Origin: a virus | Reading direction: 5' to 3' (one strand) | Virus record (IMG/VR): IMGVR_UViG_3300010160_000003 | Span: 1-64,000 of that record | Length of the DNA: 64,000 nt | In this document: piece after piece, positions 1 through 64,000 of the stretch | How positions within the stretch are numbered: position 1 is the first letter of the stretch | Layout of the letters: each line of letters opens with the position of its first letter | The notes under the pieces: generated by a model | Database searches by the model: none | Seen by the model: the letters and a program-made list of their open reading frames with translations, nothing else | What the model was told of the DNA's origin: nothing | Translations under genes and position numbers: made by a program

Positions 1-897
1 AGTTGTAGGGTGAACGTGGTCTGACCTAGCAGGAACAGTTGCAGTACCTGCTGAGGCTGAAGCGGCCAAAGCCGTACCTGTAGTAGCCGTTAATAGTGAA
101 CCAGCAAGGCCAGATGCGGAGATTGTTGATGTGGTAGATAACGCTCCTGCACCAGTTAAAGTTGCAGATAAAGTAGTTCCGCCATACCATTTAAATGAAT
201 GAGATGCTGAAGTAGGTACAGATACCCAATGTGTAAATCCCTCAACACCAATTGCATGGTCAACTGAAGCAGCAGCAACTGCTGGATATAAAACAATTTT
301 AGTTCCTGCTGAACGAGTAGTAAATGCGGGTGGTGCGCTACCATTTGTGTTAAAATCAATTCTATTACCAGTAGTGCCATTAAGGTAAATTTGACCACCA
401 GCATCTGCTGTGTTATTAGCAAGCGTTGATTGAACTTGACCAGTAAAAGTAGCACCAGCAGTTGCAGCCCTTGAAGTATCTGTTGGGTGTACGTGATCTC
501 CTCGTGCTGCAGTAGTTCCTGTTCCAACTGCTGCAGTCCCGTCTACTAAAGGTGTTGTTGAACTCAAACCTGTAATACTGTTAAAAGAAGTACCTGTTGC
601 TACACCTAATCCTGTATTTGCGTGAACGTGGTCTGCTCTAGCAACTGTAACTCCCGTCCCAACTGCTGCAGTTCCAAGGGCTGCTGGAGTTGTTGAACTG
701 AGTCCAGTAATAGAGTTAAATGAAGTTCCAGTAGCAACACCAAGAACGGGAGTTACTAAAGTAGGACTTGTTAAAGTTTTATTAGTTAAAGTAGATGTAG
801 AACTTTCAGTGACAACGTTTGAACTATTAACGGTGGCAGTTGCACCTTCTACTACTAGTCCATTTTTGACTATAAAATCTTTATTAGTTGTTGCCAC
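1..897 (-). CDS. Tail fibre protein, runs off the left edge (not in ORF track)
   Basis: GTG at 897 opens a stop-free frame MATTNKDFIVKNGLVVEGATATVNSSN..., paralogous to the N-terminus of 930-3002. Contains repeated LGVATGTSFNSITGLSSTTP and ARxDHVHP fibre motifs. Confidence 0.8.
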   Translation of the reverse strand, partial: MATTNKDFIVKNGLVVEGATATVNSSNVVTESSTSTLTNKTLTSPTLVTPVLGVATGTSFNSITGLSSTTPAALGTAAVGTGVTVARADHVHANTGLGVATGTSFNSITGLSSTTPLVDGTAAVGTGTTAARGDHVHPTDTSRAATAGATFTGQVQSTLANNTADAGGQIYLNGTTGNRIDFNTNGSAPPAFTTRSAGTKIVLYPAVAAASVDHAIGVEGFTHWVSVPTSASHSFKWYGGTTLSATLTGAGALSTTSTISASGLAGSLLTATTGTALAASASAGTATVPARSDHVHPTT

Positions 898-929
898 CGA
901 AGTTCCCTATCCCCTCGGGTATATCAAGA

Positions 930-3002
930 TTATGCTTCGATCAGCGTCTTGTATACCTTTACATCAGTACTTGCTGCTGCAGCAGTTACTTGAAGAAGAA
1001 CGTCTCCAGCACTGTAAATAGCATTAGTAGTTCCTAGTTGAGCATTGCTTATTACATCTGCATATTCTGTTAAATAAACATTGTTTGATCCATCAACTGT
1101 AACAAGTAGTTCAATTACCTCAATATCAGTACCTTTTTTCATTTGTACAATATATTTAGCAGATGAATAAGTAGTTGCTGACCATGTATCAATTGTAGTT
1201 GCTGAAGTTCCAGCAGTTGCTAGGGCAGAACCAACAAGGACATCTGCAAAAGTAACGCTTGTTGCTGCTGCTACACCAAGAGTTGGTGTAACAAAAGTTG
1301 GGCTAGTAGTAAATGCTACTGTTGAACTTCCTGATTCATCAGTTAATGCTGATGCAAGGTTTGCAGAAGAAGGAGTGGCTAAGAATGTTGCTACTCCAGT
1401 TCCAAGACCAGATACACCAGTTGAGATTGGAAGACCAGTTACATTTGTCATAACACCTGATGCTGGAGTTCCAAGAGCAGGAGTTACAAGAGTTGGACTA
1501 GTAGCAAATACTAATGCGCCAGTTCCAGTTTCATCTGTAATTGCTGAAATTAAGTTAGAACTAGATGGTGTTGCAAGGAATGTTGCTACACCAGTTCCAA
1601 GACCAGAAACATCGTTTCCAATTCTTACTGTAAGTGTATTACTTGCACCATTAATTGTCTTGTTTGTTAGAGTCTGTGTTGCTGCTGTCTCTAAGGTACC
1701 GTTTAGATAAAAAGCCTTACCAGAAGCAAGGTTAATATGATCAGAGAATGTCCATGCATCGGTTGCATCTACCCAGTTAATAGTCTTATCTGTAGCACCC
1801 TTAAGAGTAATACCACCACCATCAGCACCTGCATCTGTTGGGGTTGCTACTGAACCAAGTGTAATGTTCTTATCATCAACTGTGATTTCTGTTGAGTTAA
1901 TTGTAGTTGTTGTACCATTAACTGTTAAGTCCCCTGAAAGAGTCAAAGATGTACCAGTAGCAGCACCAATATCTGGTGTTACAAGTGTTGGGGTATTAGC
2001 AAAAACAAGTGCTCCAGAACCAGTCTCATCTGATAGTACTCCAGCAAGTTCTGCTGAAGAGGTTGCTGCAAAAGCACTTAACTTGTTATTTGTAAGAGCA
2101 ACAGTACCTGTAGCATCTGGGAAAGTAATAGTACGATCTGCTGTTGGATCTGTTACTGTAAGTGTTGTCTCAGATCCATCTGCAGTTGCACCTTCAAGAA
2201 CAATTGAACCATCTGAAAGATAAAGTCCTGAAACTGTTGGGCTTGTAAGTGTCTTATTTGTAAGAGTTTGTGTTGCACTATTTGTAGTAACTTCAACACC
2301 TTCAATAGTTACAACACCAGCACCAGATCTAGCAATAGTTGTATCTGATGCATGACCTAATTGAATACTTCCAAGGCCTAGTGCTGTAGTTGTTGATGAA
2401 GTAATTCCGCTAACTGGTAATCCAGTAGCATTGGTAAGTGTTCCAGAGGCTGGTGTTCCAAGTGCTGGAGAAGTAAAAGTTGGAGATGTAAGAGTTTTGT
2501 TTGTAAGAGTTTCTGTACCTGTAAGTGAAACAAAATCATCACCTGATAATGCTGTATTAAATTCAGCAAGTGTTCCTGAAACTGTGTTTGTTGTTAATGA
2601 AATAGATTTGTTTGTAAGTGTGTCAGTTGTATCTTTAAGAACTACAGTTCCTGTTGCATCTGGGAATGTAATTGTACGATCTGCTGCTGGATCTGTTACT
2701 GTAAGTGTTGTTTCAAAAGCGTCTGCAGTTGCACCTTCAAATATAATTGAAGTTTCAAATGAACCAGCAACTGGTGCTGGCGACCATTTTACTCCTGCTG
2801 CTTCTCCTGAATCTGCTGTAAGAACATATGTATTTGTTCCTACTGCTAATCTGACAACTGTGTTATCTGCGCTACCTACAAGCAAATCACCTTTTGCATC
2901 TACTTTGGCTTCTGTAAGAATATTTGAGTCATTAACAGTAGCAGTACTGCCTTCAACTACTAAGCCATGCTTAATCCGAAAATCTTTATTCACTGTTGCC
3001 AT
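930..3002 (-). CDS. Long tail fibre / minor tail protein
   Basis: 690 aa Thr/Gly/Ala-rich protein with [10 protein letters not shown] and [12 protein letters not shown] repeats and a KGDLLVG motif typical of phage fibres. Confidence 0.8.
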
Positions 3003-3021
3003 AGTCTTTTCTCCTTTTATG

Positions 3022-3459
3022 CTAGGCTTTTAAGCCAGTCCTATAAAATCTGACAGTTATAGGACTGATTTGTGGTGTAACTCTCATACTGATTATACCA
3101 GAGTTTAGTGATGCTGTTATGATACCTATTTCTGACTCACTATTGGATACCGTTCCAAATTCTGTGATATTGGTATCCGTTCCATCAAAAACTACGACTA
3201 ACTCTGTGCTTTTAAACTTTTCAGTTGAGGTTTTTGACATTTGAATCAAATATTTAACTGTTCTAAACACCGATGTATCAATTGTGTCAAATGTGGTTAT
3301 ATTTTCTATGCCATTAATAGTAGATGAGTTATTTCCATCCGCACCTAAAGAATCTGCACTGAATGCCGTTGTATCAATTAAGTCTTCATAGTCTTGTTGA
3401 GATGGCCTATCCCCTGTCTGAAAAAGTGCTTTTAGGGTATTTATTGATATAATGGCCAT
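3022..3459 (-). CDS. Virion structural protein (tail-associated)
   Basis: N-terminal [21 protein letters not shown] motif; C-terminal domain resembles the C-terminus of 930-3002 (TFDTIDT...KYLIQM). Confidence 0.55.
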
Positions 3460-3480
3460 ATCGTTGATTATATCATAACA

Positions 3481-3819
3481 TTAAAGTATATAGTTAGATA
3501 AACCAATTAATTGTATTCCAATTCCTGGGGGATTTGAAGGACTATATCCCTGAATACCAATATTAGTTATACTTACCATAAATGGCAATATTGATGTTGC
3601 CGTAATTGTTGCTGGATAGTCTGCAGTTGTTAAAGTTTCAACAGATCCTAGTGATATGTTTTGAACTGTTGGCAATATTGCAATTGTTGCCGCTGTAATT
3701 ATTAAACCAATATTTGAAATTAATGAAGAGTGCGTGGGTATTGCTGCTGCTGTTATTGTTGGTTTTATGTCAGATACAGTTTGGCTTCTGCCAATATCAG
3801 TTATATTGGTTGTTGCCAT
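3481..3819 (-). CDS. Hypothetical structural protein
   Basis: ORF within the tail operon. Confidence 0.5.
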   Translation of the reverse strand: MATTNITDIGRSQTVSDIKPTITAAAIPTHSSLISNIGLIITAATIAILPTVQNISLGSVETLTTADYPATITATSILPFMVSITNIGIQGYSPSNPPGIGIQLIGLSNYIL

Positions 3820-3821
3820 AA

Positions 3822-4283
3822 TTAACTTACTTCGTCTTGTTCTGTAACTTCACCAATCATAATCATCTCGCCCTGACAAACCGTCCAAACACGAGAAAGA
3901 ACATCATCTCTTAATTGAATATCAAAGACATCACCTGTTCTTAAAACTTTAGACTGTGAAGGGGATAGCGTAACTGTAAACTCTCCAGGACCATCAAATT
4001 CTGTTTGGTCTGGGTAAATTGTAAAAAGTATATCGTCTCCAACGTTGTCAGAGTATCGTCTAAACTCTCCCTTAATGTCCCAACCAGTTATATCTCCAGT
4101 AGAGGTTGTATCATAGTCTAACTCCTCTCCTTCATCATCTTCAACATAAATTCTAAAAGAAGCACTATCGCCAACAACACAGGTCCAGTTAACAAGTGGA
4201 GGTATATTTCCAATACTGTATGTTGCAGGAGCAGTTGGTTGAGGATCTAATGAAGTCTCATTGGGGTTTCTATATGTAGCCAT
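3822..4283 (-). CDS. BppU-like baseplate/tail adaptor protein
   Basis: VGDSASF...TVTLSPSQS...VFDIQL...QGEM pattern of BppU N-terminal-like domains. Confidence 0.55.
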   Translation of the reverse strand: MATYRNPNETSLDPQPTAPATYSIGNIPPLVNWTCVVGDSASFRIYVEDDEGEELDYDTTSTGDITGWDIKGEFRRYSDNVGDDILFTIYPDQTEFDGPGEFTVTLSPSQSKVLRTGDVFDIQLRDDVLSRVWTVCQGEMIMIGEVTEQDEVS

Positions 4284-4436
4284 TGTTAAATTATACCATT
4301 AAGTAAGTTCATTTTTCAATACCCTCCCAAAGTTGTCTTGCCATCATATCTCCTTAGTATAATTATTATTCTGTTTTATCTATGGCATCATCTATATCCC
4401 GCGCAAGCGGTACTAACTCAGTTAAGAGTGTGTCCA

Positions 4437-4598
4437 CTACTGTTGTTCGGCTGCTATTTGTTCAAGGCGCATTGTAGCCCAATTCAGGGCTGCTTCTTCA
4501 TACTCTTCAGGTGACAGTTGATATTCCTCACCGTTTATTGTTGCAGTCATTACTGGATGCTCTGCCTTGCATTGGGCAATTAGTTCTTCAAGTGTCAT
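4437..4598 (-). CDS. Small tail-fibre partner / assembly chaperone-like protein (53 aa)
   Basis: ATG overlaps the stop of 4598-5590; MTLEELIAQCKAEHPVMTATINGEEYQLSPEEYEEAALNWA... Confidence 0.55.
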   Translation of the reverse strand: MTLEELIAQCKAEHPVMTATINGEEYQLSPEEYEEAALNWATMRLEQIAAEQQ

Positions 4599-5590
4599 TA
4601 TGCCGCCTCATAGTTAAAGTTGAATTGGAAAGCATCGTTTGTAGTCCAAGTCATCGGAGTAGTTGAGTTTGAATATGCTGAAGTTACATAAGTTCCAGCA
4701 GAGTTTTGAGCCTTCAAGCCCACCTGTGTTGTTGAGTTAAAGAACGCACTTCCCAAAAAGATGGTGGACGGCGATGCATCATAGATGCCAGCCGCGTAAT
4801 TGCCAATGTTAGATGTATTGGCTCCTGTTACGGGCAGAGATGCGTAAATGATTCCTGTTACTGAAGAAGTCGAACCAAGAGTAACTATAATGTTCACAAA
4901 TACAACTTTACCAATTTGTGCATAACGCGAAGTTACGCTGCCATTTCCAACGGTAAAGTTTGTCCAAGTTGGAGTGTAGTTTGCCCAAGCAGTACCTGTT
5001 TGAATATTAACACCTTCAATAGACACAACACCAGCAGAAACTCTAGCAATAGTTGTATCAGTAGCATGACCTAATTCAATACTACCTACTCCAATTGCTG
5101 CAGAAGTTGATGCAGTAATACCGCTTACTGGTAATCCTGTAGCATTTGTAAGTGTTCCAGAGGCTGGAGTTCCAAGTGCACCACCTGATACAAGTATATT
5201 GTTTCCTTCAATAGACACAACACCAGCAGAAACTCTAGCAATAGTGGTGTCAGTTGCGTGACCTAACTCAACACTTCCAACACCAAGGGCTGTCGTAGTT
5301 GAAGCAGTTAAGCCAGCAATAGGTAAGCCAGTTGCACTAGTTAATGTACCACTAGATGGTGTACCAAGTGCCCCACCGTTAACTACGGGAGCACCCGCAG
5401 TACCAACGTTAACGCCCAAGGCTGTAGCAACACCAGTACCTAGTCCTGAAATGCCAGTTGAGATTGGAATATCAGCATTTAAAACATTTTCTATACGTTC
5501 TGCTAATGACTGAATATCTTCATGTACATTTACAGGGTCAGTTAAAACGGGATAAGGAAAATTATAAGTTGTAGTTACACCAGTAGCCAT
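4598..5590 (-). CDS. Tail fibre / receptor-binding protein
   Basis: Two ALGVGSxELGHATDTTIARVSAG modules, then a C-terminal WANYTPTW...RYAQIGKVVFV...SLPV receptor-binding-type domain. Confidence 0.75.
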   Translation of the reverse strand: MATGVTTTYNFPYPVLTDPVNVHEDIQSLAERIENVLNADIPISTGISGLGTGVATALGVNVGTAGAPVVNGGALGTPSSGTLTSATGLPIAGLTASTTTALGVGSVELGHATDTTIARVSAGVVSIEGNNILVSGGALGTPASGTLTNATGLPVSGITASTSAAIGVGSIELGHATDTTIARVSAGVVSIEGVNIQTGTAWANYTPTWTNFTVGNGSVTSRYAQIGKVVFVNIIVTLGSTSSVTGIIYASLPVTGANTSNIGNYAAGIYDASPSTIFLGSAFFNSTTQVGLKAQNSAGTYVTSAYSNSTTPMTWTTNDAFQFNFNYEAA

Positions 5591-5656
5591 AATACTTATT
5601 ATTATACCACTTTCCCACGTAGAAATTAAAAGTTTACTAAAATGTTACCTAAAGTT

Positions 5657-5710
5657 TGACTTTGATGGCAAATTCATGTTATAATTAATATATGCTACCA
5701 ACAGGTAGCA
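5657..5710 (+). promoter_or_regulatory. sigmaA-type promoter and leader hairpin of the transglycosylase gene
   Basis: TTGACT-N17-TATAAT with extended TG; hairpin TGCTACC-AACA-GGTAGCA; AGGAGG Shine-Dalgarno downstream. Confidence 0.65.
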
Positions 5711-5736
5711 ATTTTACTCTCTAGGAGGTTATTATT

Positions 5737-6282
5737 ATGAGAAGAGATAAAAAGGCTTGGATTGGAATCCTAGCAATGGTTGGAGTTGTAGCACCATTTA
5801 GCAACTTTGCCAATGCATCAACTACTGAAAACAATTTACTAATTAAACAGGCTGAAAACCCTGATGCCACCCACAAGGTGGCTTTTGTTGTTTCTAAAGC
5901 AAAAATGTTAGAACGTTATGAAAATGAAACAAACCTTACGGATATTGAATTAAAGAAGTTGCTTTCTTTGGTGGGATTTAAAGGCAACGACTTAGTAGTA
6001 GCCTGGGCTATTGCTAAGAAAGAATCTAATGGTCGTCCCTTAGCATTTAATGGAAACCATAAGACTGGGGACTCCTCATATGGAATGTTCCAAATTAATA
6101 TGATTGATACATTGGGTCCAGATCGTAGAGATAAATTTGATCTTGATTCTAACGCTGAACTATTTAATCCCGTCAAAAATGCGGAGATTGCATACTATAT
6201 GTCTAATGGTGGGGACGACTGGTCTTCTTGGAAGGGCATTACTCCAAAGACAAAAGAATGGATGAAAAAGTTTCCTAAATAA
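5737..6282 (+). CDS. Secreted lysozyme-like lytic transglycosylase (SLT/Rpf-like)
   Basis: Signal peptide ending ANA; catalytic AIAKKES, GMFQIN and WSSW motifs. Confidence 0.8.
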   Translation: MRRDKKAWIGILAMVGVVAPFSNFANASTTENNLLIKQAENPDATHKVAFVVSKAKMLERYENETNLTDIELKKLLSLVGFKGNDLVVAWAIAKKESNGRPLAFNGNHKTGDSSYGMFQINMIDTLGPDRRDKFDLDSNAELFNPVKNAEIAYYMSNGGDDWSSWKGITPKTKEWMKKFPK

Positions 6283-6293
6283 CATTTTGTTAT

Positions 6294-6335
6294 AAAAAAA
6301 ATACCCTTACCTTTATGGTAGGGGTTATTTTTTAT
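6294..6335. terminator. Bidirectional intrinsic terminator
   Basis: A-tract, stem ACCCTTACC/GGTAGGGGT, T-tract between convergent genes. Confidence 0.65.
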
Positions 6336-6436
6336 GGTTTTAAGGTTTAAACTTTTGATATTTTATCTATATGATCATTTATATTATGCTCAAACGGGAC
6401 TAAATTAATTAAAAGTGTGTCTACTATTGATTTATA

Positions 6437-7234
6437 TTAATAAAATTGAATGTTACCTGTACCTGCAGTAAATGTTGTTACTTTAATATTCCCAGGAATC
6501 ATTGGTAGGGAAGTTGAACTAGTTAACCCATCTCCTATAGAAATTTTAAAATCATCTGAGTATCTAAGAATAACAACACCAGAACCACCATCGCCACCTG
6601 AACTAGAAGTAGAACCGCCACCACCGCCGCCAGTATTAGCAGTTCCAGCCGTACCAGCACCAAAACTACCACCAGCACCACCACCACCAGTGCCGCCAGT
6701 ACCACCAGTAAAGTTAGAAGCAGCACCACCACCACCTGCACGTGTTATGGAAGTACCAGTGATTGAGGAGGCTAGACCGTTACCACCGTTTTTACTACCA
6801 TCTACTCCTGCAGCACCAGCACCGCCACCACCGCCAGGAACTAGATAAGTGTTTCCACCGCCTACATTTCCTTGGCCAGAAGTTCCAGAACCAGGAGTTT
6901 GATTGGAACCACCACCGCCACCAGAACCACCGTTAACACCAGCAAGAGAATTACCTCCACCGCCACCGCCACCAACTGTAGATATAGTGTCAAATATAGA
7001 AGATTGGCCATTATTGCCAACACTGCCACTAGAGTTACCAGTACCACCAGCGCCAACTGTAACTGTATAGTTATTACCAGTTGTAATTGAATAACCTGTT
7101 GCTGTTAAATAACCACCACCACCACCACCACCACCAGTAGTACCGCCACCTTCACCACCACCTGCAATGACAAGGTATTCAAGTGTTGTTATTGTACGTG
7201 CACCTTTACTTGCTATGATTCCAAATATTGGCAT
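6437..7234 (-). CDS. Glycine-rich tail/virion protein
   Basis: EYLVIAGGG...YTVTVGAGG...GGSGVVILRY motifs; likely start MPIFGIIAS overlapping the upstream stop. Confidence 0.75.
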   Translation of the reverse strand: MPIFGIIASKGARTITTLEYLVIAGGGEGGGTTGGGGGGGGYLTATGYSITTGNNYTVTVGAGGTGNSSGSVGNNGQSSIFDTISTVGGGGGGGNSLAGVNGGSGGGGGSNQTPGSGTSGQGNVGGGNTYLVPGGGGGAGAAGVDGSKNGGNGLASSITGTSITRAGGGGAASNFTGGTGGTGGGGAGGSFGAGTAGTANTGGGGGGSTSSSGGDGGSGVVILRYSDDFKISIGDGLTSSTSLPMIPGNIKVTTFTAGTGNIQFY

Positions 7235-9216
7235 TAGACAATATCTCCAAACACATACCATGTATCTGTATTTGTTTTTAACAACGTAGCCGTTGAATAT
7301 GCAGTACGCATTTTAGGAGATGCAGCAGTTGCGCCATTGCTAAGTATACCTGTAGTACCAGGAGTTGTTGCTGTAACAGTTAACTGCCCTGTACCAGTTT
7401 GCATAATATGAATCTGTGTACCAATAGCAAATGCTACAGAAGCGTTAGTTGGAATGTTAATAGTTCCAGCAGTTGTACTGTTAGAAGCAAGAAGAAACTT
7501 ACCAGCATCTCCTACTACCAAAGTATAAACGTTAGTAGTAAATGTAGGAGCAGCGGTAGCCTGTGTTATTACAGGAGTAACTAAAGTTTTATTGCTAAGG
7601 CTGTTTGCTGCAGAAATAGTATCTACAGTAACGCCTTCAACAGATATAACACCAGCAGAAACCCTAGCAATGGTTGTATCAGTAGCATGTCCAAGTTCAA
7701 TGCTTCCAACACCAAGGGCTGTAGCAGTTGAAGCAACTAAACCAGCAATAGGTAAACCAGTAGCATTGGTAAGCGTTCCACCAGATGGTGTGCCAAGTGT
7801 ACCACCTGATACAAGTATATTGTTTCCTTCAATAGATACAACACCAGCAGAAACTCTAGCAATAGTTGTATCAGTAGCATGTCCTAATTCAATACTGCCT
7901 ACACCAAGTGCTGTTACGGTTGAAGCAACTAAACCAGCAATGGGAAGACCACTAGCATTAGTTAATGTACCGCTTGATGGTGTACCTAACGCTCCGCCAT
8001 TTATTACTGGAGCACCTGCAGTGCCTGTATTAACGGCAAGTGCTGTGGCAATACCAGTACCTAAACCAGTAATAGAACCAATTGCAAGAGAACTGGTGCT
8101 ATCATAATCCCAGTCAGCAGCGGTAGTTAATGTAGTACCAATACACGTAAATATTAATGATGCGTTTGAAGCAACCGTAGAAATAGTATTTAAACCAGAA
8201 GACTGTACAGTTACAGTACCAGTTGAATTATTAACAATACGATAACTCATACCCGTAACAAGTGTACTTGTAACTGGAAGAACTATTGTTTGTGTAGTGG
8301 TACCAGTAAAAAATTGTTGATTGGCAGAGGCAGATGTTAAAGTTGTTGTACCAGCAGCAGTTGCTGTAGTTGCATATCCTAGTTTTAAGTTGTTAATTAC
8401 TGGAAGAGTAATTGTAGGACCTGTTCCAAGAACAATTCCGCCTGAGCCAGTAACGGCTACGCCAAGTGCAGTAACTACACCAGTACCAGCAGAAGCAAGG
8501 TTTCCAACAGTGTAACCAGTAGTGTTAGTTAGAGTACCTGATGTTGGTGTTCCCAAGACAGCACCATTAGGGATAGTTACTGTTCCAGTAAATGTAGGAC
8601 TAGCCAGTGGTGCCCTAGATGTATCGCTTGGGTGAACGTGGTCTGCTTTAGCAACTGTTGTTAGAGAACCAATTGCAGCAGTTCCATCCATAACAGGTGT
8701 TGTTGAACTTAATGCAGTAATGCTATTAAATGAAGTTCCTGTTGCAACACCAAGAGAAGGTCCTATCAAAACAGGATTAGTATCAACGACAAACTTAGTA
8801 CCAGTACCAGTCTGAGATGCAATAGATGTGGCTGCACCAACAGATGTAATTGGACCAGTTAAGTTGGTAGGAGCAGCCCATTTAACTCCAAGAGTTTGAG
8901 TTGAGTCTGCAGTAAGCACATAGTTATTTGATCCAACTGTAAGATTATCTACTGCATTATTTGCGGAACCAATAAGTAAATCACCTTTTGCATCAATGAT
9001 ATTAACATCTACTGGAGTAATAGCAGTAATTTGAGTTTGCAGATTGTTTAATGTATATGCAATTGATGGGTTTACAAGGTTTGCAACATTTGTATTTGTG
9101 GTGTCATATGTTGCAGATCCATAATGATATAATCTAAGTGCTACTTGAACGTCGGCATTATCAGCATATCCTGGTATTTTTGTGGAATAAATTGCTCCAA
9201 TAGATTCTATTGCCAT
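7234..9216 (-). CDS. Tail fibre protein
   Basis: 660 aa; KGDLLIG, ADHVHP and two ELGHATDTTIARVSAG modules; C-terminal AFAIGTQI...TWYVFGD domain. Confidence 0.8.
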   Translation of the reverse strand: MAIESIGAIYSTKIPGYADNADVQVALRLYHYGSATYDTTNTNVANLVNPSIAYTLNNLQTQITAITPVDVNIIDAKGDLLIGSANNAVDNLTVGSNNYVLTADSTQTLGVKWAAPTNLTGPITSVGAATSIASQTGTGTKFVVDTNPVLIGPSLGVATGTSFNSITALSSTTPVMDGTAAIGSLTTVAKADHVHPSDTSRAPLASPTFTGTVTIPNGAVLGTPTSGTLTNTTGYTVGNLASAGTGVVTALGVAVTGSGGIVLGTGPTITLPVINNLKLGYATTATAAGTTTLTSASANQQFFTGTTTQTIVLPVTSTLVTGMSYRIVNNSTGTVTVQSSGLNTISTVASNASLIFTCIGTTLTTAADWDYDSTSSLAIGSITGLGTGIATALAVNTGTAGAPVINGGALGTPSSGTLTNASGLPIAGLVASTVTALGVGSIELGHATDTTIARVSAGVVSIEGNNILVSGGTLGTPSGGTLTNATGLPIAGLVASTATALGVGSIELGHATDTTIARVSAGVISVEGVTVDTISAANSLSNKTLVTPVITQATAAPTFTTNVYTLVVGDAGKFLLASNSTTAGTINIPTNASVAFAIGTQIHIMQTGTGQLTVTATTPGTTGILSNGATAASPKMRTAYSTATLLKTNTDTWYVFGDIV

Positions 9217-9234
9217 GTCATTTCACCGTATTCC

Positions 9235-9798
9235 TTATGTCACAACTGAAATAAATAAATGAACAGAAGTCTCTGCATCAAAGGCTCCCCATGTGCCATC
9301 ATATTCTGAGGCTTGAAGGTTAATAACAAGGTCTAATCCAGATATTTCAATTGAAAAAATAGATGAGGCTAAAGGGTTTGCATTGACTATTGAGTATTGT
9401 GCACTAAAGTTTTCTGCAGTTAAACCAGTAACGTCTGTTATATCTGTGATTGGAATTAAAATTGTTCCGCTTCCAATATCAGAACTTGTTCCTGATGCAA
9501 AAGTGACTGTATGTTTTTTTGAATAAATTGAGGTAGCAATTTTTAAAACCTCAATCCAAGTTTCTCCACCAGGCTCTGAAACATACTGATATAAATATCC
9601 ATACTCTGATCCCGTTGCTGAGTTAATATACAAATCACTTAATATTGGATCTAATGATCCATTTGAATTTGGATCTCCAACACCTACAAAAAACTTACTA
9701 CCTCTTGTTCCAGTTGGACCAATATCAACTAATAGTTCAATGACTTCTGGTCCAGATAAAACCGTTAGTTCATCATTTGATAATACTACATCTGGCAT
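9235..9798 (-). CDS. Minor tail/baseplate protein
   Basis: GPTGTRGS collagen-like triplet and DLYINS motif; position in tail operon. Confidence 0.55.
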   Translation of the reverse strand: MPDVVLSNDELTVLSGPEVIELLVDIGPTGTRGSKFFVGVGDPNSNGSLDPILSDLYINSATGSEYGYLYQYVSEPGGETWIEVLKIATSIYSKKHTVTFASGTSSDIGSGTILIPITDITDVTGLTAENFSAQYSIVNANPLASSIFSIEISGLDLVINLQASEYDGTWGAFDAETSVHLFISVVT

Positions 9799-10151
9799 TA
9801 AACTGCTCCAGTTATATCATCTGTTACTGAAATTGATCCAGTCAGAAGTGTAAAAATAACACCTGATCCATTATCAATTTGAAGGTCATAAACATACGTT
9901 GTCCCAGGAGAAAGTTCTCTTCCCTGTGCTCCAGTAATTGTACAGGTAATAATATTATTTGTTGCGTCAATATCAGCAGTTGCGCCAATCTGAGTTCCAG
10001 TGCTACCACGCCTATTTGCTATTGTAAAGGTTTCGCTGCCTTCATAAGCAGCAAGGTCAAAGGCTTCTCCATTTTGACTTTTTGGACGGACAATAAATTG
10101 ATAAGTGTCGCCACGATAATAACTAAAACTATATGTACCTGGAAATGCCAT
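9798..10151 (-). CDS. BppU-like baseplate protein
   Basis: YRGDTYQF...YVYDLQI...LLTGSISV pattern. Confidence 0.6.
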   Translation of the reverse strand: MAFPGTYSFSYYRGDTYQFIVRPKSQNGEAFDLAAYEGSETFTIANRRGSTGTQIGATADIDATNNIITCTITGAQGRELSPGTTYVYDLQIDNGSGVIFTLLTGSISVTDDITGAV

Positions 10152-10304
10152 TATTCCTCCTAAGTTTATTATACCATTAAGACACGTTTACATACATACC
10201 TTTTTGACATAAATTATTTGACTACTTTGATTGTGTTCTGTAAACCTTTGTTCCAACTTTAATTACAGGAGGTATATTTACTTGGGCTGGAGTTACTTTT
10301 ATTA

Positions 10305-10721
10305 TCATAACGTACCGCTGACATCGCCTATTACGCAAATTGTTCCAATAACGGGAGTCCACTTGCTAACTTCATCTCCACCACCACCTGAGACACCATC
10401 TCCAGGAATTGTGACCTGAAGATCAAACCTTAACTCTGCAACAACTGGTTTATATTTTCCAAGACCCCAGTTCTTTGTAATAGTGCTATTTGCAATAATA
10501 TAAACAACACCGTCTCCATAAGACTCTACCTTTAGTAAATCCAGAGCATCTGATACTGGATCATAGGATGTTGCTACAAATGCCCAAGCGGTAGTCTCAT
10601 ATGGGGTGACTTCATCATCTTCAAAAAACTCTACCTTAAGAGTTGCCGTATCTCCACGAACAACGTTCCATTGAATATTGGCTGGTGTTGCACCAAGTTT
10701 TTCGGTTGTAGTAGTACACAT
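10305..10721 (-). CDS. BppU-like baseplate protein
   Basis: VVRGDTATL...FDLQV...GTI pattern, paralogous to 3822-4283. Confidence 0.55.
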   Translation of the reverse strand: MCTTTTEKLGATPANIQWNVVRGDTATLKVEFFEDDEVTPYETTAWAFVATSYDPVSDALDLLKVESYGDGVVYIIANSTITKNWGLGKYKPVVAELRFDLQVTIPGDGVSGGGGDEVSKWTPVIGTICVIGDVSGTL

Positions 10722-10744
10722 AATATTAGATTATACCATAATTA

Positions 10745-10802
10745 AAGGCTGGACACCCTTGATGCCGTTGGATGGGGGGGGTAGCAACCAAGAGTGCCAG
10801 CA
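10745..10802 (-). ncRNA. Candidate ~60 nt small RNA hairpin with C-rich loop
   Basis: TGTTATAAT immediately upstream; stem GCTGG-CACTCTTG / CAAGGGTG-T-CCAGC; C8 run in the loop; short U-tract after. Confidence 0.4.
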
Positions 10803-11042
10803 CAAGAATTATAACATTAATTTATACCAGTAGATAAAGGTTTATAACAAAAAGTTATATACTCCATAACAAAAAGTTATAATCCAGGTAAGTATAAAAG
10901 AGTTATCAAATTGTTATAATCATCTATGTCCGTTTTGTAACTATAAGTCCAATATGCCAGGTATTGAATAGTGTATACTAAATATATATAAGAAAAGAGA
11001 ATACTGTAGTTAAGGTTTTTAAAGATAGTTTATATATAGTAG

Positions 11043-11345
11043 TTATTTAGAACGAGAAACATAATCTAATAACACTTCATACATATGATCTAGTTTATCA
11101 CTAGTTGCCTTACGCTTTTCTCTAGCGTTTTCTTGCTCAAGTTTAATTGATTTAATTTCATCACGCATTGAGGTTCCGCCGTTGGTTTTAGTCTCGGCAC
11201 GAATATCTTCTACGGCATCGGCGATAGGTTTAACTTGAACCTTTATGTACCAGCGAATTGCACTAATTATAATTGCGCCAATTGAAAGCAAAGCAAGAAT
11301 AAATTGTGCCCAATCAGTTGCTGTCATAATAACACTATTATACAT
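11043..11345 (-). CDS. Membrane protein (holin-like, one TM plus NGGTSMRD motif)
   Basis: N-terminal TM helix and NGGxSxRD motif common in actinophage lysis-region proteins. Confidence 0.55.
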   Translation of the reverse strand: MYNSVIMTATDWAQFILALLSIGAIIISAIRWYIKVQVKPIADAVEDIRAETKTNGGTSMRDEIKSIKLEQENAREKRKATSDKLDHMYEVLLDYVSRSK

Positions 11346-11481
11346 TATATTTATTTAATTTTGGCGGTATACGAATCAAGCCAAAAATAGAGTACAAACC
11401 TCCCCCTGACAACATAAGAGTAATATACTCTAATAATGTCAAACACTGGACATATACTCTAGAATCTGCTATAATCATATT

Positions 11482-11673
11482 ATGGAAATTACAACAACTA
11501 AAGATGTTCTAGTGCAAAACCTTACTAAGTTTTTTACTACTGACCTGTCCGAGAATTTGGATAAGTCTGGTTTGGACAAAGAAGAAAAAGATGCAAACAT
11601 GGTTTTAGCCAGAAAGAAAATTGCTGCTGATGCAGAAAATGTTGCTTTGATGGTTTTTAAATCATTTGAGTAA
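11482..11673 (+). CDS. Hypothetical protein
   Basis: ORF preceded by TATAAT. Confidence 0.5.
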   Translation: MEITTTKDVLVQNLTKFFTTDLSENLDKSGLDKEEKDANMVLARKKIAADAENVALMVFKSFE

Positions 11674-11675
11674 TT

Positions 11676-11876
11676 ATGTCTGATGAAGATGTTAAGCCTT
11701 GGGATTTGTTTAATGGATCCCCGAGGTCGCCAGAGGAAGTTGCTCAATACCGTTTAGAAATATGCAAAGGTTGCGACTTCTTTAGACCAAGGACTCAAAC
11801 CTGCAAGAAGTGTGGATGCTTTATGGCTGCTAAGTCTATGTTGTTAAATGCTAAGTGTCCTATTGGGAAATGGTAG
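11676..11876 (+). CDS. Small Cys-rich protein (DUF6171-like)
   Basis: RLEICKGC...CKKCGCF...KCPIGKW. Confidence 0.6.
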   Translation: MSDEDVKPWDLFNGSPRSPEEVAQYRLEICKGCDFFRPRTQTCKKCGCFMAAKSMLLNAKCPIGKW

Positions 11877-12425
11877 TTTATATACCGTTGAATTTTATAT
11901 ATAACAAAAAGTTATAGTATAAAACCTTTTATTATGGTTTGTGATCAAATGAGGTTTGACAAGAGCATCCATTGCAACAGGTTTCTGAAAAAACCTTTAT
12001 CTCCAGAGAAGATGGTTCTGTTTCAAATAGTGGATATTCGTTATCTAGGTTGTTTAGTATGGCGATGGTTTTATTCTATCATATACCGTGAAAATCTGAA
12101 AAATTTTGTATGTGAGGTTTGACAAAAATCTGAATATTTTCTATAAGTGTATGATACATATAATTCTGTAAAAAATGTATTTTAATTATAGCGCACACTA
12201 CACCACCCCCAAAAGATCTTATACTGGTACGCCCTAATCTTTCCAACACTTAGGACACGTGATAGCATCATCACTAGCAAAGTTTTCACTTGACATTTTT
12301 GTATCGCATAGGCGACATGATAGTGTAATCATTTAATCGCTCTCTTTCTTAATATATTTGTAATTGCAGAAACTACAGACATAGTCACCATCATAGACAT
12401 GACCGAAGGTGTCGCATGGATTCAT

Positions 12426-12599
12426 TTAGTTATTCTCCTCTAAACTTGATTCGTAATCGTTAATGCCTACGCTATAGGCTATTGGGTCGCACTCTTTTAG
12501 TGCTCTGGAGGTATCGTATTCGTACCCTGCAATAATTACAGTTCCATAGACATCATTTAGCATTTCGTCATATGCTTGTTCTAATTCATATTGATTCAT
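12426..12599 (-). CDS. Small early protein (57 aa)
   Basis: MNQYELEQAYDEMLNDVYGTV...ALKECDPIAY; ATGA overlap with the upstream ORF. Confidence 0.55.
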   Translation of the reverse strand: MNQYELEQAYDEMLNDVYGTVIIAGYEYDTSRALKECDPIAYSVGINDYESSLEENN

Positions 12600-12772
12600 T
12601 TGATTTGTCCTCTCTTGCGTAGGATAGCCTCAACCTGCGCTAGTTGTTCAGGTGTAGATGTGCGATAGGCTTGCACACTTTCTCTAATCCAAGGGGATTG
12701 AGTCATAGCCTTTTCATGGGCTTCATGGCGAGCAATAGTTTGCTCTGTTTGTATTCTGTTTAGTGTATTCAT
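12596..12772 (-). CDS. Small early protein (58 aa)
   Basis: AGAAAGG Shine-Dalgarno; downstream of the leftward promoter at 12827-12848. Confidence 0.55.
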   Translation of the reverse strand: MNTLNRIQTEQTIARHEAHEKAMTQSPWIRESVQAYRTSTPEQLAQVEAILRKRGQIK

Positions 12773-13210
12773 TAGATGAGTACCTTTCTTTTTTTAGTAG
12801 TTAAACTTTAACTATCTAATACTGTAAGTATAGCACCGACCACTGACATTTTTGCCCTATTCTCGGGCGTGTCGGTAAACTATTTTTGTGATGTTTATCA
12901 CATAAAATTTCCCCGGCCAATTTTGTCAAGTCAACACACCGATAAACCTCATATCGTTACGTAATCGTTATAATTCCCCATATAATGTGATGTACTTCAC
13001 AGTCGCAAATGTCCGTTTTATACCGATACTAGCCAGTAGAATGTCAGACCCCCCTGCTATAATACTACTATAAAGAAAAACAAGCGGTAAAGAAATCCGC
13101 TAAAGAAAGGTCATAAAAATGACACTACAAGAATATAAAGAAATGGTAGAGGCTCAGCGTAAAGCAAGCCTAGCCGTAGCCCTATCCGTACTAAAGAAAG
13201 AGGTCAAATA

Positions 13211-13384
13211 ATGACTATAAAAAATCTAATCCATGAGCATAATCCTATGCTCTCCGCTATCTCATCAGTAGGAGATGAGCAATTTACTTTCTGCCAAGAT
13301 TGCGAGCAGAATATCTCTCGCTACTATGGCGACCACGACCCTGAGCGGTTACCTATGTGGACAGATTGGTATTTAACTAAATGA
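13211..13384 (+). CDS. Small CxxC early protein, paralog of 13914-14096
   Basis: EHNPMLSAISSVGDEQFTFCQDCEQNISRY...ERLPMWTDWYLTK. Confidence 0.65.
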   Translation: MTIKNLIHEHNPMLSAISSVGDEQFTFCQDCEQNISRYYGDHDPERLPMWTDWYLTK

Positions 13385-13740
13385 GTATTTTTAATTTTGA
13401 GTTATTCGTAACCGTTGAGGCAGATGATTTTGAGTCTGCACTTTCTTGGTTAAAAGTTTCACCCCTTGAAAATCAAATTGATTTTGAGGTTATTGACTAC
13501 ACAGAACTTAAAGGAGAATAAATAAATGGAAAAAGATATTTTTGGATTTGCTGAAGCAATTGAATTAGATAATCTTAGCGATAAAGATTTAAAAATTGTT
13601 GAATTAATTTTTAAAGATTTTAAATAACTAAAAAAGTTTTTTAGAGAATATCAAAACTCTAAAAAATAACCGGGCCGTTTTGTCAAATCGACACGCCGAT
13701 CTTTTTAAGATTGTTACGTAATTGTTATAATTTCCCCTAG

Positions 13741-13762
13741 TTATCCACAGAAGTTATCCACA
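13741..13762 (+). promoter_or_regulatory. Tandem DnaA boxes
   Basis: TTATCCACA at 13741 and 13754. Confidence 0.6.
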
Positions 13763-13913
13763 GTTTTGAAAGTGTGACATAAAACACACGAAAAATCGTC
13801 TCACTATTTGGATTTACTGGCTAGTAATGTCATAAATGTCAGACCCCCCTGCTATAATTGCAGTATAAAGAAAATCAGGTACAGAAATCCTGAATTGAAA
13901 GGTAGGTCACTAA

Positions 13914-14096
13914 ATGACTACAATAAGTAAAACAACAGTATGCGTAGAGCATAACCCTAAATATTCTGCTATCTCAGAAGTATCAGATACACAATACACT
14001 TTCTGCCAAAATTGTGAAAACAATATAGACCGATTTTGGTTAGACTTTGGCTTAGAGCGTATGCCTCAATGGTCAGAGTGGGCGGTGACTAAATGA
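13914..14096 (+). CDS. Small CxxC early protein
   Basis: GAAAGG Shine-Dalgarno; follows the promoter at 13837. Confidence 0.65.
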   Translation: MTTISKTTVCVEHNPKYSAISEVSDTQYTFCQNCENNIDRFWLDFGLERMPQWSEWAVTK

Positions 14097-14420
14097 GTAT
14101 TTGGACTAGGCTTGCTACTGTAAACGATTACCCTAAAGGCATGATGAACTTATGCCCTTGCGGTCAAGTGGTATTAGCCCCTGCGCTATACCATGAGGGG
14201 CAGTCATACATGACTAACCCTAATAAATGTAAAGAATTATTTGAAGGAGAAAATAAATGAGTACCTACGTACCAATTAAATCAGTATGCGGTGCAACTAG
14301 CACCAGCATAGATATCTATGACTTAGACCTTAACCCTCATGGGGTTATCTGTTGTGATAATTGCAAGTCTATCGTGTTGTGCCGTAAGGCATGGGACTTT
14401 CTATACAAGGGGGTTAAGTA

Positions 14421-14615
14421 ATGGCTACAATTACAATAGGCGGATTAGGGCAAAAAATTGCTGTTTACTGTTTCGTGTGTTCTGGTAAAATGTCACACTG
14501 GGCGATTGCTTCAAATGGCGTTCGCTATGAGTGGCAGTGTAAAGATTGCGAAATCTCTATAAAATCAGATAGATTTGGAAATGCTAAATTACTAAAAGAA
14601 ATGGAGAATAAATAA
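14421..14615 (+). CDS. Small zinc-ribbon protein
   Basis: CFVC...CKDC. Confidence 0.55.
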   Translation: MATITIGGLGQKIAVYCFVCSGKMSHWAIASNGVRYEWQCKDCEISIKSDRFGNAKLLKEMENK

Positions 14616-14948
14616 ATGAAAACACTTAAAGAAAAGTTAGATGCAGTAGCGTTAGAGTTAGAGCCAGTACTATGGGATTTACTAAATGAAATTGAGGAGA
14701 AATAAAAATGGATCTATCTTTTTTTTATAGTGGAAATGCACTTTTGTTTTTATCTCTTGGGTTAATTGCTTATGGTTTTATTCTCTTTGCAAAGGGGGAA
14801 TAAAATTTGCCCGGCCCGTTTTTTGACTGGTCAAACCTTTTACGTACGATGTGATTTTTCTCACATGCGACACGCCGTGTTTAGATTTGACTTTTTGACT
14901 TTTTTTTGCTATACTTGCAGTATAACAATTAAATAAGAACAGACAAGG

Positions 14949-15001
14949 CAATGAGCCTAGCAAATAAGTGTGATGAGTATCACAATGAGCCTAGCAAATA
15001 A
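14949..15001 (+). repeat. 19 bp direct repeat flanking a CRP-type site
   Basis: CAATGAGCCTAGCAAATAA at 14949 and 14983. Confidence 0.85.
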
Positions 15002-15067
15002 ATGCCCTAAAATGTCAGCCCTCAATGGTAAGATAGTCTTATCACTAAAACGAAAGGAAGTCACTAA

Positions 15068-15253
15068 ATGACTTACACTATAAAACTAGAAACCTACTCA
15101 GGTTCAATAAAAAATATCCCCCTATCCACTAAAGGACAGGTTGCAGATTTTATCTCTAACTATCCTAATGCGTTACCCGTTGGCGTGTCCGTAAAAATAT
15201 CCTGCGACTTGCTCGGTATTCGCGGAACACTACGCGGAAAGGCAATTCTCTAA
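15068..15253 (+). CDS. Small early protein
   Basis: GAAAGGAAG Shine-Dalgarno after the promoter at 15013. Confidence 0.6.
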   Translation: MTYTIKLETYSGSIKNIPLSTKGQVADFISNYPNALPVGVSVKISCDLLGIRGTLRGKAIL

Positions 15254-15421
15254 TGATAAATTCAGTAATGACAATACCTTGCGAGGAGTGCCACTCAACA
15301 GGTTTAATTTTTTTTGGCGATAACGATAATTTTGATACCGAAACTTGCGAGTGCGATTTTGGTATTGAACAAGACTTATATTTTTTCAACAACAACAACT
15401 AACGAATAGGAAATAAAAAAA

Positions 15422-15631
15422 ATGACAGTATCAATTAAACACAATCTCGCTTTTGTAACTGAAGTAGACGAAACTCATCCAGTAGGTATTCGCCTGCTTG
15501 CACTCCCTGATGAAATGCGAATCCTTATGCTTGAATCAATGCTAAAGGAATTCCTTATCCCAGCACTTGGGCCAGTAATTGATAAAATTAACGAAAATGG
15601 CTCATACGCAATTCTTAAGGTAGTGGAATAA
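15422..15631 (+). CDS. Small early protein
   Basis: Shine-Dalgarno present; operon context. Confidence 0.55.
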   Translation: MTVSIKHNLAFVTEVDETHPVGIRLLALPDEMRILMLESMLKEFLIPALGPVIDKINENGSYAILKVVE

Positions 15632-15814
15632 ATGATGACACGCAAGGACTATGTAGCAACTGCTGAAATTCTAAATGGATTCAAAGATATAATCTTAGAT
15701 GAAATTACTTTTGCTGATTTGGTAGATGAATTTTCTCTAATGTTTGAAAGTGATAATCCAAAATTCTCACCAACAATTTTTGAAACCGCTTGCTATAAAA
15801 ATGCAGATGAATAA
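15632..15814 (+). CDS. Small early protein
   Basis: MTRKDY...DNPKF...F..AC pattern; directly follows the previous ORF. Confidence 0.6.
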   Translation: MMTRKDYVATAEILNGFKDIILDEITFADLVDEFSLMFESDNPKFSPTIFETACYKNADE

Positions 15815-15883
15815 ATAAAATAAAAGACCTGAGCAAGTCTGTGCAAAACTGCTCACTTTTTTATTGCAAAAAAACCCGGCCCG

Positions 15884-15904
15884 TTTTCCACAGGTTTATC
15901 CACA
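15884..15904 (+). promoter_or_regulatory. DnaA box pair
   Basis: TTTTCCACA at 15884 and TTATCCACA at 15896. Confidence 0.55.
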
Positions 15905-16061
15905 GGCAGGTTTAAGATACGCTTACGACACGCCCGAGATCTTGTGAGATTAATCACACCGAAAATGTATCCACATTGTGAGATTTATCCTCTACGATTT
16001 GAAAATGTCACCCGTATCTGATAGGATTACATAGTAATAATAAATTAACTAAAGAAAGAGG

Positions 16062-17577
16062 TTGCCCCCTATGGCTACTAAAGCATATTCTATCGTAGAT
16101 TTACTTGAAGGTAAATACTATCGCTCACACTCCCGTTATATTGACGGACTAATCACTTACGCAGAAAAGCGTGACTCAGTTTACTATGGCGAAGGCTTTG
16201 AGGCTTACCTTGTAAAAGTACGCCCTACCTATAAGGGATTCCCTGATTTGCCCAAAGCAGATTTTTATGCTACGATTGCAGTAAAGGTTGGAGAATAATA
16301 ATGGACTTCTATGATGACTACTATGAAACAGATATGATACGCCCAGATGTAAAAGATTGCTATTGCAAACTTCACTCAATTTGTACTAACTGCATGAAGG
16401 GATATAACTAATGGGAAACTTATTTGATGAGATTGGCACTTGCTACACTTGCTATGATGAAGGACTAATAATGAAAGATGAGTTTATTACAGATTTTTGC
16501 AACGATTGTGAAAAAGGCTCAGTCCTTGCTAATGAGTATGCTATATGGTATGCTGAAAATGAAATGAACGAATACACTAAAGAAATGGAAAATGCATAAT
16601 GGAATATCTATACGCAATAACAGTATCCTATGACGGCAACACACCTCATTGGACAGGTCGCTACTCAGACGCACTAACCGCCGTTGATGAGTTTAATAAG
16701 CATATTGATTGGGGATTTGCAGATGAATACGCAACAGTTAATTTATCTGAGCCAAGTGGAAAGATGCACACACGCACTTTCTATCGTGAAGGCAGAAGGG
16801 TTGTGACTAAGTAATGGAAATTTTTGAGTTTAATACTTTCATAGATGTCGAGGCAGAGTCGTATGATGAAGCCATTGATGTCTTTCAATTCCAATTAAAG
16901 TATGGAATAAATAAAGATAATGTCTATGTCGCAGACATAAAGCAATTAACTAACAACAACGAAAGCGTAGAGGTATAAATAATGGGAAGCGTAACAGCAA
17001 TTGGATTAGCAGATAGCGTATTAGATTTAGAAACTCAATTACTCTATCACTTGAAGGGTAATCACTATCCACCAGTACCAGCAGAAATGGTAACACCATG
17101 CATTGAAGCCATTGATGCAGCCTATGATGAAGATTTTAACCGCATGATTGACATGCCAAAGGTCGGTGACTTTCAGATTCTCTATAAAGACTCAACGCAA
17201 GCACCAGCGTGGGCAATTATTGAACAACACCACTTGGATTGGTTTATCACACCAACAGAGGAGGACTAATGACAGATTTTTATATTCCCCACTCAAAGTA
17301 TTGTGATTGCAACGAATGCCTAACTATTGAGGAGAATGAATAAATGTCTGATACAATAAAAAACGTGGAACTTAGATTTGCTGATAACTTAACACCCTCT
17401 CAACTTATGCCAGGAGATCTAGTCAAGGTTGATGGTGAGTGTGTAACTATTGAAACCCTTACAGAAAATAAACACGGGTTTAATATTTATGCTAGAGATG
17501 ATTTTAACGAAGAGGTTCATTTTTATTTATTTGATGATGAAACTATTGAGTGGTATGTATTTTTTGAAGAAGAATAA
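16062..17577 (+). CDS. Operon of small early hypothetical proteins (16062-16298, 16411-16599, 16599-16814, 16982-17269, 17344-17577 and shorter ORFs)
   Basis: Tightly packed co-oriented ORFs with Shine-Dalgarno sites and TAATG overlaps after the promoter at 16006. Confidence 0.6.
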
Positions 17578-17847
17578 TCACTAAACTAATTTTTAATCCT
17601 TCCCATCACAAAAAACCGCCCGGCACATTTTTTATAGAATGTCAAGTATTTACGTAATTTGACATTTTTCCCCATGTATGCTAAGATTAATTTATGAAAA
17701 CAAGAAAAAACCCCGAGGAATTGCGTAGACTTATGGAATTACGCCGTAGTAATGCAGCCTCAGCCGTACCCTCAAAGAAAAACTATTCTAGAAAAAATAA
17801 ATGTCAGTCCCTTATGCTAGAATTAAAGAAAGAAAGCGAGTCCCCTA

Positions 17848-18570
17848 ATGACTAAACTACTAAGAAGCAAAGATAGAAAAGTAACTAATGCCGTATCCCC
17901 TAATGGTAAGACTGCCACTATTGCTAATACTTTTGGTCTTCCCGCAGGAAAAGCATATTCATGTCCTGGAGCCACAACAGTATGCGAAAGTGTATGCTAT
18001 GCAGGAAAGTTAGAAAAAATATTCCCTAGTGTTAAAGTTAATCTATTACACAATTGGGATTTACTAAAAAATGCAGACGGTGTTACTATGACAACACTAC
18101 TTAATGAAATGATAGATGAGTTTATTGTTGATTGTGAAAAGAAAAATGCAGAAAAGTTATTCCGTATCCACTGGGACGGAGATTTTTTCAATGACACTTA
18201 TGCAATGGCATGGCGTGAGGTTATTCTTAATTATCCTACCGTTCAATTCTGGGTATACACTAGAGTTTCATCTGCGGCTCTTATTCTAAAGGGAATACAA
18301 AACCTATCTCTCTATTTTTCTGCAGATAGCGAAAATATCAAAACTGCCGTTGACTTAAAATTAAATAATGGTATTCGCATGGCGTACCTTGCTAAGACAT
18401 TCGCAATAGGACAAGCAGACATAAAAGAAATGATAGGTAAGCCTAGTGCTAAGTGTCCTGAGAATAATAAACAAATTCCGCTAATCTCAACCAAAGGTTC
18501 GGCTTGCGTTTCTTGCTCATTGTGTGTATACTCTAAGAGTGACATAATTTTTTCTAGTAGTAAGAAGTGA
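17848..18570 (+). CDS. GP88-family protein (Cys-cluster, radical-SAM-like fold)
   Basis: FGLPAGKAYSCPGAT..CESVCYA, FRIHWDGDF and FWVYTR motifs. Confidence 0.65.
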   Translation: MTKLLRSKDRKVTNAVSPNGKTATIANTFGLPAGKAYSCPGATTVCESVCYAGKLEKIFPSVKVNLLHNWDLLKNADGVTMTTLLNEMIDEFIVDCEKKNAEKLFRIHWDGDFFNDTYAMAWREVILNYPTVQFWVYTRVSSAALILKGIQNLSLYFSADSENIKTAVDLKLNNGIRMAYLAKTFAIGQADIKEMIGKPSAKCPENNKQIPLISTKGSACVSCSLCVYSKSDIIFSSSKK

Positions 18571-18895
18571 GATAAAATGGAAGGCTATAAAATATTTTTA
18601 TTTTTTTTATTATTTTTATTTATTTTATTTTTAAACCAGTGAAAACTGGCCCGGCACAAAAATATTTAAAAGTCAAATTTTAACCTTTAAGAAGATCAAT
18701 TTATTTCCCCGATTACGTATGAGATTAATCACACCCAAAAACCTCACTAGGATTTGCTTTTATGACATTTTTATGTCATACTTAGGGTATAAACAAATAA
18801 CAATTCCAAATAGTGAGATTTTTAGGTATTCAACTTGAAAATGTCAGTAGGAAATGTTATACTTAAAATATCAACTAAACAGAAAAGAGAAAATC

Positions 18896-19060
18896 ATGTC
18901 AGTAGCAACCGCAACTTATCGTGTAGGAGATACCTATACAACACAGAAGTCAAAAGTAACAGGAGTCATTGAGGAAATCACAACTCTTGCAAATGGTAAT
19001 GTTCGTGTTAAGTTAAATGTAGAAGGCAACACTCGCTACACAACTTGGACAGCAAAGTAA
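18896..19060 (+). CDS. Small SH3-like early protein
   Basis: YRVGD...GVIEEI...VRVKL; start MSVATAT has a Shine-Dalgarno. Confidence 0.55.
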   Translation: MSVATATYRVGDTYTTQKSKVTGVIEEITTLANGNVRVKLNVEGNTRYTTWTAK

Positions 19061-19141
19061 TCTAATTACTTATTCCTGAGTATGAAATAAAACTACTCAC
19101 GCAATACCCCCTAATAATCCACCAAAGAAAAGAGAAAACAA

Positions 19142-19564
19142 ATGGCTAGAGCAAAAGCAATAAATGTAAAAATCCCAACAGTACGAGTAATCGCAGGACT
19201 AGAGGAAGCACTCGCTACCCTAGAAGCAGACTACGCAACACAATCAGCAAAAGAAGCAAAGTACGAAATTGCTCGCAAGGCTTGGCAAAAAGAAGTTCAG
19301 GACTTTGCTATCGCAAACATCAGCAAGGCAGAAAACTTCCGCACCAACTTCCGTTCTTGGTCAAACAATCTCAACATTGACTTTGACTTGACAGTATTAG
19401 AAAAGGACTTGCCTAAAGAGCCTGAGCAGGACTACGAAGTAATCCATCAGCACACTTATCGTGAGTCAAAGAAAGAAATCACAAACGCAATTCGTCTGTT
19501 AAAAATGACAGATGAGGAAACAGTAAGCACAAGCACTTACAATGCTATTGCTCAGTATCTCTAA
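19142..19564 (+). CDS. Hypothetical early protein
   Basis: 140 aa ORF with Shine-Dalgarno. Confidence 0.7.
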   Translation: MARAKAINVKIPTVRVIAGLEEALATLEADYATQSAKEAKYEIARKAWQKEVQDFAIANISKAENFRTNFRSWSNNLNIDFDLTVLEKDLPKEPEQDYEVIHQHTYRESKKEITNAIRLLKMTDEETVSTSTYNAIAQYL

Positions 19565-19777
19565 ATAATCCAACACCTGAGTATGTGTATAAACTGCTCA
19601 CACAATTAAATGATGGTCTGTCCGTTCCGACGGCATAGGTAAGAGTGTGACCCTTTAACCAAAGGGTATTGAGTCATAACGGCACACCGCCATCCACCCC
19701 TCCCCAGGATCCAGGGAAATTGACAAATGTCAGACCCTCATAGTATAATTAATATAACCAACAAGAAGGAGCCCCAA

Positions 19778-20275
19778 ATGGGATTAGATATGTACCTTAG
19801 TGCAAGAAAGCACTTAGAAAAAATCAACTGGAAAGCACTACAAGGAAATGATGAACTATCTTATTCATCTCCTGAAGCCGTATATCCTAAGTTTAATGAC
19901 CTAATGGAAATCACACAACTATCAGATGTTGCTACAGATATTTATGGAGCAGAGGTATCAGTTACTTGTGCCTACTGGCGCAAGGCTAATCAGATACACA
20001 ACTGGTTCGTTACAAATGTTCAAGGCGATAACGATAACTGCGGAGAATACTATGTATCACAAGATAAACTAACAGAATTAATGGTTTTATGCGAACACGC
20101 ACTTGAAAATAAAGACCCAGCACTACTACCCCCACAAGAAGGATTTTTCTTTGGGGGCACAGATATTGATGAGTGGTATTGGAATCAACTAAAGAATACT
20201 ATTACTCAGTTAAAGCGTATCTTTGCTTTCCCTGAAATTAATAATCTCTCATTCTACTATAACTCATCTTGGTAA
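19778..20275 (+). CDS. Conserved phage protein (MGLDMY / YWRKANQIH family)
   Basis: MGLDMYL, YWRKANQIHNWF, GFFFG and YYNSSW motifs; AAGGAG Shine-Dalgarno. Confidence 0.7.
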   Translation: MGLDMYLSARKHLEKINWKALQGNDELSYSSPEAVYPKFNDLMEITQLSDVATDIYGAEVSVTCAYWRKANQIHNWFVTNVQGDNDNCGEYYVSQDKLTELMVLCEHALENKDPALLPPQEGFFFGGTDIDEWYWNQLKNTITQLKRIFAFPEINNLSFYYNSSW

Positions 20276-20337
20276 TTGACAATTGTCAGTACCCTGCGAT
20301 ATACTTAAACTAACCAACTAACAGAAAGAGGCCCCCA

Positions 20338-20751
20338 ATGGAGCAAACAGTAATACCAGCAACAACGCAAGAATTTCTACAATCTCAGGTATCAATTAAA
20401 GATGAGCGTATTGCTCAACTAGAAGAGCATATCCAAAAACTAACACAACGTTCATATACAGATTCTGCAGAGCGCAACCGTATGGTTGAGGGTATGCAAG
20501 AGTGGACACTTAATGAACTAGAAAATGAAGACATAACAGAAGAGCAAGCAGAAGCAATTGCTGAAATTATGGGCTTTGAACTTACAAAAGAGTTTGAGGT
20601 TGAAGTTACTGTTCTTTATTCTGTTACAGTTAATGCACGTAATGAGGAGCAGGCTACTAATGCAATTCACGATATTGATTTTGATACCGTTGACTATAAC
20701 TCAGACTCAATTCAATACTTGTCATCATCAATTGATAGAGTAGATATTTAG
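20338..20751 (+). CDS. Hypothetical coiled-coil early protein
   Basis: ORF with Shine-Dalgarno after the promoter at 20284. Confidence 0.65.
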   Translation: MEQTVIPATTQEFLQSQVSIKDERIAQLEEHIQKLTQRSYTDSAERNRMVEGMQEWTLNELENEDITEEQAEAIAEIMGFELTKEFEVEVTVLYSVTVNARNEEQATNAIHDIDFDTVDYNSDSIQYLSSSIDRVDI

Positions 20752-21012
20752 TAGGGGGCTACTAATAGACATGCCGAATGTCTATAAACTAGGCAAGGGA
20801 CCTAAGCATTGTCCACGTAAACTGCTTATTTTTTTTATTTATTCAGTTGCATAAAATGTGGGCCGGGGCAGTTGTGATCAATATCACATTGTGAATTACG
20901 ACACAGTTACGATATGCCCGAATTGCCCCATGTCTGCTTATACGATTTGACTTTGTCAGCCCTGTCTGCTAAACTTAGTATAACAATCAAACAGAAAAGG
21001 AAAAATAAACTC

Positions 21013-22029
21013 ATGGCACATGAACTAGAAACACAAAATGGAGTAGCCTCTTTCGCTTCATTTCGTGAACCTGCTTGGCATGGATTGGGTACTGTATTCA
21101 CAGAGGAAAAATCTACATCAGAAATGTTGGCTTCTGCCAATCTTAATGGTTGGAACGTTCGTCTAGAGGATTTAGTGACCCCTTCACATTTATCAAGCGA
21201 CAAAGAATATCAGTATGTCGTTCGCACTAACCCTACTGATAATTCTCAAACCGATATTCTTGGTGTTGTCGGTGAGCGATACCATGTAATGCAAAATGAG
21301 GATTTATTCTCATTTGGAGATAATATCCTAGACGGCGGTGGTCGTTGGGAAACTGCTGGCTCAATCAAGGGTGGTCGTGTTGTATTTGGTGCGTTAGCAC
21401 TAGAGCGTGAAACTATCCTAGACCCTAATGGTGTTGCTGATAAGGTAAAAACTTATTTACTTATTAACACTTCCCATGACGGTTCTATTGCAATTCAAGC
21501 AAGCATAACACCCGTTCGTGTTGTGTGTGCTAATACTCTCAATATGGCACTCAACACTACAAAAAAGAAAAATGGTATCAAGCAATCTTTCAAGATTCGC
21601 CATACGCAAACCGCACAAGGTAAAGTGCAAGTGGCTCGTGAAACTCTTGGGCTTGCTAATGCATACATGGATTCATTTGACATCATGGCAAAAACTTTAT
21701 TTGCTACTGAGGTCAATGCTAAAATGTTCAATGAGATTATTCTCGCTTCATATCCTAAGCCTGAAAAAGATGCTAAGGGTGCAATTAAAAAGTGGGAAAA
21801 TAAAGTTGATACTATCAACGACATTTACACAGGCGAGTTTAACGGCATGATTGCTGGTAATGCTTGGGGTGCGTTCAATGCACTAACTGAGCGACTAGAC
21901 TGGTATCGTTCTGCTCGTGGTGGTTCTAACGAGTCAATTCTTGCAAGTGCAAGTGGATTTGACCCTGCAATTAACGCAGAGAAAAATCGTTTGCTCAAAG
22001 TTGTAAAAAATGTAATGCAACTCGCATAA
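21013..22029 (+). CDS. DUF932 / LGT_TIGR03299 family protein
   Basis: MAHELE, PAWHGLG, ETAGSIKGGRVVF, NTSHDGS and PVRVVCANTL motifs. Confidence 0.85.
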   Translation: MAHELETQNGVASFASFREPAWHGLGTVFTEEKSTSEMLASANLNGWNVRLEDLVTPSHLSSDKEYQYVVRTNPTDNSQTDILGVVGERYHVMQNEDLFSFGDNILDGGGRWETAGSIKGGRVVFGALALERETILDPNGVADKVKTYLLINTSHDGSIAIQASITPVRVVCANTLNMALNTTKKKNGIKQSFKIRHTQTAQGKVQVARETLGLANAYMDSFDIMAKTLFATEVNAKMFNEIILASYPKPEKDAKGAIKKWENKVDTINDIYTGEFNGMIAGNAWGAFNALTERLDWYRSARGGSNESILASASGFDPAINAEKNRLLKVVKNVMQLA

Positions 22030-22067
22030 CAAAATAATCCTGAGCATGATTGAAAACTGCTCCGCAT

Positions 22068-22144
22068 GATTGCGTAGAATAGTTGGTTAATTCGCTAGCC
22101 TGTCACGCTAGAGATCGTGGGTTCAAGTCCCATCGCAATCGCCA
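22068..22144 (+). tRNA. tRNA-Asp (GTC) with encoded CCA
   Basis: Acceptor GATTGCG/CGCAATC; anticodon arm CTAGC-CTGTCAC-GCTAG; T-loop TTCAAGT. Confidence 0.9.
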
Positions 22145-22287
22145 ATAAAATGGGCCGGGTCCGTAACATTTTGTTATAAAACCAATTACGATAGATGACA
22201 TTTTTCCCCAAACCTTATTAAGAAGAACTTGACATTTCCCCCAAACCATGCAATAATTAATACATAACCCACTAACAAAGGAATTTC

Positions 22288-25200
22288 ATGAGAGAACGCA
22301 CAACAGGATATATAGGTAATATTTTAGACGGAAAGAAACTAGCCAAGATTGCCAATAAAATTTACAAAGCGCAATATAACAGTGTTAGTGAATGTACAAT
22401 AGATAACTTACTACTAATTGAACTTGAAGAGAAGAATGTTTTTGGAGATTCAAAGTATGCCGTTGTATGTACAGAGGGTGTTGGCTGGGAGCAAGATAGT
22501 TATGGTTGTCTTGAAATCCCGACAAATGTTGGTGCTATGGGTAACTGGAATGGCCGTGTATTCATATCAGTAGAGGTAATTGGACAATGTTTAACAGGAC
22601 AAACACAGGATATCTCAAAATACATTCGTACCTTTGGAGATAGATTAGATAATAACTGTTACCTATGGCAATGTAAAATGTCAGTCCTACCTAGTACAAT
22701 ATCAGTATGACCCAAACAACATTCAAACCATACACAATATCAGAACTCGTAGATGAAATCTACAACGACAACTACTCACATCTTGAATTCATGGATAACA
22801 TGGGTGGAGATTGTGACTGCGTAATCCATACTACTATGCAAACCATCTTAGAATACTGGGGAGAATAATGTGGACTACCTATAGTTATGTTTGTACTAAC
22901 TGTGATGCATTGATCCAGGTCACTACTCAAGTTACCCCTGAAGAAAATGCATCCTGTACTTGTATGCGTGGGGCCTGGGTAACTCGTACTGCCATGGAAC
23001 CTAATGTGAGCAAGGTCACACCTCCAAAACTTGTAAAAATCAACACCAACCCGTATAATTAATATATGGACCTAAGTACACTAACCGAATATCTAAAGAT
23101 ACACCTAATCAGTATCCAACAGGACTATGATAAGTTACCTGACGGAGACACACATTCTGTTGCCCACCTTAATGGACAACAACTAGCCATTAACCATATA
23201 CTAAGAGTAATCAATGACTGAGAAGTATCCTTTCATACCCGAATATTTGACAAAGGCTTTAGAAGATACATCTATACCTCTAATTGACCTAATGCACGGC
23301 TACCTTAAACAAGAAATGCTGGACACTGAAGAACTAATGAAAGATAACAATGACAGATTTTTTCAGGGATATATAGAAGCCTTGACAAACTGCTATGTCA
23401 TGACCTATAATTTATCTATAGACCGTAAAAACATAGAGGAGACCCAATGACACCACAAGAAATGTTAGAACAGATGATTGACAAGGCTACTTTAGATTTC
23501 TTGGAGATAACCAAGGAAGAAGAAGACGGCGACTTTGGAGATGCAATGCTATCTATGGAACGCACAGAGGCTAATGGTTTTCTAGAAGGTTTGTCAGTGG
23601 CATACCATATAATCTTTGATAAGGTATATACCTCACCAGTAGGATTGGATAACTAATGCCTAAGTGTTTAGATTGCAATAACACCACAAGATTTTGGTAT
23701 CAGGAATTAGGAAATAAACTTGGTATCTATAATGAAGACGGTACCCTTGATGATGTAGAGGACGACTACTACGATGAAGTAGAAGGTGGCACTTGTGCTG
23801 AATGTGAATCTGCAAACATTGAGGGGAAGTTATAATGGATAACTTTATTGAAATGACAGAAGACGAATGGATTGCTACATACAAACCAATCAAAAATCAT
23901 ATAGATACAAATGCTTCTTTTAATGGAGAGATGTTTGAGACATATGGAGAAGAAGTAGAGTTTGTTAAAGCCCAAGATGAGAATCGCATTTGGATGTATG
24001 GAGACGGAGACGACGGTGGGGGATATGTATGGTCTGGTTGGGGATTTGTAAATAGAATAGGATACTTTATCACTGAGGTTCCTTTCCCTGATAATACTAC
24101 TATACAGGTTCAACTTACCATACCGTTTTATTGTTGTGAGAATTGTGACTCAGAACTAGAAGACCCTGATAATCTAATTAGAGATGCCTTTGATGAGGCA
24201 GACTTGCAAAAATGCCCTAAATGTGCTACGATTGATGAAATGACCCTAGTTGAATTGGAGAAGTAAATGATAGAAGGACTCGAAATAGCAGGATATTTTT
24301 CAGTAGACTCAGGACAAGCAATGGTAGGCGACCCCTGCTATCTAGATGATTGGGATACTAATAAAAATGATGAATGGAATCTAGAAGGTAAAGAAGGAGA
24401 GTATTCTTATCATGGTTCTAGTGCTACTACACTAACAGACTCATTCGGACAACTAGGCAACTCTACTGCCGTAGTATTTCAAACGGGATATGGAGACGGA
24501 CTCTACCCTGTATATGTTAAGTTAAATGATGATAATCGTGTTTCAATGGTTGTCATTGACTTTGAGGATAATGTAGAGGTAAACAACTAATGGGGGCACG
24601 TATTAACTTTGTCTTCAAAGACCGTGAGGGCCGCCCTGCAGTAGTCTTATACAGTCACTGGGGCCAAGATGAATGGCAACGAGACATAGCAATGGCCCTA
24701 GACCATGCCCGTCCTAGATGGGGTGATGAGTCTTACTGTACACGTATGATTATTAGTTATTTAATGCAAGATAGCATTCTAGATGAAACTGGATTTGGTA
24801 TTTATGCTATTAATGATACATTATCTACCCTAGGAGATCAAACCGTTATAATTGATATCATTCAAGAAACTATTATTGACGGTAATACTAAGGTAGACTG
24901 GGACTTATTTGTACAGGCATACAAGCCTGTCGCTGCGCTAGTGGGGGGGTAGGGTCACTCTCGCACTTACGGTGGGGGGCCAACTGTGGTGGGTTGCTCC
25001 CCACCTTCTTTTTTGGTATAATAGTAAAGAGAGGAACTCATGTATAAAATTACTAGAAATAATGTAGCCACTAATGAAGAAAAGATTGCTAAAAAAATAT
25101 CGGTACTTTTATCAGATTTCACTATTGACTTAGAAAAGGTTGGATACTATTTAGCAAGAGCGACACCCTATTTACTTTTTTGCAGAAGCCTAGAAGTATT

Positions 25201-25917
25201 AGAGTCAGCACAATTTCAGAAAGACACCATTGAACAACAGAGAATAGGATATGATAATGACAGACTTTTTTATTAAGTGTCAGATTTTAGGGGAACTATA
25301 TGAAAACTATAAAGAAGAGTTTGAAGATTTAATTGAAATAAATGACATTGGTTTTCCAATAGCATATCTAAATACACAAAACCTAGTTATACCAACTTCT
25401 CCAGGAATGAGATATGTAGAAGAGGCATGGGATATGCTATTACTAGACCTTGTGGTTGAAGATAAAGGTTTTGAAGATTTAGATGATTTGTTGGTTTTTG
25501 CAAACTATGAATGAAATCTAGCCCTGCGGGGCCGGGATTTTTTATAAAATTTTAAACCATCAAACCATATTTCCTAAAACCTTATTACGAAGCATCCAAA
25601 TTTTTTCCCCAAACCTCATCTGCTATACTTGAACTATGGCTAATTTTGAAACGGTATGTGGAATTCTAGGTGAACTACACTTTAACTATGGTGATAGTAA
25701 AGACTTTAGAGGTTTTGTAGAGTTTAATGATCTTGGCCTTCCCCTGGCTTTTTTAATAAATGAAGGTTTGGTAGTAGAGTTATCAGATGATGGACGCAGG
25801 TATGTTATAGATACCTTTGATATGTTTGTTGCTTCCCTCAAAGTAGATCCTGATGACATCATGGACGGCATGACGCTTGATGAACTTTTGGAAATCGCTG
25901 CAGCATCCCAAACATAA
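22288..25917 (+). CDS. Cluster of small hypothetical proteins (22288-22710, 22868-23062, 23214-23450, 23447-23656, 23835-24266, 24267-24590 DUF4241-like, 24590-24952, 25040-25276, paralogs 25251-25514 and 25636-25917)
   Basis: Co-oriented overlapping ORFs; GYGDGLYPVY motif in 24267-24590; shared CxILGEL...NDxGxP motif in the last two. Confidence 0.6.
24970..25014 (+). terminator. Intrinsic terminator
   Basis: GGTGGGGGGCCAAC / GTTGCTCCCCACC stem followed by a T-tract. Confidence 0.65.
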
Positions 25918-26820
25918 AACCTTACAAGACATTACGAAGCCCTAAAAACTTTTCCCCAATCATCGACAAACCTTCAAACCTTCATGCCAGGATATAAGGT
26001 TTGTTATTCCTATAGAGGTATTACGAACTCTCTTTATTTATCCCCCGCCCTGCAATCAATCTAAGGATATTCAAACATTCTGCAGCGGGGGATCAAAAGA
26101 TATACCAAACCACACAGTATAAAACACATTACGAATAACATATATTTTTCCCTGGTTTTCTAGATATTTATCAAACCTTTCAAACCTTTATATGATTTAA
26201 TTGGACATTTTCTCCACATTTGTGTAGGGTTTTAGAGTTGACAAATGGAAGGTTTGGGAGTATAATGCCAGGGTTTGTAAGGTTTGACAATGTAAAGGTT
26301 TTATGATAGGAGGTTTTGGGGTGTGAGGTTTGAAGGTTTTGGGGTGTGAGGTTTGTCCGTTAGACATTACGAACGCATCTGTATAAATGCTCCATTCCCC
26401 ACTTCACTCCACTTTCCTCCACTTTAAGATAAATCTAAAAAATATCAGTAACATTTATCCTGTGGATAACTATCCTAAACCTGTGGATAACTCTATCAAA
26501 CCACGCCTTCCTCCTGTGGATAACTTCATCAAACCTCTGCATAAACCTGTGGATAACTATCAAACATATGTAATAGATATGTTCTATAACCTGTGGATAA
26601 CTCCTAGAGTTACTCTGATAACTTTGTGATATTATGGGTATATGAAACCTTTTCTGATCATTATGCTTGGCCTATTTCTATTCTTAAATTACATGGCTTA
26701 TCTCCAACAAATCCGTATGAGTGGATAAAACCAGGGTATATAAACCTCTGGCTATCTGGCATATGGGGCTATAAGGCTATCTGGCTATAGGGTTTGTATC
26801 TTATACTGGGGATTATGATG
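25918..26820. repeat. Non-coding, repeat-rich putative replication origin
   Basis: About 20 AAACC(T/A) pentamers in both orientations, TTACGAA repeats, duplicated AGGTTTTGGGGTGTGAGGTTT, GGCTAT repeats and five DnaA boxes. Confidence 0.6.
26459..26602 (-). promoter_or_regulatory. Five co-oriented perfect DnaA boxes
   Basis: CCTGTGGATAACT 13-mer; TGTGGATAA core at 26461, 26482, 26515, 26548 and 26592. Confidence 0.8.
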
Positions 26821-26857
26821 TCTTGACTTTCCCCCGATTTTTTGATATGATGGTTTA

Positions 26858-27484
26858 ATGAAGCAATGGAAGCAAAGAACCTGGTTTCAGGCTCCCGATG
26901 GCACAAAAGGATCTAATGCCTTAGTTGCTAAAGAGGCTGGAGTTACTACTGGAACAGTTACCAATGTATTTAGTTATCCTGAAAAAGTAATACCAGAGAC
27001 TAAAAAAAGGGTTTTAGAGGCAGTTAAAAAACTTAACTATACCTACAATGTAATGCCAACAATGAAAATGTGTACTGTCTGTAAGGTTGCCAAACCATTT
27101 GAAGATTTTTATGATGGCTATAAAGCCAAGAAACAAAGAGATGTTACAAATAAAAAATATCTTCATTCTAGATGTAAAGATTGCGATCATGCCAGAGTTA
27201 AGGTCTATCATAAAAATAATAGGGTTAAAGTTAGAAAACAACAGTTAATTTCTCATAGACGTAGAGAGTATGGGCTAACTGAAGAAGAATACAATAATAT
27301 GGTTTTGTCTCAAAATAACATGTGCGCTATCTGCAATAAGCCTAATGATAGAACCTTACATATAGACCATGAGCATGTAACAGGCAAGGTTAGGGGCTTG
27401 CTATGCTCTAACTGTAACCTAGGTATAGGACTGCTTCAAGAAGATCTTATTATTCTTAATAGGGCTATTAAGTACTTATCTTGA
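26858..27484 (+). CDS. LacI-type HTH fused to recombination endonuclease VII (HNH) domain
   Basis: VAKEAGVTTGTVTNVF...ETKKRVLEAVKKLNY, then CxxC pairs and HIDHEHVTGKVRGLLCSNCNLGIG. Confidence 0.8.
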   Translation: MKQWKQRTWFQAPDGTKGSNALVAKEAGVTTGTVTNVFSYPEKVIPETKKRVLEAVKKLNYTYNVMPTMKMCTVCKVAKPFEDFYDGYKAKKQRDVTNKKYLHSRCKDCDHARVKVYHKNNRVKVRKQQLISHRRREYGLTEEEYNNMVLSQNNMCAICNKPNDRTLHIDHEHVTGKVRGLLCSNCNLGIGLLQEDLIILNRAIKYLS

Positions 27485-27608
27485 TATACCGTGCAAAAGT
27501 AGGCTGTTAACCAATGGTGCCCGTGTAGGGCAGTGGAAGGTTTGTTACTCTATTATCGCCGAACATTAAAAACTTGACAACTTATCCTCCAAATGGTATG
27601 ATAGATAT

Positions 27609-27833
27609 ATGACACACGATGAATTGCTCGAATTCATAAATAGCCCAACCTGTCGGAATAGTCGAACCTTAGAGACTCCATACGCAGCCCTTCGTGCAGT
27701 AGTGGAATTGCATAAGCCTTCTTTGGTAAATGCCGAAGAGTGCGAAACTTGCACACTACACACAGATTATTCTGACAGGTATATTGCTTATCCTTGCGAA
27801 ACCATTCAAGCCATAGAAAAGGAGTTAACGTGA
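27609..27833 (+). CDS. Hypothetical protein
   Basis: ALRAVVELHKP...CxxC...YPCETIQAI motif; TTGACA promoter upstream. Confidence 0.6.
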   Translation: MTHDELLEFINSPTCRNSRTLETPYAALRAVVELHKPSLVNAEECETCTLHTDYSDRYIAYPCETIQAIEKELT

Positions 27834-28507
27834 GTAGCATAGATACTTGCTGGAATTGCGGTAACTCTGATATTGAAGCAATAGAAAAAGTTGCTCTGGC
27901 AATTCAACAAAGACATGATAATGGATCTTACTTTGATAAGCAATGGTCAAACCATCATGGACTAATGCGTTGCGATTGTGTTGAATTAATACGATTTATA
28001 AGGAACTTAAAATGAAACTACACTATGGGAAAATGACTGCCAACTATTCTTTTGGGGTATATGTTCATGACTGGGGATACCCTATTAAACATGAATGGGA
28101 AATTGGCTTATACCTGTTCCATTGGTATATAGGAATAGACTTTTTTAAATGACCTGTACAAAATATGGCTGTAACTATGAACTAGACCTTGATGGTAAGG
28201 TAACTTGTACTGTATGTGGTGCAATGGATGATGATATGAGTCCAACAACATTAGATATGTTTGAGGCTCAGGTAGATTTTGAATGAAGCGTTGTATACAT
28301 GTATATAAAATTGTGCATGAAGACATATGTTCACTATGTGGTAGGGACACCCATGAAACAAACTGGGTACAAGAATTAAAATATAGACGAGAGTATGTAG
28401 AAAAAGTGGGCTTATTCTATAAACGTTCTGTGTGGTGGAGTATATAGGTTATAATAGGCTTATGCCATGTATACATTATAAAGCAATTAGTGTGGTAGAA
28501 TGTATAT

Positions 28508-28960
28508 ATGAATGAAAAATTAATTGAACTATTAAAGGCTCTTCTTGCAGATACTGTAGCCTTAAAGTTTAAAGCACATGGATACCATTGGAATGTTGAA
28601 GGAGATGATTTTCCTCAAGCACATGCTTTTTTTGAAATGATTTATAATGATTATGAAGAAGCAATTGATGGCTTTGCAGAAAACCTTCGTCGTTTAGATA
28701 CATATGCTCCATTTAAACTTTCACGTTTTGTAGAACTATCAAAGAATGTAGCAGAAACTGATGTTAATTCTGATTTTGTAGTAATGGCTGGCGATCTTCT
28801 TATATCAAATGATGCAGTTTTAGTAGTTTTAAAAGATACATTTGATGTGGCTGATATGGCTCGTGAACAAGGTGTTGCAAACTTCCTTGCAGAACGTATT
28901 GATCAACATCAAAAATGGCATTGGCAACTTAAGGCAGTTACTAAGCCTTCAATGAATTAA
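28508..28960 (+). CDS. dps: Dps / mini-ferritin DNA-protection protein
   Basis: HGYHWNVEG-DF..AH..FE..Y..IDGFAE ferroxidase signature and H.K..WQL. Confidence 0.9.
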   Translation: MNEKLIELLKALLADTVALKFKAHGYHWNVEGDDFPQAHAFFEMIYNDYEEAIDGFAENLRRLDTYAPFKLSRFVELSKNVAETDVNSDFVVMAGDLLISNDAVLVVLKDTFDVADMAREQGVANFLAERIDQHQKWHWQLKAVTKPSMN

Positions 28961-28965
28961 TAATT

Positions 28966-29334
28966 ATGTCTACAATAGTAGATATTGATGGAACACTACT
29001 AAGTAACGGTACACAACCTATTCAAAGAGTAATTGATTATGTAAATTCACTTCCAGGTTCATTAATAATTGTAACTGGAAGAAATGAATCTCAAAGGTCA
29101 GAAACAGTTAAAGCATTACGAGCAGCAGGTGTTAAGTACTCTCGTCTTATTATGAATCCTGGTTCTAGTTCTGATACCGCTAAATATAAATATGAAGTAG
29201 GTCTAAAACTTAAAGGATCAGTTAATCTTGCTATTGATAATAATCCTACTATGAGAGCAGCATATGCTAAAGCAGGCATACCTACAAAAGATCCAGCAAC
29301 TTTACCAGATATGAAGAAGTTTTGGACAATCTAA
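28966..29334 (+). CDS. HAD-family phosphatase (PNK 3'-phosphatase-like)
   Basis: DIDGTL, VTGR and IDNN motifs. Confidence 0.8.
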   Translation: MSTIVDIDGTLLSNGTQPIQRVIDYVNSLPGSLIIVTGRNESQRSETVKALRAAGVKYSRLIMNPGSSSDTAKYKYEVGLKLKGSVNLAIDNNPTMRAAYAKAGIPTKDPATLPDMKKFWTI

Positions 29335-29533
29335 TTGTCTTTGTCTAAAAAAGAAACACAGGCTCTTCAACAACAATATTTCAATAAAGTAAAATTAAAT
29401 AATAAAGAACAATGGAGCCTATGCTATATATGCTCTAAGCCTAGATATAACTTTACTACTGTAGAAAATATATCTATGCCTGTGTGTGAGGAACATTCTT
29501 GACATACCGTTCAAAAATTGGTAGACTTAGTAT

Positions 29534-30004
29534 ATGCAAACTTTTTTGCCAGATAAAGATTATAAACTCTCTGCCCAAACCCTAGATAATAAGCGACTCA
29601 ATAAACAGATCCTAGAGGGCTATCAGATACTCAAAGTATTATCAGGTGCAACAGAGTCAGGGGCTTGGCGTAATCACCCTGCAGTGCTCATGTGGAAGGG
29701 CTCAGAGACCCATCTTATGAACTATGTCAACCATATGGTAAATGAGGCAGACATTCGTGGCATCAAGACAGTTAACAATGTATTAAACCTAAAAATTTTA
29801 AAAGCGGGGTTTGGAAAAATGTGGGGTAAAAATAAACCTATTTGGCAAAAACCAGAACATATCTCTCGTGTTATAGAAAGCCATAGGGCTAATCTTTATA
29901 GGAAAGATTCTATTATCTATGCCGAGTATCAACTCAATACCGCCGATCCATGCTGCGAAAAGTGTTTATATTATTGGCCTACTCATAAAGAAAGACAAAC
30001 TTGA
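29534..30004 (+). CDS. Pyrimidine-dimer DNA glycosylase family (MSMEG_6728-like)
   Basis: MQTFLP...LDNKRLNKQILE...WRNHPAVLMW...SHRANL. Confidence 0.8.
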   Translation: MQTFLPDKDYKLSAQTLDNKRLNKQILEGYQILKVLSGATESGAWRNHPAVLMWKGSETHLMNYVNHMVNEADIRGIKTVNNVLNLKILKAGFGKMWGKNKPIWQKPEHISRVIESHRANLYRKDSIIYAEYQLNTADPCCEKCLYYWPTHKERQT

Positions 30005-30453
30005 CAAACTTGTTATCAAACTGTATAATGGATATATGAGCATAGACGAAATGACATTACGAGAAGAGATTGCCAAGGCTATTGAAAATATTTCTTTGGG
30101 AGAAGATAATGACCAACTAAATGCATTAGGTATGCGTATGCTTGCAGCAAAAGTTGCAAGGGGAGAAAATAACTACATGACAAACATGTTTAAAAGCAAA
30201 AATGACTTTGAATAAAAACGAATGCTTAAAGTGTGAAATATCATACAAAGATCCTCTATTCTGGGAAACTCATCAAACAATGAGCGATAACAAAATTTGG
30301 TGTGCATATGCCAAAAGAATGTAACCATACTTGGTATATGCGTGAACTTGGTATACAGTGTACTAAGTGTTTAATTCTTTGGGAGAACAATGAAAGAACC
30401 TAAGATAATCCAAATGGATTGGCGATCATTAGGCTATTGGCCTGTTTGGAAAA

Positions 30454-30801
30454 ATGGAAAGAAAGTGTGGGTACCTAAAAATGATGAATCATTCAACAAA
30501 GATTCAAAGAACTAAGATATGGCCATTACGATGGATAGGTAATTTTCTTGGTGGCTATGCAGTTAATCATTTAGTTAAATGTTTTGATTACGATGAAGAT
30601 GATAAATTGGAGTTTGCTTATAAATACCACGCAAAAATGTGGAAGTACCTCAATAAACCTTATGAACGTTGGGGAACATACTATAAACTAGACTTGGACG
30701 GCTGGAAGAAAGAACTAGATAAGATAAAAGAAAATGTACAGAATCAGAATTGGGATGACTATGATGAAGATGGCATAGCATATTGGGAAAAAGATGAGTA
30801 G
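30454..30801 (+). CDS. Hypothetical protein
   Basis: ORF in a run of small plus-strand genes; true start probably about 30481. Confidence 0.5.
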   Translation: MERKCGYLKMMNHSTKIQRTKIWPLRWIGNFLGGYAVNHLVKCFDYDEDDKLEFAYKYHAKMWKYLNKPYERWGTYYKLDLDGWKKELDKIKENVQNQNWDDYDEDGIAYWEKDE

Positions 30802-31330
30802 AACACTTATTTGTCCAACCTGTAATAAAGAATGGGAACTTCGTTGGGGAATCTTTGCCCATGAATCATTATCTAGACATATGAGGGAACATGATTAATC
30901 TTGAGATCCCTGATCCATTTGAAACTTTTGTATCAAAAAAATATATTAATTATAAAGGGTATGTACATGATTTTTTTATTAGAGAATGGTCTTATAGGTG
31001 TTTAACTTGTAAGGATAATATGTCTGCTCCATCCCGCAAAATTATGACAAAGATTAGATTATTTCATACAAGAAATGAGTGCACGGGTGGATATTAATTA
31101 CTTTATTGCAATAAACCTTCAAACCTGATAGAATGGATACATAAGGAGAAGTATGTTTTGTAATTATTGCGGGAATAGATTAGAACACGGTGATTGTAAT
31201 TATTGTAATGATAATAACAATGCCCTTAGAGAATTTGAGGAAGAAGATGATTAATGCTTTAGTTTTAATCCCTGCATTTATTGCTGGGTATGTAGCATGT
31301 TATTTTGTTATGACCTATAAGGTCAAATAA

Positions 31331-31693
31331 ATTAAGGTTTGTAGCAAATGTGGGCTTAACTTAGATAAGTCCTTTTTCTCTCCATCTTCTGGTGGGAAAT
31401 ATTTAAGGCCAGAGTGTAGGTCTTGTGCTTCCAAATTAGCAAAGCAAAGGCTAGAACTAAGGAAGGTTTGGGGATATCCAGAAGAAGATCACATATGCCC
31501 TATTTGTTTAAAAAATGAACAAGAACTCAAGGGTACTGGAGGAAATGCTAGTATCTGGGTAGTAGATCATGACCACATAACAAATAGTTTTAGAGGACAT
31601 ATATGCCACAATTGTAATCGTGGTCTTGGTGTATTCCAGGATAATGTTGATAGATTAGAAAGAGCAATTAGTTATCTAAGTTCGGAGCGGTAG
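31331..31693 (+). CDS. Endonuclease VII-type HNH protein with no ATG/GTG/TTG start (not in ORF track)
   Basis: 120-codon frame IKVCSKC...ECRSC...CPIC...VVDHDH...FRGHICHNCNRGLG; stop codon lies inside tRNA-Ile. Confidence 0.75.
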   Translation: MKVCSKCGLNLDKSFFSPSSGGKYLRPECRSCASKLAKQRLELRKVWGYPEEDHICPICLKNEQELKGTGGNASIWVVDHDHITNSFRGHICHNCNRGLGVFQDNVDRLERAISYLSSER

Positions 31694-31756
31694 CCAAGTG
31701 GTAAAGGCATCAGCCTTATATGCTGAAGATCGTGAGTTCAACCCTCACCCGCTCTA
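31684..31756 (+). tRNA. tRNA-Ile (TAT)
   Basis: Acceptor GGAGCGG/CCGCTCT; anticodon arm TCAGC-CTTATAT-GCTGA; T-arm GTGAG-TTCAACC-CTCAC. Confidence 0.85.
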
Positions 31757-31757
31757 C

Positions 31758-31833
31758 CCCTAAGTATGCCCTGCGGTTTCTACCCGCTTGAAAGGCTAAC
31801 GGATACATGCAGGTTCAATCCCTGTCTTAGGGA
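31758..31833 (+). tRNA. Atypical tRNA-like RNA (TCT/Arg anticodon, no D-arm)
   Basis: Acceptor CCCTAAG/CTTAGGG; T-arm GCAGG-TTCAATC-CCTGT; GCGG-TTTCTAC-CCGC arm; D-arm missing. Confidence 0.6.
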
Positions 31834-31866
31834 CTTTGGTTCAAATCTATATGATATAATTAAACT

Positions 31867-32211
31867 ATGCCATATAAAGATCCAGAAAAACAAAAAGCAG
31901 CGCAGAGTGCTTGGTATAAAAAAAATAAAGAATTAACATATTCAAGATCTTTAAATAGCAAAGAAAAACGTAAAAACATAGTTAGAGAAATAAAAGAATC
32001 TTCTCCGTGTAAAGATTGTAATATTTTCTATCCATACTATATTATGCATTTTGACCATATGGATTCATCAAAAAAGATTGATAAAATTTCTTCAATTATT
32101 CATACATCCAGTTTAAGTAGTATTTTAAAAGAAATAGAAAAGTGTGAACTTGTCTGTTCAAATTGTCACTCTAAAAGAACATGGAAGCGTCAGCACGGAC
32201 TGATGCTATAA
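31867..32211 (+). CDS. HNH endonuclease
   Basis: CKDC...HFDH...EIEKCELVCSNCH. Confidence 0.8.
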   Translation: MPYKDPEKQKAAQSAWYKKNKELTYSRSLNSKEKRKNIVREIKESSPCKDCNIFYPYYIMHFDHMDSSKKIDKISSIIHTSSLSSILKEIEKCELVCSNCHSKRTWKRQHGLML

Positions 32212-32230
32212 TAGATAAAACAAAGGGGTA

Positions 32231-33190
32231 ATGTTGGCTAACATAGTTTTTTTAGGTAATTTTGAAGTGTCTTATAGTAGTGAGAATCATCATGCTAGTA
32301 GTCTAGAGTCTTTAGGCCATACCGTGACAAAACTGCAGGAGCGTAAGGCTAAGACACAAACCATCCTAGAAAAAGCATTAGACTCTGACCTATTTATCTG
32401 GGTACACACACATGGCTGGGAAACTAGTGGAAACATCACAATGGATCAAGTTCTTAACAAACTTAACTCTACTGGCATTATTACTATGACATACCACTTA
32501 GACTTATGGTTTGGCCTTGATAGACAAAATGATCTTAAGCATGATAGTTTCTATAGAACTATTGGTCACTTCTTTACTGTAGATAAACTTATGGCTGATT
32601 GGTTTGATCACAATACCGCCGTGAAAGGCCACTTCATGCCTGCAGGTGTATACGATAAGGAATGTTACATACACCCAGACTATAATACACAAGGCTTTGA
32701 GTATGATGTTATTTTTGTCGGTAGCAAAAGATATCACCATGAACATAAGTATCGCCCAGAACTAATTGACTTCTTAAGAAAGACATACGGCAAAAGATTT
32801 CTTCATGTTGGTGGAGATGGAGATACTGGAACTATTCGTGGAGATGCATTAAACCGTGTCTATGCTAAAAGTAAGATTGCTGTTGGAGATAGCCTTAACA
32901 TAGGTTTTGAGTATCCTTACTATACTAGCGATAGGTTATTTGAAAGTACTGGTCGTGGTGGGTTTACTATCTACCCAGAAATTAAGGGGCTAGATCAATA
33001 CTTTGCACCCGATGAAGTTGTATTCTATAAGCATGGAGACTTTCATGATTTAAGAGATAAGATAGATCAGTATCTTGAAAATTCTTTGGTAAGAGAAAGA
33101 ATTAGAGTAAATGGTCATACCCGTACAAAGAAAGAACACACATATGTACATAGATGGACCGCAATCTTAGAAGAGTTGGGCATTAAATGA
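32231..33190 (+). CDS. Glycosyltransferase (CgeB/GT-B type)
   Basis: DVIFVGS, YTSDRLFESTGRGGF and HTYVHRW motifs. Confidence 0.8.
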   Translation: MLANIVFLGNFEVSYSSENHHASSLESLGHTVTKLQERKAKTQTILEKALDSDLFIWVHTHGWETSGNITMDQVLNKLNSTGIITMTYHLDLWFGLDRQNDLKHDSFYRTIGHFFTVDKLMADWFDHNTAVKGHFMPAGVYDKECYIHPDYNTQGFEYDVIFVGSKRYHHEHKYRPELIDFLRKTYGKRFLHVGGDGDTGTIRGDALNRVYAKSKIAVGDSLNIGFEYPYYTSDRLFESTGRGGFTIYPEIKGLDQYFAPDEVVFYKHGDFHDLRDKIDQYLENSLVRERIRVNGHTRTKKEHTYVHRWTAILEELGIK

Positions 33191-34071
33191 ATTGTTTAGT
33201 AACTGGAGGAGCAGGATTTATTGGATCCAATCTTGTTGATAAACTTATAGACCTTGGTCATAATGTTATCTGTATAGATAATGAGTCAGCAGAGTGTCAT
33301 GAGCAATTTTATTGGAATTCAAAAGCAAATAATTATAAATATGATATATGTGATTATGACCAGATAGAGCATTTATTTAATGGAGTTGACTATGTCTTCC
33401 ATATTGCATCTGATGCAAGAATTCAACCAGCAATCCTAAATCCTAAAAAATCTATTGAGTCAAACTCAGTTGGAACTGCTAATGTACTGGAACTATCTCG
33501 CTTAGCAAAAGTAAAGAAGTTTATTTATTCTAGTACATCTTCTGCATATGGCAAGAAAGCAATACTTCCAAATATAGAAACTCAGGCATCTGATCCACTA
33601 ACACCATACTCTGCTGCAAAAGTCTTTGGTGAAAACCTTGCAAGAGTTTACTACAATCTTTATGGTCTTGAAACTATATCACTTAGATATTTTAATGTTT
33701 ATGGAGATAGGCAGCCATTAAAGGGTCAGTATGCACCAGTAATAGGTTTATTTTTAAAGCAATACCACGAAGGAAAACCATTAACAGTTGTTGGAGATGG
33801 ATCTCAGCGCAGAGACTTTACACATATATCTGATATTGTAGAAGCAAATATCCTTTCATCTGAAGCAAGTCATGGTTTTGGTGAAGTATATAACATAGGG
33901 TATGGAAGTAACCACTGTATACTTGATCTTGCTAATATGATTTCAAATGATGTTAAGTTTATCCCGTCAAGAATTGGTGAAGTACAAGAAACTCTTGCAT
34001 CTAACGAAAAGTTTAAAAGTTTAACTGGTTGGACTGCAAAAATATCTTTAATGGATTGGATACAAAAATGA
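33187..34071 (+). CDS. NAD-dependent epimerase/dehydratase (GalE-like)
   Basis: TGGAGFIG, YSAAK, LRYFNVYG and GDGSQRRDF motifs. Confidence 0.92.
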   Translation: MNCLVTGGAGFIGSNLVDKLIDLGHNVICIDNESAECHEQFYWNSKANNYKYDICDYDQIEHLFNGVDYVFHIASDARIQPAILNPKKSIESNSVGTANVLELSRLAKVKKFIYSSTSSAYGKKAILPNIETQASDPLTPYSAAKVFGENLARVYYNLYGLETISLRYFNVYGDRQPLKGQYAPVIGLFLKQYHEGKPLTVVGDGSQRRDFTHISDIVEANILSSEASHGFGEVYNIGYGSNHCILDLANMISNDVKFIPSRIGEVQETLASNEKFKSLTGWTAKISLMDWIQK

Positions 34072-34577
34072 ATATAAACTTTGGTTGTGGAAGCATTCAG
34101 CCTTCTGATTGGACTAATATAGATATTGATCCTGAATATAAAACAGAACACAAAAATTTACATTTAATTCCAGATAATTCATGTGATATTTTAGTTTCAC
34201 ATGCAACGATATGTGGAATATCTTATAATGAAATAAAACCAACATTATTAGAATTTAAAAGAGTATTAAAACCTTCAGGGATTGTAAGAATTAGTTTGCC
34301 AGATATACTTTCTGGATTTGATGCATATAAAAATAACAATATTAACTTTTTCCCAAATTCTGAAGATAGTTTAGATAGACGGTTTTCTGCTTGGTTGACA
34401 TGGTACTCAACATCAAAATCTTTATTAACATATAAAGCATTAGAATATAAGTTACATGATAGTGGATTTAAAAATATAACAAAAGTAAAATATAAAGAAA
34501 CTACATTATTAAACCCTAAAGTTTATGAACTTGATACTAGAGAACATGAATTCTATTTTATGGAGGCAATAAAATGA
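34068..34577 (+). CDS. Class I SAM-dependent methyltransferase
   Basis: NFGCG...NIDI...RVLKPSG. Confidence 0.8.
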   Translation: MNINFGCGSIQPSDWTNIDIDPEYKTEHKNLHLIPDNSCDILVSHATICGISYNEIKPTLLEFKRVLKPSGIVRISLPDILSGFDAYKNNNINFFPNSEDSLDRRFSAWLTWYSTSKSLLTYKALEYKLHDSGFKNITKVKYKETTLLNPKVYELDTREHEFYFMEAIK

Positions 34578-35281
34578 CAGAAATGATTAAAGCAACAGTT
34601 AATGGTGAATTTGATATAATTCTTCCAAAACATCGTGCAGATAGACCAGATTGGTACCAACCTAATGGATGGGAAAAATTAAGGCTAAAATCAATGCACA
34701 ATAATATTGGTAAAGGAGATGTTGTTTACTATGTTGGTGCAGAAGAAGGAGAGTTTCCAGCCCTATGTCAAATGTGGGGTGCAGAAGTTGTATTGTTTGA
34801 ACCAAACCCTAAAGTATGGTCACACTTTCCTATAACTTGGTCTGCTAATAATCTAGAACTTCCAATGGTATGTATTCCTGGATTTGCATCTGATAAGATA
34901 AACAATCTTTCACGAATTTATTATAATGAGTGGCCACCAGAAGTTAACAATGTAATTGAAGCAGCACATGGATTTAAAGAATTATATCTTGAAGGAGATA
35001 CATATGGTCAGATAACTATAGACTCTTGTGTTTATGATCATGGGATTAAGCCACCTACTGCTATTTCATTAGACGTAGAGGGTAGCGAATGGAGGGTGTT
35101 AGGAGGGGCTGAGAGGGTGCTTAGAGAGTATAAACCAAAGATTTGGTTATCTGGACACCCTGAGTTTATGCTACAGCAGTGGAATGAAGCATTGCATGAT
35201 CTTAGACAATGGATAAAAGGATTAGGATATAATGAAACTCTTTTAGATTATCAACATGAGGTACATTTATTTTATGAGTAA
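34574..35281 (+). CDS. FkbM-family methyltransferase
   Basis: VGAEEG, FEPNP and LDVEGSEWRVLGG motifs. Confidence 0.85.
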   Translation: MTEMIKATVNGEFDIILPKHRADRPDWYQPNGWEKLRLKSMHNNIGKGDVVYYVGAEEGEFPALCQMWGAEVVLFEPNPKVWSHFPITWSANNLELPMVCIPGFASDKINNLSRIYYNEWPPEVNNVIEAAHGFKELYLEGDTYGQITIDSCVYDHGIKPPTAISLDVEGSEWRVLGGAERVLREYKPKIWLSGHPEFMLQQWNEALHDLRQWIKGLGYNETLLDYQHEVHLFYE

Positions 35282-35894
35282 TTTAATTTTTTGTCCACAT
35301 ACAGATGATGCAATTTTTTCTTTAGGTGATTACATTATTGATAACCCAAATGATGTTTTTACAATTGCATCAGCATTTGCTGGTATACCAAAAGATGAAG
35401 TTGGATATAAAAAACATACCATATTAAGACAAGAGCACGATGAAGCATGTGCCATGATAAATGCTAAGGTTATTAATAGTGATCTATTAGATGATGTTTA
35501 TGGAAAACAAAATGAAAATGATTTAATAGATTGGATAAAATCTATAATTGTAGATTTTGATAATATATATATTCCACTAGGAATACATCATCCAGATCAT
35601 GTCTTATTATCTGAGACATTGCTTAATTTAATAGAGTCTTTGAATAAAACATATTTTATTTATGCAGAACTTCCATATAAAATTGCATATCCAGAACTAT
35701 ATCAATCAAGATTAAATAAGTTTAAGTCTATTCATAATCTACAAAATATTTCTATTAACTTTACAAAAAATAAAATAAATGCAATAAAAAAATATAACTC
35801 ACAAATAACTTTTTTTTCTAATAAAACAATAATAGATGAAGATCTAATCAATAACATTGTTGTAGAAGAAAAACTTTGGAAGGTATTAAATTGA
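35274..35894 (+). CDS. PIG-L family de-N-acetylase
   Basis: PHTDD, R.E, HPDH, YAELPY and YNSQ motifs. Confidence 0.85.
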   Translation: MSNLIFCPHTDDAIFSLGDYIIDNPNDVFTIASAFAGIPKDEVGYKKHTILRQEHDEACAMINAKVINSDLLDDVYGKQNENDLIDWIKSIIVDFDNIYIPLGIHHPDHVLLSETLLNLIESLNKTYFIYAELPYKIAYPELYQSRLNKFKSIHNLQNISINFTKNKINAIKKYNSQITFFSNKTIIDEDLINNIVVEEKLWKVLN

Positions 35895-36739
35895 TATCTG
35901 CATACTTGTATTCTCATGATGGACAAAACTATGCAAATGACAAATGGGATTATGGATTATTAAAAGAAATATTTGATAAGCATGAAGTAGATCAAATAAG
36001 GGTTACAGAAATTCCAAAAGGTGATAAAGCCTTTGTTGTAATTCCTGGACCACAAACTGCTGGCAATGAAGAATTGTTATCTAATGAATTGAATAAACTT
36101 TCTAGAGTTGTTTTATTTATTAATGGAGACGAGAATGCTAGGTTTGATGTAAGTAAAATTAGACATTCTAATATTGAAATATGGATTCAATACCCTCATG
36201 AAAAGCATGATCAATATAACAAGATGCCAATTGGAGTTCCACAACACTTAAAAGATAACGTTCCAGAGTATAAAGAAAAAGAGTATGATGTATATTTTGG
36301 GGGACAGATAACGCATCAAAGAAGAAAAGAATTATCCTTAATTATGCCAAAACTAAAAAATTCACTCTATGGACCAACAAAGGGATTTTCCCTAGGAGAT
36401 ACACCAAAAGATTATTATGCTAAACTTGCAAGTGTAAAGATTGCTCCTTGCCCATCTGGGGCAGCAGTAATAGATACATTTAGATTTTTTGAGGCAATAG
36501 AATTATTGACACTTCCAATTGCAGACAAACTAGATCCATCAATGACAGAAACAAAATTTTATATTAAAATGTTTGGTCCTGAATTTCCTGTTGAATCTGT
36601 AGACAATTGGAATAATATTGAAAAACTTCTTCCAGAATTATTAGAAAATTATCCAAACAATATGCATAGAGTTGTTTCTTGGTGGATTAAATATAAAAGA
36701 GATCTGGGTATTAAAATAATGGAGCAATTAAATGCATAA
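35876..36739 (+). CDS. Glycosyltransferase (exostosin/GT47-like)
   Basis: VYFGGQ...APCPSG...FRFFEA. Confidence 0.7.
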   Translation: MEGIKLISAYLYSHDGQNYANDKWDYGLLKEIFDKHEVDQIRVTEIPKGDKAFVVIPGPQTAGNEELLSNELNKLSRVVLFINGDENARFDVSKIRHSNIEIWIQYPHEKHDQYNKMPIGVPQHLKDNVPEYKEKEYDVYFGGQITHQRRKELSLIMPKLKNSLYGPTKGFSLGDTPKDYYAKLASVKIAPCPSGAAVIDTFRFFEAIELLTLPIADKLDPSMTETKFYIKMFGPEFPVESVDNWNNIEKLLPELLENYPNNMHRVVSWWIKYKRDLGIKIMEQLNA

Positions 36740-37490
36740 AAGAGATATAACTATTGTTTTAGTAACCTCTGTCTTGCCATCTCACCCAAATACAGACATC
36801 ATTGATGAAACAATTAAGTCTATTAGATTTCATTTTCCAGATAATGAAATAATTATGCAGATTGATGGATTAAGAAGAGAACAAAATCACCGCAAAGCAG
36901 ACTATAATGAATATAAGAGTCGTATTTTGTGGAAATGTTTGCATGAATATAAAAATGTTCTGCCAATGGTTTTTGAAAGTCACATCCACCAAACAGGAAT
37001 GATGAGACTAACAATGCCAGAAATAAAAACATCATTGATTCTTTATATTGAGGGAGATGCTCCTCTTACACTTGACCCCATTGATTGGGAAAAGTGTTTA
37101 GATATGATTGAATATGGCAAAGCAAATACTATTCGTTTTCATTTTGAGGCTTTCATTCCAGAACCTCACAAACATTTAATGCTTGGTTTAGAAGATGGGT
37201 TCTTGAAGACTGCTCAATGGAGCCAACGTCCACACCTAACAACAAGAAGTTATTATAGAGATATTGTTTTGCCATCATGTGACAAATTCTTTTTTATAGA
37301 AGACACTTTTCATGGAGTAGTTCAAGATGATATTTTGCCATATGGAATTTTTAATAAAAATGGATGGGATATACATAAGTTATGGATTTATCATCCTGAG
37401 ATAAACATTAAAAGATCTTATCACTTAGATGGTCGTGATGGTCATAAAAAATTTACTACAGATGATAATTTTTGGGGATATAAAGAATGA
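36732..37490 (+). CDS. Glycosyltransferase (GT-A type)
   Basis: ITIVLVTS..PSHP, QIDG, YIEGD and WSQRPH motifs. Confidence 0.7.
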   Translation: MHKRDITIVLVTSVLPSHPNTDIIDETIKSIRFHFPDNEIIMQIDGLRREQNHRKADYNEYKSRILWKCLHEYKNVLPMVFESHIHQTGMMRLTMPEIKTSLILYIEGDAPLTLDPIDWEKCLDMIEYGKANTIRFHFEAFIPEPHKHLMLGLEDGFLKTAQWSQRPHLTTRSYYRDIVLPSCDKFFFIEDTFHGVVQDDILPYGIFNKNGWDIHKLWIYHPEINIKRSYHLDGRDGHKKFTTDDNFWGYKE

Positions 37491-38518
37491 GACTAGGAAT
37501 TATAGCAAGATCTGATAATACTGGCCTTGGTAATCAAACCAGAGAACTGGTAAATATGCTAAACCCTGACAAAATTTTACTCATTAACTCAAGTTTTTTT
37601 AATCAAAATGAACAGCATCCCGAGTGGTATGCAGGCTATAACTGCATTACGACAGACAGAGGATTTCCTAGACAGGGGGAAATAAAAGCATTTTTACAAA
37701 ACCTTGATGTTGTTATTAGTTGTGAAACATTTTACTCACAACAGTTTATTGATATGGCTAGGTTTGCTGGTATAAAAACTATTCTTCAATATAACTATGA
37801 ATTTTTAGGTAATTTACAACATCAAGACTGGTCATTACCCGATGTATTATTGGCTCCAAGTACTTGGCATATAAATGATATTAAAAATTTATATGGTGAT
37901 AGATGTGAAATTATTCATCTACCGCCGCCGACTGACGCAGAGTTATTTAAAGATGTAAGAAATATAAATGCACAAGACCATAAAAGAATTCTTCATGTTG
38001 CTGGCAAGGCAGCAGTTAAGGATCGTAACGGAACAGAAACCGTTATTAAGATGCTTAATTATTCACGGGAAGATTATAAATTAGTTATTAAAACACAAAC
38101 ACCGTTAGAGATTAAATCAACAGATGAAAGAATCATTATACAAACCGATAATGTTGTAAACAGGCAGGATCTATACTCTGGTTATGATGCAATGGTATTG
38201 CCTAGAAGGTATGCTGGTTTATGTCTACCAATGAATGAGGCATTAATGAGTGGTTTACCAGTCTTTATGCCTAGGGTTTCTCCAAACACAACTGTATTGC
38301 CAGATGAATGGACACTAGAGGCTGAAAAAATTGATATGTTTAAGGCTAAAGCAACTGTAAATGTTTGGTCAGTTAATCCTAAATCACTTGCTAAACTTAT
38401 TGATAACTATATTGTTAGTGATAAAGAAGCAATAAAAACAAAAGCCTTTGAGTTGGGGTTTGAACATTTTTCAAGAGAATCACTAAAAGAAAAATATATA
38501 AATATAATTAACTCTTAA
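37487..38518 (+). CDS. Glycosyltransferase (GT4/GT-B)
   Basis: TGLGNQ and PRRYAGLCLPMNEALMSGLPV. Confidence 0.85.
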   Translation: MRLGIIARSDNTGLGNQTRELVNMLNPDKILLINSSFFNQNEQHPEWYAGYNCITTDRGFPRQGEIKAFLQNLDVVISCETFYSQQFIDMARFAGIKTILQYNYEFLGNLQHQDWSLPDVLLAPSTWHINDIKNLYGDRCEIIHLPPPTDAELFKDVRNINAQDHKRILHVAGKAAVKDRNGTETVIKMLNYSREDYKLVIKTQTPLEIKSTDERIIIQTDNVVNRQDLYSGYDAMVLPRRYAGLCLPMNEALMSGLPVFMPRVSPNTTVLPDEWTLEAEKIDMFKAKATVNVWSVNPKSLAKLIDNYIVSDKEAIKTKAFELGFEHFSRESLKEKYINIINS

Positions 38519-38521
38519 AAC

Positions 38522-38552
38522 AAAAAAGCCAGCCTATTTCTAGACTGGCAAT
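38522..38552. terminator. Terminator at the convergence of the plus and minus gene blocks
   Basis: A-tract followed by GCCAG-C-CTA / TAG-A-CTGGC stem. Confidence 0.6.
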
Positions 38553-38566
38553 TCTGTAAGTAAATA

Positions 38567-38836
38567 TTACTTCTTTGGTGCTGCTTTCTTAGCAACCTTC
38601 TTAGCGGGTGCCTTAGCAGCCTTCAGAGCCATGCCTACGGCCTTAGCATCTGGCAATAGACCAAAAGCCTTGTCGTTAGGATTGATTGCTCTAATTGCAA
38701 CGGGTGCAATTGCTGCAACAAGTGCAGTCCAAAGATCCTTTGGATCCGTCACTCCTGCCATGTATAGTGCAAGGCCTGATGCAAGGACTGAACGTCCGTA
38801 TGACGCAAGTAATGCCTTTAATTGTTCTGTGTTCAT
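38567..38836 (-). CDS. Holin-like membrane protein
   Basis: SYGRS...TM...RAINPNDKAFG with a basic PAKK tail. Confidence 0.6.
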   Translation of the reverse strand: MNTEQLKALLASYGRSVLASGLALYMAGVTDPKDLWTALVAAIAPVAIRAINPNDKAFGLLPDAKAVGMALKAAKAPAKKVAKKAAPKK

Positions 38837-38844
38837 TTTTCCTC

Positions 38845-39003
38845 CTAGGATAGAACTTTAATTAGTATAGCATATCCAGCCCATAGCCCTACAATTCCTG
38901 CGACTCCCGCAAAAACTGGTGGTGCTGGTACTGGCAATTTGAATGCAGCAAATATTATGCCACATCCAAAACCTGTTAGTATTGATAATAATATATCTTT
39001 CAT
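38845..39003 (-). CDS. XapX/DUF1427-like small membrane protein (not in ORF track)
   Basis: Two TM helices around KLPVPAPPVFAGVAGI. Confidence 0.7.
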   Translation of the reverse strand: MKDILLSILTGFGCGIIFAAFKLPVPAPPVFAGVAGIVGLWAGYAILIKVLS

Positions 39004-39446
39004 TGTTTTATTTCATCCTCTGGAAGTAGTGTTTTTAATTCTTTATATGCTTTTGAAATATTTTTCATAGAAGGATAGTCTGGCCTTGACATAGATAGTA
39101 CCTCTCCATATTCATCAAAATGTGATACATCTGCATCAACATCATTAACAAACTTAGTTAATCCTTTTTGTACATTTTCAATATATGAAAAAGCCCAATC
39201 CCGTGAGTCAGAAAGAAATTTAATAAAGTTTTCTTTATGTATTGATTCATCTGAGTCTTCTTTTGTTTTTATAGATTTTGTTAAATCAACATATTCTTGA
39301 AGCAAAGTATTTTCAATAAAAAGTTTTGCAATATCTTTTTTAAGTTTAACAGATTGTCTTAAAACTAAGAAATATGACAATGCAAAGCAAACTGACAATG
39401 TTATAAAAACAACAATAAAAATATCTTTCATATCCCCACTCCACAT
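39000..39446 (-). CDS. Membrane-anchored hypothetical protein
   Basis: N-terminal TM helix followed by coiled coil. Confidence 0.6.
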   Translation of the reverse strand: MWSGDMKDIFIVVFITLSVCFALSYFLVLRQSVKLKKDIAKLFIENTLLQEYVDLTKSIKTKEDSDESIHKENFIKFLSDSRDWAFSYIENVQKGLTKFVNDVDADVSHFDEYGEVLSMSRPDYPSMKNISKAYKELKTLLPEDEIKQ

Positions 39447-39466
39447 GTTTTAAGTATATCCTAATA

Positions 39467-40381
39467 CTACAGTTTTGTCAAACTATAAAAATCTTTAAAG
39501 TTAGTATTAGTAAAGATCTCATACTCTGCAAGAGATCTAATGTTCCCAGCACCAAAAATTCCCTCTTCTTCACCACAAAGTATTCTTTTTTGTTTCTTAT
39601 ATGATATTTCTTCTAACTCTTTCCAAGATAAACCTCTTAGATTTCTATCTCCCCAAATCTTATAGTATCCACCACGAGAATAAAAATGATAAACAATATT
39701 TTTTGCAGGAGAATAAATATCCCAGCCTCTAGTCCAAGCCCTCATAGCAAAACAAATTTCTTCACCAAAGAAACTTAGATCTGGATCGTATGGAAGTTCA
39801 TTAACCATTGCACCATAAGAAAACATAAAACCACCAAGAACGGTCTCTGATATTTCTGGATATTCTTTTATTCTATTTGCAAACTCAACTCTTTCTGCTG
39901 TCCATTGATGTTTTCTATTTAATGCTATTTTCTGTCTAGTTGGATATGACTTTATCTTTGGATGTTTTTTTATTAAATGCATACCGCCATTACTTTCTGG
40001 CTCATATGGAGCAGGGAAATATGAAAGAATGACAGATGAGTGACCAGAAATATTTTTAGCCTTTTCTAGTTGATCAATAGATATAAGGTCCCAGTCTTTT
40101 TGAAACCTTGTATGTGAGTCAACTTGAAGGAAATAGTCTTGATTGGAGTATAGTTCCATGGCTTTTGCTCTTGCATACCCAGCACCTCTGGCTTCTTTAG
40201 AGTGCATAGTTACTAGAGATAAGTTTGGAACTGAGTCAAAGTTTGGCATTTCTAGTGGCAAGCCCTGATAAATAACACCAAAGTATAGGTTTTCTGGATT
40301 GCTGGCATTGTCAATAGCACTTTTAATAGTCCATTCAAGTTCTGGATCACGAAAAGATGCTATAGATATAAAGATTGTCAT
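39467..40381 (-). CDS. Gnt1/GT60-like GlcNAc transferase
   Basis: IFISIASFRDPEL, GAGYARA, LQVDSHTRF...WD, FFGEE and WTRGWDIY motifs. Confidence 0.8.
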   Translation of the reverse strand: MTIFISIASFRDPELEWTIKSAIDNASNPENLYFGVIYQGLPLEMPNFDSVPNLSLVTMHSKEARGAGYARAKAMELYSNQDYFLQVDSHTRFQKDWDLISIDQLEKAKNISGHSSVILSYFPAPYEPESNGGMHLIKKHPKIKSYPTRQKIALNRKHQWTAERVEFANRIKEYPEISETVLGGFMFSYGAMVNELPYDPDLSFFGEEICFAMRAWTRGWDIYSPAKNIVYHFYSRGGYYKIWGDRNLRGLSWKELEEISYKKQKRILCGEEEGIFGAGNIRSLAEYEIFTNTNFKDFYSLTKL

Positions 40382-40608
40382 TTAATAGCCTCTCTTGTAA
40401 CTAACACTATTGCGCCTTCCATTTCTAATGCTTTTTTTGCATTTAATACATATTGTAATGCCTGTATTTTGTCATCATGAACCATCTTTGCAAATACATA
40501 TTCATCTAATTTAATTGTTAAAAAATGTTCATTATCAATTAACTCTACCTTAAAGTTCTTTGGAGGAAGAATAGAATGAAAAGCCCTACGCATTTGATCT
40601 GTGTACAA
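40378..40608 (-). CDS. Hypothetical protein
   Basis: Overlapping operon ORF. Confidence 0.55.
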   Translation of the reverse strand: MYTDQMRRAFHSILPPKNFKVELIDNEHFLTIKLDEYVFAKMVHDDKIQALQYVLNAKKALEMEGAIVLVTREAIK

Positions 40609-40893
40609 TTATGTCTCCATTGTCAATGATTGCCATGTATTAGCCCAATCTTGCTTTGTTTTATGTTTATTAAATTCTCTAGATATATTTCCTAATTCAA
40701 GAAATACACCACCCCAAACACCATATTCTTTGCCAGAAACACCAACAGCAAAACATGTTGTTGATACTGGACATCTTTGGCACATTGAGTCTACAATTGA
40801 ACGGACATCAATGACTTCTTCATACTTATCAAAAAATATATTAGTATCAAGGCCAAGGCAGGCTGCTTCATCTTTCCATAAATGTTGTTTCAT
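40609..40893 (-). CDS. whiB: WhiB-family Fe-S transcription factor
   Basis: C...CxxCPV...C plus YGVWGG. Confidence 0.9.
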   Translation of the reverse strand: MKQHLWKDEAACLGLDTNIFFDKYEEVIDVRSIVDSMCQRCPVSTTCFAVGVSGKEYGVWGGVFLELGNISREFNKHKTKQDWANTWQSLTMET

Positions 40894-41858
40894 TTACTGA
40901 CCGTATTTGTTTGGAATATCCCAACCATTACGATTAAGGTTAAAGGTTTTTTGTAGATACCATGCATTTTTTACACGTACCCCGCTTGGCGATGTTCTGG
41001 CAAGATCTGACCTCTTACGCTCTACAACATCCCAACCTATCCATGCTAGTTCTTTATTTTTTGAAACAATTTTTTCCATATGTGCTAATGAATTGATTAT
41101 CATGATACTCTTTCTATTAATAACGGAATATTCCAACTTCTACATTTTTTAATTCTGCAGAATGGACTAATTTTGATACAGATTGTTTTGGTTTACTTAA
41201 GAATGCAAAATAGTTTATTTGTTCCATATTTTCTTGAACCCAAGATTCTGGAACTTTATAAAACTTTATTTTACGACCCCTGGCTTTCATGCCTCGTTCT
41301 GAAAGGTTTGAGAATTCTGAAACAAAAGAATTAATTCTTACAGGCCCAACGGAATAAATTGTAAATTCTTTTTCATCACTTTTCATTCCCGATAGGGCAA
41401 CGCTCATTGCACGAAGAAATAAGTTGTAGTCATCAAACTCGTTAGTTCCTTGCACCGCCACTATCATTTTTTCTCCCACCATTTAAGTTATCCAGGATGA
41501 ATAACATTTTATTTACTTCTTTTTGAGACATTGTTGATATGTCTATTGGTTTTCCAGTCTCTGGTTTAACTTGACCATTATCTGTATCACCAACATAGAA
41601 CATATTATTAGATACCCAATATGCTTTTTGATCTATTATAAGAAACTTGGTTGTTTTTTTATCTTTCCAAATTTTAGATTGGGAAGAAACAGCCTCGTTA
41701 TCAAAAATATCTCTAAAGAAAAATTCTTTTAACATATTGTGCATATCACTTTGACGATACAATGTTTTATTAAAAGATTTTTTTTCTTTTTTACCTATTA
41801 TTATAAGTATAGAGGAAAACATAGCCAATGTCAAGCCAACAATTAAGGCAATCTCCAT
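40894..41858 (-). CDS. Three hypothetical proteins (40894-41136; 41117-41482 SLOG/YspA-like; 41442-41858 TM-anchored)
   Basis: Overlapping ORFs; IVAVQGTNEFDDY resembles SLOG N-termini. Confidence 0.5.
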
Positions 41859-42042
41859 TGTTTCTCCTAATTATTTAGTTATTTTTTTTGGGAATATTAT
41901 TTTTTTCTAATGCTGGCTCTGTAGGCAAAACCCTAGTAAGTTTTAACTGTGCTTGTAACAAGTTAAACTCCAGATCTGTTGCCCTTTGTTTATAAAATAT
42001 AACTAACTGTTTTACTTCTTCAATTGTTAAATCTTCCATAAT

Positions 42043-42411
42043 TTATTTCCCCCTTATGCTAAATGGACTTCCTTGCCATAGTTTTTCTGTCTTACTTTTT
42101 TCTCTGTTTACTATTGCCCTACTCCAAGCAAACCCTGCATCTCCACCCCAGGCTAACCACATGATCTTCCCATTAGATGGATTCTCTGCATTATCAAAAT
42201 CTTTTCCTTTTTTATCTACTTCGTGACGGGAAAAAAACGAATACATTCTTTTAACTGTATCAAGAGACATGGATGCACCATTTACAATATCTGTTGCTCT
42301 ACCCCAACCTACTGGAGTTCCAGCACCTGTTGCTTTACCATCTTCTTTATACTTTAAGGCACGTCTTGCAGCGGCCTTCATTCCATCATTAGGAGAGTAT
42401 GTATCTGCCAT
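42043..42411 (-). CDS. Conserved phage protein (head-maturation-associated domain)
   Basis: GTPVGWGRA...TVKRMYSFFSRH...WLAWGGDAG. Confidence 0.55.
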   Translation of the reverse strand: MADTYSPNDGMKAAARRALKYKEDGKATGAGTPVGWGRATDIVNGASMSLDTVKRMYSFFSRHEVDKKGKDFDNAENPSNGKIMWLAWGGDAGFAWSRAIVNREKSKTEKLWQGSPFSIRGK

Positions 42412-42544
42412 TATTTATCCTTCTTTGGATGTTTTACTTCATATGGACCAAGAATAGATTTAATTGTACCGTTTTTGTTCATGCGTACAATCTTTCCGTC
42501 CTTAATTTGTGTTGCATTAAATGATTGTGCTTTTTTCTTTGGCA

Positions 42545-43150
42545 TTATTTTAAAAATCCATTCCAAAAATTATCTGATCCTAATTCTTTTTCAGACTTAT
42601 ATGTTCCACCACGACGTTTATATTCAGCAACTACCCAAGCATTTGCATAGGCAGATGGATAAACATCAAACTTATCTTTTGCTGCCTGTACAACTCTTGC
42701 ATAAAGTTTTGGATTTGATGGATTGCTACCACCACTGCGTGGTTTAATAATATTTTCATAGTTTGGCTTTGCTTTGCCAATTGATGAATCATACATTGCC
42801 ATTGCAACTTCTGAATTCATAGAATTATTATTTTGAAGATCTGGAATAAATAATGGTTCAATTTTTGTTACCATAGAGGCCTTTACACCAATTAAATATT
42901 CAGTTTCATCCCAACCATAGTCTTCCTCAAATTCAAGAATACGGACTAAGACTACTGGCTCTTCTGTTGAGGCTTTTAATGAATAGTCAGAGTATTCTAT
43001 TCCAAACATGCCATCCACCATCACATACTGAATAATTCCAACATATGTTTCATCTTCTCCTGTTGTAATAACAAAATCACCTTCTACAGGCATTGACTTT
43101 TCTAGGCTTGTAATAACCCTATATTCTCCTACTGGCTTACCTACTGGCAT
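42545..43150 (-). CDS. Hypothetical phage protein
   Basis: C-terminal KFDVYPSAYANAWVVAEYKRRGG domain. Confidence 0.55.
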   Translation of the reverse strand: MPVGKPVGEYRVITSLEKSMPVEGDFVITTGEDETYVGIIQYVMVDGMFGIEYSDYSLKASTEEPVVLVRILEFEEDYGWDETEYLIGVKASMVTKIEPLFIPDLQNNNSMNSEVAMAMYDSSIGKAKPNYENIIKPRSGGSNPSNPKLYARVVQAAKDKFDVYPSAYANAWVVAEYKRRGGTYKSEKELGSDNFWNGFLK

Positions 43151-43188
43151 AGCAATCCTCCTAGTTTATACATTGATTATATCAGACT

Positions 43189-43518
43189 TTACTTTAGTAA
43201 TAATCGCTTGACTTCTTCTAATGCCCAGATTTCAGGCTTAGTAAGTTTAGAAATCTCATTTTTATCTAGTCCTTTTTCAGATATAGTCACTATTGGATCT
43301 GGTAATAAAAGGTCAATATTTACATACCCTTTTTCCCATAAATTTAATAGATTATCATTGACTGTCTTAAGATGATCTTCATATAAATCTGGCATAACTT
43401 CTTTCATTTTAGAGGTTATAGCATAAAGAAATTCTCCATTTTCAGAGTCTAGTCCAGCAACCTCTAAGGCCCCTTTAAGTATAAGATTATTTATTAAATC
43501 ATCTTCGTTGTTATTCAT
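43189..43518 (-). CDS. Hypothetical (possibly winged-helix) protein
   Basis: LWEKGYV...TISEKG. Confidence 0.5.
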   Translation of the reverse strand: MNNNEDDLINNLILKGALEVAGLDSENGEFLYAITSKMKEVMPDLYEDHLKTVNDNLLNLWEKGYVNIDLLLPDPIVTISEKGLDKNEISKLTKPEIWALEEVKRLLLK

Positions 43519-43768
43519 ATTTAATTAATTCCTCTAACTGTTGCCTTGTCTTTGCACCAGTTACACGGTGAATTTCTTTGTTATTTTTCATTACTACAAA
43601 AGTAGGAACAGATTTAATCTCAAAATCTTGAGCCATCTCAATTTCTAAATCAACATCAATAATAAAAAATTTAGCCATTGTTTGTTCACGATTTAAGTCT
43701 TCAACGATTGGCTTTGTTTGTTTACACGGACCACACCAATCAGCAGTAAAATAAAGAATAATATTCAT
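43511..43768 (-). CDS. trxA: Thioredoxin
   Basis: WCGPC active site and SVPT. Confidence 0.92.
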   Translation of the reverse strand: MNIILYFTADWCGPCKQTKPIVEDLNREQTMAKFFIIDVDLEIEMAQDFEIKSVPTFVVMKNNKEIHRVTGAKTRQQLEELIKYE

Positions 43769-44175
43769 TACTTACCTGATTTTAATCTAGCCTTTTTAAG
43801 TGCCTGGAAATCTTTAACTTTAGTATCGCCAAGGTAACCCCAAGCATAACCATCATTAATCATTTTATCATTGATAGATATTGTATCTCCATTAACATAT
43901 ACCCAGCCTAAGATACGACCATACTTTTCAGATGAGTCCATTTTTTCAGTCTTAATTACAACAGACTTAGCATCCTTTAGAGCCTTCTTAAGGTACTCTT
44001 TGGCCTCAAGACCAAGAGCCTTTTCAGCAAGATCCTTTGTCCTAGACTCAGGGGTATCAATACCAGCCAATCTTACACGGGACTGAAATAAAATATCAAA
44101 CCCTAAATCAATAAGAACGTCAATGGTATCTCCATCTACTACGTTCTCTACTTTTCTAACATAATACTCATACAT
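43768..44175 (-). CDS. Thermonuclease (SNase) family
   Basis: VVDGDT, VRLAGIDTPE and KYGRILG motifs. Confidence 0.9.
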   Translation of the reverse strand: MYEYYVRKVENVVDGDTIDVLIDLGFDILFQSRVRLAGIDTPESRTKDLAEKALGLEAKEYLKKALKDAKSVVIKTEKMDSSEKYGRILGWVYVNGDTISINDKMINDGYAWGYLGDTKVKDFQALKKARLKSGK

Positions 44176-44425
44176 AATCTTTATCCTTTAATTTATTTTG
44201 AACCAATTTATCTCGTTCGTCTATAACCGTAAGAGCAAAAGACATCATCTTTTTATATCCACCTGAATCATTCATAATCTTATTATAGTGATGCCCACAA
44301 AACATTAAATCTCCAGATATTCCAGTTACTTTAACCAGTGCTTCTGATGGACAAGAATCACAACGATCTGTTGCTTTTAATAGCCATTCTTTTTCTGCAA
44401 CATCTTCTGTAATTGTCATATTCAT
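44168..44425 (-). CDS. Small zinc-binding protein
   Basis: DRCDSC...LMFCGHH. Confidence 0.6.
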   Translation of the reverse strand: MNMTITEDVAEKEWLLKATDRCDSCPSEALVKVTGISGDLMFCGHHYNKIMNDSGGYKKMMSFALTVIDERDKLVQNKLKDKDYV

Positions 44426-44434
44426 ATTATACTG

Positions 44435-44608
44435 CTACTTTCTGTTGTCGGTTGAGTAAAATCCAGTACCGTTAAATATAGCGGTAGGTGCAGACCATTG
44501 CCTTGTCATTGTTTGATTACAACATGATGGTTCTATATCTTCACCATATTCTCTTTTGAATTCAGTAGATATTGAACACACTGTGCATTTATAATCATAA
44601 ACTGGCAT
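44435..44608 (-). CDS. FmdB-like zinc-ribbon protein (not in ORF track)
   Basis: MPVYDYKCTVC...CC...FNGTGFYSTD. Confidence 0.75.
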   Translation of the reverse strand: MPVYDYKCTVCSISTEFKREYGEDIEPSCCNQTMTRQWSAPTAIFNGTGFYSTDNRK

Positions 44609-45390
44609 TACTTGCTCTCTAATACTTTAAGTGTAATTGCGTCTACAATGCCATTTGCAGAAAGTTTTTTTGATAATTGAAAAACCTTAACAGCCTTTTC
44701 AGTACTTGGACCAAATTCACCATCTGACTTAATACCAAGAAGTGTTTGAACATTCTTTACTTCCTGACCTTTTGATCCAAACTTTAATGGTTTAAATGGT
44801 TGTGGTGCAGACTTCTTTACAGGAGCAGACGTTTTTGCTACAGGTGCTACATTACGTTTTGAGAGCAATGGGGAGTTCTCTTCACCAGCATATACTGGAC
44901 GGCCCCAGCCAACAACGGCATTAATTAATTTCTTCTTGTTATCTTTTACATAACCACGAGTTTTTTCAACACACATTCCTCCATTGCGTTGATCTCCCTT
45001 TGCAGTTCCTGAAGTGTTTCCTTCAATAACTTGGATTGTTCCATCACCATTATTTTTAATGCAAATACCAACATGTGAAATACGATTTACACCATCATCT
45101 GGAAAATCAAAATAAATCCAGTCTCCTGCTTGTGGATCATCATTACGTGCATCTGACCAACGACCTTCTTTTTTAAACTGATCTGATGCTGCTACTGTTG
45201 ACGCAGACTTTGGGAACTTTGAAACTCCCGCTGACATTGCACACCAAGAAACAAATGATTGGCACCATGGTTGAAAGTTAACCTTAATCCATGCACCGTA
45301 CTTTGTTTCGTTATCTTTAGGACCTTCAATGGTTCCTAACTCTTTCTTTGCAACCTCAATGATTGCTTCTAATGTACCTTTTTGTGTCAT
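44608..45390 (-). CDS. Endolysin (CHAP amidase plus peptidoglycan-binding domain)
   Basis: PWCQSFVSW, SHVG and IEGNT motifs; C-terminal LKFGSKG..V..VQ...DGEFGPSTEKAVKVFQ. Confidence 0.9.
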   Translation of the reverse strand: MTQKGTLEAIIEVAKKELGTIEGPKDNETKYGAWIKVNFQPWCQSFVSWCAMSAGVSKFPKSASTVAASDQFKKEGRWSDARNDDPQAGDWIYFDFPDDGVNRISHVGICIKNNGDGTIQVIEGNTSGTAKGDQRNGGMCVEKTRGYVKDNKKKLINAVVGWGRPVYAGEENSPLLSKRNVAPVAKTSAPVKKSAPQPFKPLKFGSKGQEVKNVQTLLGIKSDGEFGPSTEKAVKVFQLSKKLSANGIVDAITLKVLESK

Positions 45391-45427
45391 TATTCCTCCT
45401 GTTTAAATGCTACATTCTATTATATCA

Positions 45428-45703
45428 TTACGAGTCTTTAGATGTCAAACGGTTATATGTTCTTATCCTATGACAATTTGAGCAAACAACCTCACATTTT
45501 GCTATCTCTTTTTTAATTGCTGCCCAAGAAAAACCATCGTGAATCATTCTTGAAACATTATATTTTTTATTACTGAGATGATCAAAATCTAAAACAATAT
45601 GATTTTTTTCTCCACAATCAAAACAACCAGAAGACTCTTTTATTTCCTTTAAGCGTTGCTTAAATTGTTTCTTGCTATAACTTGCCAACTCTTTGTCAGT
45701 CAT
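45428..45703 (-). CDS. HNH endonuclease
   Basis: CFDC...LDFDH...EIAKCEVVCSNCH. Confidence 0.8.
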   Translation of the reverse strand: MTDKELASYSKKQFKQRLKEIKESSGCFDCGEKNHIVLDFDHLSNKKYNVSRMIHDGFSWAAIKKEIAKCEVVCSNCHRIRTYNRLTSKDS

Positions 45704-45733
45704 ATTAATGCAATTATATCAGAATAATTAAAA

Positions 45734-45818
45734 GCCCCACACAGGCAATTCACCTGACTTGCGCCACGGTCTCTATCCAATGGGTAACTAATCCATCACT
45801 AAGGTCCTGTGTGGGGAC
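45734..45818 (-). ncRNA. Candidate ~85 nt structured small RNA
   Basis: TATAAT at 45829-45824; 11 bp terminal stem CCCCACACAGG/CCTGTGTGGGG; two internal hairpins, one with a GCAA tetraloop; U-tract after. Confidence 0.55.
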
Positions 45819-45829
45819 ATTCTATTATA

Positions 45830-46246
45830 CTACTTTATCTTAATTGTTTTTGGTTTCTTTTCTTCTGGAACAATACGATCTACATTAATATGTAGCATAC
45901 CATCCTTCATTTCTGCACCAGTTACTTCCATGTATTCTCCAAGAGCAAATGTACGAGTAAACTTTCTACCTGCAATTCCTTTGTGAACAATTTCAGCATC
46001 TATTACTTCTACAATTTCTCCTTTAATAATGAGTGTTGCATTATCTACTGAGAGATTAATATCTTCCTTTGAAAATCCAGCAATTGCTAAAGAAATTCTA
46101 TATGTATCTTCATCTAATTTAAGAAGATCATATGGAGGATATGATTGTGAATTTGTTTTATGTGCTGCATTTAATCGGACTAACTCTTTGTTAAATCCAA
46201 TAAAAAAAGGATCATTGAATAGATCCATATCTCGTGTTACTACCAT
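45830..46246 (-). CDS. Small heat-shock protein Hsp20 (IbpA-like)
   Basis: SYPPYD, AIAGF, HKGIA.RKF and DGMLHI motifs. Confidence 0.92.
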   Translation of the reverse strand: MVVTRDMDLFNDPFFIGFNKELVRLNAAHKTNSQSYPPYDLLKLDEDTYRISLAIAGFSKEDINLSVDNATLIIKGEIVEVIDAEIVHKGIAGRKFTRTFALGEYMEVTGAEMKDGMLHINVDRIVPEEKKPKTIKIK

Positions 46247-46307
46247 TTTATTCCCCTTTCAAGCGAATAAGTTAAATTAGTACCCCCTAACGGCAGGTAC
46301 ATAATAA

Positions 46308-46493
46308 TTATATCATAAGTCTTACAACATGCTCACACGGATCTCCGCCATCTTCCCACTCTTGAATTTCTTCTTCACTCATATACTGAGTTCCACCATC
46401 ATGAGTATGACAATAAGGGTCAGTTACCCAACCTCTTTCAATACCGTTTCTTAGCCAAATTCCAAACTCTAAGTCTTCTTCATCATTAATCAT
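46308..46493 (-). CDS. Hypothetical protein
   Basis: CHTHDG...GGDPCEH. Confidence 0.6.
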   Translation of the reverse strand: MINDEEDLEFGIWLRNGIERGWVTDPYCHTHDGGTQYMSEEEIQEWEDGGDPCEHVVRLMI

Positions 46494-46508
46494 ATTTTAA
46501 TTATACTC

Positions 46509-47033
46509 CTAAATGCTTACTATGTCAACTGGACCCATGCAGGATGGATTAAATTTGATAGCAGCGTTGACTGCTTGCATTACTCTATTTCTTGCATTTT
46601 TTTGTTTATCTGTTGCATATAAAACACCATAAGCGTACTCTGCTCCAGAACCCATAGCAAGATATGGCAAATTATATTTAGATAAAGACATATCTGAAGA
46701 ATTATGTTCATATATTTGTCCACGAATACAAATAATTAGTCCAAGATCTCCATCTTTTGATGTATCAATCCAGAACTCATTATAAAATTCTTTTAGTTCT
46801 TTAACAAACTTTGTTTGCATAAATCTATCTGTGTCTTTAATGTTAGGAGTAGTTGGTTTAAAGTTATAACGGATTCTTTCTCCGTCCATTGCACCTGCAT
46901 ACCCAATAAGATAAGGTCCTATTTTCCAAACTTTTGGTGATTCAAGTGCTAAGATAGTTTTATCATCTGATGCTCCACGATCTCCAGCCATATAAATTTT
47001 ATCTTCATGGCGGACAACAGCAATGCAAGTCAT
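46509..47033 (-). CDS. HslV / proteasome-beta-like Ntn peptidase
   Basis: N-terminal Thr (MTCIAV), MAGD and AMGSG. Confidence 0.75.
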   Translation of the reverse strand: MTCIAVVRHEDKIYMAGDRGASDDKTILALESPKVWKIGPYLIGYAGAMDGERIRYNFKPTTPNIKDTDRFMQTKFVKELKEFYNEFWIDTSKDGDLGLIICIRGQIYEHNSSDMSLSKYNLPYLAMGSGAEYAYGVLYATDKQKNARNRVMQAVNAAIKFNPSCMGPVDIVSI

Positions 47034-47110
47034 GACAAACCCCTCCCAGACTAGGTATATTCAAGTATACCATTGCCTAGAAGGGGTGTCAAGCAAGGTC
47101 TAAAATATGG

Positions 47111-47395
47111 CTAATTAGCCTTTTTGTCTACTGATTTAAATGCATCATTGATTTCTGACAATGATAGCCTTCCATCGTCCAAAAAAGCCCTTGCCAGCCT
47201 TTCAATAACAGTGGCTACTCCTAATAGTCCTGCTAATAATACAGCCTGCATAGTTTCAATTCCTACTACGGCTCCTGCTCCCAAGACTGATAGTCCTGAT
47301 GCTGCGAATACCGCAAGAATTCTCATTAGAATATTTGTTATTGCTTTCTGTGGGTGCTCCTGCTTTGGGGGTTCTACTATTTTTTTAGTTGCCAT
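47111..47395 (-). CDS. Small membrane protein
   Basis: Two TM helices; DDGRLS..EI tail. Confidence 0.6.
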   Translation of the reverse strand: MATKKIVEPPKQEHPQKAITNILMRILAVFAASGLSVLGAGAVVGIETMQAVLLAGLLGVATVIERLARAFLDDGRLSLSEINDAFKSVDKKAN

Positions 47396-47568
47396 TATTC
47401 ATTATCTCTATTTCTAATTGGATACGTAACTGCCCATGCAATTAATGTACATACAATTGCATAACCAACTATTGTTTTTGCAGAGCCATCTAGAACTACC
47501 CAAGCAATAAACATACCTAGAAGTGTCCAAAGTTGGTCTATCATATCTTGCATTATTTTCTTTATCAT
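47395..47568 (-). CDS. Small membrane protein (57 aa, not in ORF track)
   Basis: DQLWTLLGMFIAWVVLDGSAK...; overlaps both neighbours. Confidence 0.6.
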   Translation of the reverse strand: MIKKIMQDMIDQLWTLLGMFIAWVVLDGSAKTIVGYAIVCTLIAWAVTYPIRNRDNE

Positions 47569-49667
47569 GGTTTTCTTCTCCTTATTCCCTTGGAATCGCC
47601 AGAGGCTCCTCCGCCACTTGATCCTCCAGAATTACCTCCTGTGGATCCTCCAGTGGTTCCTGCTGCAGCACCAACAGCACTTAATGCTGCTCCTGTTGCA
47701 ATAACTGTTGCGACAACCATTTTAGTTGCCTCTTCTCTTTCTCCTGGAGTCATGTCTGCTCCAATGCTTCCAATTGCAGCAAGGGCTGCACCTGGGTCTG
47801 TAAATACTGCTTCTAATAGTGCTCCTGCATCTGTAACCAATTCTACATTTGCAGCAACTTCTGCAGTAATAACAAGTGCCTCTCCAGATTCAGAAATTCT
47901 AATCTCAATTGGAGTTTCTGGTGGAAGGTCTGAATATGAAACTCCAGATGCTTTAACTTCTTCTGCAGAGATTGATTCTCCTGGTTCTAAATCTGCTATT
48001 AATGATGTAACAACTGCAATAATTTCTTCATTTGATAATTCTTTTCCTTGTTTTGCTTCTTCTGCAATCTTAGCAAGTTTTTCCTCTTGAGCCTTATTTG
48101 CTTCCTCTTCTGCTTTAGCCTTCTCATCTTCTGCCTTTGCTTTTGCTTCTTCAGCAGCCTTTTGCTCTGCTAATTTATTAGCCTCTTCTTCTGCTTTGGC
48201 TTTAGCCTCTTGTTCTGTTTTTAGTTGTTCCTCTTCTGCAAGCCTATCTTTTTCTTTTTGTTCTTCCACTGCTTTTTCAGCAGCAATTTTTTCTGCTTCA
48301 AGTCTTGCATCTTCTTCTGCCTTTAGTTTTGCTTCTTCTGCAATTCTTGCTTCTTCTTCAGCCTTTTGTGTAGCCAACTCTGCAGCAATTCTTTTTTCTT
48401 CTGCAATCTTTGCAGCAGCCTCTGCTTCTAAACGATCAGCCTCTGCTTTTGCTGCTGCCTCTGCAGCGATGACTGCTAATCTTTCTGATTCAATTCGTGC
48501 TGCCTCTTCAATCGCAGCAAGTCTTGCTTCTTCTTGTTCTGCTATTATACGGTCTGCTTCTTGCTGGGCTGCTAACAATGCTGCTGCTTCTCTTTCAAGT
48601 CTTGCAACTTCTTCTAATCTAACAATTTCTGCTAACCTAGCAATTTCTGCTAATCTTGCTTCTTCAGCAAGTCTTGCAATTTCTGCTAATCTTGCTATTT
48701 CAACAGCAACTGCTGCTAATCTTGCATTTTCTGCATCTATAATTGCTTGTGCTGCTGCTACTTCCGCAGCAACTTCTTCTGCAGTCTTTCCAATTTTAAG
48801 TGTAACAACATTTGAGTTTTCAGAGTAAAGGGCTAATGTATCGTTGTCTGACCTAATATGAAATGACCATATGGTTCCACTTGGCATTAAACTTTCAAGT
48901 AGTGAATGATCAATTGTTATTGTTGTATTTAAAGAATTAGGACCTCCAACATTTCCAGTCGCAATTCCCCAGCCATTACACCCAGAACAATTAAAACTTA
49001 TTGCATATCTTTCTGGCTGAGTATTACCCGTATCTGGAGCATCCCAATCTAAAACTGTTGCAGTTGAACCATCAACCACGGTCAAATTTCTTGGAGCACC
49101 TATAGTTTTTACTATTGGGGCTGCTACTGAGGTAAATGCTTCTGCTGGAATAACTTGCATTGATCCAGACTGATCCCATAATAATTGAACCCAAGCACCC
49201 CCACCATTTTCATAATATATTAGTTCTATAGTTTTAGGGACTCCTGCTGTAAATGATACTGGAGAACTTGTAGTTCCTCCACCACCTTTATCAGTCCAGT
49301 CATTTGTTATTAGATTCCCGTCAAGGTAGAGTTTAGTTCCGTCATCTGCTTGTGCTAAAAATGAGATATTTTGTGTAGTATTACTAATGATTGATCCTGT
49401 ATACCTAACTATTACATCTTCAGTATTAGATGTACCTAAGATACCGCCACTTCCCCACTGGAAGTCAATATTTGGAACATTGGTAGTTAGTATAGGAGAA
49501 GCCCCCTGTGGTATATAAGGAGCATTATTTTGTCCCAGTACATCATAGACTTCAGCAGTTAAACCTTCTGCTGCATGTGCTTTATCAATACCTACAAGCA
49601 GTGGAAATAAAACAAATGATAGTATTAAAATTATGCGTAATAATTTGTTCAAGTAGGGGCCTTTCAT
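47565..49667 (-). CDS. Secreted PA14 + FN3-like + coiled-coil surface protein
   Basis: Signal peptide (AHA); PA14 IDFQWG...ADDG...YYENGGG; long E/A/K/R stalk; hydrophobic Gly-rich C-terminus. Confidence 0.8.
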   Translation of the reverse strand: MKGPYLNKLLRIILILSFVLFPLLVGIDKAHAAEGLTAEVYDVLGQNNAPYIPQGASPILTTNVPNIDFQWGSGGILGTSNTEDVIVRYTGSIISNTTQNISFLAQADDGTKLYLDGNLITNDWTDKGGGGTTSSPVSFTAGVPKTIELIYYENGGGAWVQLLWDQSGSMQVIPAEAFTSVAAPIVKTIGAPRNLTVVDGSTATVLDWDAPDTGNTQPERYAISFNCSGCNGWGIATGNVGGPNSLNTTITIDHSLLESLMPSGTIWSFHIRSDNDTLALYSENSNVVTLKIGKTAEEVAAEVAAAQAIIDAENARLAAVAVEIARLAEIARLAEEARLAEIARLAEIVRLEEVARLEREAAALLAAQQEADRIIAEQEEARLAAIEEAARIESERLAVIAAEAAAKAEADRLEAEAAAKIAEEKRIAAELATQKAEEEARIAEEAKLKAEEDARLEAEKIAAEKAVEEQKEKDRLAEEEQLKTEQEAKAKAEEEANKLAEQKAAEEAKAKAEDEKAKAEEEANKAQEEKLAKIAEEAKQGKELSNEEIIAVVTSLIADLEPGESISAEEVKASGVSYSDLPPETPIEIRISESGEALVITAEVAANVELVTDAGALLEAVFTDPGAALAAIGSIGADMTPGEREEATKMVVATVIATGAALSAVGAAAGTTGGSTGGNSGGSSGGGASGDSKGIRRRKP

Positions 49668-49756
49668 TGTTATTATTATACCAAACTATTTAATTAAATA
49701 TAAAATTATAACAAAAAAGGGAGCCAAATTAATGACTCCCCCAGTTGTTGGATTAA

Positions 49757-50950
49757 TTACTTAAGAAGTGCAATTTTGGCTTTTGGATGAGCCTTATTCC
49801 ACTTAGTAGCAAGATAGTTATACTTTGCTTTGTATGTTGCTGCAGCGATTGCTGCAGTTGCAGCAGCATCTGCTTTAACTTTTTCAACTTCTGTTGTATG
49901 AGAAGCAAGTGCATCTACAAGTGCTTTTGCACTAGCAGACTTTACAGAAGCAAGTTCAGCATCTGCGGTAGCCTTTGCATTTGCTAGAGCCTTATCTGAG
50001 GCAACCTTTGCATCCGCTAAAGCATTATCTGAAACAACCTTAGCATCTGCTAAAGCCTTATCTGAGGCAGTCTTAGCATCGGCTAATACTTTTGCATTTG
50101 CAAACTTAGTTGCTTCATGAGCAGACTTCTCTGCAGCCAATTCAGCCTTTAATCCAGCAATAGTTGCTGAAAGATCAGAAACTGTAAACTTAGAAATTAC
50201 AGACTTAATTGGTGCTGATAAACCTGGAACTGCAGTAACTGCAGAAAGCCCTGTTGCAACAATTGTTACTTCACCAGCAACTGCTGCTGAAAGTGTTGCT
50301 GTACCAGTTCCAATGAGTGCACCTGTTGCAGCATTAGTTACTGCTGATGTTGTAATCAATGAAGAAACAGCACCGCCAGTAAATGTTGAGCCGATCAATG
50401 TTACTGTTGCTCCATCTGAAACTGGGTTATTAAAAACGTCAGTTGTTAAAAGTGCAATTGTTGGAACATTTCCAACTGCCGTTGTTGATGGAACAGATAG
50501 TGCTAAATTATAAGCAGGACCTGCGATTCCAGCAACATATACAATTGTTGAATATGCTCCATTAGTTACTGTAACTGATCCGACTGCTGTTGAAGTTGTG
50601 TAAGCATAAACAGTAATTGTTACGCCTGTTGATGTTCCTGAAATTGAAGCGACACCGCTTGCAACTGTTTTTGGAGCATCTACTGTGCTAAGTGCTGAAA
50701 CTAATTTTACTCCGTTTGCAACAAATGTTACTGTTGTTCCGTTGTCTGCTGTTGCAGCGATTGCTACAGTATTACCTGCACCAATTACGTTTGTTGATGG
50801 AACTGCAACTGTAGCAGGTACTGATGGTGTTGTCGTATTAGCAACAATACCAACATTAACTGCAAGAGGTGCAGCATTTGCTGTAGTTGAAAGTCCTACC
50901 AAAGCCATTGCTGCAGCAGTGACTAGAGCGATCTTTTTAAATGAATTCAT
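49757..50950 (-). CDS. S-layer/Ig-like surface protein
   Basis: MNSFKKIAL...ANA signal peptide; Ala/Thr/Val beta-rich body; SDKALADAK repeats; basic C-terminus. Confidence 0.6.
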   Translation of the reverse strand: MNSFKKIALVTAAAMALVGLSTTANAAPLAVNVGIVANTTTPSVPATVAVPSTNVIGAGNTVAIAATADNGTTVTFVANGVKLVSALSTVDAPKTVASGVASISGTSTGVTITVYAYTTSTAVGSVTVTNGAYSTIVYVAGIAGPAYNLALSVPSTTAVGNVPTIALLTTDVFNNPVSDGATVTLIGSTFTGGAVSSLITTSAVTNAATGALIGTGTATLSAAVAGEVTIVATGLSAVTAVPGLSAPIKSVISKFTVSDLSATIAGLKAELAAEKSAHEATKFANAKVLADAKTASDKALADAKVVSDNALADAKVASDKALANAKATADAELASVKSASAKALVDALASHTTEVEKVKADAAATAAIAAATYKAKYNYLATKWNKAHPKAKIALLK

Positions 50951-50997
50951 TTTTTTATTTCTCCTTATTGTTTTCCCCAACCACAATTGGATTGGCT

Positions 50998-52782
50998 TTA
51001 TAGTAAATTAAACGTATCAAGGAAATCCTTGACATCTTCGGGCATTTGCCTGTTATTCAATTCTACCATACTCCTGTCCTTTTCTGCAAGTCGTGCAGAA
51101 GAAGACCAAGTATGGACTTCTATCTCTGTATTATTATTCTTTGGTGTGTGTGATATTGCTCCAAATACCGCACCAGTTACGGCATCTGCTAAATCTTTAG
51201 ATTTTTTACGTGGATGGTCAACACGATTACCCTTCATAATTTTAAGTTCTGACATTTCTTCTAATAGGATAGGTATTCTTGGAATAGACACACGCTCTTC
51301 ATAAATCATCATAGCAAGATCTTCATAGTGCTTTTTTGCAACAGACACTGTCTCAGTCCTAATACCAACAGCCTGTAACTCATTCTGAATATCAAATGAT
51401 TGCCAACGGTCAAATGAAACCATTCCAATATTAAAACCTTGTCTGCGTAAGTTCATAATCCATTGCTTAACTTCAGATAAATTAACTGGACCTTCTGCTC
51501 TTGGCTCCCACCAAGCAACTGCATCTACTACCACTATGGGTGCTACTTGTTCGTAATCTTTAATTACCTGAATATTTACCCATTTATCTACGTGAGCAAT
51601 AGCAACAGCACACTTATCATGCTTTTGTGCAAGGTCAGCGTGTATGTAATATGTTTTTTCTGGATCTGGAATAAAGGTTTCATCAAACCTTCTAAATGAA
51701 TCTATTGGATTTCTTGTGTTCATACACTTCTCAACCTTATCAATTTGTTTAAAGAAGGCATCAGATGAGTATGTTGGCATACAGGCGAAGCGCATCATGG
51801 CATCACCAAGATCAGTATAGAATGCTAGTTTAAAGTCTTCTATCTTACGTGTAGGGTTTACTTCCCATGTTGGTCTTTTAAATGCGTATACCCTTGGAAT
51901 TTTGTATTGAAGAATATTATCCTCATCCCACGAAATCTGAAATTGATTTCCTGGATCAGTATGAGGCAAGTCTTCGTTCATGATAAATGTATGTGTTCGT
52001 TCAATTGTTTCTTTATCTGCAATAACTGATTCATACCTTTGTGAAATAAAGTCACCCTGATATCTAGGAAAAGAAAGCAAAACAACTTTTCCAAGGTCTG
52101 GGAAACGAGAGTCTACTGATCCACGAAATGCTTTATAAATGTTGTCAGCAGTTTTACCTTGCTCATTTCCAGATGCTACCTCGCTTACAAAGCCAGAAAT
52201 TTCATCAAGTACTGCCATTAGCAAGTTCAAACCTTCATGAGATTCTCTTTCTGAGTGTCCAGAGTAGACGGTAATTGCTTTATCAAATTCAACTGAGTCA
52301 GCCTTAGCATTATACTTTCCAGCAAACCAAGGGGACTTTTCAATCTTTGTTTTAAAACCTTTAAAGAAAACGTTCTTTGCTTGTTGTGCGTTAACTGCAA
52401 CGTTAATAATATCAATAGCATCTCCTGCAGGTTTACCGTAATAAATTGCAGGGTCTTTAAGGCATAACAGTTTATACACTACATATGCACAGGCTACTGT
52501 TGATATAAAGTCTTTACCACTACCCTTGCCAAGTTGAAGAATTAATTCATTTTTTGTATACTTAGCAAAATGCCTTGAGCCTTCAAGATCACCCATGATA
52601 TCAATTAAATCTTCTTTACGGTATATCTGACTCATTGCTTCAACAATTTCATATTGAATATCAGATAAAATTGGTTGTCCAAGATATTCTGGAGACTGTA
52701 CAAATGTCTTTACATCAACAGGCTTCTCATTAAAATGATTTTCTTTTAATACTTCAATAAAATCATTGAACATCGTGGACAA
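50998..52782 (-). CDS. terL: Terminase large subunit
   Basis: GKGSGKD Walker A, VLDE Walker B; nuclease HADLA and DH...SKDLADA. Confidence 0.9.
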   Translation of the reverse strand: MSTMFNDFIEVLKENHFNEKPVDVKTFVQSPEYLGQPILSDIQYEIVEAMSQIYRKEDLIDIMGDLEGSRHFAKYTKNELILQLGKGSGKDFISTVACAYVVYKLLCLKDPAIYYGKPAGDAIDIINVAVNAQQAKNVFFKGFKTKIEKSPWFAGKYNAKADSVEFDKAITVYSGHSERESHEGLNLLMAVLDEISGFVSEVASGNEQGKTADNIYKAFRGSVDSRFPDLGKVVLLSFPRYQGDFISQRYESVIADKETIERTHTFIMNEDLPHTDPGNQFQISWDEDNILQYKIPRVYAFKRPTWEVNPTRKIEDFKLAFYTDLGDAMMRFACMPTYSSDAFFKQIDKVEKCMNTRNPIDSFRRFDETFIPDPEKTYYIHADLAQKHDKCAVAIAHVDKWVNIQVIKDYEQVAPIVVVDAVAWWEPRAEGPVNLSEVKQWIMNLRRQGFNIGMVSFDRWQSFDIQNELQAVGIRTETVSVAKKHYEDLAMMIYEERVSIPRIPILLEEMSELKIMKGNRVDHPRKKSKDLADAVTGAVFGAISHTPKNNNTEIEVHTWSSSARLAEKDRSMVELNNRQMPEDVKDFLDTFNLL

Positions 52783-53299
52783 CAGTAATCACTTCTCCTT
52801 CTTTTGCAATGGTAGAAAGTCTTTTCATAATAATATCACGAACTTGTGGATGTTCTGAAGCAATATCTCTTAAAATTCCAACAAGAACTTCTTGTCGTCT
52901 TTCAATTTCAACCATTTCTTCTGCTAGTTCTTTGTTCTCAAGAAGACCAGCCTTTTGTAGCATATCAATTCTTCTTGATTCAATATCTAAAACTAATTTA
53001 ATTCCAGCAGTTTTAGCACTAAGGTTTGTTGACAGGCTTGCTTCATCAATAACTTCATAAGCCTTTGTAATTAATTTTGTATAGTGTGTGTCTGCTCCAA
53101 CCAAAGCCTCTTTTGCACGGGCACGAATAGCATCATTTGCAGATGCCATAACCTTCCACTCATTGATTAAAGACACAACACGAGTACGTGGAATTTCTAA
53201 TTCTTTAGAAATAACTGTTGGATCATTACCTTTAAGATATTCTGTTACTACTTGATTTACTTCATCAAGATGTTGAATAAGTTCTATCTCAGTTGACAT
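52763..53299 (-). CDS. Putative terminase small subunit
   Basis: N-terminal HTH, helical body, overlaps terL. Confidence 0.6.
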   Translation of the reverse strand: MSTEIELIQHLDEVNQVVTEYLKGNDPTVISKELEIPRTRVVSLINEWKVMASANDAIRARAKEALVGADTHYTKLITKAYEVIDEASLSTNLSAKTAGIKLVLDIESRRIDMLQKAGLLENKELAEEMVEIERRQEVLVGILRDIASEHPQVRDIIMKRLSTIAKEGEVITVVHDVQ

Positions 53300-53537
53300 A
53301 CTTTCCCTCTAGTCTATTTATTTCATCTTTAATATAAAAAATGGCCTTTTCTAAATCTTGAATGGTTTTTGCTTCATCTTTAAGTCCTGCTCTCCACAAG
53401 TACTTAAAGGCATTACCAATGTTAAAGTTACGATGACGAGTAATTTGAATTGCTTCTATACCACTAGGGTCAGAAGTATAGTGAACGGGATGATTAACCT
53501 GGTCAACTGTAATGTTAAACTTTTCACTCATCTTCAT
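53289..53537 (-). CDS. DUF3310 family protein
   Basis: VNHPVHY...GNAFKYLWRAGLK...DLEKA. Confidence 0.85.
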   Translation of the reverse strand: MKMSEKFNITVDQVNHPVHYTSDPSGIEAIQITRHRNFNIGNAFKYLWRAGLKDEAKTIQDLEKAIFYIKDEINRLEGKYVN

Positions 53538-53642
53538 TCCAGTCTATATCAAAAGCATCTTCAAGATCTTTTAATGAAGAAAGTGCATAAGTAATTCCAA
53601 CTGCACCTACAATTGCTAGGGCTAGAATAATTTTCTTTTTAT

Positions 53643-53798
53643 TCATCGTTTAGACTTCCTTAGATTAAATTTAGCAAGGTATACGTAGATAGTCTCAACA
53701 CTGGCTCCGCACTCCTTTGCAATTTCTTCTGGGGTCTTCTTATCCACAAGATAACGCTTACGCATGAAAACTTCTGAAGTATACAGTTTAGCAGTCAT
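53643..53798 (-). CDS. Small HTH protein
   Basis: KTPEEIAKECGASVETIY. Confidence 0.65.
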   Translation of the reverse strand: MTAKLYTSEVFMRKRYLVDKKTPEEIAKECGASVETIYVYLAKFNLRKSKR

Positions 53799-53802
53799 AT
53801 TG

Positions 53803-54447
53803 TTATTTGTCAAGTTCTGTATCAATAACATCATAGTCATAAGCATTGGAGTCTTCAAGCATCCATTTATCGTAACTCTCAACATCCCATTTATTTGTAT
53901 TAATGAGTCTTTGTATAACTAGATCTTTTTTGGTAACAAATGAAGGTTCTTTTAGCCTTACCCGATTATTTGGCTGGATTGCAAAATTGCCATCGTCTCT
54001 TTGAATAACATGGCCACATTTATGCTGACCTGGATTTTCTGAATACCCGTCATCTAATATATTTGTCTCTGGGTTATGCCAATCCAGGGTAAATAAATAT
54101 GTTCCAGGAACGCTGGTCTTAGTTCTATCAAGATAGGACATCCTCATATTACTTAAGTTTTCAAACTTTGTTACTGAAACATATGGACTAAAAGAATTCC
54201 ATAAGACAAGATTTTGAATTGGTTCTTCTGGAACACCTGGCTTAGTGCAAAAAGCATTAATTGGCATTCTCCACCAGATACCACCATCCTCCATTAAGAA
54301 ATGGAACAAGGGGCTTCTACTTTTAATACTTGAAACACCAAATATGACGCATGGAAAATATTGGTCATGGCTATCTTCTTGGTCTCTTAAAAAGTTTCCA
54401 CGAACGTAGCACTCAATTGGTGGTATGTTTGCATTTAACTCTGGCAT
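53803..54447 (-). CDS. Conserved phage hypothetical protein
   Basis: LNANIPP, GTYLFTLDW, HKCGH and QPNNR motifs. Confidence 0.7.
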   Translation of the reverse strand: MPELNANIPPIECYVRGNFLRDQEDSHDQYFPCVIFGVSSIKSRSPLFHFLMEDGGIWWRMPINAFCTKPGVPEEPIQNLVLWNSFSPYVSVTKFENLSNMRMSYLDRTKTSVPGTYLFTLDWHNPETNILDDGYSENPGQHKCGHVIQRDDGNFAIQPNNRVRLKEPSFVTKKDLVIQRLINTNKWDVESYDKWMLEDSNAYDYDVIDTELDK

Positions 54448-55049
54448 TATTTATTATCTCCTATTGCTTTCTCCCAGTTTTTTATTGCCCAATGTCCAAT
54501 ACCACAGGCATCTGCAACATCATTATCAACTATATTTTTATCATACTGCATATTAATAAACCTAATAGTTTTTTGTTTTCTTATTTCTCTTTCATTTGAT
54601 TTGTGCCATGCTTCTGACTTACCTGGATTCTTTGATCTTATTAAAAACTTTTCATCTTTAGTTAATTTACCATTCCCTAAAAATATTTGCCAAGTAATTG
54701 GTGCAACCTTGCCAATGGCTTTTGTTCCAGACTGACCTGCTGCTCCAAGAATAGCACCCTGAACTAATGCAAGGTCTGCAGCGGTCTTGGGACTGTTCAT
54801 AAAGACAGTATGTTCAATTACTATTGCTTCAAAACCACTATAGTAATCAAAGAAAGCCTTAACCTTTTGCCCTGCATCCATAACTTTTTGGTATGTATCT
54901 TTACCTTCAAAGTTAATTTTTCCTATAGTTCCTAATGCTTTTTGTTGGGTATCAAACAAAGCAAAAGCAAGACTATTAGTACTAGCATCAATAGCACAAA
55001 TAGTTTTTGGCATCATCTCTAATCCCCATTTATTCTTGCTCATATTCAA
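54447..55049 (-). CDS. RuvC-like resolvase
   Basis: AIDAS, VIEH and DVADA catalytic pattern. Confidence 0.85.
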   Translation of the reverse strand: MNMSKNKWGLEMMPKTICAIDASTNSLAFALFDTQQKALGTIGKINFEGKDTYQKVMDAGQKVKAFFDYYSGFEAIVIEHTVFMNSPKTAADLALVQGAILGAAGQSGTKAIGKVAPITWQIFLGNGKLTKDEKFLIRSKNPGKSEAWHKSNEREIRKQKTIRFINMQYDKNIVDNDVADACGIGHWAIKNWEKAIGDNK

Positions 55050-55320
55050 TATAACCTTTCAACTCTTTTAACATTTTTGTAACTGCCTTTTCGCTAACAT
55101 TACAGTTAGCACAAAATCCAGAATCGTTATAAATAGATAATTCTTGTCCACACCCTCCAAGACAAAGACGTACCTTGTTTTTTCTTTTTTGTCTTTTTGT
55201 GACAGCATATCTTTCTGCAATTTTTTCTTTAGTTGCAAGGTCTCTACAAACCTTGCTACAATAAATTTGATAACTTACTGCAGCCTTAAAAGATGAGTGG
55301 CAGATGCTACATAGTTTCAC
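55030..55320 (-). CDS. Cys-rich hypothetical protein
   Basis: Four Cys pairs. Confidence 0.6.
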   Translation of the reverse strand: MKLCSICHSSFKAAVSYQIYCSKVCRDLATKEKIAERYAVTKRQKRKNKVRLCLGGCGQELSIYNDSGFCANCNVSEKAVTKMLKELKGYIEYEQE

Positions 55321-56092
55321 GCAGTTCCTCCAGGGATGCTATCTTTATTACGCCCACCCCTGCTTCTCCGCAAGCCTTCTTAATAGGACAGTTCTTGCAG
55401 ATTTTTGAATTAGATCTATAGTTTTTTGTAGGAAGAGTTTTATCTTCCCATGCCTTACGAACATCACGCATCCACTGAAAAGCCATGTCAATCCACGCTC
55501 TATAGTGATCGTTTACTTCTACTGGAATAATTAATAGTTCATGATTATTTTTATTTTCATAAACTAGAATACCTTTGGATTTTTTAAGAACCTTCATATA
55601 AATAAGCAACTGAACTACGTGACCCATTTTTGGTTTGTTTGTACGCTTGCGGTACTCAAATACCTCATTGTTTGTTGTCTTAACTTCAACAACAATCTCA
55701 TCGCCCTTCCATTGAATAAAGTTATCCACATACCCAAAAATTGGTGGGTCATCATGGAATAACTTAAATTCAGAGTTAATTGAAATACCAGAGTTTTTAA
55801 ACGCTGCTTCAATTCGGCTATGAGAAAGAGTACCATTAGTCATGTTTGCTACCGCATAGGCATCTGAGTTATCTTCAAAAACTGCACCCTCAAAAGCAAG
55901 ATACCAGTATCTTGGACATTCACCATGACCGTATGCAATTGTAGACGGACCAAAAGTCTTTTTTTGTTTATGCTCAGGATCTCTTCCTACAAGATATCCT
56001 TGTTGAATAACATTAACTAATTCTTTTGCATCTATCTGTTCTGGTGTTTCAACTTCTTTAATCATTATTGTATGTAGTAAATTTTTTGTCAT
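55307..56092 (-). CDS. Cas4/RecB-like exonuclease
   Basis: CPR, GYVD, EVKT, QLLIY and CKNCP...C Fe-S motif. Confidence 0.85.
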   Translation of the reverse strand: MTKNLLHTIMIKEVETPEQIDAKELVNVIQQGYLVGRDPEHKQKKTFGPSTIAYGHGECPRYWYLAFEGAVFEDNSDAYAVANMTNGTLSHSRIEAAFKNSGISINSEFKLFHDDPPIFGYVDNFIQWKGDEIVVEVKTTNNEVFEYRKRTNKPKMGHVVQLLIYMKVLKKSKGILVYENKNNHELLIIPVEVNDHYRAWIDMAFQWMRDVRKAWEDKTLPTKNYRSNSKICKNCPIKKACGEAGVGVIKIASLEELRETM

Positions 56093-56129
56093 TATATCCC
56101 CTTGTTTATATAAGTATAGCAGGTTACGG

Positions 56130-56435
56130 TTATCGTATTAAATACTTAAGTGCTGAAACAAGAGAGTTAATTGATTCTGCTGCAGTATAATAAATGTTCT
56201 TTTTTGCTCTATTACTTTTGTCTACGTTGGCCATCCAAGTAGCCTTTAAAGCCATCTTAGCGGCTATAGCCTGGAGTCTAACAATTTCTAGACTTGCAAC
56301 CTGTATAGGGATATCTGGCTTAATGATAATCTTGGCAATCATTGTTAACGCTACTGTCAACTCTTCATCATCCATATACTCTGCAATTTCTGCTAATCCA
56401 TTGACCTGCTCAAGTGTTGTCTTTGTTGGTTCCAT
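56130..56435 (-). CDS. Hypothetical helical protein
   Basis: Operon ORF. Confidence 0.6.
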   Translation of the reverse strand: MEPTKTTLEQVNGLAEIAEYMDDEELTVALTMIAKIIIKPDIPIQVASLEIVRLQAIAAKMALKATWMANVDKSNRAKKNIYYTAAESINSLVSALKYLIR

Positions 56436-56721
56436 TATTATTCTCCTTTATTAATTGTTCTAACATATCTAATTCTATTATAGCAAGGCGTACCTTTTGT
56501 GTCCCCTCGCCAAGCACGATAACCAAAGCAGGATCCATACTTTTCTTTAATGCATCAGTTGTGGCCTTAGCCCAAACATCTTGGTTTAATGTAAAAGATT
56601 TTGAACATTCTTTAAAGTCTATTACAAAATTATTCCAGGAAGCATCGCCTTTGGTGTTGTTGCGACCACTATTCTTATGTTGTTTGGCACCTATTCTTTT
56701 AGATTCTGATCTTTCACTCAT
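56410..56721 (-). CDS. PD-(D/E)xK Holliday junction resolvase-like nuclease
   Basis: NSG...KGD...IDFK; likely start MSERSE. Confidence 0.65.
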   Translation of the reverse strand: MSERSESKRIGAKQHKNSGRNNTKGDASWNNFVIDFKECSKSFTLNQDVWAKATTDALKKSMDPALVIVLGEGTQKVRLAIIELDMLEQLIKENNNGTNKDNT

Positions 56722-56905
56722 CTTCAAAATCCCTTTTTTTCTTTTTAGATGGAATAAGACCAACTCTTGATACATGTTTTGATGTGCACATCCAAGTAGC
56801 ATCCCCCGTTTCAGACCAAAGCCTTAAAGAGGTAACTGGTAATTTGCATTTTTGACAAATAAACTCACCAGCAAAAACCTTAAAATCTCTTTCAGCCATT
56901 GGCAA
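56714..56905 (-). CDS. Small zinc-binding protein
   Basis: CQKC...C..KH. Confidence 0.55.
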   Translation of the reverse strand: MPMAERDFKVFAGEFICQKCKLPVTSLRLWSETGDATWMCTSKHVSRVGLIPSKKKKRDFEDE

Positions 56906-57905
56906 GTTTGTCCTTTAAACTTTTTTGTAAGTCAAGATCTTCTCTGACACGACTAATAAAACCTTCTCTGCCTTGAACCTTTGTGCCATCATCAAGTTGA
57001 TACCAAGCACCAGTACGATTAACAAGTCCTATTGATTCTGCTGTGTCAACCAAATCACCAATAGCATCAATACCAATATCGTCACCTCTAAAATAAAAAT
57101 CATACTCACCAGATTGAAATCCTGGAGAAGTTTTAGAAAATTGTAACTCCCAACGAATCTTTCTTCCAATCTTTTCTTCAATTAATTTATCGCCTATCTT
57201 AATTTTTCCCTTAATTGCTTGATTTTCGGACTCGGAACTAAATAACTTAATAATGCAAGAAGAATAAAACTTAGTAGCCTGACCACCAGAAGGCTGCTGG
57301 CTAGTATACATAGCATTAATATTATTACGAGACTGGGAAATAAGAACAAGAAGAGTAGGCTTAACCTTGTTATTAGCATAATTAAGCATTTTCCATGCAT
57401 TACTAAAGTCACGTGATTCTGCTCCAATCTGTTTTGTGTTTTCTAAAGCCTTCATATCATCAGTGTCTTTCTCAAAGTAAATTGCAGGAAGCATTGATGT
57501 AATAGAGTCTATCACGATAATATCTACTCCAGCATTAATAAGACCAACACCTACATCTACCATGTCGCTTATTGTTCTTGCTTGTGAATAAATTAATTTT
57601 GTTGGATCTACCCCAAGTTTTATTGCCCAGTCTTCAGAGTATGACATTTCAGAGTCGATCCACGCACATACCTTACCTTCTTTTTGTGCTAAAGCAATCA
57701 TTTGAAGGCACATAGATGACTTTGCAGAAGACTTACTTCCCCAAACTAATACCTGTCTGCCGTATGGTAGTCCTCCACCTAGTGCACGGTTTAATCCAAA
57801 ACTGGGTGTTGGTTGATGATCAAAGTTTATTCCAACACCACTCCCTAGCCTCTTTCTTAATTTAGGGTCTAGTTGTGCTAATACTTCTTCTATTGTTACT
57901 GACAT
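56892..57905 (-). CDS. recA: RecA-like recombinase
   Basis: LGGGLPYGR, WIDSE, VIDSI, SGG.A.KF and GAWY motifs. Confidence 0.9.
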   Translation of the reverse strand: MSVTIEEVLAQLDPKLRKRLGSGVGINFDHQPTPSFGLNRALGGGLPYGRQVLVWGSKSSAKSSMCLQMIALAQKEGKVCAWIDSEMSYSEDWAIKLGVDPTKLIYSQARTISDMVDVGVGLINAGVDIIVIDSITSMLPAIYFEKDTDDMKALENTKQIGAESRDFSNAWKMLNYANNKVKPTLLVLISQSRNNINAMYTSQQPSGGQATKFYSSCIIKLFSSESENQAIKGKIKIGDKLIEEKIGRKIRWELQFSKTSPGFQSGEYDFYFRGDDIGIDAIGDLVDTAESIGLVNRTGAWYQLDDGTKVQGREGFISRVREDLDLQKSLKDKLANG

Positions 57906-58234
57906 TAAAATCGTACCCCGTGTTTTTCTGGTCTAGTTTTATTAAAGTTAATTTTTTCTTCCATTGCATAATCAAGGGATAACTTAGTATACCCTGCTTC
58001 AACCATTCCTGCATATAGATCAAGTGTGCGAATAATAATGTCTGCAAACTCTTTAGTAATTTCTTCTTCACCTTTATCTTTACGTACCGCTTCCATTACT
58101 TCTGTTACTTCAGAAACAATCATCATACATTGTTTTGCAATAAAAATATCATTAACCACTGCTGGCCAAAATCCTTTTTCAACTGCATTTTTGTGCAACT
58201 CTATTGCTAAATTGTCAAATACATTGTTATACAT
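57905..58234 (-). CDS. MazG-like nucleotide pyrophosphohydrolase
   Basis: SEVTEVMEA...EFADIIIR.LD. Confidence 0.8.
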   Translation of the reverse strand: MYNNVFDNLAIELHKNAVEKGFWPAVVNDIFIAKQCMMIVSEVTEVMEAVRKDKGEEEITKEFADIIIRTLDLYAGMVEAGYTKLSLDYAMEEKINFNKTRPEKHGVRF

Positions 58235-61200
58235 TTATATCCTCCAGTGTTATTGTTCCATCTTTTGTTTTACCAAAACTAAATTTATATGCCTTGCCTT
58301 CTTCAATATTCATGTAGGCTTTTGGAAATGCCGTTGGAAATACTGTTATAGAGTGTAAGTCTCTGCTGGTATCTGCTAAAGTTAATGAAGCCATCTTCTT
58401 TCCAGCCTTTGTAATTCTAGGCTTAAAAGAAACTACAAACATTTCATTATCTTTATACGGTAGTTGTTTATATCCTAAGAATCTTACAAGAGCATTTGAA
58501 GATCCTTTTATTTCATCAACGGGGATTGCAGAAACAATCCTGTTATCATTTGCAAGAATAAGATAAGTACGACCTGTCTCAATGGTGGTTGCTTCTTCAT
58601 CAAATATACCAACGCTGCCCGTTTTATCTAGAATCTCAACTCGTGACCAACCCTTTCCTCGTTTAATTGCCTTGACCATTCCCATTAAAATAAATGATCC
58701 CTTCTCTTCAAAAGAATCAACATCCTGTATAAATGCGTAGTAGTGAGATGGAATTGTAATGTTAAACTCTGGAAGATTTAAGAACTCGTATAAGTTTTCT
58801 TTAATTTCTGCATCATTTCGTGGTTGATCTGAGAATGTTGCTCCACCAATAACACGTAATGCATTTAATGCACGGCTATTTACCCCATTGCCTTTTGTAA
58901 AAGTAAACTCTTCAAGTTGTTTATAGGATGTAAATGGACGAGCAGCAATATATTTTTCTGCAATGTTTGTTGATATAAACTTAATACCAGTCAAACCAAA
59001 ACGAATACCCTTGCCTTCAATCTTAAAATCTAAATCAGAATCATTAATGTGTGGAAGTTTAATCGGAATGTTCATTCTTTTTGCTTCAATTAGATACTCT
59101 GTTCTTGCATCCTTATCCTTTTCATTTTTTAAAAGGGCAAACATAAACTCAAGTGGATAATAATACTTTAGCCATGCTGTCCAATAGGATAGGGTTGAAT
59201 ATGCTACTGCGTGAGACTTATTAAATGAATACCCTGCATGAGCCTCAAAGTCATGCCATAAATCACGAGCATCATTAGGAGCAATATAAGCAGAGGCACC
59301 AGAAACAAACTGCTCTTTGTATACATCAAACTCTTTTGCGTTTTTCTTCTTACCAATAATCTTTCTAACCTTATCAGCATCCGACATTGACATACCACCA
59401 AGGTGTACGCAAGCCTGCATAACTTGTTCCTGGTATAAAATACACCCATATGTATCAGAAGTAAATGGCTTCATAATTTGATGACTATATGAAACATTTT
59501 GCTTTCCATGTTTACGAGCAATATAATCTTTACCAATTGTGTTCATTGCACCTGGACGAACTAAAGCATTAGATGCTGCAAGTTCATCAAAATTCTTTAC
59601 ACCCATTTTAACTAAAAGGTTTGTATATGGAGTTGCTTCGCATTGAAACACACCCTTTGTGTAACCATCAGAAAGCATTTCATAAACTTTTGGATCTGCC
59701 ATATCAATAGATAGTAATTCAATATCTTTATAATGATTTTGTTTAATCATTGATACTGCATCTTGAATAACGCTAAGAGTCTTAAGTCCTAGTGCATCTA
59801 TTTTTATAAGCCCGATGCGTTCAGCCTCTTCCATGTCGACACCAACCACAGGTATACGTTCATCAGACCCAGGAGAAGATCTCGTTTCCAACGGAGCAAA
59901 CCTAAAAATTGGATCTTTGCTAGTGACCACACCAGCAGCGTGTATACCAGTACCACGAATACGACCACGTAATTGTTCACCATAAACCTCCACCTCTGGA
60001 TATTTTTCTCTAAACTCTCTTGTTGACTTAGAACTACAGAAGTCTTCCCAAGTATCTACTAATTTTAAAACCTTGTTAACATCTGTTAAAGGAATATCTA
60101 AAACTCGTGCAACATCTCGCACAACTCCTTTGTCTTTAAATTGTAAGAAGGTGGCAATAGATGCAACATGTCGATATTGTCTAACTAAATAATCTTTAAC
60201 TTCATCACGGCGAGTATCTTGAATATCGGTATCAATATCAGGAAAGTCGTTGCGATCTGGGTTAATAAAACGGAAAAACAAAAGTCCATGTTTAATTGGA
60301 TCAATATCTGTAATACCAAGGCAATAACAAACCAAAGAACCAGCAGAAGACCCACGACCAGGACCAACCATAATTCCCTCTTTCTTTGCCCAAGCAATCA
60401 TGCTTTGAACTACAAGAAAGTATGGAGCAAACTTTTTATTTTTAATGATTTCAAGTTCTTCTTCAACTCTGGCAATATACTCTGGGTTATCTAAAAGGCC
60501 TCTGCTCTCCAAACCTTCATAAGCAATCTTTTTAAGTTCTTTGTCAGGGCTCTTGTACTGTACTGGCAGTAGGTTAAGACCTTCTTGAATGTCATAGTCT
60601 TCTACTGTATCTGCTAATAATAAAGTGTTTGAGTAGATGTCTGGTCGATCAATACCCTGCAATTCCATGGCTGATTTAATTTCTTTATAGGACAGAAGGT
60701 GTATATCAAACTTATTAAATGTTATTTGGCGGTCTTTACCATAAAGGTAATCAAGTCTATCCATCATAGAAGAATGCTTTGATGCCTTTGCAAATGTTGT
60801 TTCTTTAACAACCTTGGCGTGTGTATTCATTAAAAGTTTAAACTCTTGAATTTCTTTTTGTGAGGGATCAGAATGATGACAATCTGGTGTAACAATAACT
60901 TTAATATTAAACTCATCGGCAAGTTCTATAAGATATTTGTTAATGTGTGCTTCGGTGTGTGGCATTACCTCAATATAATAATCACTGCCAAAACGTTCTT
61001 TAAACCAAGTAATATATTTTTTGGCAAGAGCAAACTCTTCTTCTTCTAATGCTTTTACAAGAACGCTGCTTGGACATGCAGAAGAAACAATAATTCCTTC
61101 TTTATACTTTTCCAATATAGTAAAATCAAATCGTGGCTTTTTAAAGAAACCATCTGTCCAAGACAGTTCACTAATCTTGTTAAGGTTTTCTAAACCTATT

Positions 61201-61499
61201 TTATTCTTGGCTAGAAGGATAATGTGGTTATAGACAAGATCTTGTTGACCTTCTCTTTCAGACTTATCTCTTGTATCAGAGATATCTGCACACATGTATC
61301 CTTCTAGACCTAGAATTGGCTTAATGCCCTTTGCTTTTGCAACTCGGTACAGTTCCCTATGCCCAGATAATGTTCCGTGATCTGTGATAGCCAAGGCTGG
61401 CATACCAAGTTCAACTGCTCGGTCTATATATTCTTCTGGAGTAGCAATCCCATCAAACAAACTAAAATGGGTATGGACATGTAAGCCTACGTAGTTCAT
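58227..61499 (-). CDS. dnaE: DNA polymerase III alpha subunit
   Basis: PHP LHVHTHFS/ITDHG, GRGSSAGS, PDIDTD and YSFNKSHA motifs; likely start MNYVGLH. Confidence 0.95.
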   Translation of the reverse strand: MNYVGLHVHTHFSLFDGIATPEEYIDRAVELGMPALAITDHGTLSGHRELYRVAKAKGIKPILGLEGYMCADISDTRDKSEREGQQDLVYNHIILLAKNKIGLENLNKISELSWTDGFFKKPRFDFTILEKYKEGIIVSSACPSSVLVKALEEEEFALAKKYITWFKERFGSDYYIEVMPHTEAHINKYLIELADEFNIKVIVTPDCHHSDPSQKEIQEFKLLMNTHAKVVKETTFAKASKHSSMMDRLDYLYGKDRQITFNKFDIHLLSYKEIKSAMELQGIDRPDIYSNTLLLADTVEDYDIQEGLNLLPVQYKSPDKELKKIAYEGLESRGLLDNPEYIARVEEELEIIKNKKFAPYFLVVQSMIAWAKKEGIMVGPGRGSSAGSLVCYCLGITDIDPIKHGLLFFRFINPDRNDFPDIDTDIQDTRRDEVKDYLVRQYRHVASIATFLQFKDKGVVRDVARVLDIPLTDVNKVLKLVDTWEDFCSSKSTREFREKYPEVEVYGEQLRGRIRGTGIHAAGVVTSKDPIFRFAPLETRSSPGSDERIPVVGVDMEEAERIGLIKIDALGLKTLSVIQDAVSMIKQNHYKDIELLSIDMADPKVYEMLSDGYTKGVFQCEATPYTNLLVKMGVKNFDELAASNALVRPGAMNTIGKDYIARKHGKQNVSYSHQIMKPFTSDTYGCILYQEQVMQACVHLGGMSMSDADKVRKIIGKKKNAKEFDVYKEQFVSGASAYIAPNDARDLWHDFEAHAGYSFNKSHAVAYSTLSYWTAWLKYYYPLEFMFALLKNEKDKDARTEYLIEAKRMNIPIKLPHINDSDLDFKIEGKGIRFGLTGIKFISTNIAEKYIAARPFTSYKQLEEFTFTKGNGVNSRALNALRVIGGATFSDQPRNDAEIKENLYEFLNLPEFNITIPSHYYAFIQDVDSFEEKGSFILMGMVKAIKRGKGWSRVEILDKTGSVGIFDEEATTIETGRTYLILANDNRIVSAIPVDEIKGSSNALVRFLGYKQLPYKDNEMFVVSFKPRITKAGKKMASLTLADTSRDLHSITVFPTAFPKAYMNIEEGKAYKFSFGKTKDGTITLEDINV

Positions 61500-61500
61500 A

Positions 61501-62157
61501 CTACCAATCAGCGTTAGTTGATGAGGTAGTAGAAGGGCCATCAAAGCCCAAGTAGAACGCTTCTTGTTCCGCATATGGAATCTTCTTTAGTGCTGACTCC
61601 AATGGATATGGTTCGATTGTTCCCCAGTTAAATGGTTCTTTATCTGGTGCTGAAGGAATTAATGTGTAGTTGGTTTCAGTACCCTGACCATTACGCTTTA
61701 ACTTCCATAATACGTTTGAGATGCTTCCTGTTTCAAGTGCATACTCACGAATAGTATTAAATGATGACTGCTTACTAATTCCCATGTTCCAAATTGCAAC
61801 ATATGGTGCTTCAATTCCATCATCAACAAGTACGTTGCAATAGAAACGTAGACGGGCTCTCCAGCCAGCCTTCATATCTTTGCGGTGCATTTCTTCTGCC
61901 CAGTCACGACCTTCTGATTCCATTGTGTCTACAGCCTTGCGCTTATAGTCCTTTGGATTTGTGTGCTCCTTGACAACTAGTGCAAGGCCACGCTTTTCGT
62001 TATAGTTTGCTGAGTCTTCATCTAACTCCTCAACAAATCGAATCTTTACTGACTGACCGTCTGCAAGTTTTAACCACTTTACTTTTGGTCCATCATTTTC
62101 ATACTTTGGCTTTTCGAGCAGGGTTTCTATATTCTTTAATCCCTTTACAATGCTCAT
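61501..62157 (-). CDS. Single-stranded DNA-binding protein (gp32-like)
   Basis: SVKIRF...KLKRNG.GT.TNY pattern, acidic/aromatic tail, position between primase and polymerase. Confidence 0.65.
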   Translation of the reverse strand: MSIVKGLKNIETLLEKPKYENDGPKVKWLKLADGQSVKIRFVEELDEDSANYNEKRGLALVVKEHTNPKDYKRKAVDTMESEGRDWAEEMHRKDMKAGWRARLRFYCNVLVDDGIEAPYVAIWNMGISKQSSFNTIREYALETGSISNVLWKLKRNGQGTETNYTLIPSAPDKEPFNWGTIEPYPLESALKKIPYAEQEAFYLGFDGPSTTSSTNADW

Positions 62158-62183
62158 ATTTTATCTCCTTCGTGTTGTTTATA

Positions 62184-63110
62184 TTATTTTAGCATAGATG
62201 ATATAGATTTGTCAAACTGAAACTCAAGTTTCTTTATTTCTGCATCTTCCATATCGCCTATGTCTTTATAGTTTTTATTAAGCCGAATAACAGTAATTAA
62301 AGATCCAAGTTTTTCAATTAACTTGTCTTTCATTATGTTACCAGCATCATCGTTGTCTGCAATTAGTACAACATTTGTGAAGTACTTTTCTAATAATCTA
62401 GTTTGTGAATTAGATACATTAGCCCCAAGAGTTGCAACTGCTGGGAATCCTATTTGGTCTAGCCGAATTGCATCAAAAGATGATTCAACTACGTATACTG
62501 TACCAGATGATTTAACTCTGTGCAAGTTAAATAATATCTTACCTTTTGGTAATCCTGGAGTATTTTTAAAGTCTTTTCCTTCAATAGTTCTTGCAACAAA
62601 ACCAAGACACATTCCATCTGGAGAGTGCATTGGTACTGTTATCGAATCTTGTTTTTCTGAATATCCCAAAGAAAACTTTGACCATGATGTTGGTTCAATT
62701 TTTCTATACTTAAGATAATTCTTTGCCTTATCTGATACTGCAAGTTGGTTGTATAAACGCTTTAATATTAATTCATCATACTGAACAAACTCTGGTGGTG
62801 CAACTAGTGTTTTGTTAACAAGTTTTTCAATATCGTTTTCTGTTTCTTTGCTTTTAATATATCTAACTGCTTCAAAATATGTTCGTCCAGACATGTGCAT
62901 AATAAATTCTTCTAGGTTCTTTGTTGTCTGGCATCCAAAACAAAAGAACAGTCCGCTATCCTTAGCAACTTCTCCAGCAGGAGTTCTGTTGTTATTGTGA
63001 TATGGGCAAAAGATTATATAGTCATTGCCAAACTCTGCCTCAATATCCACTCCTGCACCTACAAGAACACGTTTAATCTGTTCTTGTGTATATATATTAT
63101 TTGTCTTCAT
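62184..63110 (-). CDS. dnaG: DNA primase
   Basis: CPYH...CFGC zinc finger; TOPRIM VES.FD and DNDDAG. Confidence 0.9.
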   Translation of the reverse strand: MKTNNIYTQEQIKRVLVGAGVDIEAEFGNDYIIFCPYHNNNRTPAGEVAKDSGLFFCFGCQTTKNLEEFIMHMSGRTYFEAVRYIKSKETENDIEKLVNKTLVAPPEFVQYDELILKRLYNQLAVSDKAKNYLKYRKIEPTSWSKFSLGYSEKQDSITVPMHSPDGMCLGFVARTIEGKDFKNTPGLPKGKILFNLHRVKSSGTVYVVESSFDAIRLDQIGFPAVATLGANVSNSQTRLLEKYFTNVVLIADNDDAGNIMKDKLIEKLGSLITVIRLNKNYKDIGDMEDAEIKKLEFQFDKSISSMLK

Positions 63111-64000
63111 AGTCTTTATAACGATAATAACCCTTGTCAAAATCTACTTGAACTAAAAAATCGCCCATGTATCCATTACGATTCTTGCGGAATACACATT
63201 CAATAATATCACTATTAGTTGCACGACCAAGAGCCATGACCCAGTCAGCATCATAGGCAATTTGTCTTGACCAAGCGGTTTGTCCAAGTGTTGGAGGACT
63301 TGATAAATCTTTTACATCGTCAGGGGTAGCAGAAGATATGGCAATAATAGGCACTTCTTCACTAATTGACATTAGTTTAAGTTCTCTTGAAAGGTTTTTC
63401 ATTCGTACCGTTTCAGAATCAGCCTTTTGGTTTGGAGACATAAGTTGTAGATAATCAACAACAACAAAGTCTGGACGGTACTGATCAATCTTTCCACGAA
63501 TAACAGAAGGTGTTACTTCTCCACCACTATCGTTAGAGATAATATGAAACTCTGGACGACCCTCAACCTTGTTATGGTGCCACTTTTTTAACATATCAAT
63601 TTCTACTTCACCATTAGATAATTTTCTGTGTGACCAAAGACCCTCACCCATAATAGCAAGAACACGGTTACGAACTTCTGTTTCACTCATTTCAAGTGAA
63701 ATAATCATTGGAGACTTACCTTGCTTCCATGCTTGTACTGCAAAGTAAAGAGCAAGCCAAGACTTTCCAATTCCTGGATATGCAAGAAACACACCCAATT
63801 GACCTGGCATAATTCCAGAAGGTAGGTAATTATCAAACCCTGGAAGCCCAGTCTTAATACCAACATGACCAAGTTCTTTTTGCTTCTGAACATTTTCAAA
63901 ATATGCAACGGCAGAGTCTAGATCTGTTGCATCAATGTCACGGATAGCAGAGGTATTCTTTTTTAATTCAGATGTCTTTGTTATTAGGTGTTCAAGTGCT
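63097..64000 (-). CDS. dnaB: DnaB-like replicative helicase, runs off the right edge
   Basis: Frame open to the window end (GIKTGLPGFD); AYPGIGKS, SLEM, VVDYLQLM and IAYDAD motifs. Confidence 0.92.
   Translation of the reverse strand, partial: ALEHLITKTSELKKNTSAIRDIDATDLDSAVAYFENVQKQKELGHVGIKTGLPGFDNYLPSGIMPGQLGVFLAYPGIGKSWLALYFAVQAWKQGKSPMIISLEMSETEVRNRVLAIMGEGLWSHRKLSNGEVEIDMLKKWHHNKVEGRPEFHIISNDSGGEVTPSVIRGKIDQYRPDFVVVDYLQLMSPNQKADSETVRMKNLSRELKLMSISEEVPIIAISSATPDDVKDLSSPPTLGQTAWSRQIAYDADWVMALGRATNSDIIECVFRKNRNGYMGDFLVQVDFDKGYYRYKDYEDK

Follow-up and report, generated by a model that had tools for sequence, protein, structure and literature searches.

Candidate hybrid SigA/PafBC promoters in an accessory gene block of an uncultured freshwater actinophage

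A block of ~45 small genes in this phage is punctuated by short sequences that resemble a promoter class of Actinobacteria, which raises the question of which protein reads them and what signal it conveys. The window analysed here is a stretch of 64,000 nt, corresponding to bases 1-64000 of a complete 100,390-bp phage genome with direct terminal repeats and a GC content of 36%. The phage, which encodes 157 proteins, is uncultured and comes from a lake. The first-pass annotation listed twelve promoters of the form TGTCA(G/C)-N10-TAnnnT and interpreted them as PafBC-type (RecA-NDp) DNA-damage promoters. All twelve are present at the positions and strands it gave (11 plus, 1 minus), whereas 100 shuffled sequences contained 1.61 on average and never more than 6. 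A scan of the whole genome returned the same 12 sites and none beyond, so all of them lie within 10.8 kb (12.8-23.6 kb).

The distance between the two boxes is specific. When gaps from N4 to N17 were scanned, N10 gave 11 + 1 matches (plus and minus strand) and the others gave 0-3, except N16 (5 + 2), where the excess is an echo of a second TA...T right behind the -10 box. The hexamer is exactly TGTCAG in all sites but the one at 16006, which has TGTCAC, and of the 11 plus-strand copies of TGTCAG between 12.8 and 24 kb, 10 have a -10 box at the N10 distance. Each of the 12 sites faces a gene start. As had been proposed, most lie directly upstream of a Shine-Dalgarno-led ORF; at nine, a purine-rich ribosome-binding site and an ATG occur 28-55 nt past the -10 box. 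The ATG of the GP88-family gene is 24 nt past the -10 box of site 17802, and at 22679 the distance is 6 nt, predicting a leaderless mRNA. For site 18842, the first ORF behind the promoter is uncertain. Most sites combine a TG-extended, near-consensus -10 box (TGnTAnAAT) with an A/T-rich stretch directly upstream. The suggestion that several also have a -35 box, TTGA(C/A)N, and might function in two modes likewise holds: five of the twelve have a -35-like box, with spacers of 17-18 nt, and could work both ways. A generic sigma-70 scan showed no enrichment in the block (52 found versus 50.6 expected), and thus this promoter class escapes standard promoter scans.

Table. Positions in the window of the -26-box promoters and of the gene block that they serve
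Feature	Position	Strand	Remarks
-26-box promoter TGTCAGTGGTCGGTGCTATACT	12827..12848	-	drives minus-strand ORFs 12596-12772, 12426-12599; diverges from promoter 13042
-26-box promoter TGTCAGACCCCCCTGCTATAAT	13042..13063	+	then ORFs 13119-13211, 13211-13384
-26-box promoter, 22-mer identical to 13042	13837..13858	+	then ORFs 13914-14096 to 14421-14615
-26-box promoter TGTCAGCCCTCAATGGTAAGAT	15013..15034	+	then ORFs 15068-15253 to 15632-15814
TGTCAC variant, TTGAAA -35 (17-nt spacer), TGn	16006..16027	+	then ORFs 16071-16298 to 17344-17577
-26-box promoter of GP88-family gene 17848-18570	17802..17823	+	
-26-box promoter, TTGAAA -35 (17-nt spacer)	18842..18863	+	then short ORF, 19142-19564
-26-box promoter, TTGACA -35 (18-nt spacer)	19728..19749	+	then ORF 19778-20275
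-26-box promoter, TTGACA -35 (18-nt spacer)	20284..20305	+	then ORF 20338-20751
-26-box promoter, TTGACT -35 (17-nt spacer)	20954..20975	+	then DUF932 gene 21013-22029, tRNA-Asp 22068-22144
-26-box promoter within end of ORF 22288-22710	22679..22700	+	leaderless start of ORF 22707-22868
-26-box promoter TGTCAGTGGCATACCATATAAT within ORF 23447-23656	23592..23613	+	then ORFs 23656-23835 to 24590-24952
Block of ~45 small genes under twelve promoters	12426..24952	.	families: GP88, DUF932 only; nearly all others none

Comparison with relatives supports the view that the -26-box sites are real, conserved promoters and that the motif is common to the whole clade. Across 80 related IMG/VR contigs we identified 652 forward copies of the motif, and N10 was again the only enriched spacing. 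An unbiased test of 2931 extended -10 boxes in relatives recovered TGTCAG at that offset 455 times; the runner-up hexamer occurred 35 times. The hexamer is strict (691 exact copies versus ~160 one-letter variants altogether), and just two of the variants were enriched over the control: A5>G (TGTCGG), with 34 versus 3, and A5>T, with 17 versus 5. The A/G choice at position 5 is that of the actinobacterial element, TGTCRG. Positions 8-9 are G or C in ~85% of sites, against a genome GC content of 36%, and the longer form TGTCAGTGG is found at two sites here and at almost all sites of two related lineages (L317 and L326). Over 548 unique sites there is no -35 consensus, yet 2-3 nt upstream of the box five of the 12 sites here carry their -35-like hexamer and most sites of L353 and L313 carry TTGACA; in these and similar lineages, TTGACA-AA-TGTCAG resembles an inverted repeat suited to a dimeric binder. 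An orthologue of the GP88 promoter is kept in 29 of the 33 relatives for which the gene start was found, with hexamer and spacing fixed and spacer letters variable.

An N10 scan of the virus collection returned arrays of sites; an N11 scan, the negative control, returned single matches only, and the stretches fetched from it never held more than two N10 sites each. Distant phage fragments with a GC content of 44-45% carry such arrays too, and they have only 3-8 of the 157 proteins in common with this phage; a host factor fits this distribution better than a clade-specific one. A TerL search in five array-bearing records gave no match, an uninformative outcome given that the records are 15-55% complete. 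By megablast, the block matched no cultured phage. Three Streptomyces phages of the Stanwilliamsviridae, the closest cultured relatives and those with the closest DnaE, have 0-2 motif matches and so lack the motif, indicating that it was not inherited with that lineage.

Two variant sites deserve separate treatment. The TGTCAA sequence at 11437, listed initially as a variant of the class, does exist, but it was rejected as a member: relatives show no excess of G6>A variants (6 versus 26 in the control), and the site shares its position with a canonical leaderless promoter, TGGACA-N17-TGCTATAAT, which overlaps the hexamer site. TGTCAC, the form at 16006, is not enriched in relatives either. We count 16006 as a promoter in view of its TTGAAA, its TGn and an intergenic setting like that of the other sites; its membership of the -26-box class is weaker than that of the other sites.

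The host is an actinobacterium, judging from the phage WhiB gene (170 phage-database matches, every one an actinophage), the leaderless promoters frequent in the genome, and the actinophage relatives, with DnaE 54% identical to Streptomyces phages and GP88 56% identical to Mycobacterium phages. WhiB, relatives and leaderless promoters together rule out the non-actinobacterial host that 36% GC might suggest. When genome contigs were scanned for WhiB, the only match was a 4-kb contig in a Saccharibacteria bin, judged to be a mis-binned phage piece because the bin's family lacks WhiB.

The complete phage genome encodes no WYL domain, sigma factor region 2, MotA or AsiA; the best match to sigma region 4 reached only E = 0.03. 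A phage-encoded WYL activator outside the window, raised as an option in the first-pass annotation, is thus ruled out over the full 100,390 bp. Pfam and PHROGs scans of the phage proteins detected no helix-turn-helix family and no repressor family among those scanned, and over 40 of the proteins encoded in the block match no family. Nor do the sites resemble promoters of a phage sigma factor, given the absence of sigma region 2 and a gap between boxes of 10 nt rather than 16-18.

In contrast, the sites carry the geometry of PafBC-dependent promoters, as originally recognized. The published PafBC motif spans 22 nt, tGTCgg(N10)tA(N3)T; its -26 element occupies -23 to -28, and a -35 consensus is lacking. 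In Mycobacterium, Streptomyces and other Actinobacteria, PafBC-dependent promoters (RecA-NDp, recA P1-type) operate by sigma adaptation (Sci Adv 2021, PMC8635444). The phage sites share with these host promoters the asymmetric TGTC(A/G)G box with its GTC triplet, the placement of this box at -28 to -23 and at a fixed 10 nt from TAnnnT, the lack of a -35 consensus when the sites are taken as a set, G/C-rich positions 8-9, the host phylum and, at some sites, a TGG extension. Two phage sites, among them 12827 with the full 9-mer, agree with S. coelicolor SCO6735, whose RecA-NDp region likewise has TGTCAGTGG. The phage sites differ from the host promoters in being phage-borne, in numbering 12 within 10.8 kb, in preceding small genes without annotated function rather than repair genes, in having a nearly invariant hexamer where the host consensus is degenerate, and in mostly adding a TG-extended -10 box and an A/T-rich stretch, with a -35-like box at some.

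We lean slightly towards the explanation that the twelve sites are hybrid promoters, used by host SigA RNA polymerase together with PafBC via sigma adaptation. In this scheme, PafB would contact TGTCAG at -28 to -23 through its helix-turn-helix, and TAnnnT would be read by sigma region 2. Basal firing probably proceeds without PafBC, in view of the TG-extended near-consensus -10 box at most sites and the -35-like box at five, and would be boosted once PafBC is loaded with single-stranded DNA. This DNA may derive from UV damage to lake hosts, from the processing of phage DNA ends, or from replication and recombination of the phage. The outcome would be the coupling of ~45 small accessory genes to the LexA-independent DNA-damage alarm of the host; sequence and spacing so like those of PafBC promoters suggest that the phage probably plugs the block into this switch. 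PafBC binding, inducibility and timing are what we infer; the analysis itself establishes the motif, its geometry and conservation, the actinobacterial type of host and the absence of a recognizable phage factor. Strict PafBC dependence is doubtful, as TGnTAnAAT should let SigA RNA polymerase fire activator-free.

Several observations speak against the PafBC explanation. The hexamer is stricter than the host consensus and could point to a different, more selective reader. The five -35-like boxes directly upstream could compete with PafBC insertion, and the TTGACA-AA-TGTCAG arrangement of L353 and L313 looks fit for a dimeric binder. A requirement for single-stranded DNA is awkward for immediate-early genes, and the three Stanwilliamsviridae phages lack the motif. 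In one metatranscriptome run, five short contigs were 100% identical to the block, one of them crossing promoter 18842; since contigs of this kind reveal no starts and no strand and could stem from DNA carry-over, they are not used as evidence.

A small phage DNA-binding protein, unannotated or carried in the virion, could instead read TGTCAG as a repressor or as an activator touching RNA polymerase, in which case the resemblance to the PafBC box would be coincidence or mimicry. Phages usually run their own temporal classes, and the near-invariant hexamer, the many block proteins without a family and the inverted repeat of some lineages would all suit such a protein. Late genes of this phage use TGnTAnAAT-type boxes alone; since an extended -10 suffices elsewhere in the genome, the TGTCAG box need not be an activator site. 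We nevertheless regard this alternative as unlikely. The scans described above found no candidate family, a repressor site needs no exact 10-nt distance to the -10 box although that distance is kept in at least 650 sites, and the equality with the host motif in hexamer, spacing, A/G degeneracy and TGG extension is left unexplained. Moreover, the distant array-bearing fragments share almost no proteins with this phage, though the fragments are incomplete. Known phage systems offer only partial parallels. In T4 middle promoters an asymmetric box (the MotA box at -30), ~11-13 nt upstream of the -10, also replaces the -35, with an adaptor redirecting the housekeeping sigma (by sigma appropriation through MotA and AsiA). 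The T4 box is TGCTTtA, however, T4 has proteobacterial hosts, and it supplies both proteins, neither family of which is present here. Cluster A mycobacteriophages carry stoperators, asymmetric 13-bp repressor sites containing TGTCAAG. Like the present sites these are numerous, asymmetric, TGTCA-containing and oriented with transcription, in actinophages that share the GP88 family; unlike them, they are spread genome-wide at no fixed distance from a -10 box and need a temperate-phage repressor. The sites here keep the N10 link to a -10 box and cluster within 10.8 kb, this phage group shows no enrichment of TGTCAA variants, and no repressor family was found among the proteins scanned.

TGTCAG could also be an intrinsic spacer element, or the site of another host factor (WYL or helix-turn-helix), that tunes SigA promoters independently of PafBC. 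The same intergenic modules hold further sites of host-regulator type, including DnaA boxes and a set of seven perfect TGTGA-N6-TCACA palindromes that falls entirely within 12.9-23.0 kb; more than one host protein may therefore act on the block. We consider this option quite unlikely, because the PafBC literature gives exactly the observed geometry and we know of no other actinobacterial factor with this box at this distance. DriD of Caulobacter, a WYL activator, is likewise a single-stranded-DNA-sensing regulator that activates promoters independently of LexA; it differs in binding site, architecture and host phylum. Finally, PafBC might bind the boxes mainly as decoys: the twelve sites per genome, multiplied by replication, would soak up PafBC and blunt the damage and defence response of the host, while the downstream genes run on the -10 box alone. 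The motif match is accommodated equally well, the -10 boxes are strong and self-sufficient, and a study cited in PMC12848934 is reported there to link PafBC to mycobacterial phage resistance. Even so, such a role seems very unlikely: it would make the fixed 10-nt link to the -10 box, the orientation and the placement at gene starts superfluous, yet nearly all plus-strand copies of TGTCAG in the block are so linked, and the array occupies a single gene block instead of being distributed over the genome.

Returning to the hybrid-promoter explanation, we regard as evenly poised the broader proposal that a large, globally abundant group of freshwater actinophages copied a host sigma-adaptation promoter and uses PafBC as a switch or timer for an accessory block, whose genes would probably serve host takeover or counter-defence. 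If so, the block would be switched on along with the host damage and defence regulon, as when lake cells are under UV stress or phage replication makes single-stranded DNA, which would link sunlight and UV stress to phage gene expression in lakes. To our knowledge, host DNA-repair genes are the only setting in which PafBC and sigma adaptation have been described, and a literature search on PafBC with phages or mycobacteriophages, and on RecA-NDp, found no paper describing such phage promoters; these would then be the first phage promoters exploiting a WYL activator. With 8-16 of them per genome, they would show viruses tapping a LexA-independent damage alarm without a regulator of their own, and hundreds of natural variants would define what PafBC requires.

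Such a promoter might also point to the hosts that uncultured lake phages infect. Host-side sequences likewise favour the PafBC explanation. When metagenomes were scanned for this promoter upstream of a RecA N-terminus, 15 matches were obtained, all genuine recA genes; one contig at 48% GC has TGTCAG, and six at 50-52% GC have TGTCGG. In three of these six, the three long enough for scanning, TGTCAG-N10-TAGATT precedes a clgR-like gene. The recA and clgR-like genes with this promoter type are on freshwater actinobacterial contigs.

A search for TGTCAS-N10-TANNNT returned 12 matches in the window, against a mean of 1.61 and a maximum of 6 in shuffled sequence. All fall exactly where the first-pass annotation had placed them, and its ten-nucleotide spacing is the only one enriched: across spacings N4 to N17, N10 gave 11+1 matches and the others 0-3, except for N16 (5+2), whose matches echo another TA...T directly 3' of the -10 box. 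The phage record is complete (100,390 bp, 36% GC, direct terminal repeats of 109 bp exact). There is no match in the remainder of the genome, and all 12 sites are therefore confined to 10.8 kb, with 11 on the plus strand, one on the minus strand and a divergence at 12.8-13.0 kb. With TAnnnT placed at -12 to -7, the hexamer spans -28 to -23; we refer to the sites as -26-box promoters. Those at 13042-13063 and 13837-13858 are identical 22-mers, and contigs in a DNA run join 13.8 kb to other modules, which suggests that the promoter modules recombine with one another in the population.

All twelve sites point at gene starts. At 9 of the 12, the -10 box is followed by a purine-rich ribosome-binding site and, after 28-55 nt, an ATG. 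The distance from -10 box to ATG is 24 nt for the GP88 gene and only 6 nt at site 22679 (giving a leaderless mRNA), and the first ORF downstream of site 18842 is uncertain. The block served by these promoters (12.4-25.0 kb) contains about 45 small ORFs, among which we found no family matches except one GP88-family protein and one DUF932 protein.

Using the GP88 protein, we gathered more than 590 IMG/VR stretches from related phages and kept 80 loci (1.3 Mb, GC 35-41%). These contain TGTCAG-N10-TAnnnT 652 times in forward and 58 times in reverse orientation; most other spacings have 25 matches or fewer, and N5, N15 and N16 (80-187) appear as echoes. Aligning 548 unique sites gave the profile A(A/T)(A/T)-TGTCAG-t-C-C-c-n-n-a-T-G-n-T-A-n-A-(A/C)-T, which lacks a -35 consensus. 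When the hexamer was left free at 2931 extended -10 boxes, TGTCAG occurred 455 times at that offset and the runner-up 35 times; in a separate second class, TTGACA or TTGACT stands at the usual -35 distance. Two one-letter variants of the hexamer, and no others, exceed a shifted control: A5>G (TGTCGG, 34 versus 3) and A5>T (17 versus 5). The promoter ahead of the orthologous GP88 gene is kept in 29 of the 33 relatives with a placeable gene start, and its hexamer and spacing are fixed amid variable spacer and flanks. It follows that the -26-box sites are genuine promoters kept by selection rather than repeats.

The phage genome has three kinds of promoter. The -26-box class occurs only at 12.8-23.6 kb, and in 5 of its 12 members the -10 is preceded, at 17-18 nt, by a -35-like box. 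Canonical promoters (TTGACx-N17/18-TGnTAnnnT) occupy 24-31 kb and recur throughout the replication and packaging arm; many are leaderless, with an ATG 6-7 nt past the -10 box. Extended -10 boxes alone precede the structural genes. Within the block, a generic sigma-70 scan finds no enrichment. In several modules the -26-box promoter is preceded, at 100-150 nt, by a second one, so that promoters stand in tandem, and the words TTACGTAA, GACACGCC and CCGGSCCG recur near them. The 100-kb genome has seven perfect TGTGA-N6-TCACA palindromes, all within the block, most of them preceding a -26-box promoter by 60-150 nt. The array of five DnaA boxes may be the phage replication origin.

Coordinates of promoters, sequence elements and genes in the window
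Feature	Position	Strand	Remark
CRP/GlxR-type perfect palindromes	12887, 12986, 14850, 14969, 15943, 20873, 23005
Second upstream promoters	13714-13731, 14887-14915, 17659-17687		extended -10 box or canonical promoter
DnaA boxes TTATCCACA	13741, 13754, 15896	+	paired, in two of the block's intergenic modules
DnaA boxes TTATCCACA	26461-26600	-	array of five
Leaderless canonical promoters (examples)	25621, 26843, 27594, 28493, 29519, 31852		region 25621-31860 and elsewhere
Dps/ferritin-like protein	28508-28960
Pyrimidine-dimer DNA glycosylase	29534-30004
Glycosyltransferase, nucleotide-sugar epimerase and methyltransferase island	32231-38518
GlcNAc-transferase-like gene	39467-40381		adjoins the island
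WhiB gene	40609-40893	-
174-aa protein	46509-47033	-	weak Pfam Proteasome match, E = 4e-5
RecA-like protein	56892-57905

The published in vivo motif of PafBC, the WYL-domain activator, is the 22-nt tGTCgg(N10)tA(N3)T; such promoters lack a -35 consensus, and recognition is shared between PafB, whose helix-turn-helix reads a '-26 element' (-23 to -28) via the GTC triplet, and sigma, which reads the -10 box (PMC8635444). The phage sites share the hexamer, position, spacing and asymmetry of these promoters, the A/G choice at position 5, and the G/C at positions 8-9 (about 85% in a 36%-GC genome). They differ in the hexamer, which varies far less in the phage than in the host consensus. The form TGTCAGTGG is found at sites 12827 and 23592 and at nearly all of the 14-16 sites in the related loci L317 and L326. 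It also occurs in the RecA-NDp region of Streptomyces coelicolor SCO6735, TGTCAGTGGTGGCCCGTACGGT, quoted inside a primer (PMC5087735).

We also scanned metagenomes for TGTCRG-N10-TAnnnT followed 63-123 nt on by low-GC coding of the RecA N-terminal motif, and all 15 matches were real recA genes. One recA contig (48% GC) has the promoter TGTCAGTAGCGAAAGTTAAGTT, and six (50-52% GC) have TGTCGGAAGCAAAAAGTATTCT; the ribosome-binding context in these six, gaaagaggacccaaATG, closely resembles the phage's. In three of the six, those long enough to scan further (metagenome contigs L102, L104 and L107), a second site of the form TGTCAG-N10-TAGATT, TGTCAGAGCCAACGAGTAGATT, lies ahead of a clgR-like gene. 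This gene stands ~750 bp upstream of recA, placing two PafBC-type promoters in tandem at one locus. With TGTCAG and TGTCGG sites ahead of recA or clgR-like genes, moderate-GC actinobacterial contigs, at least one from a freshwater sample, thus use both box variants at DNA-damage genes.

Several lines of evidence bear on the host. All 170 phage-database matches to the phage WhiB are from phages of Streptomyces, Mycobacterium, Rhodococcus, Gordonia and similar genera. The phage DnaE shares 54% identity with that of Streptomyces phages of the family Stanwilliamsviridae, and GP88 shares 56% with its counterpart in Mycobacterium phages. Leaderless promoters are a hallmark of actinobacteria, and at least half of the block's sampled words are present in five freshwater metagenome runs. 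Together, these features point to an uncultured freshwater actinobacterium as host, despite the low phage GC. A 4-kb contig binned as 'Candidatus Saccharibacteria' (CAYZIG010000046.1) encodes a WhiB 67% identical to the phage's. Eight further genomes sampled from the family of that bin yielded no WhiB, so the contig probably comes from a phage and was mis-binned.

We lean towards the view that host PafBC reads the -26-box promoters through sigma adaptation. Basal activity would come from the strong TG-extended -10 box, helped in five sites by the -35-like box, and would be boosted once PafBC binds its trigger, single-stranded DNA (PMC11804915). The phage encodes a RecA-like protein, Cas4-like and SNase-like nucleases, a pyrimidine-dimer glycosylase and a Dps-like protein, and it is therefore plausible that, in sunlit water, the phage meets both DNA damage and single-stranded DNA. 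The Dps/ferritin-like protein, glycosylase and RecA-like protein together form a UV/DNA-damage toolkit. Counting against PafBC are the strictness of the hexamer, the extended -10 boxes that work alone elsewhere in the phage genome and, in lineages L353 and L313, a TTGACA-AA-TGTCAG arrangement that looks like an inverted repeat suited to a dimer. A single-stranded-DNA alarm would also be an odd trigger should the block be immediate-early. Within the paper library searched, nothing on PafBC or RecA-NDp describes phage promoters of this kind. One study, as cited in PMC12848934, linked pafBC to phage resistance.

Alternatively, the reader could be encoded by the phage, which we consider unlikely. 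The complete genome has no WYL domain, which rules out, as far as WYL proteins can be recognised, the fallback in the first-pass annotation of a phage WYL activator beyond the window. Sigma region 2, MotA and AsiA were also not found in the complete genome, and sigma region 4 gave a match only at E = 0.03. The N10 geometry forms arrays of 5-16 sites per locus in the virus collection; a spacing one nucleotide longer gives singletons only. Arrays extend to distant phage fragments: G010 (62 kb, GC 44%) has 8 sites, all on one strand, and shares 8 of this phage's 157 predicted proteins; G013 (22 kb, GC 45%) has 11 sites on one strand and shares 3 of the 157; and G011 (GC 54%) has 4 sites. The fragments are 17-37% complete, which leaves some probability for a shared phage factor; even so, their arrays fit a host factor better. 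The motif is lacking in three cultured Streptomyces relatives. A reading by a different host factor, or as an intrinsic spacer element, seems quite unlikely. That the sites act as a PafBC decoy is improbable.

Elsewhere in the window, the 174-aa protein with the weak Proteasome match has homologues in the distant fragments G011 and G013, and the glycosyltransferase, epimerase and methyltransferase island has the window's lowest GC (29-35%).

Follow-up and report, generated by a model that had tools for sequence, protein, structure and literature searches.

In the 100-kb genome of an uncultured freshwater actinobacteriophage, the gaps that separate the small early genes consist of repeated control cassettes, and the nine intergenic blocks described here are probably copies of a family-wide cassette that heads each transcription unit, is read via a host sigma factor and a PafBC-like adaptor, and is tuned by a CRP-family dimer, DnaA and a CGACACGCCG-binding factor. 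The cassettes are 150-250 bp long, occur in 9-13 copies, and carry words that match, at the level of sequence, the sites of the bacterial regulators CRP, DnaA and PafBC. We analyzed a window of 64 kb, the whole stretch of DNA under study, for which expected counts were taken from shuffle controls, and we scanned the whole 100-kb genome, where the zone at approximately 10-30 kb, more narrowly 12.8-26.8 kb, is the only one with the named words. The comparison set consisted of 80 relatives (1.31 Mb) with GP88 75-88% identical, and one RNA run provided a few assembled contigs only.

Every repeated word listed for these blocks by an earlier note was found where that note had placed it, and all except CCGG occur far above chance by shuffle. 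Counts in the window were 11 for TGTCAG-N10-TAnnnT (0.81 expected), 7 for the perfect palindrome TGTGA-N6-TCACA (0.08), 10 for the DnaA box TTATCCACA (0.97), 4 for CGACACGCC (0.01) and 6 for TTACG-N8-18-TTCCCC (0.16). Conservation in relatives had been proposed as a check, and the CRP-type, DnaA-type, CGACACGCC and TGTCAG words are indeed kept beyond background in the 80 relatives, where all four types also rank highest when repeated 9-mers are counted without bias. The numbers found there, which are not independent events, were 710 TGTCAG promoters, 442 DnaA boxes, 419 CRP palindromes and 273-325 CGACACGCC words.

Composition of the nine blocks

The 12.9-kb block spans a divergent region; one half of it belongs to a leftward promoter, so that its parts run in mirrored order. 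This promoter, predicted from its sequence to be of the PafBC type (TGTCAG-N10-TATACT, 12827-12848, minus strand), is accompanied by a leftward half (12866-12902) with CGACACGCC in minus orientation at 12866-12874 and a perfect CRP-type palindrome at 12887-12902, the center of which lies 62.5 bp from the leftward -10 box. Next come a boundary tag of the CCGG type (TCCCCGGCCA, 12910-12919) and the rightward half (12957-13063, plus strand), comprising TTACGTAA..TTCCCC (12957-12979), a CRP palindrome (12986-13001) and a PafBC-type promoter (13042-13063).

The other blocks are on the plus strand. At 13.7 kb (13669-13858), the only block with all six parts, we found the tag (13669-13678), CGACACGCC (13689), TTACGTAA..TTTCCCC (13714-13737), DnaA boxes at 13741 and 13754, a CRP site with one mismatch (13773-13788) and the promoter (13837-13858). 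The 14.8-kb block (14808-15034) has two promoters, each with a CRP center 52.5 bp from its -10 box: the tag (14808-14819), a CRP site (14850-14865) and CGACACGCC (14868) precede a sigma-70-type promoter (TTGACT-N17-TATACT, 14887-14915), followed by a second CRP site (14969-14984) and a PafBC-type promoter (15013-15034). Downstream, the 15.9-kb block (15874-16027) contains a tag (15874-15884), DnaA boxes at 15884 (one mismatch) and 15896, CGACACGCC at 15926, a CRP site (15943-15958), a DnaA-like box (15967) and, as its promoter, the variant TGTCAC-N10-TAGGAT (16006-16027). The 17.6-kb block (17615-17823), which precedes the GP88 gene, combines a tag (17615-17626), TTACGTAA (17650), a sigma-70-type promoter with TTCCCC inside its spacer (TTGACA-N17-TAAGAT, 17659-17687) and a PafBC-type promoter (17802-17823).

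In the 18.7-kb block (18646-18863), the tag (18646-18657) is followed by TTACGTAT with a one-mismatch CRP site (18713-18733) and the promoter (18842-18863), while the 20.9-kb block (20858-20975), ahead of a DUF932 gene, has a tag (20858-20871), a CRP site (20873-20888), a second with one mismatch (20890-20905) and a promoter (20954-20975). The note had described the blocks as ending in a TGTCAG promoter, which is true of most, but the 22.2- and 25.5-kb blocks lack TGTCAG and hold just three parts, namely the CCGG tag, TTACG..TTCCCC and a promoter of the sigma-70 type. The first of these (22151-22257) begins with a tag directly 3′ of tRNA-Asp (22151-22163) and continues with TTACGA..TTTTCCCC (22186-22209) and its promoter (22229-22257); the second (25521-25628) has a tag (25521-25537), TTACGA..TTTTCCCC (25585-25610) and the extended -10 box TGCTATACT. 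Four further TGTCAG promoters (19728, 20284, 22679 and 23592) have no CCGG island. Hybrid promoters, both on the plus strand, are found at 19720-19749, with a TTGACA -35 box and the TGTCAG -26 word on one TATAAT and with neither tag nor operators, and at 20276-20305 (TTGACA/TGTCAG-N10-TATACT).

Promoters and their probable host readers

The consensus of 661 promoters was aAaaTGTCAGtCCc..aTG.TA.AaT, with no -35 consensus, and by sequence its geometry is that of PafBC-dependent promoters. The PafBC motif is tGTCgg(N10)tA(N3)T, with the HTH contacting -23 to -28 (PMC8635444). RecA-NDp promoters, the PafBC-dependent class known from Mycobacterium and other Actinobacteria and read by "sigma adaptation" (PMC8635444, PMC11804915), likewise lack a -35 consensus and have TGTC(A/G)G exactly 10 bp 5′ of TAnnnT, at -28 to -23. 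By comparison, the phage carries roughly twelve copies, which precede small genes and not repair genes, and it has TGTCAG(t/a)CC where the bacterial word is tGTCgg. In some phage copies a TTGACA -35 box is added, and PafBC dependence of the phage promoters is predicted. TTGAnA at 17-18 bp is present in the promoters at 19720, 20276, 18835 and 20947; TGTCAG promoters with a good TTGACA box, as at 19720 and 20276, may not need the adaptor.

Most proximal to the promoter among the operators is the CRP-type palindrome, which reproduces the CRP/GlxR consensus exactly, T6 and A11 included, so that CRP-family binding is predicted. In 287 unique sites the information was confined to TGTGAt....aTCACA. 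Among 61 orthologous copies of the 14.8-15.0-kb block, the TGTGA and TCACA half-sites were 80-99% conserved as against 10-60% for the central six bases, which bears out the earlier proposal that the motifs themselves are selected. The DnaA box is equally faithful to known sites: its consensus aGTTATCCACAgG, from 302 unique sites, equals the E. coli oriC boxes R1 (GTTATCCACAGG) and R4 (AGTTATCCACA) including flanks, matching R1 over 12 of 12 bases.

The note had read the words as targets of host master regulators. We found exact matches to known sites for the palindrome (CRP/GlxR), for the DnaA box and for the -26/-10 geometry of PafBC promoters, which make these three readers plausible, but not for WhiA, whose GACAC pentamer alone is enriched only 1.1-fold. 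Enrichment rises to 36-fold for GACACGCC and to 166-fold for the 9-10-mer CGACACGCC(G). The site is a longer asymmetric word, used in either orientation, and WhiA is not supported as its reader. The unit TTACG..TTCCCC, treated in the note as one part, was not supported either: it mixes a swappable upstream word, the -35/spacer of sigma-70-type promoters, and origin-region repeats. No known reader was found for CGACACGCCG, TTACGTAA, AATGTCCGATTT or the tag, leaving a good part of the cassette unexplained.

We also weighed an alternative in which the words, in part or in full, are read by regulators that the phage itself encodes, for instance a T4 MotA/AsiA-like factor at -26 and a Cro-type dimer at the palindrome, with the likeness to host sites being mimicry or coincidence. 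It gains from the lack of any known host site matching CGACACGCCG, TTACGTAA or the tag, from the early ORFs, most of which have no known family, from tag types that vary by lineage as phage immunity operators do, and from the co-occurrence of one ORF, P0001, with a single tag type. Against it stand the exactness of the palindrome and the DnaA box and the outcome of a search of the 100-kb genome, in which Crp-HTH, DnaA_C, WYL and Sigma70_r2 domains were not found; moreover, promoters that fire on DNA entry cannot depend on phage proteins not yet made. A WhiB gene is present in the phage, and Pfam returned no HTH among early ORFs longer than 60 aa. Overall, we consider phage-encoded readers unlikely.

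Order, phasing and exchange of the parts

The note's statement that the blocks reuse the same parts in similar order needs qualification for this genome, given the mirrored 12.9-kb block and the single complete set at 13.7 kb, yet the order itself holds across relatives. There the CRP site is 5′ of the promoter 383 times versus 6 in reverse, and CGACACGCC or DnaA boxes are 5′ of the CRP site approximately 390 times versus 96; distal CGACACGCC or DnaA boxes are thus followed by the palindrome and then the promoter, and operator sites never overlap the promoter core. Spacing from the CRP center to the -10 box, measured in 51 sequence families, peaked at 41, 52.5, 63, 73 and 90 bp, with a vector strength of 0.55 at a period of 10 bp; one promoter family, at 57.5/58.5 bp, was out of phase. 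Class I-type activator sites of CRP/GlxR similarly place a perfect TGTGAt....aTCACA 5′ of the promoter core at steps of approximately 10 bp, whereas the phage register is about 3 bp off that of E. coli class I and the phage palindromes accompany a non-canonical promoter.

What was seen directly comprises the words themselves with their excess, order, phasing and conservation, as well as their swapping between orthologous promoters; from these we infer the binding proteins and whether they activate or repress. In the favored host-read cassette, the 5′ to 3′ layout would be the intrinsic terminator of the previous unit, a GC-rich tag of 6-10 bp, one or more distal operators (CGACACGCCG, a DnaA box or a pair of them, or both, with TTACGTAA in some cases), the CRP-type palindrome, and a promoter lacking a -35 consensus, with TGTCAG at -28 to -23 and an extended -10 box. 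A PafBC-like adaptor on the -26 word would let host RNA polymerase with its housekeeping sigma read these promoters. Output would be tuned by a CRP-family dimer on one helix face, approximately 41, 52.5, 63, 73 or 90 bp 5′ of the -10 box, and may be tuned as well by DnaA and the CGACACGCCG-binding factor further upstream. The small, presumably early, genes of the block would thereby be tied to host state, namely single-stranded DNA or damage, cAMP or energy, and replication.

The note had also offered a decoy array titrating such factors. On this reading, phage DNA would, as it replicates, sequester CRP, DnaA and further host factors and so reprogram the host, with no control of phage promoters. 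Perfect consensus sites are numerous (7 CRP and 10 DnaA per genome), and a five-box DnaA array at 26461-26600, which does not adjoin a TGTCAG promoter, resembles DnaA-titrating or origin loci. Promoter control fits better because a sponge has no need of fixed operator order, a CRP phase of about 10 bp to the promoters, or avoidance of the core; the sites are furthermore confined to one gene block instead of being genome-wide, and the array at 26.5 kb is the sole candidate for sites uncoupled from promoters. Site types are also swapped at the same promoter between relatives, as expected of alternative inputs: the orthologous GP88-operon promoter has a CRP site in some relatives and a pair of DnaA boxes or GGCGTGTCG in others. 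We therefore regard a sponge as very unlikely.

Exchange of whole blocks was suggested as well. Metagenome contigs contain a joint from 13859 to 19129, starting at the base after the -10 box of the 13.84-kb promoter and skipping 5.3 kb (depth 202, run X3), together with further joints between paralogues, and in relatives the block that precedes a downstream gene is often another one. Paralogous genes with identical promoters follow the 13.04- and 13.84-kb blocks. Joints at promoters and between paralogues, mosaic pairing and duplicated genes would all suit blocks that are merely recombination scaffolds (homology patches like the PeSL elements of T4-type phages) or relics of tandem duplication, with little regulatory meaning in any word besides the promoter. 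We judge this most improbable, since half-sites are conserved while centers and flanks drift, the words recur in blocks that otherwise cannot be aligned, and order and phase are kept.

Under the preferred regulatory reading, the cassettes may double as exchange points for gene shuffling among related phages. The closest known analogue is the PeSL (promoter-early stem-loop) cassette of T4-type phages (PMC2839356, PMC4122927), likewise a composite of terminator and early promoter that recurs many times among small, variable genes and acts as a point of genetic exchange, the latter being suggested here by the metagenome joints and the mosaic block and gene pairing; in the phage, hairpins with T runs lie 5′ of the blocks and promoters lie 3′. 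The two are unrelated in sequence and differ in phage lineage and host phylum. The phage cassettes, at 150-250 bp, have the lineage-specific tag plus several operator words in the space that separates terminator from promoter, and their promoter is of the -26/-10 rather than the -35/-10 type.

Boundary tags and a candidate origin

CCGG occurs 9 times against approximately 41 expected, and all 9 copies in the genome fall in the nine blocks. Most relatives have no CCGG whatever, so the island is not the conserved part that the note had taken it for, and we rejected it as a site for a host master regulator; it represents one allele among several of a tag that differs by lineage and lies at the 5′ edge of the cassette. 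Other alleles are CYCGRG, GACGTC, CACGTG, CCTAGG and GGCGCC, beside CCGG/CCCGGG. The tags are 6-10 bp, GC-rich, mostly palindromic and restriction-site-like, occur at cassette edges only, and are uniform within a genome but differ between close relatives inside otherwise near-identical flanks. P0001, an acidic zinc-ribbon ORF of 59 aa (23656-23835, plus strand), occurs solely in relatives with CCGG-type tags, and we found no gene co-varying with any other tag type.

Stoperators, which define immunity groups in Cluster A mycobacteriophages, share with the tags the pattern of one short intergenic word in many copies, the same throughout a genome and different between lineages. They are 13-bp asymmetric words that are distributed genome-wide and recognized by a known phage repressor (PMC6550527, PMC9283540), in contrast to the short, mostly palindromic phage tags at cassette edges, for which no repressor was found in the phage. 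Tentatively, and with less confidence than for the cassette, we propose that the tag is an allele of a previously undescribed specificity system, implying a trans-acting reader whose 6-bp specificity can switch and to which all cassettes must conform. If so, this could be a host restriction-modification enzyme specific to the strain, exploited or accommodated at phage control regions, or a phage regulator defining immunity or compatibility groups, and P0001 might be the CCGG-type partner or an anti-restriction helper.

Beyond the last block, a non-coding stretch (25932-26400, plus strand) holds four more repeats of the form (C/T)ATTACGAA..TTTCCC(C), with AAACCTT occurring many times, and is likely an origin flank. 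The DnaA array beside it (26461-26600, minus strand) consists of five perfect boxes CCTGTGGATAAC in one orientation at spacings of 21, 33, 33 and 44 bp, which makes it a candidate lytic origin or DnaA sink. Five consensus boxes in one orientation at multiples of approximately 11 bp, next to repeats, are also the pattern of the arrays of oriC, the P1 plasmid origin and datA; the phage array differs in belonging to a lytic-type phage that has its own DnaE and no DnaA, and that carries further boxes, single or paired, ahead of promoters.

The phage and its small-gene block

The genome from which the window, its first 64 kb, is taken measures 100,390 bp, carries direct terminal repeats and has 36% G+C. 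Its top protein matches are Streptomyces and Mycobacterium phages at 54-56% identity, among them a DnaE polymerase (54% identical to DnaE of Streptomyces phages) and a GP88-family protein with best matches in mycobacteriophages; it encodes a WhiB protein (40609-40893, minus strand), and megablast against phages returned no close cultured relative. Half or more of the window's sampled words were present in five freshwater metagenome runs, and contigs from three of these five matched the intergenic blocks without one difference, so the blocks are not assembly artefacts. It is an uncultured freshwater phage, whose hosts are most likely actinobacteria. The one metatranscriptome run yielded only six short RNA contigs on the window. 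A 4-kb contig (L085, CAYZIG010000046.1) with a WhiB 67% identical to that of the phage family was binned in a 0.7-Mb MAG labelled Candidatus Saccharibacteria; as no second WhiB occurs in this MAG, the contig is probably mis-binned phage DNA rather than a host signal. Elsewhere in the window, a low-GC (29-34%) cluster at 32231-40381 with glycosyltransferases, an NAD-dependent epimerase/dehydratase, an FkbM-type methyltransferase and a PIG-L deacetylase could be there to decorate DNA or the cell surface with sugars. AGCT is wholly missing from the whole genome (0 vs 296 expected), and ACCGGT, CCGCGG, CTCGAG, TCCGGA, TCGCGA, TGCGCA and other CG-containing palindromes are absent or nearly absent in the phage family, which fits strong restriction pressure or CpG depletion.

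Between 12.8 and 26.8 kb lie about 45 small plus-strand ORFs, nearly all without a known family, in a stretch that starts at a divergent promoter region (12.8-13.1 kb). The earlier note had described nine intergenic blocks here, at about 12.9, 13.7, 14.8, 15.9, 17.6, 18.7, 20.9, 22.2 and 25.5 kb, as reusing the same parts, and both words and places proved real. Against shuffle controls, the window holds 7 TGTGA-N6-TCACA palindromes (0.08 expected), 10 copies of TTATCCACA (0.97), 4 of CGACACGCC (0.01), 11 TGTCAG-N10-TAnnnT promoters (0.81) and 6 instances of TTACG-N8-18-TTCCCC (0.16). CCGG is rare: the window has 9 sites where approximately 41 would be expected, the whole 100 kb has no more than these 9, and all nine fall in the listed blocks; genome-wide, the cassette words are restricted to approximately 10-30 kb. 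The blocks are less uniform than implied, since all six parts occur in the 13.7-kb block and only there: those at 22.2 and 25.5 kb contain just a tag (the GC-rich word at the 5' edge of a cassette), TTACG..TTCCCC and a sigma-70-type promoter, the 12.9-kb block consists of two half-cassettes back to back, and four TGTCAG promoters stand isolated. GC patches were ruled out as a block-only feature, as GC-rich 9-mers also occur in coding DNA.

Two of the proposed parts had to be redefined. The WhiA label fails, with GACAC only 1.1-fold enriched vs 36-fold for GACACGCC and 166-fold for CGACACGCC; the base after CGACACGCC is mostly G, making the site a 10-mer that occurs in either orientation. TTACG..TTCCCC is not one part: the instance at 17.65 kb pairs a swappable TTACGTAA word with an adjoining, conserved -35 box (TTGACAttttt) and has CCCC in the spacer, and those at 22-26.4 kb are copies of a direct repeat, (C/T)ATTACGAA..TTTCCCC, adjoining a DnaA-box array. 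Also conserved, though absent from the original list, are AATGTCCGATTT and CGTCTCA-N5-TGAGA. Between CRP site and promoter, AATGTCCG(A/T)TTT and the inverted repeat CGTCTCA-N5-TGAGA are conserved (window 13790-13815 and 18795-18815; relatives). TTTGTCAAG, considered as a new operator, was mostly ruled out, being largely an opposite-strand reading of a sigma-70-type -35 box.

Conservation, order and phase of the operators

Scanning viral contigs with GP88, the gene used to collect relatives, found at least 596; the analysis covered 80 of these loci, 1.31 Mb in total, with GP88 75-88% identical. These contain 419 perfect palindromes of the CRP/GlxR consensus (TGTGA-N6-TCACA), 442 DnaA boxes, 710 promoters of the form TGTCAG-N10-TAnnnT and approximately 300 CGACACGCC words. 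When all 9-mers recurring within a locus were counted without bias, AAAATGTCAG, GTTATCCACAGG, GGCGTGTCG and a conserved terminator stem came out on top. In 287 unique CRP-type sites, information is confined to TGTGAt....aTCACA, and when 61 orthologues of the 14.8-15.0 kb block are aligned, conservation is 80-99% in the half-sites and 10-60% in the six bases between them, which is the mark of a selected site for a dimeric protein. The earlier note had named a lack of conservation in relatives beyond background identity as refuting; the finding withstood this test, with the CRP-type, DnaA, CGACACGCC and TGTCAG words kept across the 80 loci and half-sites outlasting centres.

The arrangement of the operators is equally regular. 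In the relatives, the CRP site lies upstream of the promoter 383 times and downstream 6 times; it is the operator nearest the promoter, with CGACACGCC and DnaA boxes mostly upstream of it, and no CRP or other operator site overlaps the promoter core. With instances pooled into 51 sequence families (less than 70% alike) and spacing taken between the CRP centre and the first base of the -10 box that follows, distances cluster at 40.5-42.5, 51.5-53.5, 62.5-65.5, 71.5-74.5 and 87.5-91.5 bp (vector strength 0.55 for a period of 10 bp), and one family at 57.5/58.5 bp is off phase. The window's own sites lie at 52.5 (twice), 62.5, 64.5, 71.5, 72.5 and 89.5 bp.

The extended DnaA-box consensus, aGTTATCCACAgG, equals E. 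coli oriC boxes R1 and R4 including their flanks (MG1655 record). Across 661 promoters the consensus is aAaaTGTCAGtCCc..aTG.TA.AaT without a -35 consensus, and TGTCAG occupies -28 to -23 when the -10 box is taken as -12 to -7; a few TGTCAG promoters (19720, 20276) additionally carry a TTGACA -35 box. Promoters of the PafBC "sigma adaptation" type have the motif tGTCgg(N10)tA(N3)T with contact at -23 to -28 (PMC8635444), and the phage promoter has this motif layout, with its TGTCAG at the corresponding positions.

We moderately favour a reading of the cassettes as cis-regulatory DNA, in which host RNA polymerase would be recruited via the PafBC-type -26 word, a CRP-family dimer on one helical face would tune the output, DnaA and a putative CGACACGCCG reader farther upstream would tune it too, and the cassettes would additionally be sites where genes are shuffled by exchange. 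Directly observed are the anatomy and statistics of the cassettes, their conservation, order and phase, and the swapping and joints; the identity of the binding proteins and the sign of each input, activating or repressing, are inferred. Phage-encoded proteins are unlikely to be the readers: the phage genome encodes no Crp-HTH, DnaA C-terminal, WYL or Sigma70_r2 domain, which makes host proteins the simplest candidates.

A decoy or sponge array, also raised in the earlier note, appears decidedly improbable, because the operators keep a fixed order and helical phase to their promoters, which cis-regulation predicts and a sponge does not need. Its sole serious candidate is a group of five perfect DnaA boxes (CCTGTGGATAAC; 26461-26600, minus strand), all in one orientation and spaced 21, 33, 33 and 44 bp apart, within a non-coding stretch of approximately 900 bp (flanks 25932-26850) that also holds ATTACGAA..TTTCCCC repeats, many AAACCTT words, CCACTT repeats and GGCTATCTGGC repeats. 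This array is more like an origin beside repeats, and looks like a candidate lytic origin using host DnaA. Directly after it comes a gene (26858-27484, plus strand) for a fusion protein with a LacI-type HTH at residues 23-63 and endonuclease VII at 133-207; it was ruled out as reader of the palindrome or tag, and is probably a mobile nuclease gene, since none of the 80 relatives has a homologue in this position.

Should the readers really be host CRP, DnaA and PafBC, an abundant group of lake phages would set the timing of a block of about 40 small genes according to how slow-growing freshwater actinobacteria stand in energy, replication and DNA damage. This would offer a concrete, testable case in which a lytic-type phage gauges the physiology of its host with master regulators borrowed from it, and sigma-adaptation (PafBC-type) promoters would for the first time be seen in use beyond the DNA-damage regulon of the host. 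In the literature searched, nothing relevant turned up on phage CRP/DnaA operator arrays or decoys, and no paper there describes these cassettes or tags in phages.

Modularity and exchange

At the orthologous promoter of the GP88 operon, the upstream word is, depending on the relative, a CRP palindrome, two DnaA boxes, GGCGTGTCG or TTACGTAA, so the operators behave as interchangeable inputs; such modular, swappable operators form a natural library for studying the rewiring of promoter inputs. Downstream genes in relatives often have a different block upstream. When promoter blocks were set against downstream genes by single-linkage clustering, all merged into one chain, and the clustering was dropped. 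In one metagenome run (X3), a joint at a depth of 202 leads from the base after the -10 box of the 13.84-kb promoter to 19129, skipping 5.3 kb. Two paralogous small CxxC genes (13211-13384 and 13914-14096) have identical promoters (TGTCAGACCCCCCTGCTATAAT), and metagenome contigs from the same waters include recombinants of these paralogues, with joints 13373>14086 and 14029>13336. To the cassettes being a recombination scaffold only we give a very small probability, cis-regulation with exchange in addition being preferred. The closest described analogue is the promoter-early stem-loop (PeSL) promoter-terminator cassette of T4-type phages, whose exchange behaviour (PMC2839356, PMC4122927) the joints and the mosaic pairing resemble, although those sequences and phages are unrelated to the ones here.

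Boundary tags and an associated gene

The CCGG island, the window's version of the tag, did not hold up as a conserved part, given that 71 of the 80 relatives lack any CCGG in 10-20 kb. In the other nine, every CCGG sits at the same cassette position as in the window, directly after a terminator T run or tRNA-Asp and 0-10 nt before the first operator, and other relatives have a different six-letter word at this position. Counting the window, ten loci are of the CCGG type; the others carry CTCGGG/CCCGAG (10 loci), GACGTC (8), CACGTG/CACGTC (18), CCTAGG (10) or GGCGCC (3), and 22 were not assigned to a type. Within a locus, its own tag recurs approximately seven times and the other tags hardly at all; an operator word follows within 45 nt for 81-88% of tag copies vs 7% of random positions. 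Folding ruled out CCGG islands as terminator stems, as the hairpins just upstream exclude them.

Different tags occur in orthologous blocks with near-identical 40-nt flanks, and a locus's nearest neighbour by gene sequence often has another tag; thus the tag changes faster than its surroundings. It also switches jointly in all cassettes of a genome, and the two properties together point to a trans-acting reader with a switchable six-base specificity. The tag words are mostly palindromes, all of the kind cut by type II restriction enzymes; no C5 or N4/N6 DNA methyltransferase was found in the phage. The tags may tie phage regulatory DNA to strain-level restriction-modification diversity or to phage immunity groups, a link that would matter for how phages and microdiverse host populations coexist.

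The only gene found to track a tag type is P0001, a 59-aa acidic zinc-ribbon (CxxC...CxxC) ORF at 23656-23835 (plus strand), also present in the relatives L087-L102 and without annotation in Pfam, PHROG or Atlas. It occurs in all six CCGG-type loci that reach that far and in none of 71 others; in an independent sample, 16 of 16 loci with a homologue of at least 45% identity contain CCGG, and those whose cassettes are covered have 7-11 copies. Its acidic charge speaks against DNA binding and would suit an anti-restriction protein, as a lead only. For the other tag types, nothing convincing co-varied within 10 kb either side of GP88. A distant P0001-like allele in two relatives (L103, L104) was rejected as the CACGTG-type partner, not being common to loci of that type. 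One relative, L013, is a mosaic whose left five cassettes carry GCCGGC-type tags like those of L016 and whose right part has neither CCGG nor P0001.

Follow-up and report, generated by a model that had tools for sequence, protein, structure and literature searches.

An H-type RNA pseudoknot of about 28 nt, self-contained and on the + strand in every case, was present in six copies in the window, i.e. the 64,000-nt stretch of viral DNA that was analysed. It belongs to a very large family that is spread over many unrelated phages and whose fold, covariation, distribution and placement rules were shown. The element may act as a compact mechanical barrier punctuating polycistronic phage messages; this role is proposed here as plausible, short of probable.

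Six copies in the window

All six pseudoknots of the initial annotation were found at their positions (Table 1), including the tandem pair PK4/PK5 and PK6, which ends 5 nt 5' of tRNA-Asp(GTC). PK1 started 10 nt 3' of the stop codon of ORF 15632-15814, PK2 12 nt past ORF 18854-19060, PK3 8 nt past ORF 19142-19564, PK4 13 nt past ORF 20338-20751 and PK6 5 nt (5-6) past the phrog_1221 gene (21013-22029), in agreement with the spacing described there. PK2 is located between two cistrons, 43 nt ahead of the start of ORF 19142-19564. PK1 was followed by a U6 run (15857-15862) and PK5 by a U8 run (20829-20836). A promoter would not fit in the gap between PK6 and tRNA-Asp(GTC), so the tRNA is necessarily co-transcribed through the knot. 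The tightly coupled, overlapping early genes of the window (16062-17577) were without a knot.

Table 1. Pseudoknot copies and the neighbouring tRNA gene in the window.
Feature	Position	Strand	Stem 1	Stem 2	Other parts
PK1	15825..15855	+	AGAC/GUCU	GAGCA/UGCUC	AGAC-CU-GAGCA-A-GUCU-GUGCAAAAC-UGCUC-A; long loop 3, GUGCAAAAC
PK2	19073..19098	+	UUC/GAA (3 bp only)	GAGUA/UACUC	
PK3	19573..19599	+	ACAC/GUGU	GAGUA/UGCUC (one G.U pair)	
PK4	20765..20795	+	AUAGAC/GUCUAU	GCCGA/UAGGC	Divergent copy; loop 1 AU
PK5	20798..20828	+	GGAC/GUCC	AAGCA/UGCUU	Loop 2 UU
PK6	22035..22062	+	UAAUC/GAUUG	GAGCA/UGCUC	
tRNA-Asp(GTC)	22068..22144	+			

The strict pattern CCT[GA]AG[CT]A-N5-14-AAACT[GA]CT[CT] matched five times on the + strand of the window and not at all on the - strand. 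One match all told was obtained in 300 dinucleotide shuffles of the window, and the full 100,390-bp genome held no match beyond those of the window. Of the 123 family members on which a covariance model was trained, the window contributed PK3 (41.5 bits) and PK6 (38.6 bits) alone. Outside the training set, PK1 reached 28.9 bits (E 1e-4), PK2 26.5 bits (E 4e-4) and PK5 15.4 bits (E 0.12); no other credible match was detected over the window. PK4 was found by neither the strict pattern nor the model. It shares the architecture of the other copies, with loop 2 longer by one base. Its stem 2 pairs as G-C, C-G, C-G, G.A and A-U, i.e. four of five pairs, two of them doubly compensated; the initial reading UGCC/GGCA is this pairing in a shifted register. 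L009, a related contig, carries a canonical copy at the corresponding position, as judged by the common upstream flank GCUACUAAUA. In PK5, a G-C pair of stem 2 was replaced by A-U, a compensated change. Orthologous genes of related contigs retained the knot with a changed stem 1, as at the orthologue of ORF 19142-19564, where stem 1 differed in sequence from that of PK3.

Fold, covariation and distribution of the family

The family consensus was NNNC-CU-RAGYA-W-GNNN-NWAAAC-URCUY. Stem 1 comprises 4 bp of any sequence with an invariant closing C-G pair, loop 1 is C(U), stem 2 holds 5-6 bp, mostly (U)GAGYA/URCUC(A), and the junction is a single base. Loop 3 is A-rich with AAAC at its end and, by analogy with solved compact pseudoknots, would sit in the minor groove of stem 1. 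Copy counts from three IMG/VR scans and one genome scan refer to matches listed and are lower bounds, to be read as at least the number given. Among the 148 first-scan matches listed, the sequence of stem 1 was different in almost every copy, yet it paired over at least 3 bp in 145, bearing out the complementarity noted in the initial annotation. The sequence of stem 2 was conserved, and the covariation claimed for it there also held, with its rare variants compensated at all five pairs, among them GGACA/UGUCC, GGUCA/UGACC, GAACA/UGUUC and GGGCG/CGCCC. A non-canonical stem 2 was fully paired in 19 cases, and no shuffle had five of five pairs. The pair Y6:R20 was C-G in 353 listed copies, U-G in 91, U-A in 30 and C-A in 12, the last against 31.5 expected under independence. 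Paired cells in the named structure amounted to 95.4% (75.9% shuffled), and the covariation score was 0.562, compared to 0.188 when shuffled and 0.04-0.16 for slid partners. With both stems covarying and the orientation following the genes, the element was confirmed as a compact cis-acting H-type pseudoknot.

No conservation was seen outside positions -3 to +24. The sequence of stem 2, the C(U) of loop 1 and the AAAC of loop 3 were conserved well beyond the needs of base pairing. The invariance of AAAC and CCU across the wider family is partly built in, because every pattern demanded both. G9, which the first-scan pattern did not demand, was G in 116 of 117 copies. The junction base W8 was U in 241, A in 191, C in 43 and G in 11 of 486 listed copies.

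BLAST placed the family in 204 isolate phage records and in some plasmids. Copies were present in Vibrio phages and Acinetobacter plasmids, i.e. in gamma-proteobacteria. The host tally rests on two stem-1-specific blast queries and covers the commonest organism names only; RNase J-bearing host groups led in it, and Escherichia, Klebsiella, Salmonella and Pseudomonas were absent from the names in both searches. In Rfam 15, two tRNAs were the sole matches on the window, a search of 6.9 kb at E<=10 returned nothing overlapping the copies, and a 51-nt search space around PK2 gave no relevant match, preQ1-I (RF00522) included. The element is not in Rfam 15 as any family, and its description was not found in the literature searched.

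Placement and candidate function

A same-strand gene lay upstream of 352 of the approximately 429 listed intergenic copies; 43 copies were at convergent and 15 at divergent junctions. Distances between the stop-codon end and C0 set in sharply at 8 nt, equivalent to a 5-nt spacer, with hardly any shorter values. Counts at 8-12 nt were 17, 12, 11, 10 and 9, and random positions gave no such peak. This sharp spacing could stem from genome compaction together with any need for folding and therefore indicates no single mechanism. The knot preceded a tRNA 17 times, 15 of them at 4-13 nt, and followed one only once. The tRNAs 3' of knots were tRNA-Asp, Arg and Ser, and the arrangement was found in 15 loci besides this phage. 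In Arthrobacter phage Amigo, the order was SSB, knot and, 2 nt on, tRNA-Gly. A U-run began within 4 nt after the knot in 77 of 486 listed copies (16%); in Staphylococcus aureus phage B166 it adjoins stem 2. One Acinetobacter plasmid copy was located at a gene end, facing a convergent rep gene. A recurrent site in Firmicutes phages was the junction at which a portal or minor-head gene is followed by the scaffold and capsid genes. Five isolates and 27 metagenomic loci had the knot just 5' of scaffold and major-capsid genes, with scaffold families exclusively downstream of the knot and a variable gene upstream. A location downstream of early genes, as initially described, holds for this phage only; elsewhere, late head operons and plasmids carry the knot. 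Neighbouring gene families were unrelated to one another, the distance to the next Shine-Dalgarno sequence was broad, and no partner gene co-occurred with the knot in the flanks examined.

As a mechanical barrier, the knot would lie where a ribosome that ends translation of the upstream gene just fails to reach it and would therefore stay folded during translation. The transcript would be cut or ended downstream, by RNase P at a tRNA, by an endonuclease in the spacer or at a U-run 3' end. After such a cut or end, the knot would halt processive RNA-degrading enzymes, and each neighbouring cistron would then have a separate lifetime. That enzymes are blocked, and in which direction, we infer. 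We think that the commonest role is shielding the 3' end of the upstream gene from 3'-to-5' exonucleases. Placement before scaffold and capsid genes speaks against upstream protection, as it suits downstream protection or insulation at least equally. At knots trailed by a canonical terminator hairpin, another 3' barrier seems unnecessary, which counts against the barrier reading. The near-invariance of stem 2 is superfluous for a simple steric block, hinting at a specific tertiary fold or partner. Among the functions listed in the initial annotation, a roadblock or processing boundary is the candidate with the best fit.

If the barrier role is true, few cis-acting RNA devices of bacterial viruses would be as small and as widespread as the knot, a portable 28-nt module that tunes single-gene output within long phage transcripts. 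A connection would be drawn between the RNA biology of phages and the coremin-type xrRNAs known from plant and fungal viruses, and synthetic operons would gain a compact, host-independent part to stabilise or insulate genes. Its placement before scaffold and capsid genes makes it testable how late operons reach very unequal protein yields, and cultivable carriers exist (S. aureus Phietavirus, Lacticaseibacillus phage R3.3 and Bacillus phage Page).

Acting in the 5'-to-3' direction, the knot would be a phage counterpart of the xrRNAs of eukaryotic viruses and stop RNase J or scanning RNase E. The downstream segment would be shielded, e.g. a stable scaffold-capsid sub-message, or small decoy remnants would be left. 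This is unlikely, although the knot is similar to coremin and to its Watson-Crick variant in architecture and sequence, Firmicutes knots lie directly 5' of scaffold and major head genes with a variable upstream gene, and RNase J-bearing groups lead among the commonest names of the blast tallies. A U-run, the likely transcript end, follows 16% of copies, the 43 copies at convergent junctions have nothing downstream to protect, tRNAs after knots have no need of 5' protection, and a coremin-type second hairpin was not enriched after the knot. RNase J is missing from most beta- and gamma-proteobacteria, and the Vibrio phage and Acinetobacter plasmid copies belong to gamma-proteobacteria, which mostly have just RNase E/G-type enzymes (PMC3997798).

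A translational insulator, in which the knot abuts the front of the terminating ribosome, blocks post-termination sliding and uncouples the next cistron, appears distinctly improbable. The knot is as near to the stop codon as possible and hardly ever closer than 5 nt, it occurs where expression must shift sharply, as from portal to scaffold genes, and the coupled early genes 16062-17577 lack it. In agreement with insulation, coremin-type knots stalled ribosomes in vitro, where they also stimulated frameshifting (PMC10520033, PMC10321173). However, many copies have a tRNA, a U-run or a convergent gene instead of a downstream ORF, and distances to the next Shine-Dalgarno sequence are spread broadly. 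Recoding by -1 frameshift or readthrough was not supported, as the median extension was 7 codons in the 0 frame, 9 in -1 and 4 in +1; no X XXY YYZ slippery consensus before stops and no 3-nt periodicity of the spacing was found.

It is very unlikely that the knot pauses or terminates transcription, with stem 2 as the terminator hairpin and stem 1 stabilising it. U-runs adjoin stem 2 in PK1, PK5, phage B166 and the 77 listed copies mentioned, but 84% of listed copies are without one. PK6 and 15 other copies are a few nt 5' of co-transcribed tRNAs, PK2 is between two cistrons with no promoter in between, and ending the transcript right before scaffold and capsid genes would be counter-productive. 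The general termination function listed in the initial annotation is excluded, because PK6 must be read through to tRNA-Asp and a U-run is present in only 16%; an intrinsic terminator was rejected on the U-run count and the 15 copies 4-13 nt before tRNAs.

Similarly slight is the probability that the knot is a processing site, whether as a small self-cleaving RNA or as a substrate of a universal endonuclease, e.g. RNase P recognising a TYMV-like acceptor-stem mimic. A conserved core with host-independent occurrence would fit a ribozyme, but no known ribozyme family matches, and cleavage in loop 1 would ruin the fold under selection. U2 before R3, the pair R3:Y23 and A24 resemble tRNA positions -1, 1:72 and 73, and ACC(A) followed Y23 21 times versus approximately 8 at other offsets. 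In mimics of the TYMV type, the helix is followed by a 3' NCCA, and the acceptor/T-like stack spans 12 bp. The RNase P/CCA mimic was not supported, with ACCA in just 19 of 486 listed copies and a coaxial stack of 9-10 bp with no T-loop.

A binding site for a conserved protein or small ligand is the least probable function. Over-conservation of stem 2, the C(U) of loop 1 and the AAAC of loop 3 relative to pairing would suit it, but neighbouring gene families are unrelated and the flanks examined hold no co-occurring partner gene. The ligand aptamer listed in the initial annotation is unlikely because W8, the site where compact aptamers such as preQ1-I hold their ligand, is unconserved and the element trails genes instead of leading them.

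Comparison with known RNA elements

The preQ1-I aptamer comprises about 30-34 nt, is of the H-type with a ligand-pairing C in loop 2 and precedes queuosine or transport genes. The phage knot is of similar size and the same topology, and its A-rich loop 3 likewise has AAC at the end, but its loop-2 base is unconserved (U/A/C/G 241/191/43/11) and it is not 5' of queuosine genes; with the element trailing unrelated genes, a riboswitch of this type was not supported. REP/BIME hairpins (malE-malF) and the RNase III-processed hairpins of T7 early mRNA are intercistronic 3' stabilisers. The intercistronic position and the proposed job of giving segments differing stabilities are shared, whereas those elements are simple hairpins, some RNase III-dependent, and the phage element is a pseudoknot with conserved sequence in phages of many phyla. 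BWYV, PEMV-1 and ScYLV carry compact H-type frameshift pseudoknots of the luteovirus/enamovirus type. Like the phage knot, these stack two short stems coaxially, join them by one base only, and combine a short C-first loop 1 with an A-rich loop 3 that terminates close to stem 2. In contrast, the phage knot has reversed stem lengths (4 + 5-6 bp) and is located past stop codons, not inside overlaps; it lacks a slippery heptamer, and neither the -1 nor the +1 nor the readthrough frame was extended.

The coremin motif (xrRNA-C) and its Watson-Crick variant (xrRNA-WCC) occur in beny-, cucumo- and other plant and fungal RNA viruses (Dilweg and Olsthoorn; PMC6546385, PMC10520033, PMC10321173). They stall Xrn1 and ribosomes and show a 4-bp hairpin, a C-G closing pair, a C-first loop, GAG/CUC loop-spacer pairing and a UUAAACU spacer (PMC10520033, PMC10321173). 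The phage knot likewise has a 4-bp first hairpin closed by C-G, a C-first loop with GA(G) and GAG/CUC loop-spacer pairing, and both elements are compact and occur in UTRs and intergenic regions. The spacer ..UUAAACU.. is matched (coremin GUCCGAAGACGUUAAACUAC, phage example CGUC-CUGAGCAU-GACG-UUAAAC-UGCUC), and the natural coremin heptaloop CGAGUAA is one base apart from the phage loop CUGAGUAA. In xrRNA-C, by definition, the loop of the 4-bp hairpin 1 has the consensus YGAD or YGNNAD, and a conserved spacer of 8-10 nt, ..GUUAAACUAC, comes next, whereas the phage loop CURAGYAW is 8 nt and the shared WWAAACU of its spacer runs on as RCUY. Loop and stem 2 are 8 nt and 5-6 bp in the phage knot, compared to 4 nt and 2-3 pairs in coremin. 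Coremin halts a 5'-to-3' exoribonuclease one nt 5' of hairpin 1, and its Xrn1 resistance depends on a second hairpin (hp2) straight after the spacer; to our knowledge, bacterial hosts are without Xrn1. Hairpins of 4 bp or more that began no further than 4 nt past the knot were counted in 45 of 486 listed copies, versus control values of 55 at the offset position, 93 for upstream flanks and 56 after shuffling; a strict coremin xrRNA was not supported. As in xrRNA-WCC, canonical GAG/CUC pairing links loop and spacer: G3A4G5 is complementary to C21U22C23, and each of these pairs showed compensatory changes. The two elements differ in the bridging base, a conserved G in xrRNA-WCC but C(U) in the phage knot. 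It is a tentative and rather doubtful reading that phages of many phyla share a 28-nt counterpart of the coremin-type xrRNAs, which would stop processive RNA-degrading enzymes, perhaps ribosomes, with no host-specific partner and set the relative stability of neighbouring cistrons. If true, a long-lived scaffold-capsid sub-message, for example, would be carved from the late transcript of Firmicutes phages by this counterpart of the plant and fungal virus motif.

Pseudoknot copies and their surroundings in the window

The window was the initial 64 kb of a 100,390-bp virus record consisting of one contig with 36% G+C. Genes for a DnaE-type polymerase, a terminase and tail proteins lay in it. Six H-type RNA pseudoknots of about 28 nt, PK1 to PK6, had been annotated in it, and all six were found on the plus strand at the positions listed in the table. 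The pattern CCT[GA]AG[CT]A-N5-14-AAACT[GA]CT[CT] was matched by five of the six copies (window: five on the plus strand, none on the minus strand). No match was present elsewhere in the whole 100,390-bp genome, and 300 dinucleotide shuffles yielded one match in total. PK4 was a divergent copy that kept the architecture with a stem 2 of GCCGA/UAGGC, and in its upstream flank it matched a canonical copy carried by the related contig L009. A covariance model was built from 123 family members, including only PK3 and PK6 from the window. It recovered PK1, PK2 and PK5 with E values of 1e-4, 4e-4 and 0.12, respectively, and no further credible match was obtained in the window beyond the known copies. 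The reported spacings also held, with five knots starting about 6-14 nt after a stop codon and PK6, one of these, lying 5 nt before tRNA-Asp.

Eight small early ORFs, tightly packed or overlapping, made up a single unit that contained no intervening knot. Around the early genes, knots occurred only at the end of a unit or of a loosely spaced cistron. A GC-rich motif of the GGCCCGG/GGGCCGGG type was located just after each early unit (3' of a knot, a U-run or the tRNA) and ahead of the next sigma70-like promoter; it formed no good hairpin. The GC-rich segment between PK3 and the next promoter had a long closed fold of -31 kcal/mol, which was not better than shuffles (z = -0.6). A tRNA-like sequence abutting tRNA-Ile(TAT) scored 24.5 bits with the Rfam tRNA model, against a gathering score of 29, and was not called by ARAGORN. 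It showed a 7-bp acceptor stem, a good T-arm, an almost absent D-arm and a long variable region.

Positions of pseudoknot copies and neighbouring features (L numbers denote knot-bearing loci)
Feature	Record or locus	Position	Strand	Context
PK1	window	15825-15855	+	
PK2	window	19073-19098	+	
PK3	window	19573-19599	+	
PK4	window	20765-20795	+	
PK5	window	20798-20828	+	
PK6	window	22035-22062	+	
Early ORF unit	window	16062-17577	+	
GGCCCGG-type motif	window	15877, 17618, 18650, 20861, 22154	+	
GC-rich segment	window	19611-19696	+	
tRNA-like sequence	window	31758-31833	+	
Variant knot	Acinetobacter plasmid pYH16056-6, L489	701-731		
Variant knot	Vibrio phage D456, L476	701-728		
Knot	S. aureus phage B166, L475			portal or minor-head / scaffold + major capsid junction
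Knot	Lacticaseibacillus phage R3.3, L473			portal or minor-head / scaffold + major capsid junction
Knot	Lactobacillus phage phiEF-1.1, L486			portal or minor-head / scaffold + major capsid junction
Knot	thermophilic phage D6E, L487			portal or minor-head / scaffold + major capsid junction
Knot	Bacillus phage Page, L484			portal or minor-head / scaffold + major capsid junction

Fold, consensus and distribution of the family

Scanned for the exact pattern, IMG/VR gave at least 148 matches at no fewer than 119 loci; an internal gap of exactly 7 nt was present in 111 of 148 among the matches listed. In almost every match, the four bases 5' of CCU paired with the four bases 3' of the loop, and the paired sequence changed from match to match. 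The loop was followed by G in 116 of 117 copies, at a position that the pattern left free. Conservation was limited to positions -3 to +24, with none outside. The consensus was N-3 N-2 W-1 C0 / C1 U2 / R3 A4 G5 Y6 A7 / W8 / G9 W10 N11 N12 / N13 W14 A15 A16 A17 C18 / U19 R20 C21 U22 Y23 / A24, in which C0 closes stem 1, G9 opens its 3' strand and R3-A7 pair with U19-Y23.

Stem 1 showed massive covariation across the family. Stem 2 was left free in a search that demanded only a 4-bp stem 1, CCU, G9 and AAAC; all five stem-2 pairs were present in 319 matches, compared with none in shuffles. Nineteen sequences had a non-canonical yet fully compensated stem 2, including the transversion pair GGUCA/UGACC. 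At Y6:R20, C-A was clearly depleted and U-A was in excess. Counting against the named structure in alignment A1, whose rows were picked for pairing and whose pairing and covariation figures carry that caveat, showed pairing in 95.4% of cells; the covariation score was 0.562, compared with 0.188 for shuffled alignments (0 of 500 reached the observed value) and 0.04-0.16 for slid partners. IMG/VR was also scanned for AAGYA..CUU and, in its own scan, for AAGYA..CUC; both forms were abundant, with stem 1 paired among the matches listed. Hence A.C is tolerated at the terminal R3:Y23 pair; the scan counts are not a measure of covariation. About 70% of copies had a U2-A24 pair. Ordinary folding recovered mainly stem 2, and stem 1 only in the tandem PK4-PK5 fold, as expected of a pseudoknot.

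When each prokaryotic species was represented by one genome, a scan gave at least 125 matches, with three or more stem-1 pairs in 107 of 125 among the matches listed. Most of these were surrounded by small phage-like ORFs, and the genomes, both MAGs and isolates, spanned many phyla. Two 32-mer queries in blast identified 144 and 60 isolate phage records with the motif. Hosts included Staphylococcus, Vibrio, Arthrobacter, Bacillus, Lactobacillus, Synechococcus, Nostoc, Microcystis, Mycobacterium, Paracoccus, Lentibacter, Fusobacterium and Moorella; crAss-like phages and some plasmids also carried the knot. In class-wide genome scans, the pattern was found in 10 of 401 Bacilli genomes (9 control matches) and in 4 of 401 Gammaproteobacteria genomes (8 control matches), which is near chance level and hence uninformative for cellular genomes. 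Phages 80alpha, phi11, T4, T5 and lambda matched a loose pattern only at chance level, and BillNye, a distant relative, had no copy; absence from these phages may be a reason why the family escaped description. No close relative among isolates emerged from blastn of the region, which gave only tRNA and short matches, and the nearest DnaE, from Streptomyces phages, was 54% identical.

The organism tallies of two blast searches with stem-1-specific queries were led by hosts from groups bearing RNase J (PMC3997798), and no enteric or pseudomonad phages were among the commonest organism names, to which the tallies were limited. Copies in a Vibrio phage and on an Acinetobacter plasmid exist despite these tallies. 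In one of this pair of variants, stem 2 had 4 bp and loop 2 was longer; in the other, loop 1 was CC. With such variants on a small plasmid of the Gammaproteobacteria as well as in Vibrio phages, the family extends beyond phages and beyond host groups bearing RNase J. A possible link to RNase J is a lead only.

Placement at gene ends and candidate role

A same-strand ORF ended just 5' of the knot, most commonly with TAA. The spacing of C0 from the stop codon showed an abrupt onset at 8 nt, equal to a 5-nt spacer, followed by decay. A ribosome with a stop codon in the A site holds about 5-6 further nt inside its channel, and on this basis we infer that the knot lies just outside the reach of the terminating ribosome. 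Crude gene calls placed 261 copies between same-strand genes, 43 between convergent and 15 between divergent genes. Orthologous genes in related contigs retained the knot with differing stem 1 sequences. No upstream gene family was shared, and Pfam matches were unrelated (DUF7249, DUF3768, MarR).

A Shine-Dalgarno sequence and start codon followed within 40 nt 3' of the knot in 23% of copies. The knot was 5' of a tRNA in 17 copies and 3' of a tRNA in one; for 15 of the 17, the tRNA (Asp, Arg or Ser) lay within 13 nt. Arthrobacter phage Amigo had the order SSB, knot and, 2 nt later, tRNA-Gly. A general terminator was rejected, with a U-run within 4 nt 3' of the knot in only 16% of copies and knots located 5' of tRNAs.

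Five unrelated Firmicutes phages carried a single knot each between a portal or minor-head gene and the scaffold and capsid genes (see table). When the neighbour genes of 486 copies were clustered into families, the scaffold families phrog_172 and phrog_194, from metagenomic loci, were confined to the 3' side of the knot, and these scaffolds were followed by major head proteins belonging to three families. The portal/scaffold context would fit a role serving the downstream message, and the tRNA, U-run and convergent contexts would fit one serving the upstream message. Since the contexts point both ways, the element is described as a boundary barrier with no direction assigned. Among its candidate roles, the likeliest would be that of a folded barrier separating the fates of neighbouring RNA segments.

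Comparison with known elements

No Rfam 15 family matched the knot in gathering, E<=10 or tiny-window searches. Literature searches by sequence strings returned unrelated primers only, and topic searches found no description of it. Keyword-matched passages of a survey of 10,006 phage RNA candidates (PMC10690425) did not discuss it. Compact and widespread, this pseudoknot has no catalogue entry and is tied to the ends of genes. The copies initially annotated were confirmed, and the interpretation given with them received partial support.

Riboswitch identity was rejected. The signal for an RNase P substrate or CCA-bearing tRNA mimic was weak, and this candidate was also discarded. Luteovirus frameshift knots have their layout in common with the phage knot, which lacks their defining context. 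Recoding by frameshift or readthrough was rejected, as there was no slippery site, frame periodicity or extended frame.

To our knowledge, Xrn1 is absent from bacteria. Coremin, the xrRNA-C of plant and fungal RNA viruses (PMC6546385, PMC10520033, PMC10321173), needs a second hairpin, hp2, to stop this enzyme, whereas hp2 was not enriched after the phage knot. Both elements pair GAG with CUC and carry a UUAAACU spacer, and in each the 4-bp hairpin has a closing C-G pair and a loop whose first base is C; judged by these sequence features, the resemblance of the knot to coremin appears real.

What the first reader, a model, noticed from the sequence alone, without database searches (positions are those of the whole stretch)
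31758..31833. tRNA-like gene with no D-arm and a rearranged core
Seen: perfect 7 bp acceptor stem, canonical T-arm and an anticodon-like arm with a 7 nt loop (TCT, Arg), but only about 8 nt where the D-arm should be and about 20 nt in the variable position. The 5' GTAT-G-CC can pair with GG-ATAC in the variable region, forming a substitute stem. It starts 1 nt after tRNA-Ile, so it is probably co-processed. Inference: a non-canonical tRNA, a decoy for anticodon nucleases or synthetases, or a tRNA mimic, rather than a decayed copy, because all stems are intact.
Basis: partly seen in the sequence, partly recalled or inferred. Interest (0 to 1): 0.7.

Follow-up and report, generated by a model that had tools for sequence, protein, structure and literature searches.

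The report
Phage arginine tRNA with rewired core
The 76-nt element is very probably a working arginine tRNA (anticodon UCU) whose D-stem strand and D-loop lie after the anticodon arm instead of before it; this layout recurs in many phages for arginine and isoleucine only, and standard tRNA finders miss it.

Summary
Window 31758-31833 has a perfect 7-bp acceptor stem, a canonical T arm and an anticodon hairpin (UCU). There are 8 nt where the D arm should be and 21 nt in the variable position. ARAGORN and the Rfam tRNA model do not call it.

It is not a decayed copy. Pattern scans found more than 120 distinct relatives, mostly inside phage tRNA gene arrays and often with an encoded CCA. They fill anticodon slots that the canonical tRNAs of the same arrays leave empty.

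Covariation supports a 3-bp helix between nt 11-13 and the three nt just before a D-loop-like motif (U-A14-R15-Y-G18-G19-N20). R15 covaries with the last nt before the T stem, as in the Levitt 15-48 pair. The tRNA core therefore seems to be kept, with segment 10-21 moved to the 3' side of the anticodon arm.

Only Arg (UCU, ACG, CCU, UCG) and Ile (UAU, GAU), plus CAU, anticodons occur. Position 20 is A in 97/97 Arg members and U in 25/26 Ile members, matching ArgRS and IleRS identity rules.

Cultured Streptomyces, Microbacterium and Stenotrophomonas phages carry such genes; four of the five located are unannotated and one is mislabelled. I found no published description. Charging and decoding are inferred, not shown.

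The parts
31684..31756 (+). Canonical tRNA-Ile(UAU), the immediate upstream neighbour. It is probably on the same precursor as the element.
   Evidence: ARAGORN; Rfam RF00005 70.1 bits. Only C31757 separates its discriminator from the element.
31758..31833 (+). The whole element: a permuted-core tRNA-Arg(UCU), 76 nt without CCA.
   Evidence: Sequence; family alignments and covariation; my structural detector finds exactly this one place in the genome.
31758..31764 (+). Acceptor stem, 5' strand (positions 1-7).
   Evidence: 7/7 pairs with 31826-31832. L003 carries the compensatory change T4C + A72G. All 7 pairs show double changes across the family.
31765..31766 (+). U8 A9, invariant in the family.
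   Evidence: Invariant columns in A1 and A2.
31768..31770 (+). GCC, the D-stem strand that runs on into the anticodon stem (equivalent to canonical 23-25).
   Evidence: Pairs with 31794-31796. The two variable pairs are standard in 42/42 and 83/83 sequences, with 3-4 pair types each, and no shuffle reaches this. The helix is 100% paired in the count of structure pairs.
31772..31788 (+). Anticodon arm: a U.U mismatch plus 4 bp, loop UUUCUAC, anticodon UCU at 31779-31781.
   Evidence: Sequence; stem covariation. The arm closely resembles that of the canonical tRNA-Arg(TCT) upstream of the HNH homologue in L006/L007.
31789..31793 (+). Linker UGAAA (equivalent to 44-45 plus a connector to position 10).
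   Evidence: Conserved in this subfamily. Length is 3-10 nt across the family.
31794..31796 (+). GGC, the second D-stem strand (equivalent to canonical 10-12).
   Evidence: Covaries with 31768-31770.
31797..31808 (+). U + A14 A15 C16 G18 G19 A20 U A21 + C A + U48: a D-loop equivalent followed by a short variable-region remnant.
   Evidence: Motif T-A-R-Y(1-4)-GG-N in every member. R15 and the last nt before the T stem are A-T in 38 and G-C in 4 of 42 sequences. Position 20 is A in 97/97 Arg members and T in 25/26 Ile members.
31809..31825 (+). T arm (5 bp, loop UUCAAUC with T54 T55 C56 A58; G53-C61 kept).
   Evidence: Sequence; covariation.
31826..31833 (+). Acceptor stem 3' strand and discriminator A73. 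No encoded CCA (next bases CTT).
   Evidence: Sequence. CCA is encoded in 21 of 40 and 52 of 125 distinct relatives.
31867..32211 (+). HNH endonuclease gene 34 nt downstream, with its own promoter-like GGTTCAA...TATGATATAAT about 9 nt before the ATG. This is context, not part of the RNA.
   Evidence: ORF; homologues next to tRNAs in other phages; no Pfam hit at E 0.01, so the HNH label rests on motifs and annotated relatives.
31331..31693 (+). Endonuclease VII-family ORF that ends inside tRNA-Ile (context).
   Evidence: Pfam PF02945, E 1.6e-14; ORF without a standard start codon.

Best explanation
The element is a functional elongator tRNA-Arg(UCU) of the phage with a permuted core. The acceptor stem, T arm and anticodon arm are canonical. 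The block equivalent to positions 10-21 (one D-stem strand plus the D loop) is encoded after the anticodon arm. The chain order is therefore 1-9, 22-43, 44-45 plus linker, 10-21, a short variable remnant ending in 48, then 49-73. The D stem (3 bp here) closes around the anticodon arm and stacks on it. The D-loop equivalent occupies the variable-region position, from where G18 G19 can reach the T loop, A14 can reach U8 and R15 can reach Y48. This would rebuild an L shape of normal size from a three-way junction. The likely life cycle is as follows (inferred throughout). The element is transcribed together with tRNA-Ile(UAU). RNase P cuts at 31757/31758. The 3' end is trimmed and CCA is added. 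Host ArgRS charges it through A20, C35, U36 and A73. EF-Tu carries it through the normal 7/5 acceptor-T helix. It then reads AGA (and perhaps AGG), the phage's commonest arginine codon.
For: Shown: (1) Purifying selection. The syntenic relative L003 has neighbouring proteins only 50-80% identical, yet its element is 74/76 identical and the two differences form a compensatory acceptor pair. (2) Family. 40 distinct sequences came from a UCU-specific scan of metagenome and genome contigs, and 83 more from an anticodon-free scan of viral contigs. All fit one template. (3) Structure. On 84 sequences, 94.1% of cells pair against 59.2% in shuffles and at most 47.6% when partners are slid. The new helix is 100% paired, with double changes in 36 and 30 sequences. 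The 15-48 pair covaries in 42/42. The proposed structure is within 0.5 kcal/mol of the MFE. (4) tRNA behaviour. Members sit in tRNA arrays at tRNA-like spacing, and 21/40 and 52/125 have an encoded CCA. Arrays of 15-24 tRNAs contain Arg(CCT/TCG/ACG/CCG) but no canonical Arg(TCT). Only 2 of 163 members share a locus with a canonical tRNA of the same anticodon. A 97%-complete related phage has a canonical tRNA-Arg(TCT) and no permuted copy. (5) Identity. Only Arg and Ile (plus CAT) anticodons occur. Position 20 is A in 97/97 Arg members and T in 25/26 Ile members, and the discriminator is A in 26/26 Ile members. This matches the published bacterial determinants: Arg A20, C35, U/G36, A/G73; Ile U20, A73 (PMC9976931). 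(6) Demand. AGA makes up 48% of the phage's Arg codons (16.3 per 1000), and the genome has no other tRNA-Arg.
Against: There is no expression, processing, charging or decoding data, so every functional step is inferred. The window's copy lacks an encoded CCA and has a U.U at 27-43, leaving a 4-bp anticodon stem. The 3D reading (which nucleotide stands for which canonical position) rests on sequence motifs and covariation, not on a structure. The fourth D-stem layer would be a U.U in most members, and some subfamilies need a bulge. Thermodynamic folding alone is unremarkable (z = -0.98). Family members were retrieved with patterns taken from the element itself, so the census is biased towards look-alikes.
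Confidence: 0.75

Rival explanations
1. A non-decoding tRNA mimic or decoy. It would be folded and processed like a tRNA but used to soak up or distract a host tRNA-targeting nuclease, a synthetase or a modification enzyme.
For: Phages with these genes also carry tRNA repair and turnover genes: RNA ligase, CCA-adding enzyme and a Ro protein in Mildred21, and RNA ligase in A3Wally. The rearranged core would plausibly change recognition by enzymes that read the D arm.
Against: A decoy need not avoid duplicating canonical isoacceptors, yet only 2/163 co-occur with the same anticodon. A nuclease decoy has no need for position 20 and the discriminator to switch with the anticodon between Arg and Ile rules. 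The EF-Tu-binding 7/5 helix and the encoded CCA are kept.
Confidence: 0.1
2. The permuted gene is chiefly a cleavage-resistant allele linked to homing endonucleases. On this view, HNH enzymes that cut canonical tRNA-Arg/Ile genes of competing phages spread together with a rearranged, still functional tRNA gene that they cannot cut. This is compatible with the best explanation and concerns why the layout exists.
For: HNH/EndoVII-family ORFs lie within 100 nt of 17/137 distinct permuted tRNAs, against 32/1145 canonical tRNAs in the same loci (odds ratio 4.9, p 4e-6) and 4/168 canonical Arg/Ile. Such ORFs directly abut the element in the window, L013, Mildred21, SOVA965 and A3Wally.
Against: About 88% of members have no such neighbour. 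The HNH homologue in L006/L007 sits beside a canonical tRNA-Arg(TCT). Counts are not corrected for shared ancestry. No cleavage site is known.
Confidence: 0.15
3. A decayed tRNA-Arg pseudogene or a chance tRNA-like sequence.
For: tRNA finders reject it. The MFE z-score is only -0.98.
Against: There are compensatory changes in every helix, and more than 120 distinct conserved relatives, including some in cultured phages. My detector gave 0 false positives in 3 x 1.83 Mb of shuffled sequence.
Confidence: 0.01
4. A precursor that is rearranged or edited at the RNA level into a canonical tRNA, as with the permuted tRNA genes of red algae, or a cis-acting processing signal for the downstream HNH mRNA.
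For: The gene order is permuted relative to a canonical tRNA. Some host phages encode RNA ligase. The HNH gene starts 34 nt downstream.
Against: Restoring canonical order would need three cuts and three ligations, and no splicing motifs are visible. The permuted RNA itself satisfies the stem and tertiary covariation. Most members have no adjacent HNH gene, and that gene has its own promoter-like site.
Confidence: 0.03

Closest known systems
Canonical bacterial and phage tRNA-Arg(UCU), for example the tRNA-Arg(TCT) upstream of the HNH homologue in L006/L007
   Same: 7-bp acceptor stem, 5-bp T stem with a TTCRANN loop, anticodon loop UUUCUAC, A20-type D-loop motif GGA(U/C)A, A/G73, and position within phage tRNA clusters.
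   Different: The block 10-21 lies 3' of the anticodon arm. The secondary structure is a three-way junction, not a four-way cloverleaf. The Rfam tRNA model gives no hit for the window's copy and 25-32 bits for two relatives, against 32-63 bits for nearby canonical tRNAs.
D-armless mitochondrial tRNAs of animals, for example nematode mt-tRNA-Ser(UCU) (review PMC7609411)
   Same: Only a short connector lies between the acceptor and anticodon stems. By coincidence the anticodon is also UCU.
   Different: The mitochondrial forms have lost the D-loop/T-loop contact and often shrink the T arm. Here the GG motif, U8, A14, the 15-48 pair, a full T arm and a D-stem equivalent are all kept. ARAGORN's mitochondrial mode does not call it.
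Permuted tRNA genes of the red alga Cyanidioschyzon merolae (PMC3728597, abstract listed)
   Same: The gene-level order of tRNA segments differs from the canonical order.
   Different: In the alga the 3' half precedes the 5' half, and processing yields a canonical mature tRNA. Here an internal block is moved and the RNA appears to function as encoded.
Allo-tRNAs and 8/4 or 9/3 tRNAs found in bacteria and phage tRNA clusters (PMC5389517)
   Same: They are non-canonical tRNAs found by mining metagenomes, and some lie in phage tRNA gene clusters.
   Different: Those alter the acceptor/T split and carry long variable arms with a normal D-arm position. This family keeps the 7/5 split and moves the D segment.

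Membership tests
tRNA (elongator, bacterial type) | 7-bp acceptor stem with discriminator and a 3' CCA (encoded or added) | tested here: met
   7/7 pairs, A73. All seven pairs covary. CCA is encoded in 52/125 relatives, though not in the window's copy.
tRNA (elongator, bacterial type) | T arm: 5-bp stem, loop T54 T55 C56 R57 A58, G53-C61 | tested here: met
   GCAGG-TTCAATC-CCTGT. G53-C61 is invariant and the other pairs covary.
tRNA (elongator, bacterial type) | Anticodon arm with a 7-nt loop, U33 and a purine at 37 | tested here: met
   Loop TTTCTAC; the stem is 4 bp plus U.U here and covaries in the family.
tRNA (elongator, bacterial type) | D arm as a hairpin between positions 10 and 25, 5' of the anticodon arm (four-way cloverleaf) | tested here: not met
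   Only 8 nt lie between the acceptor and anticodon stems. ARAGORN and Rfam do not call it. The D-stem partner strand and D-loop motif lie 3' of the anticodon arm.
tRNA (elongator, bacterial type) | Core tertiary partners: U8-A14, R15-Y48, G18 G19 facing the T loop | tested here: met
   U8, A14 and GG are invariant. The 15-48 pair is A-T in 38 and G-C in 4 of 42 sequences. Their spatial contacts were not testable.
tRNA (elongator, bacterial type) | Aminoacylation and decoding on the ribosome | not testable with these tools
   Inferred from identity elements and from anticodon complementarity within arrays.
tRNA-Arg identity (bacterial ArgRS) | A20, C35, U/G36, A/G73 (PMC9976931 Table 1) | tested here: met
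   Window: A20 at 31803, C35 at 31780, U36 at 31781, A73 at 31833. A20 is present in 97/97 Arg-anticodon members, and the Ile members have U20 instead. The assignment of position 20 assumes the D-loop mapping.
Mitochondrial-type D-armless tRNA | D-replacement loop with loss of D/T-loop contacts; detectable by ARAGORN -mt | tested here: not met
   No call in -mt mode. The GG motif and a full T loop are retained.
tRNA pseudogene | Stems decay at random among homologues | tested here: not met
   94.1% of cells are paired, with 588 double-change cells against 170 in shuffles.

The most novel reading that the evidence does not exclude
A previously unrecognised topological class of functional tRNAs exists in phages, confined to Arg and Ile. 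It arose and spread because the rearranged gene or RNA escapes an attack that canonical tRNA-Arg/Ile suffer. The attack could be DNA cleavage by tRNA-gene-targeting HNH homing endonucleases (which are enriched beside these genes) or RNA cleavage by host tRNA-targeting defences. The tRNA is still charged and still decodes.
Probability: 0.2. Interest if true: 0.95.

Novelty: new variant of a known kind. Interest (0 to 1): 0.85.

Why it matters
If these RNAs are charged and decode, the L-shaped adaptor can be built from a different strand connectivity than the universal cloverleaf. That bears on tRNA folding, on its evolution, and on the design of orthogonal tRNAs.

There is also a practical point. 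Arg and Ile tRNA repertoires of many phages are under-annotated, including well-curated cultured ones such as the Streptomyces phage Mildred21. In Mildred21, two of the three copies are unannotated and one is labelled tRNA-Phe(gaa). This distorts analyses of codon usage against tRNA content.

The restriction to two class Ia synthetase systems and the enrichment of homing endonuclease genes next to these tRNAs both call for an explanation. Because cultured phages carry the genes, the questions can be tested directly at the bench.

Tried and rejected
1. ARAGORN in standard, low-threshold, mitochondrial, intron and tmRNA modes gave no call on the element or on any of 42 bare family sequences.

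2. Rfam cmscan at E up to 10 gave no tRNA or other meaningful hit on the element.

3. Single-sequence folding was uninformative (z = -0.98). The MFE breaks the T arm.

5. I tried reading the hairpin as a D arm, with the anticodon arm further 3'. No 5-7-5 arm can be formed in the remaining 20 nt (by hand).

6. A blastn search of the phage collection with the 1.6-kb region hit only the HNH gene. Short queries built from family members were needed to find relatives.

7. Host-encoded origin: a scan of 185,579 species genomes gave 8 hits. Five are family members, all on MAG contigs with 15-23-tRNA arrays. None is in an isolate genome.

8. Other anticodons: both the strict and the relaxed structural detector found only Arg, Ile and CAT.

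9. Literature: seven full-text searches and four papers read turned up no description of this layout. Subscription-only literature was not covered.

10. MAFFT alignment A1 misaligns the D-stem partner by 1-2 columns between subfamilies. I therefore used an anchored parse in Python and the single-subfamily alignment A2.

Full report
**Observation.** The window is the first 64 kb of a 100,390-bp virus record with direct terminal repeats.
- a 7/7 Watson-Crick acceptor stem (CCCTAAG with CTTAGGG);
- a T arm (GCAGG-TTCAATC-CCTGT);
- a hairpin GCGG-TTTCTAC-CCGC with U33, anticodon TCT and A37;
- only 8 nt between the acceptor and anticodon stems, and 21 nt between the anticodon and T stems.

The canonical tRNA-Ile(TAT) ends with discriminator A31756, so one base separates the two. 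A scan of the whole genome, both strands, for '7-bp acceptor + 5-bp T stem + TTCRANN' finds three places only: tRNA-Asp, tRNA-Ile and this element. ARAGORN in all modes and the Rfam tRNA model (E up to 10) do not call it. Single-sequence folding is unremarkable (z = -0.98).

**Close relatives.** An exact-pattern scan of viral contigs found two relatives.
- L002 differs by one base.
- L003 comes from a syntenic but diverged phage: neighbouring proteins are 50-80% identical and the HNH protein is 70% identical. Its element is 74/76 identical, and the two differences (T4C, A72G) restore one acceptor pair. The upstream tRNA there has anticodon CAT, not TAT.
- Homologues of the downstream HNH gene sit next to tRNAs in many phages.
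- In L006/L007 the homologue (67% identical) follows a canonical tRNA-Arg(TCT) whose anticodon and T arms resemble the element's.
- That phage, 97% complete, has no permuted copy.

The element therefore occupies the role of tRNA-Arg(UCU).

**The family.** A looser pattern that excludes class I tRNAs by spacing gave 53 metagenome loci and 8 genome loci.
- Forty distinct sequences of 74-81 nt fit one template. Each has a different but complementary acceptor stem, and 21 of 40 are followed by CCA.
- They lie in tRNA arrays at normal tRNA spacing.
- Arrays with 15-24 tRNAs contain Arg(CCT, TCG, ACG, CCG) but never a canonical Arg(TCT).
- ARAGORN calls none of the bare sequences.
- Among 185,579 species genomes the only members are on MAG contigs that carry dense tRNA arrays.

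**Structure.** RNAalifold recovers the acceptor, anticodon and T stems, with many compensatory changes.

A further helix joins nt 11-13 to the three nt just before a conserved motif T-A-R-Y(1-4)-G-G-N. The pairings seen include GCC/GGC (window), ACC/GGT, CGG/CCG, CGC/GCG, AGG/CCT and CTC/GAG.
- In 42 sequences the two inner pairs are standard in 42/42, with 3 and 4 pair types. No shuffle out of 10,000 reaches this.
- In an independent set of 83 sequences, chosen without regard to this helix, the same pairs are standard in 83/83 with four Watson-Crick types each.
- The count of structure pairs on alignment A2 (84 sequences) gives 94.1% paired cells, against 59.2% in shuffles and at most 47.6% with slid partners. 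The new helix is 100% paired.
- The motif after the helix matches the D-loop consensus (A14 R15 Y16 Y17 G18 G19 N20). R15 and the last nucleotide before the T stem are A-T in 38 and G-C in 4 of 42 sequences, which is the Levitt 15-48 pair.
- U8 and A9 are invariant.
- For the window's copy this structure has -21.1 kcal/mol against an MFE of -21.6.

*Inference from this.* The strand 11-13 runs straight into the anticodon stem, as canonical 23-25 and 26 do. Its partner is followed by the D loop, as canonical 10-13 is. The RNA therefore reads 1-9 | 22-43 | 44-45 plus linker | 10-21 | remnant ending in 48 | 49-73. From my own knowledge of tRNA crystal structures, not tested here, the three new junctions (9 to 22, 45 to 10, 21 to 46) join residues that are neighbours in the canonical core: the 9-12-23, 45-10-25 and 21-8-14 triples. 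An L shape of normal dimensions is therefore plausible.

**Which amino acids.** Of these, 102 are family-like and 83 are distinct. Their anticodons are ACG 22, TCT 21, TAT 17, GAT 11, CCT 8, CAT 2 and TCG 2.

A structural detector run over all 262 loci held (1.8 Mb) found 163 members, 125 of them distinct, and only one overlapped an ARAGORN call. It gave no false positive in three shuffled copies. A relaxed version found the same anticodon set.
- Position 20 is A in 97/97 Arg-anticodon members and T in 25/26 Ile members.
- The discriminator is A in all 26 Ile members.
- These are the published bacterial determinants: Arg A20, C35, U/G36, A/G73; Ile U20, A73 (PMC9976931).
- Only 2 of 163 members share a locus with a canonical tRNA of the same anticodon.
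- In loci with several members, permuted and canonical genes cover complementary anticodons.

**Demand in this phage.** AGA is 48% of arginine codons (16.3 per 1000) and ATA is 28% of isoleucine codons. The genome's only other tRNAs are Asp(GTC) and Ile(TAT).

**Cultured phages.** Blastn with family members hits Streptomyces, Microbacterium, Rhodococcus and Stenotrophomonas phages and a crAss-like Bacteroides phage. Almost all hits have no annotated feature under the match.

| Phage | Coordinates | Assignment | GenBank annotation |
|---|---|---|---|
| Streptomyces phage Mildred21 | 73703-73779 | Ile(GAT) | none |
| Streptomyces phage Mildred21 | 91367-91442 | Arg(TCG) | tRNA-Phe(gaa) |
| Streptomyces phage Mildred21 | 94857-94933 | Arg(ACG) | none |
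| Stenotrophomonas phage SOVA965 | 38979-39053 | Arg(TCT) with CCA | none |
| Microbacterium phage A3Wally | 93609-93685 | Arg(ACG) | none |

The Rfam tRNA model scores two of the Mildred21 copies at 32.0 and 25.2 bits, around its threshold of 29. This explains sporadic and wrong calls.

**Mechanism and rivals.** The best reading is a charged, decoding tRNA-Arg(UCU). The processing, charging and decoding steps are inferred.
- A pure decoy is unlikely, given the anticodon complementarity and the identity switching.
- A pseudogene is excluded by the covariation.
- RNA-level rearrangement into a canonical tRNA is unparsimonious.
- Why the layout exists is open. HNH/EndoVII-family genes lie within 100 nt of 12% of distinct permuted tRNAs, against 3% of canonical ones in the same loci (odds ratio 4.9, p 4e-6, not corrected for ancestry). 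This prompts the idea of an endonuclease-resistant allele. Escape from host tRNA-targeting nucleases is another possibility. Neither was tested.

**Novelty.** Reviews of non-canonical tRNAs (PMC7609411), the allo-tRNA paper (PMC5389517), a survey of viral structured RNAs (PMC10690425) and seven full-text searches gave no description of this layout. The search does not cover subscription-only literature, so prior description cannot be excluded.

Noticed in passing
window 31331-31693 (+): An endonuclease VII-family ORF (Pfam PF02945) has no ATG, GTG or TTG start. It follows in frame directly after the TAA stop (31328-31330) of a short hydrophobic ORF, and its own stop lies inside tRNA-Ile.
   Followed up: partly
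window 31840-31866; L005-L009 just upstream of position 2501: There is a conserved promoter-like block, GGTTCAA...TATG(A/G)TATAAT, about 9 nt before the ATG of the HNH gene. This suggests a nearly leaderless mRNA. The block is conserved among HNH homologues that sit beside different tRNAs.
   Followed up: partly
window 45449-45700 (-): A paralogue of the HNH gene. In the related phage L007, the canonical tRNA-Arg(TCT) plus HNH pair lies among genes that match this 43-52 kb part of the window rather than the 31-kb region.
   Followed up: no
L092:1537-1628, L107:78-170, L130:5065-5151: ARAGORN-called tRNA-Arg(TCT) genes of 87-93 nt with a normal D arm and a long, stem-forming variable arm (class II-like). 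This is unusual for arginine tRNAs.
   Followed up: no
L096:853-920, L121:225-294, L121:759-827, L109:146-214, L139:5633-5704, L142:4984-5055: These are further short (69-73 nt) tRNA-like genes in the same phage tRNA arrays. Each has a perfect acceptor stem and T arm, and several have CCA. ARAGORN does not call them, and they do not fit the permuted template.
   Followed up: no
L262:21368-21443 (NC_042008.1 91367-91442): GenBank annotates this gene of Streptomyces phage Mildred21 as tRNA-Phe(gaa). It fits the permuted template with loop CTTCGAA, which gives anticodon TCG (Arg), and it has A at position 20. A similar match in phage EGole is annotated tRNA-Leu.
   Followed up: partly
loci L084-L261: HNH/EndoVII-family ORFs are about five times more often within 100 nt of permuted tRNAs than of canonical tRNAs (17/137 against 32/1145 distinct genes). 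They directly abut the permuted gene in SOVA965, A3Wally, Mildred21, L013 and the window.
   Followed up: partly
L263:1495-1571 (OQ198717.1, Kehishuvirus 'tikkala'): An unannotated 90-nt gap between tRNA-Trp and tRNA-Met in a crAss-like Bacteroides phage holds a permuted Ile(GAT)-like gene. It has two U.U mismatches in the acceptor stem, so it may be a weakened or degenerate member.
   Followed up: partly
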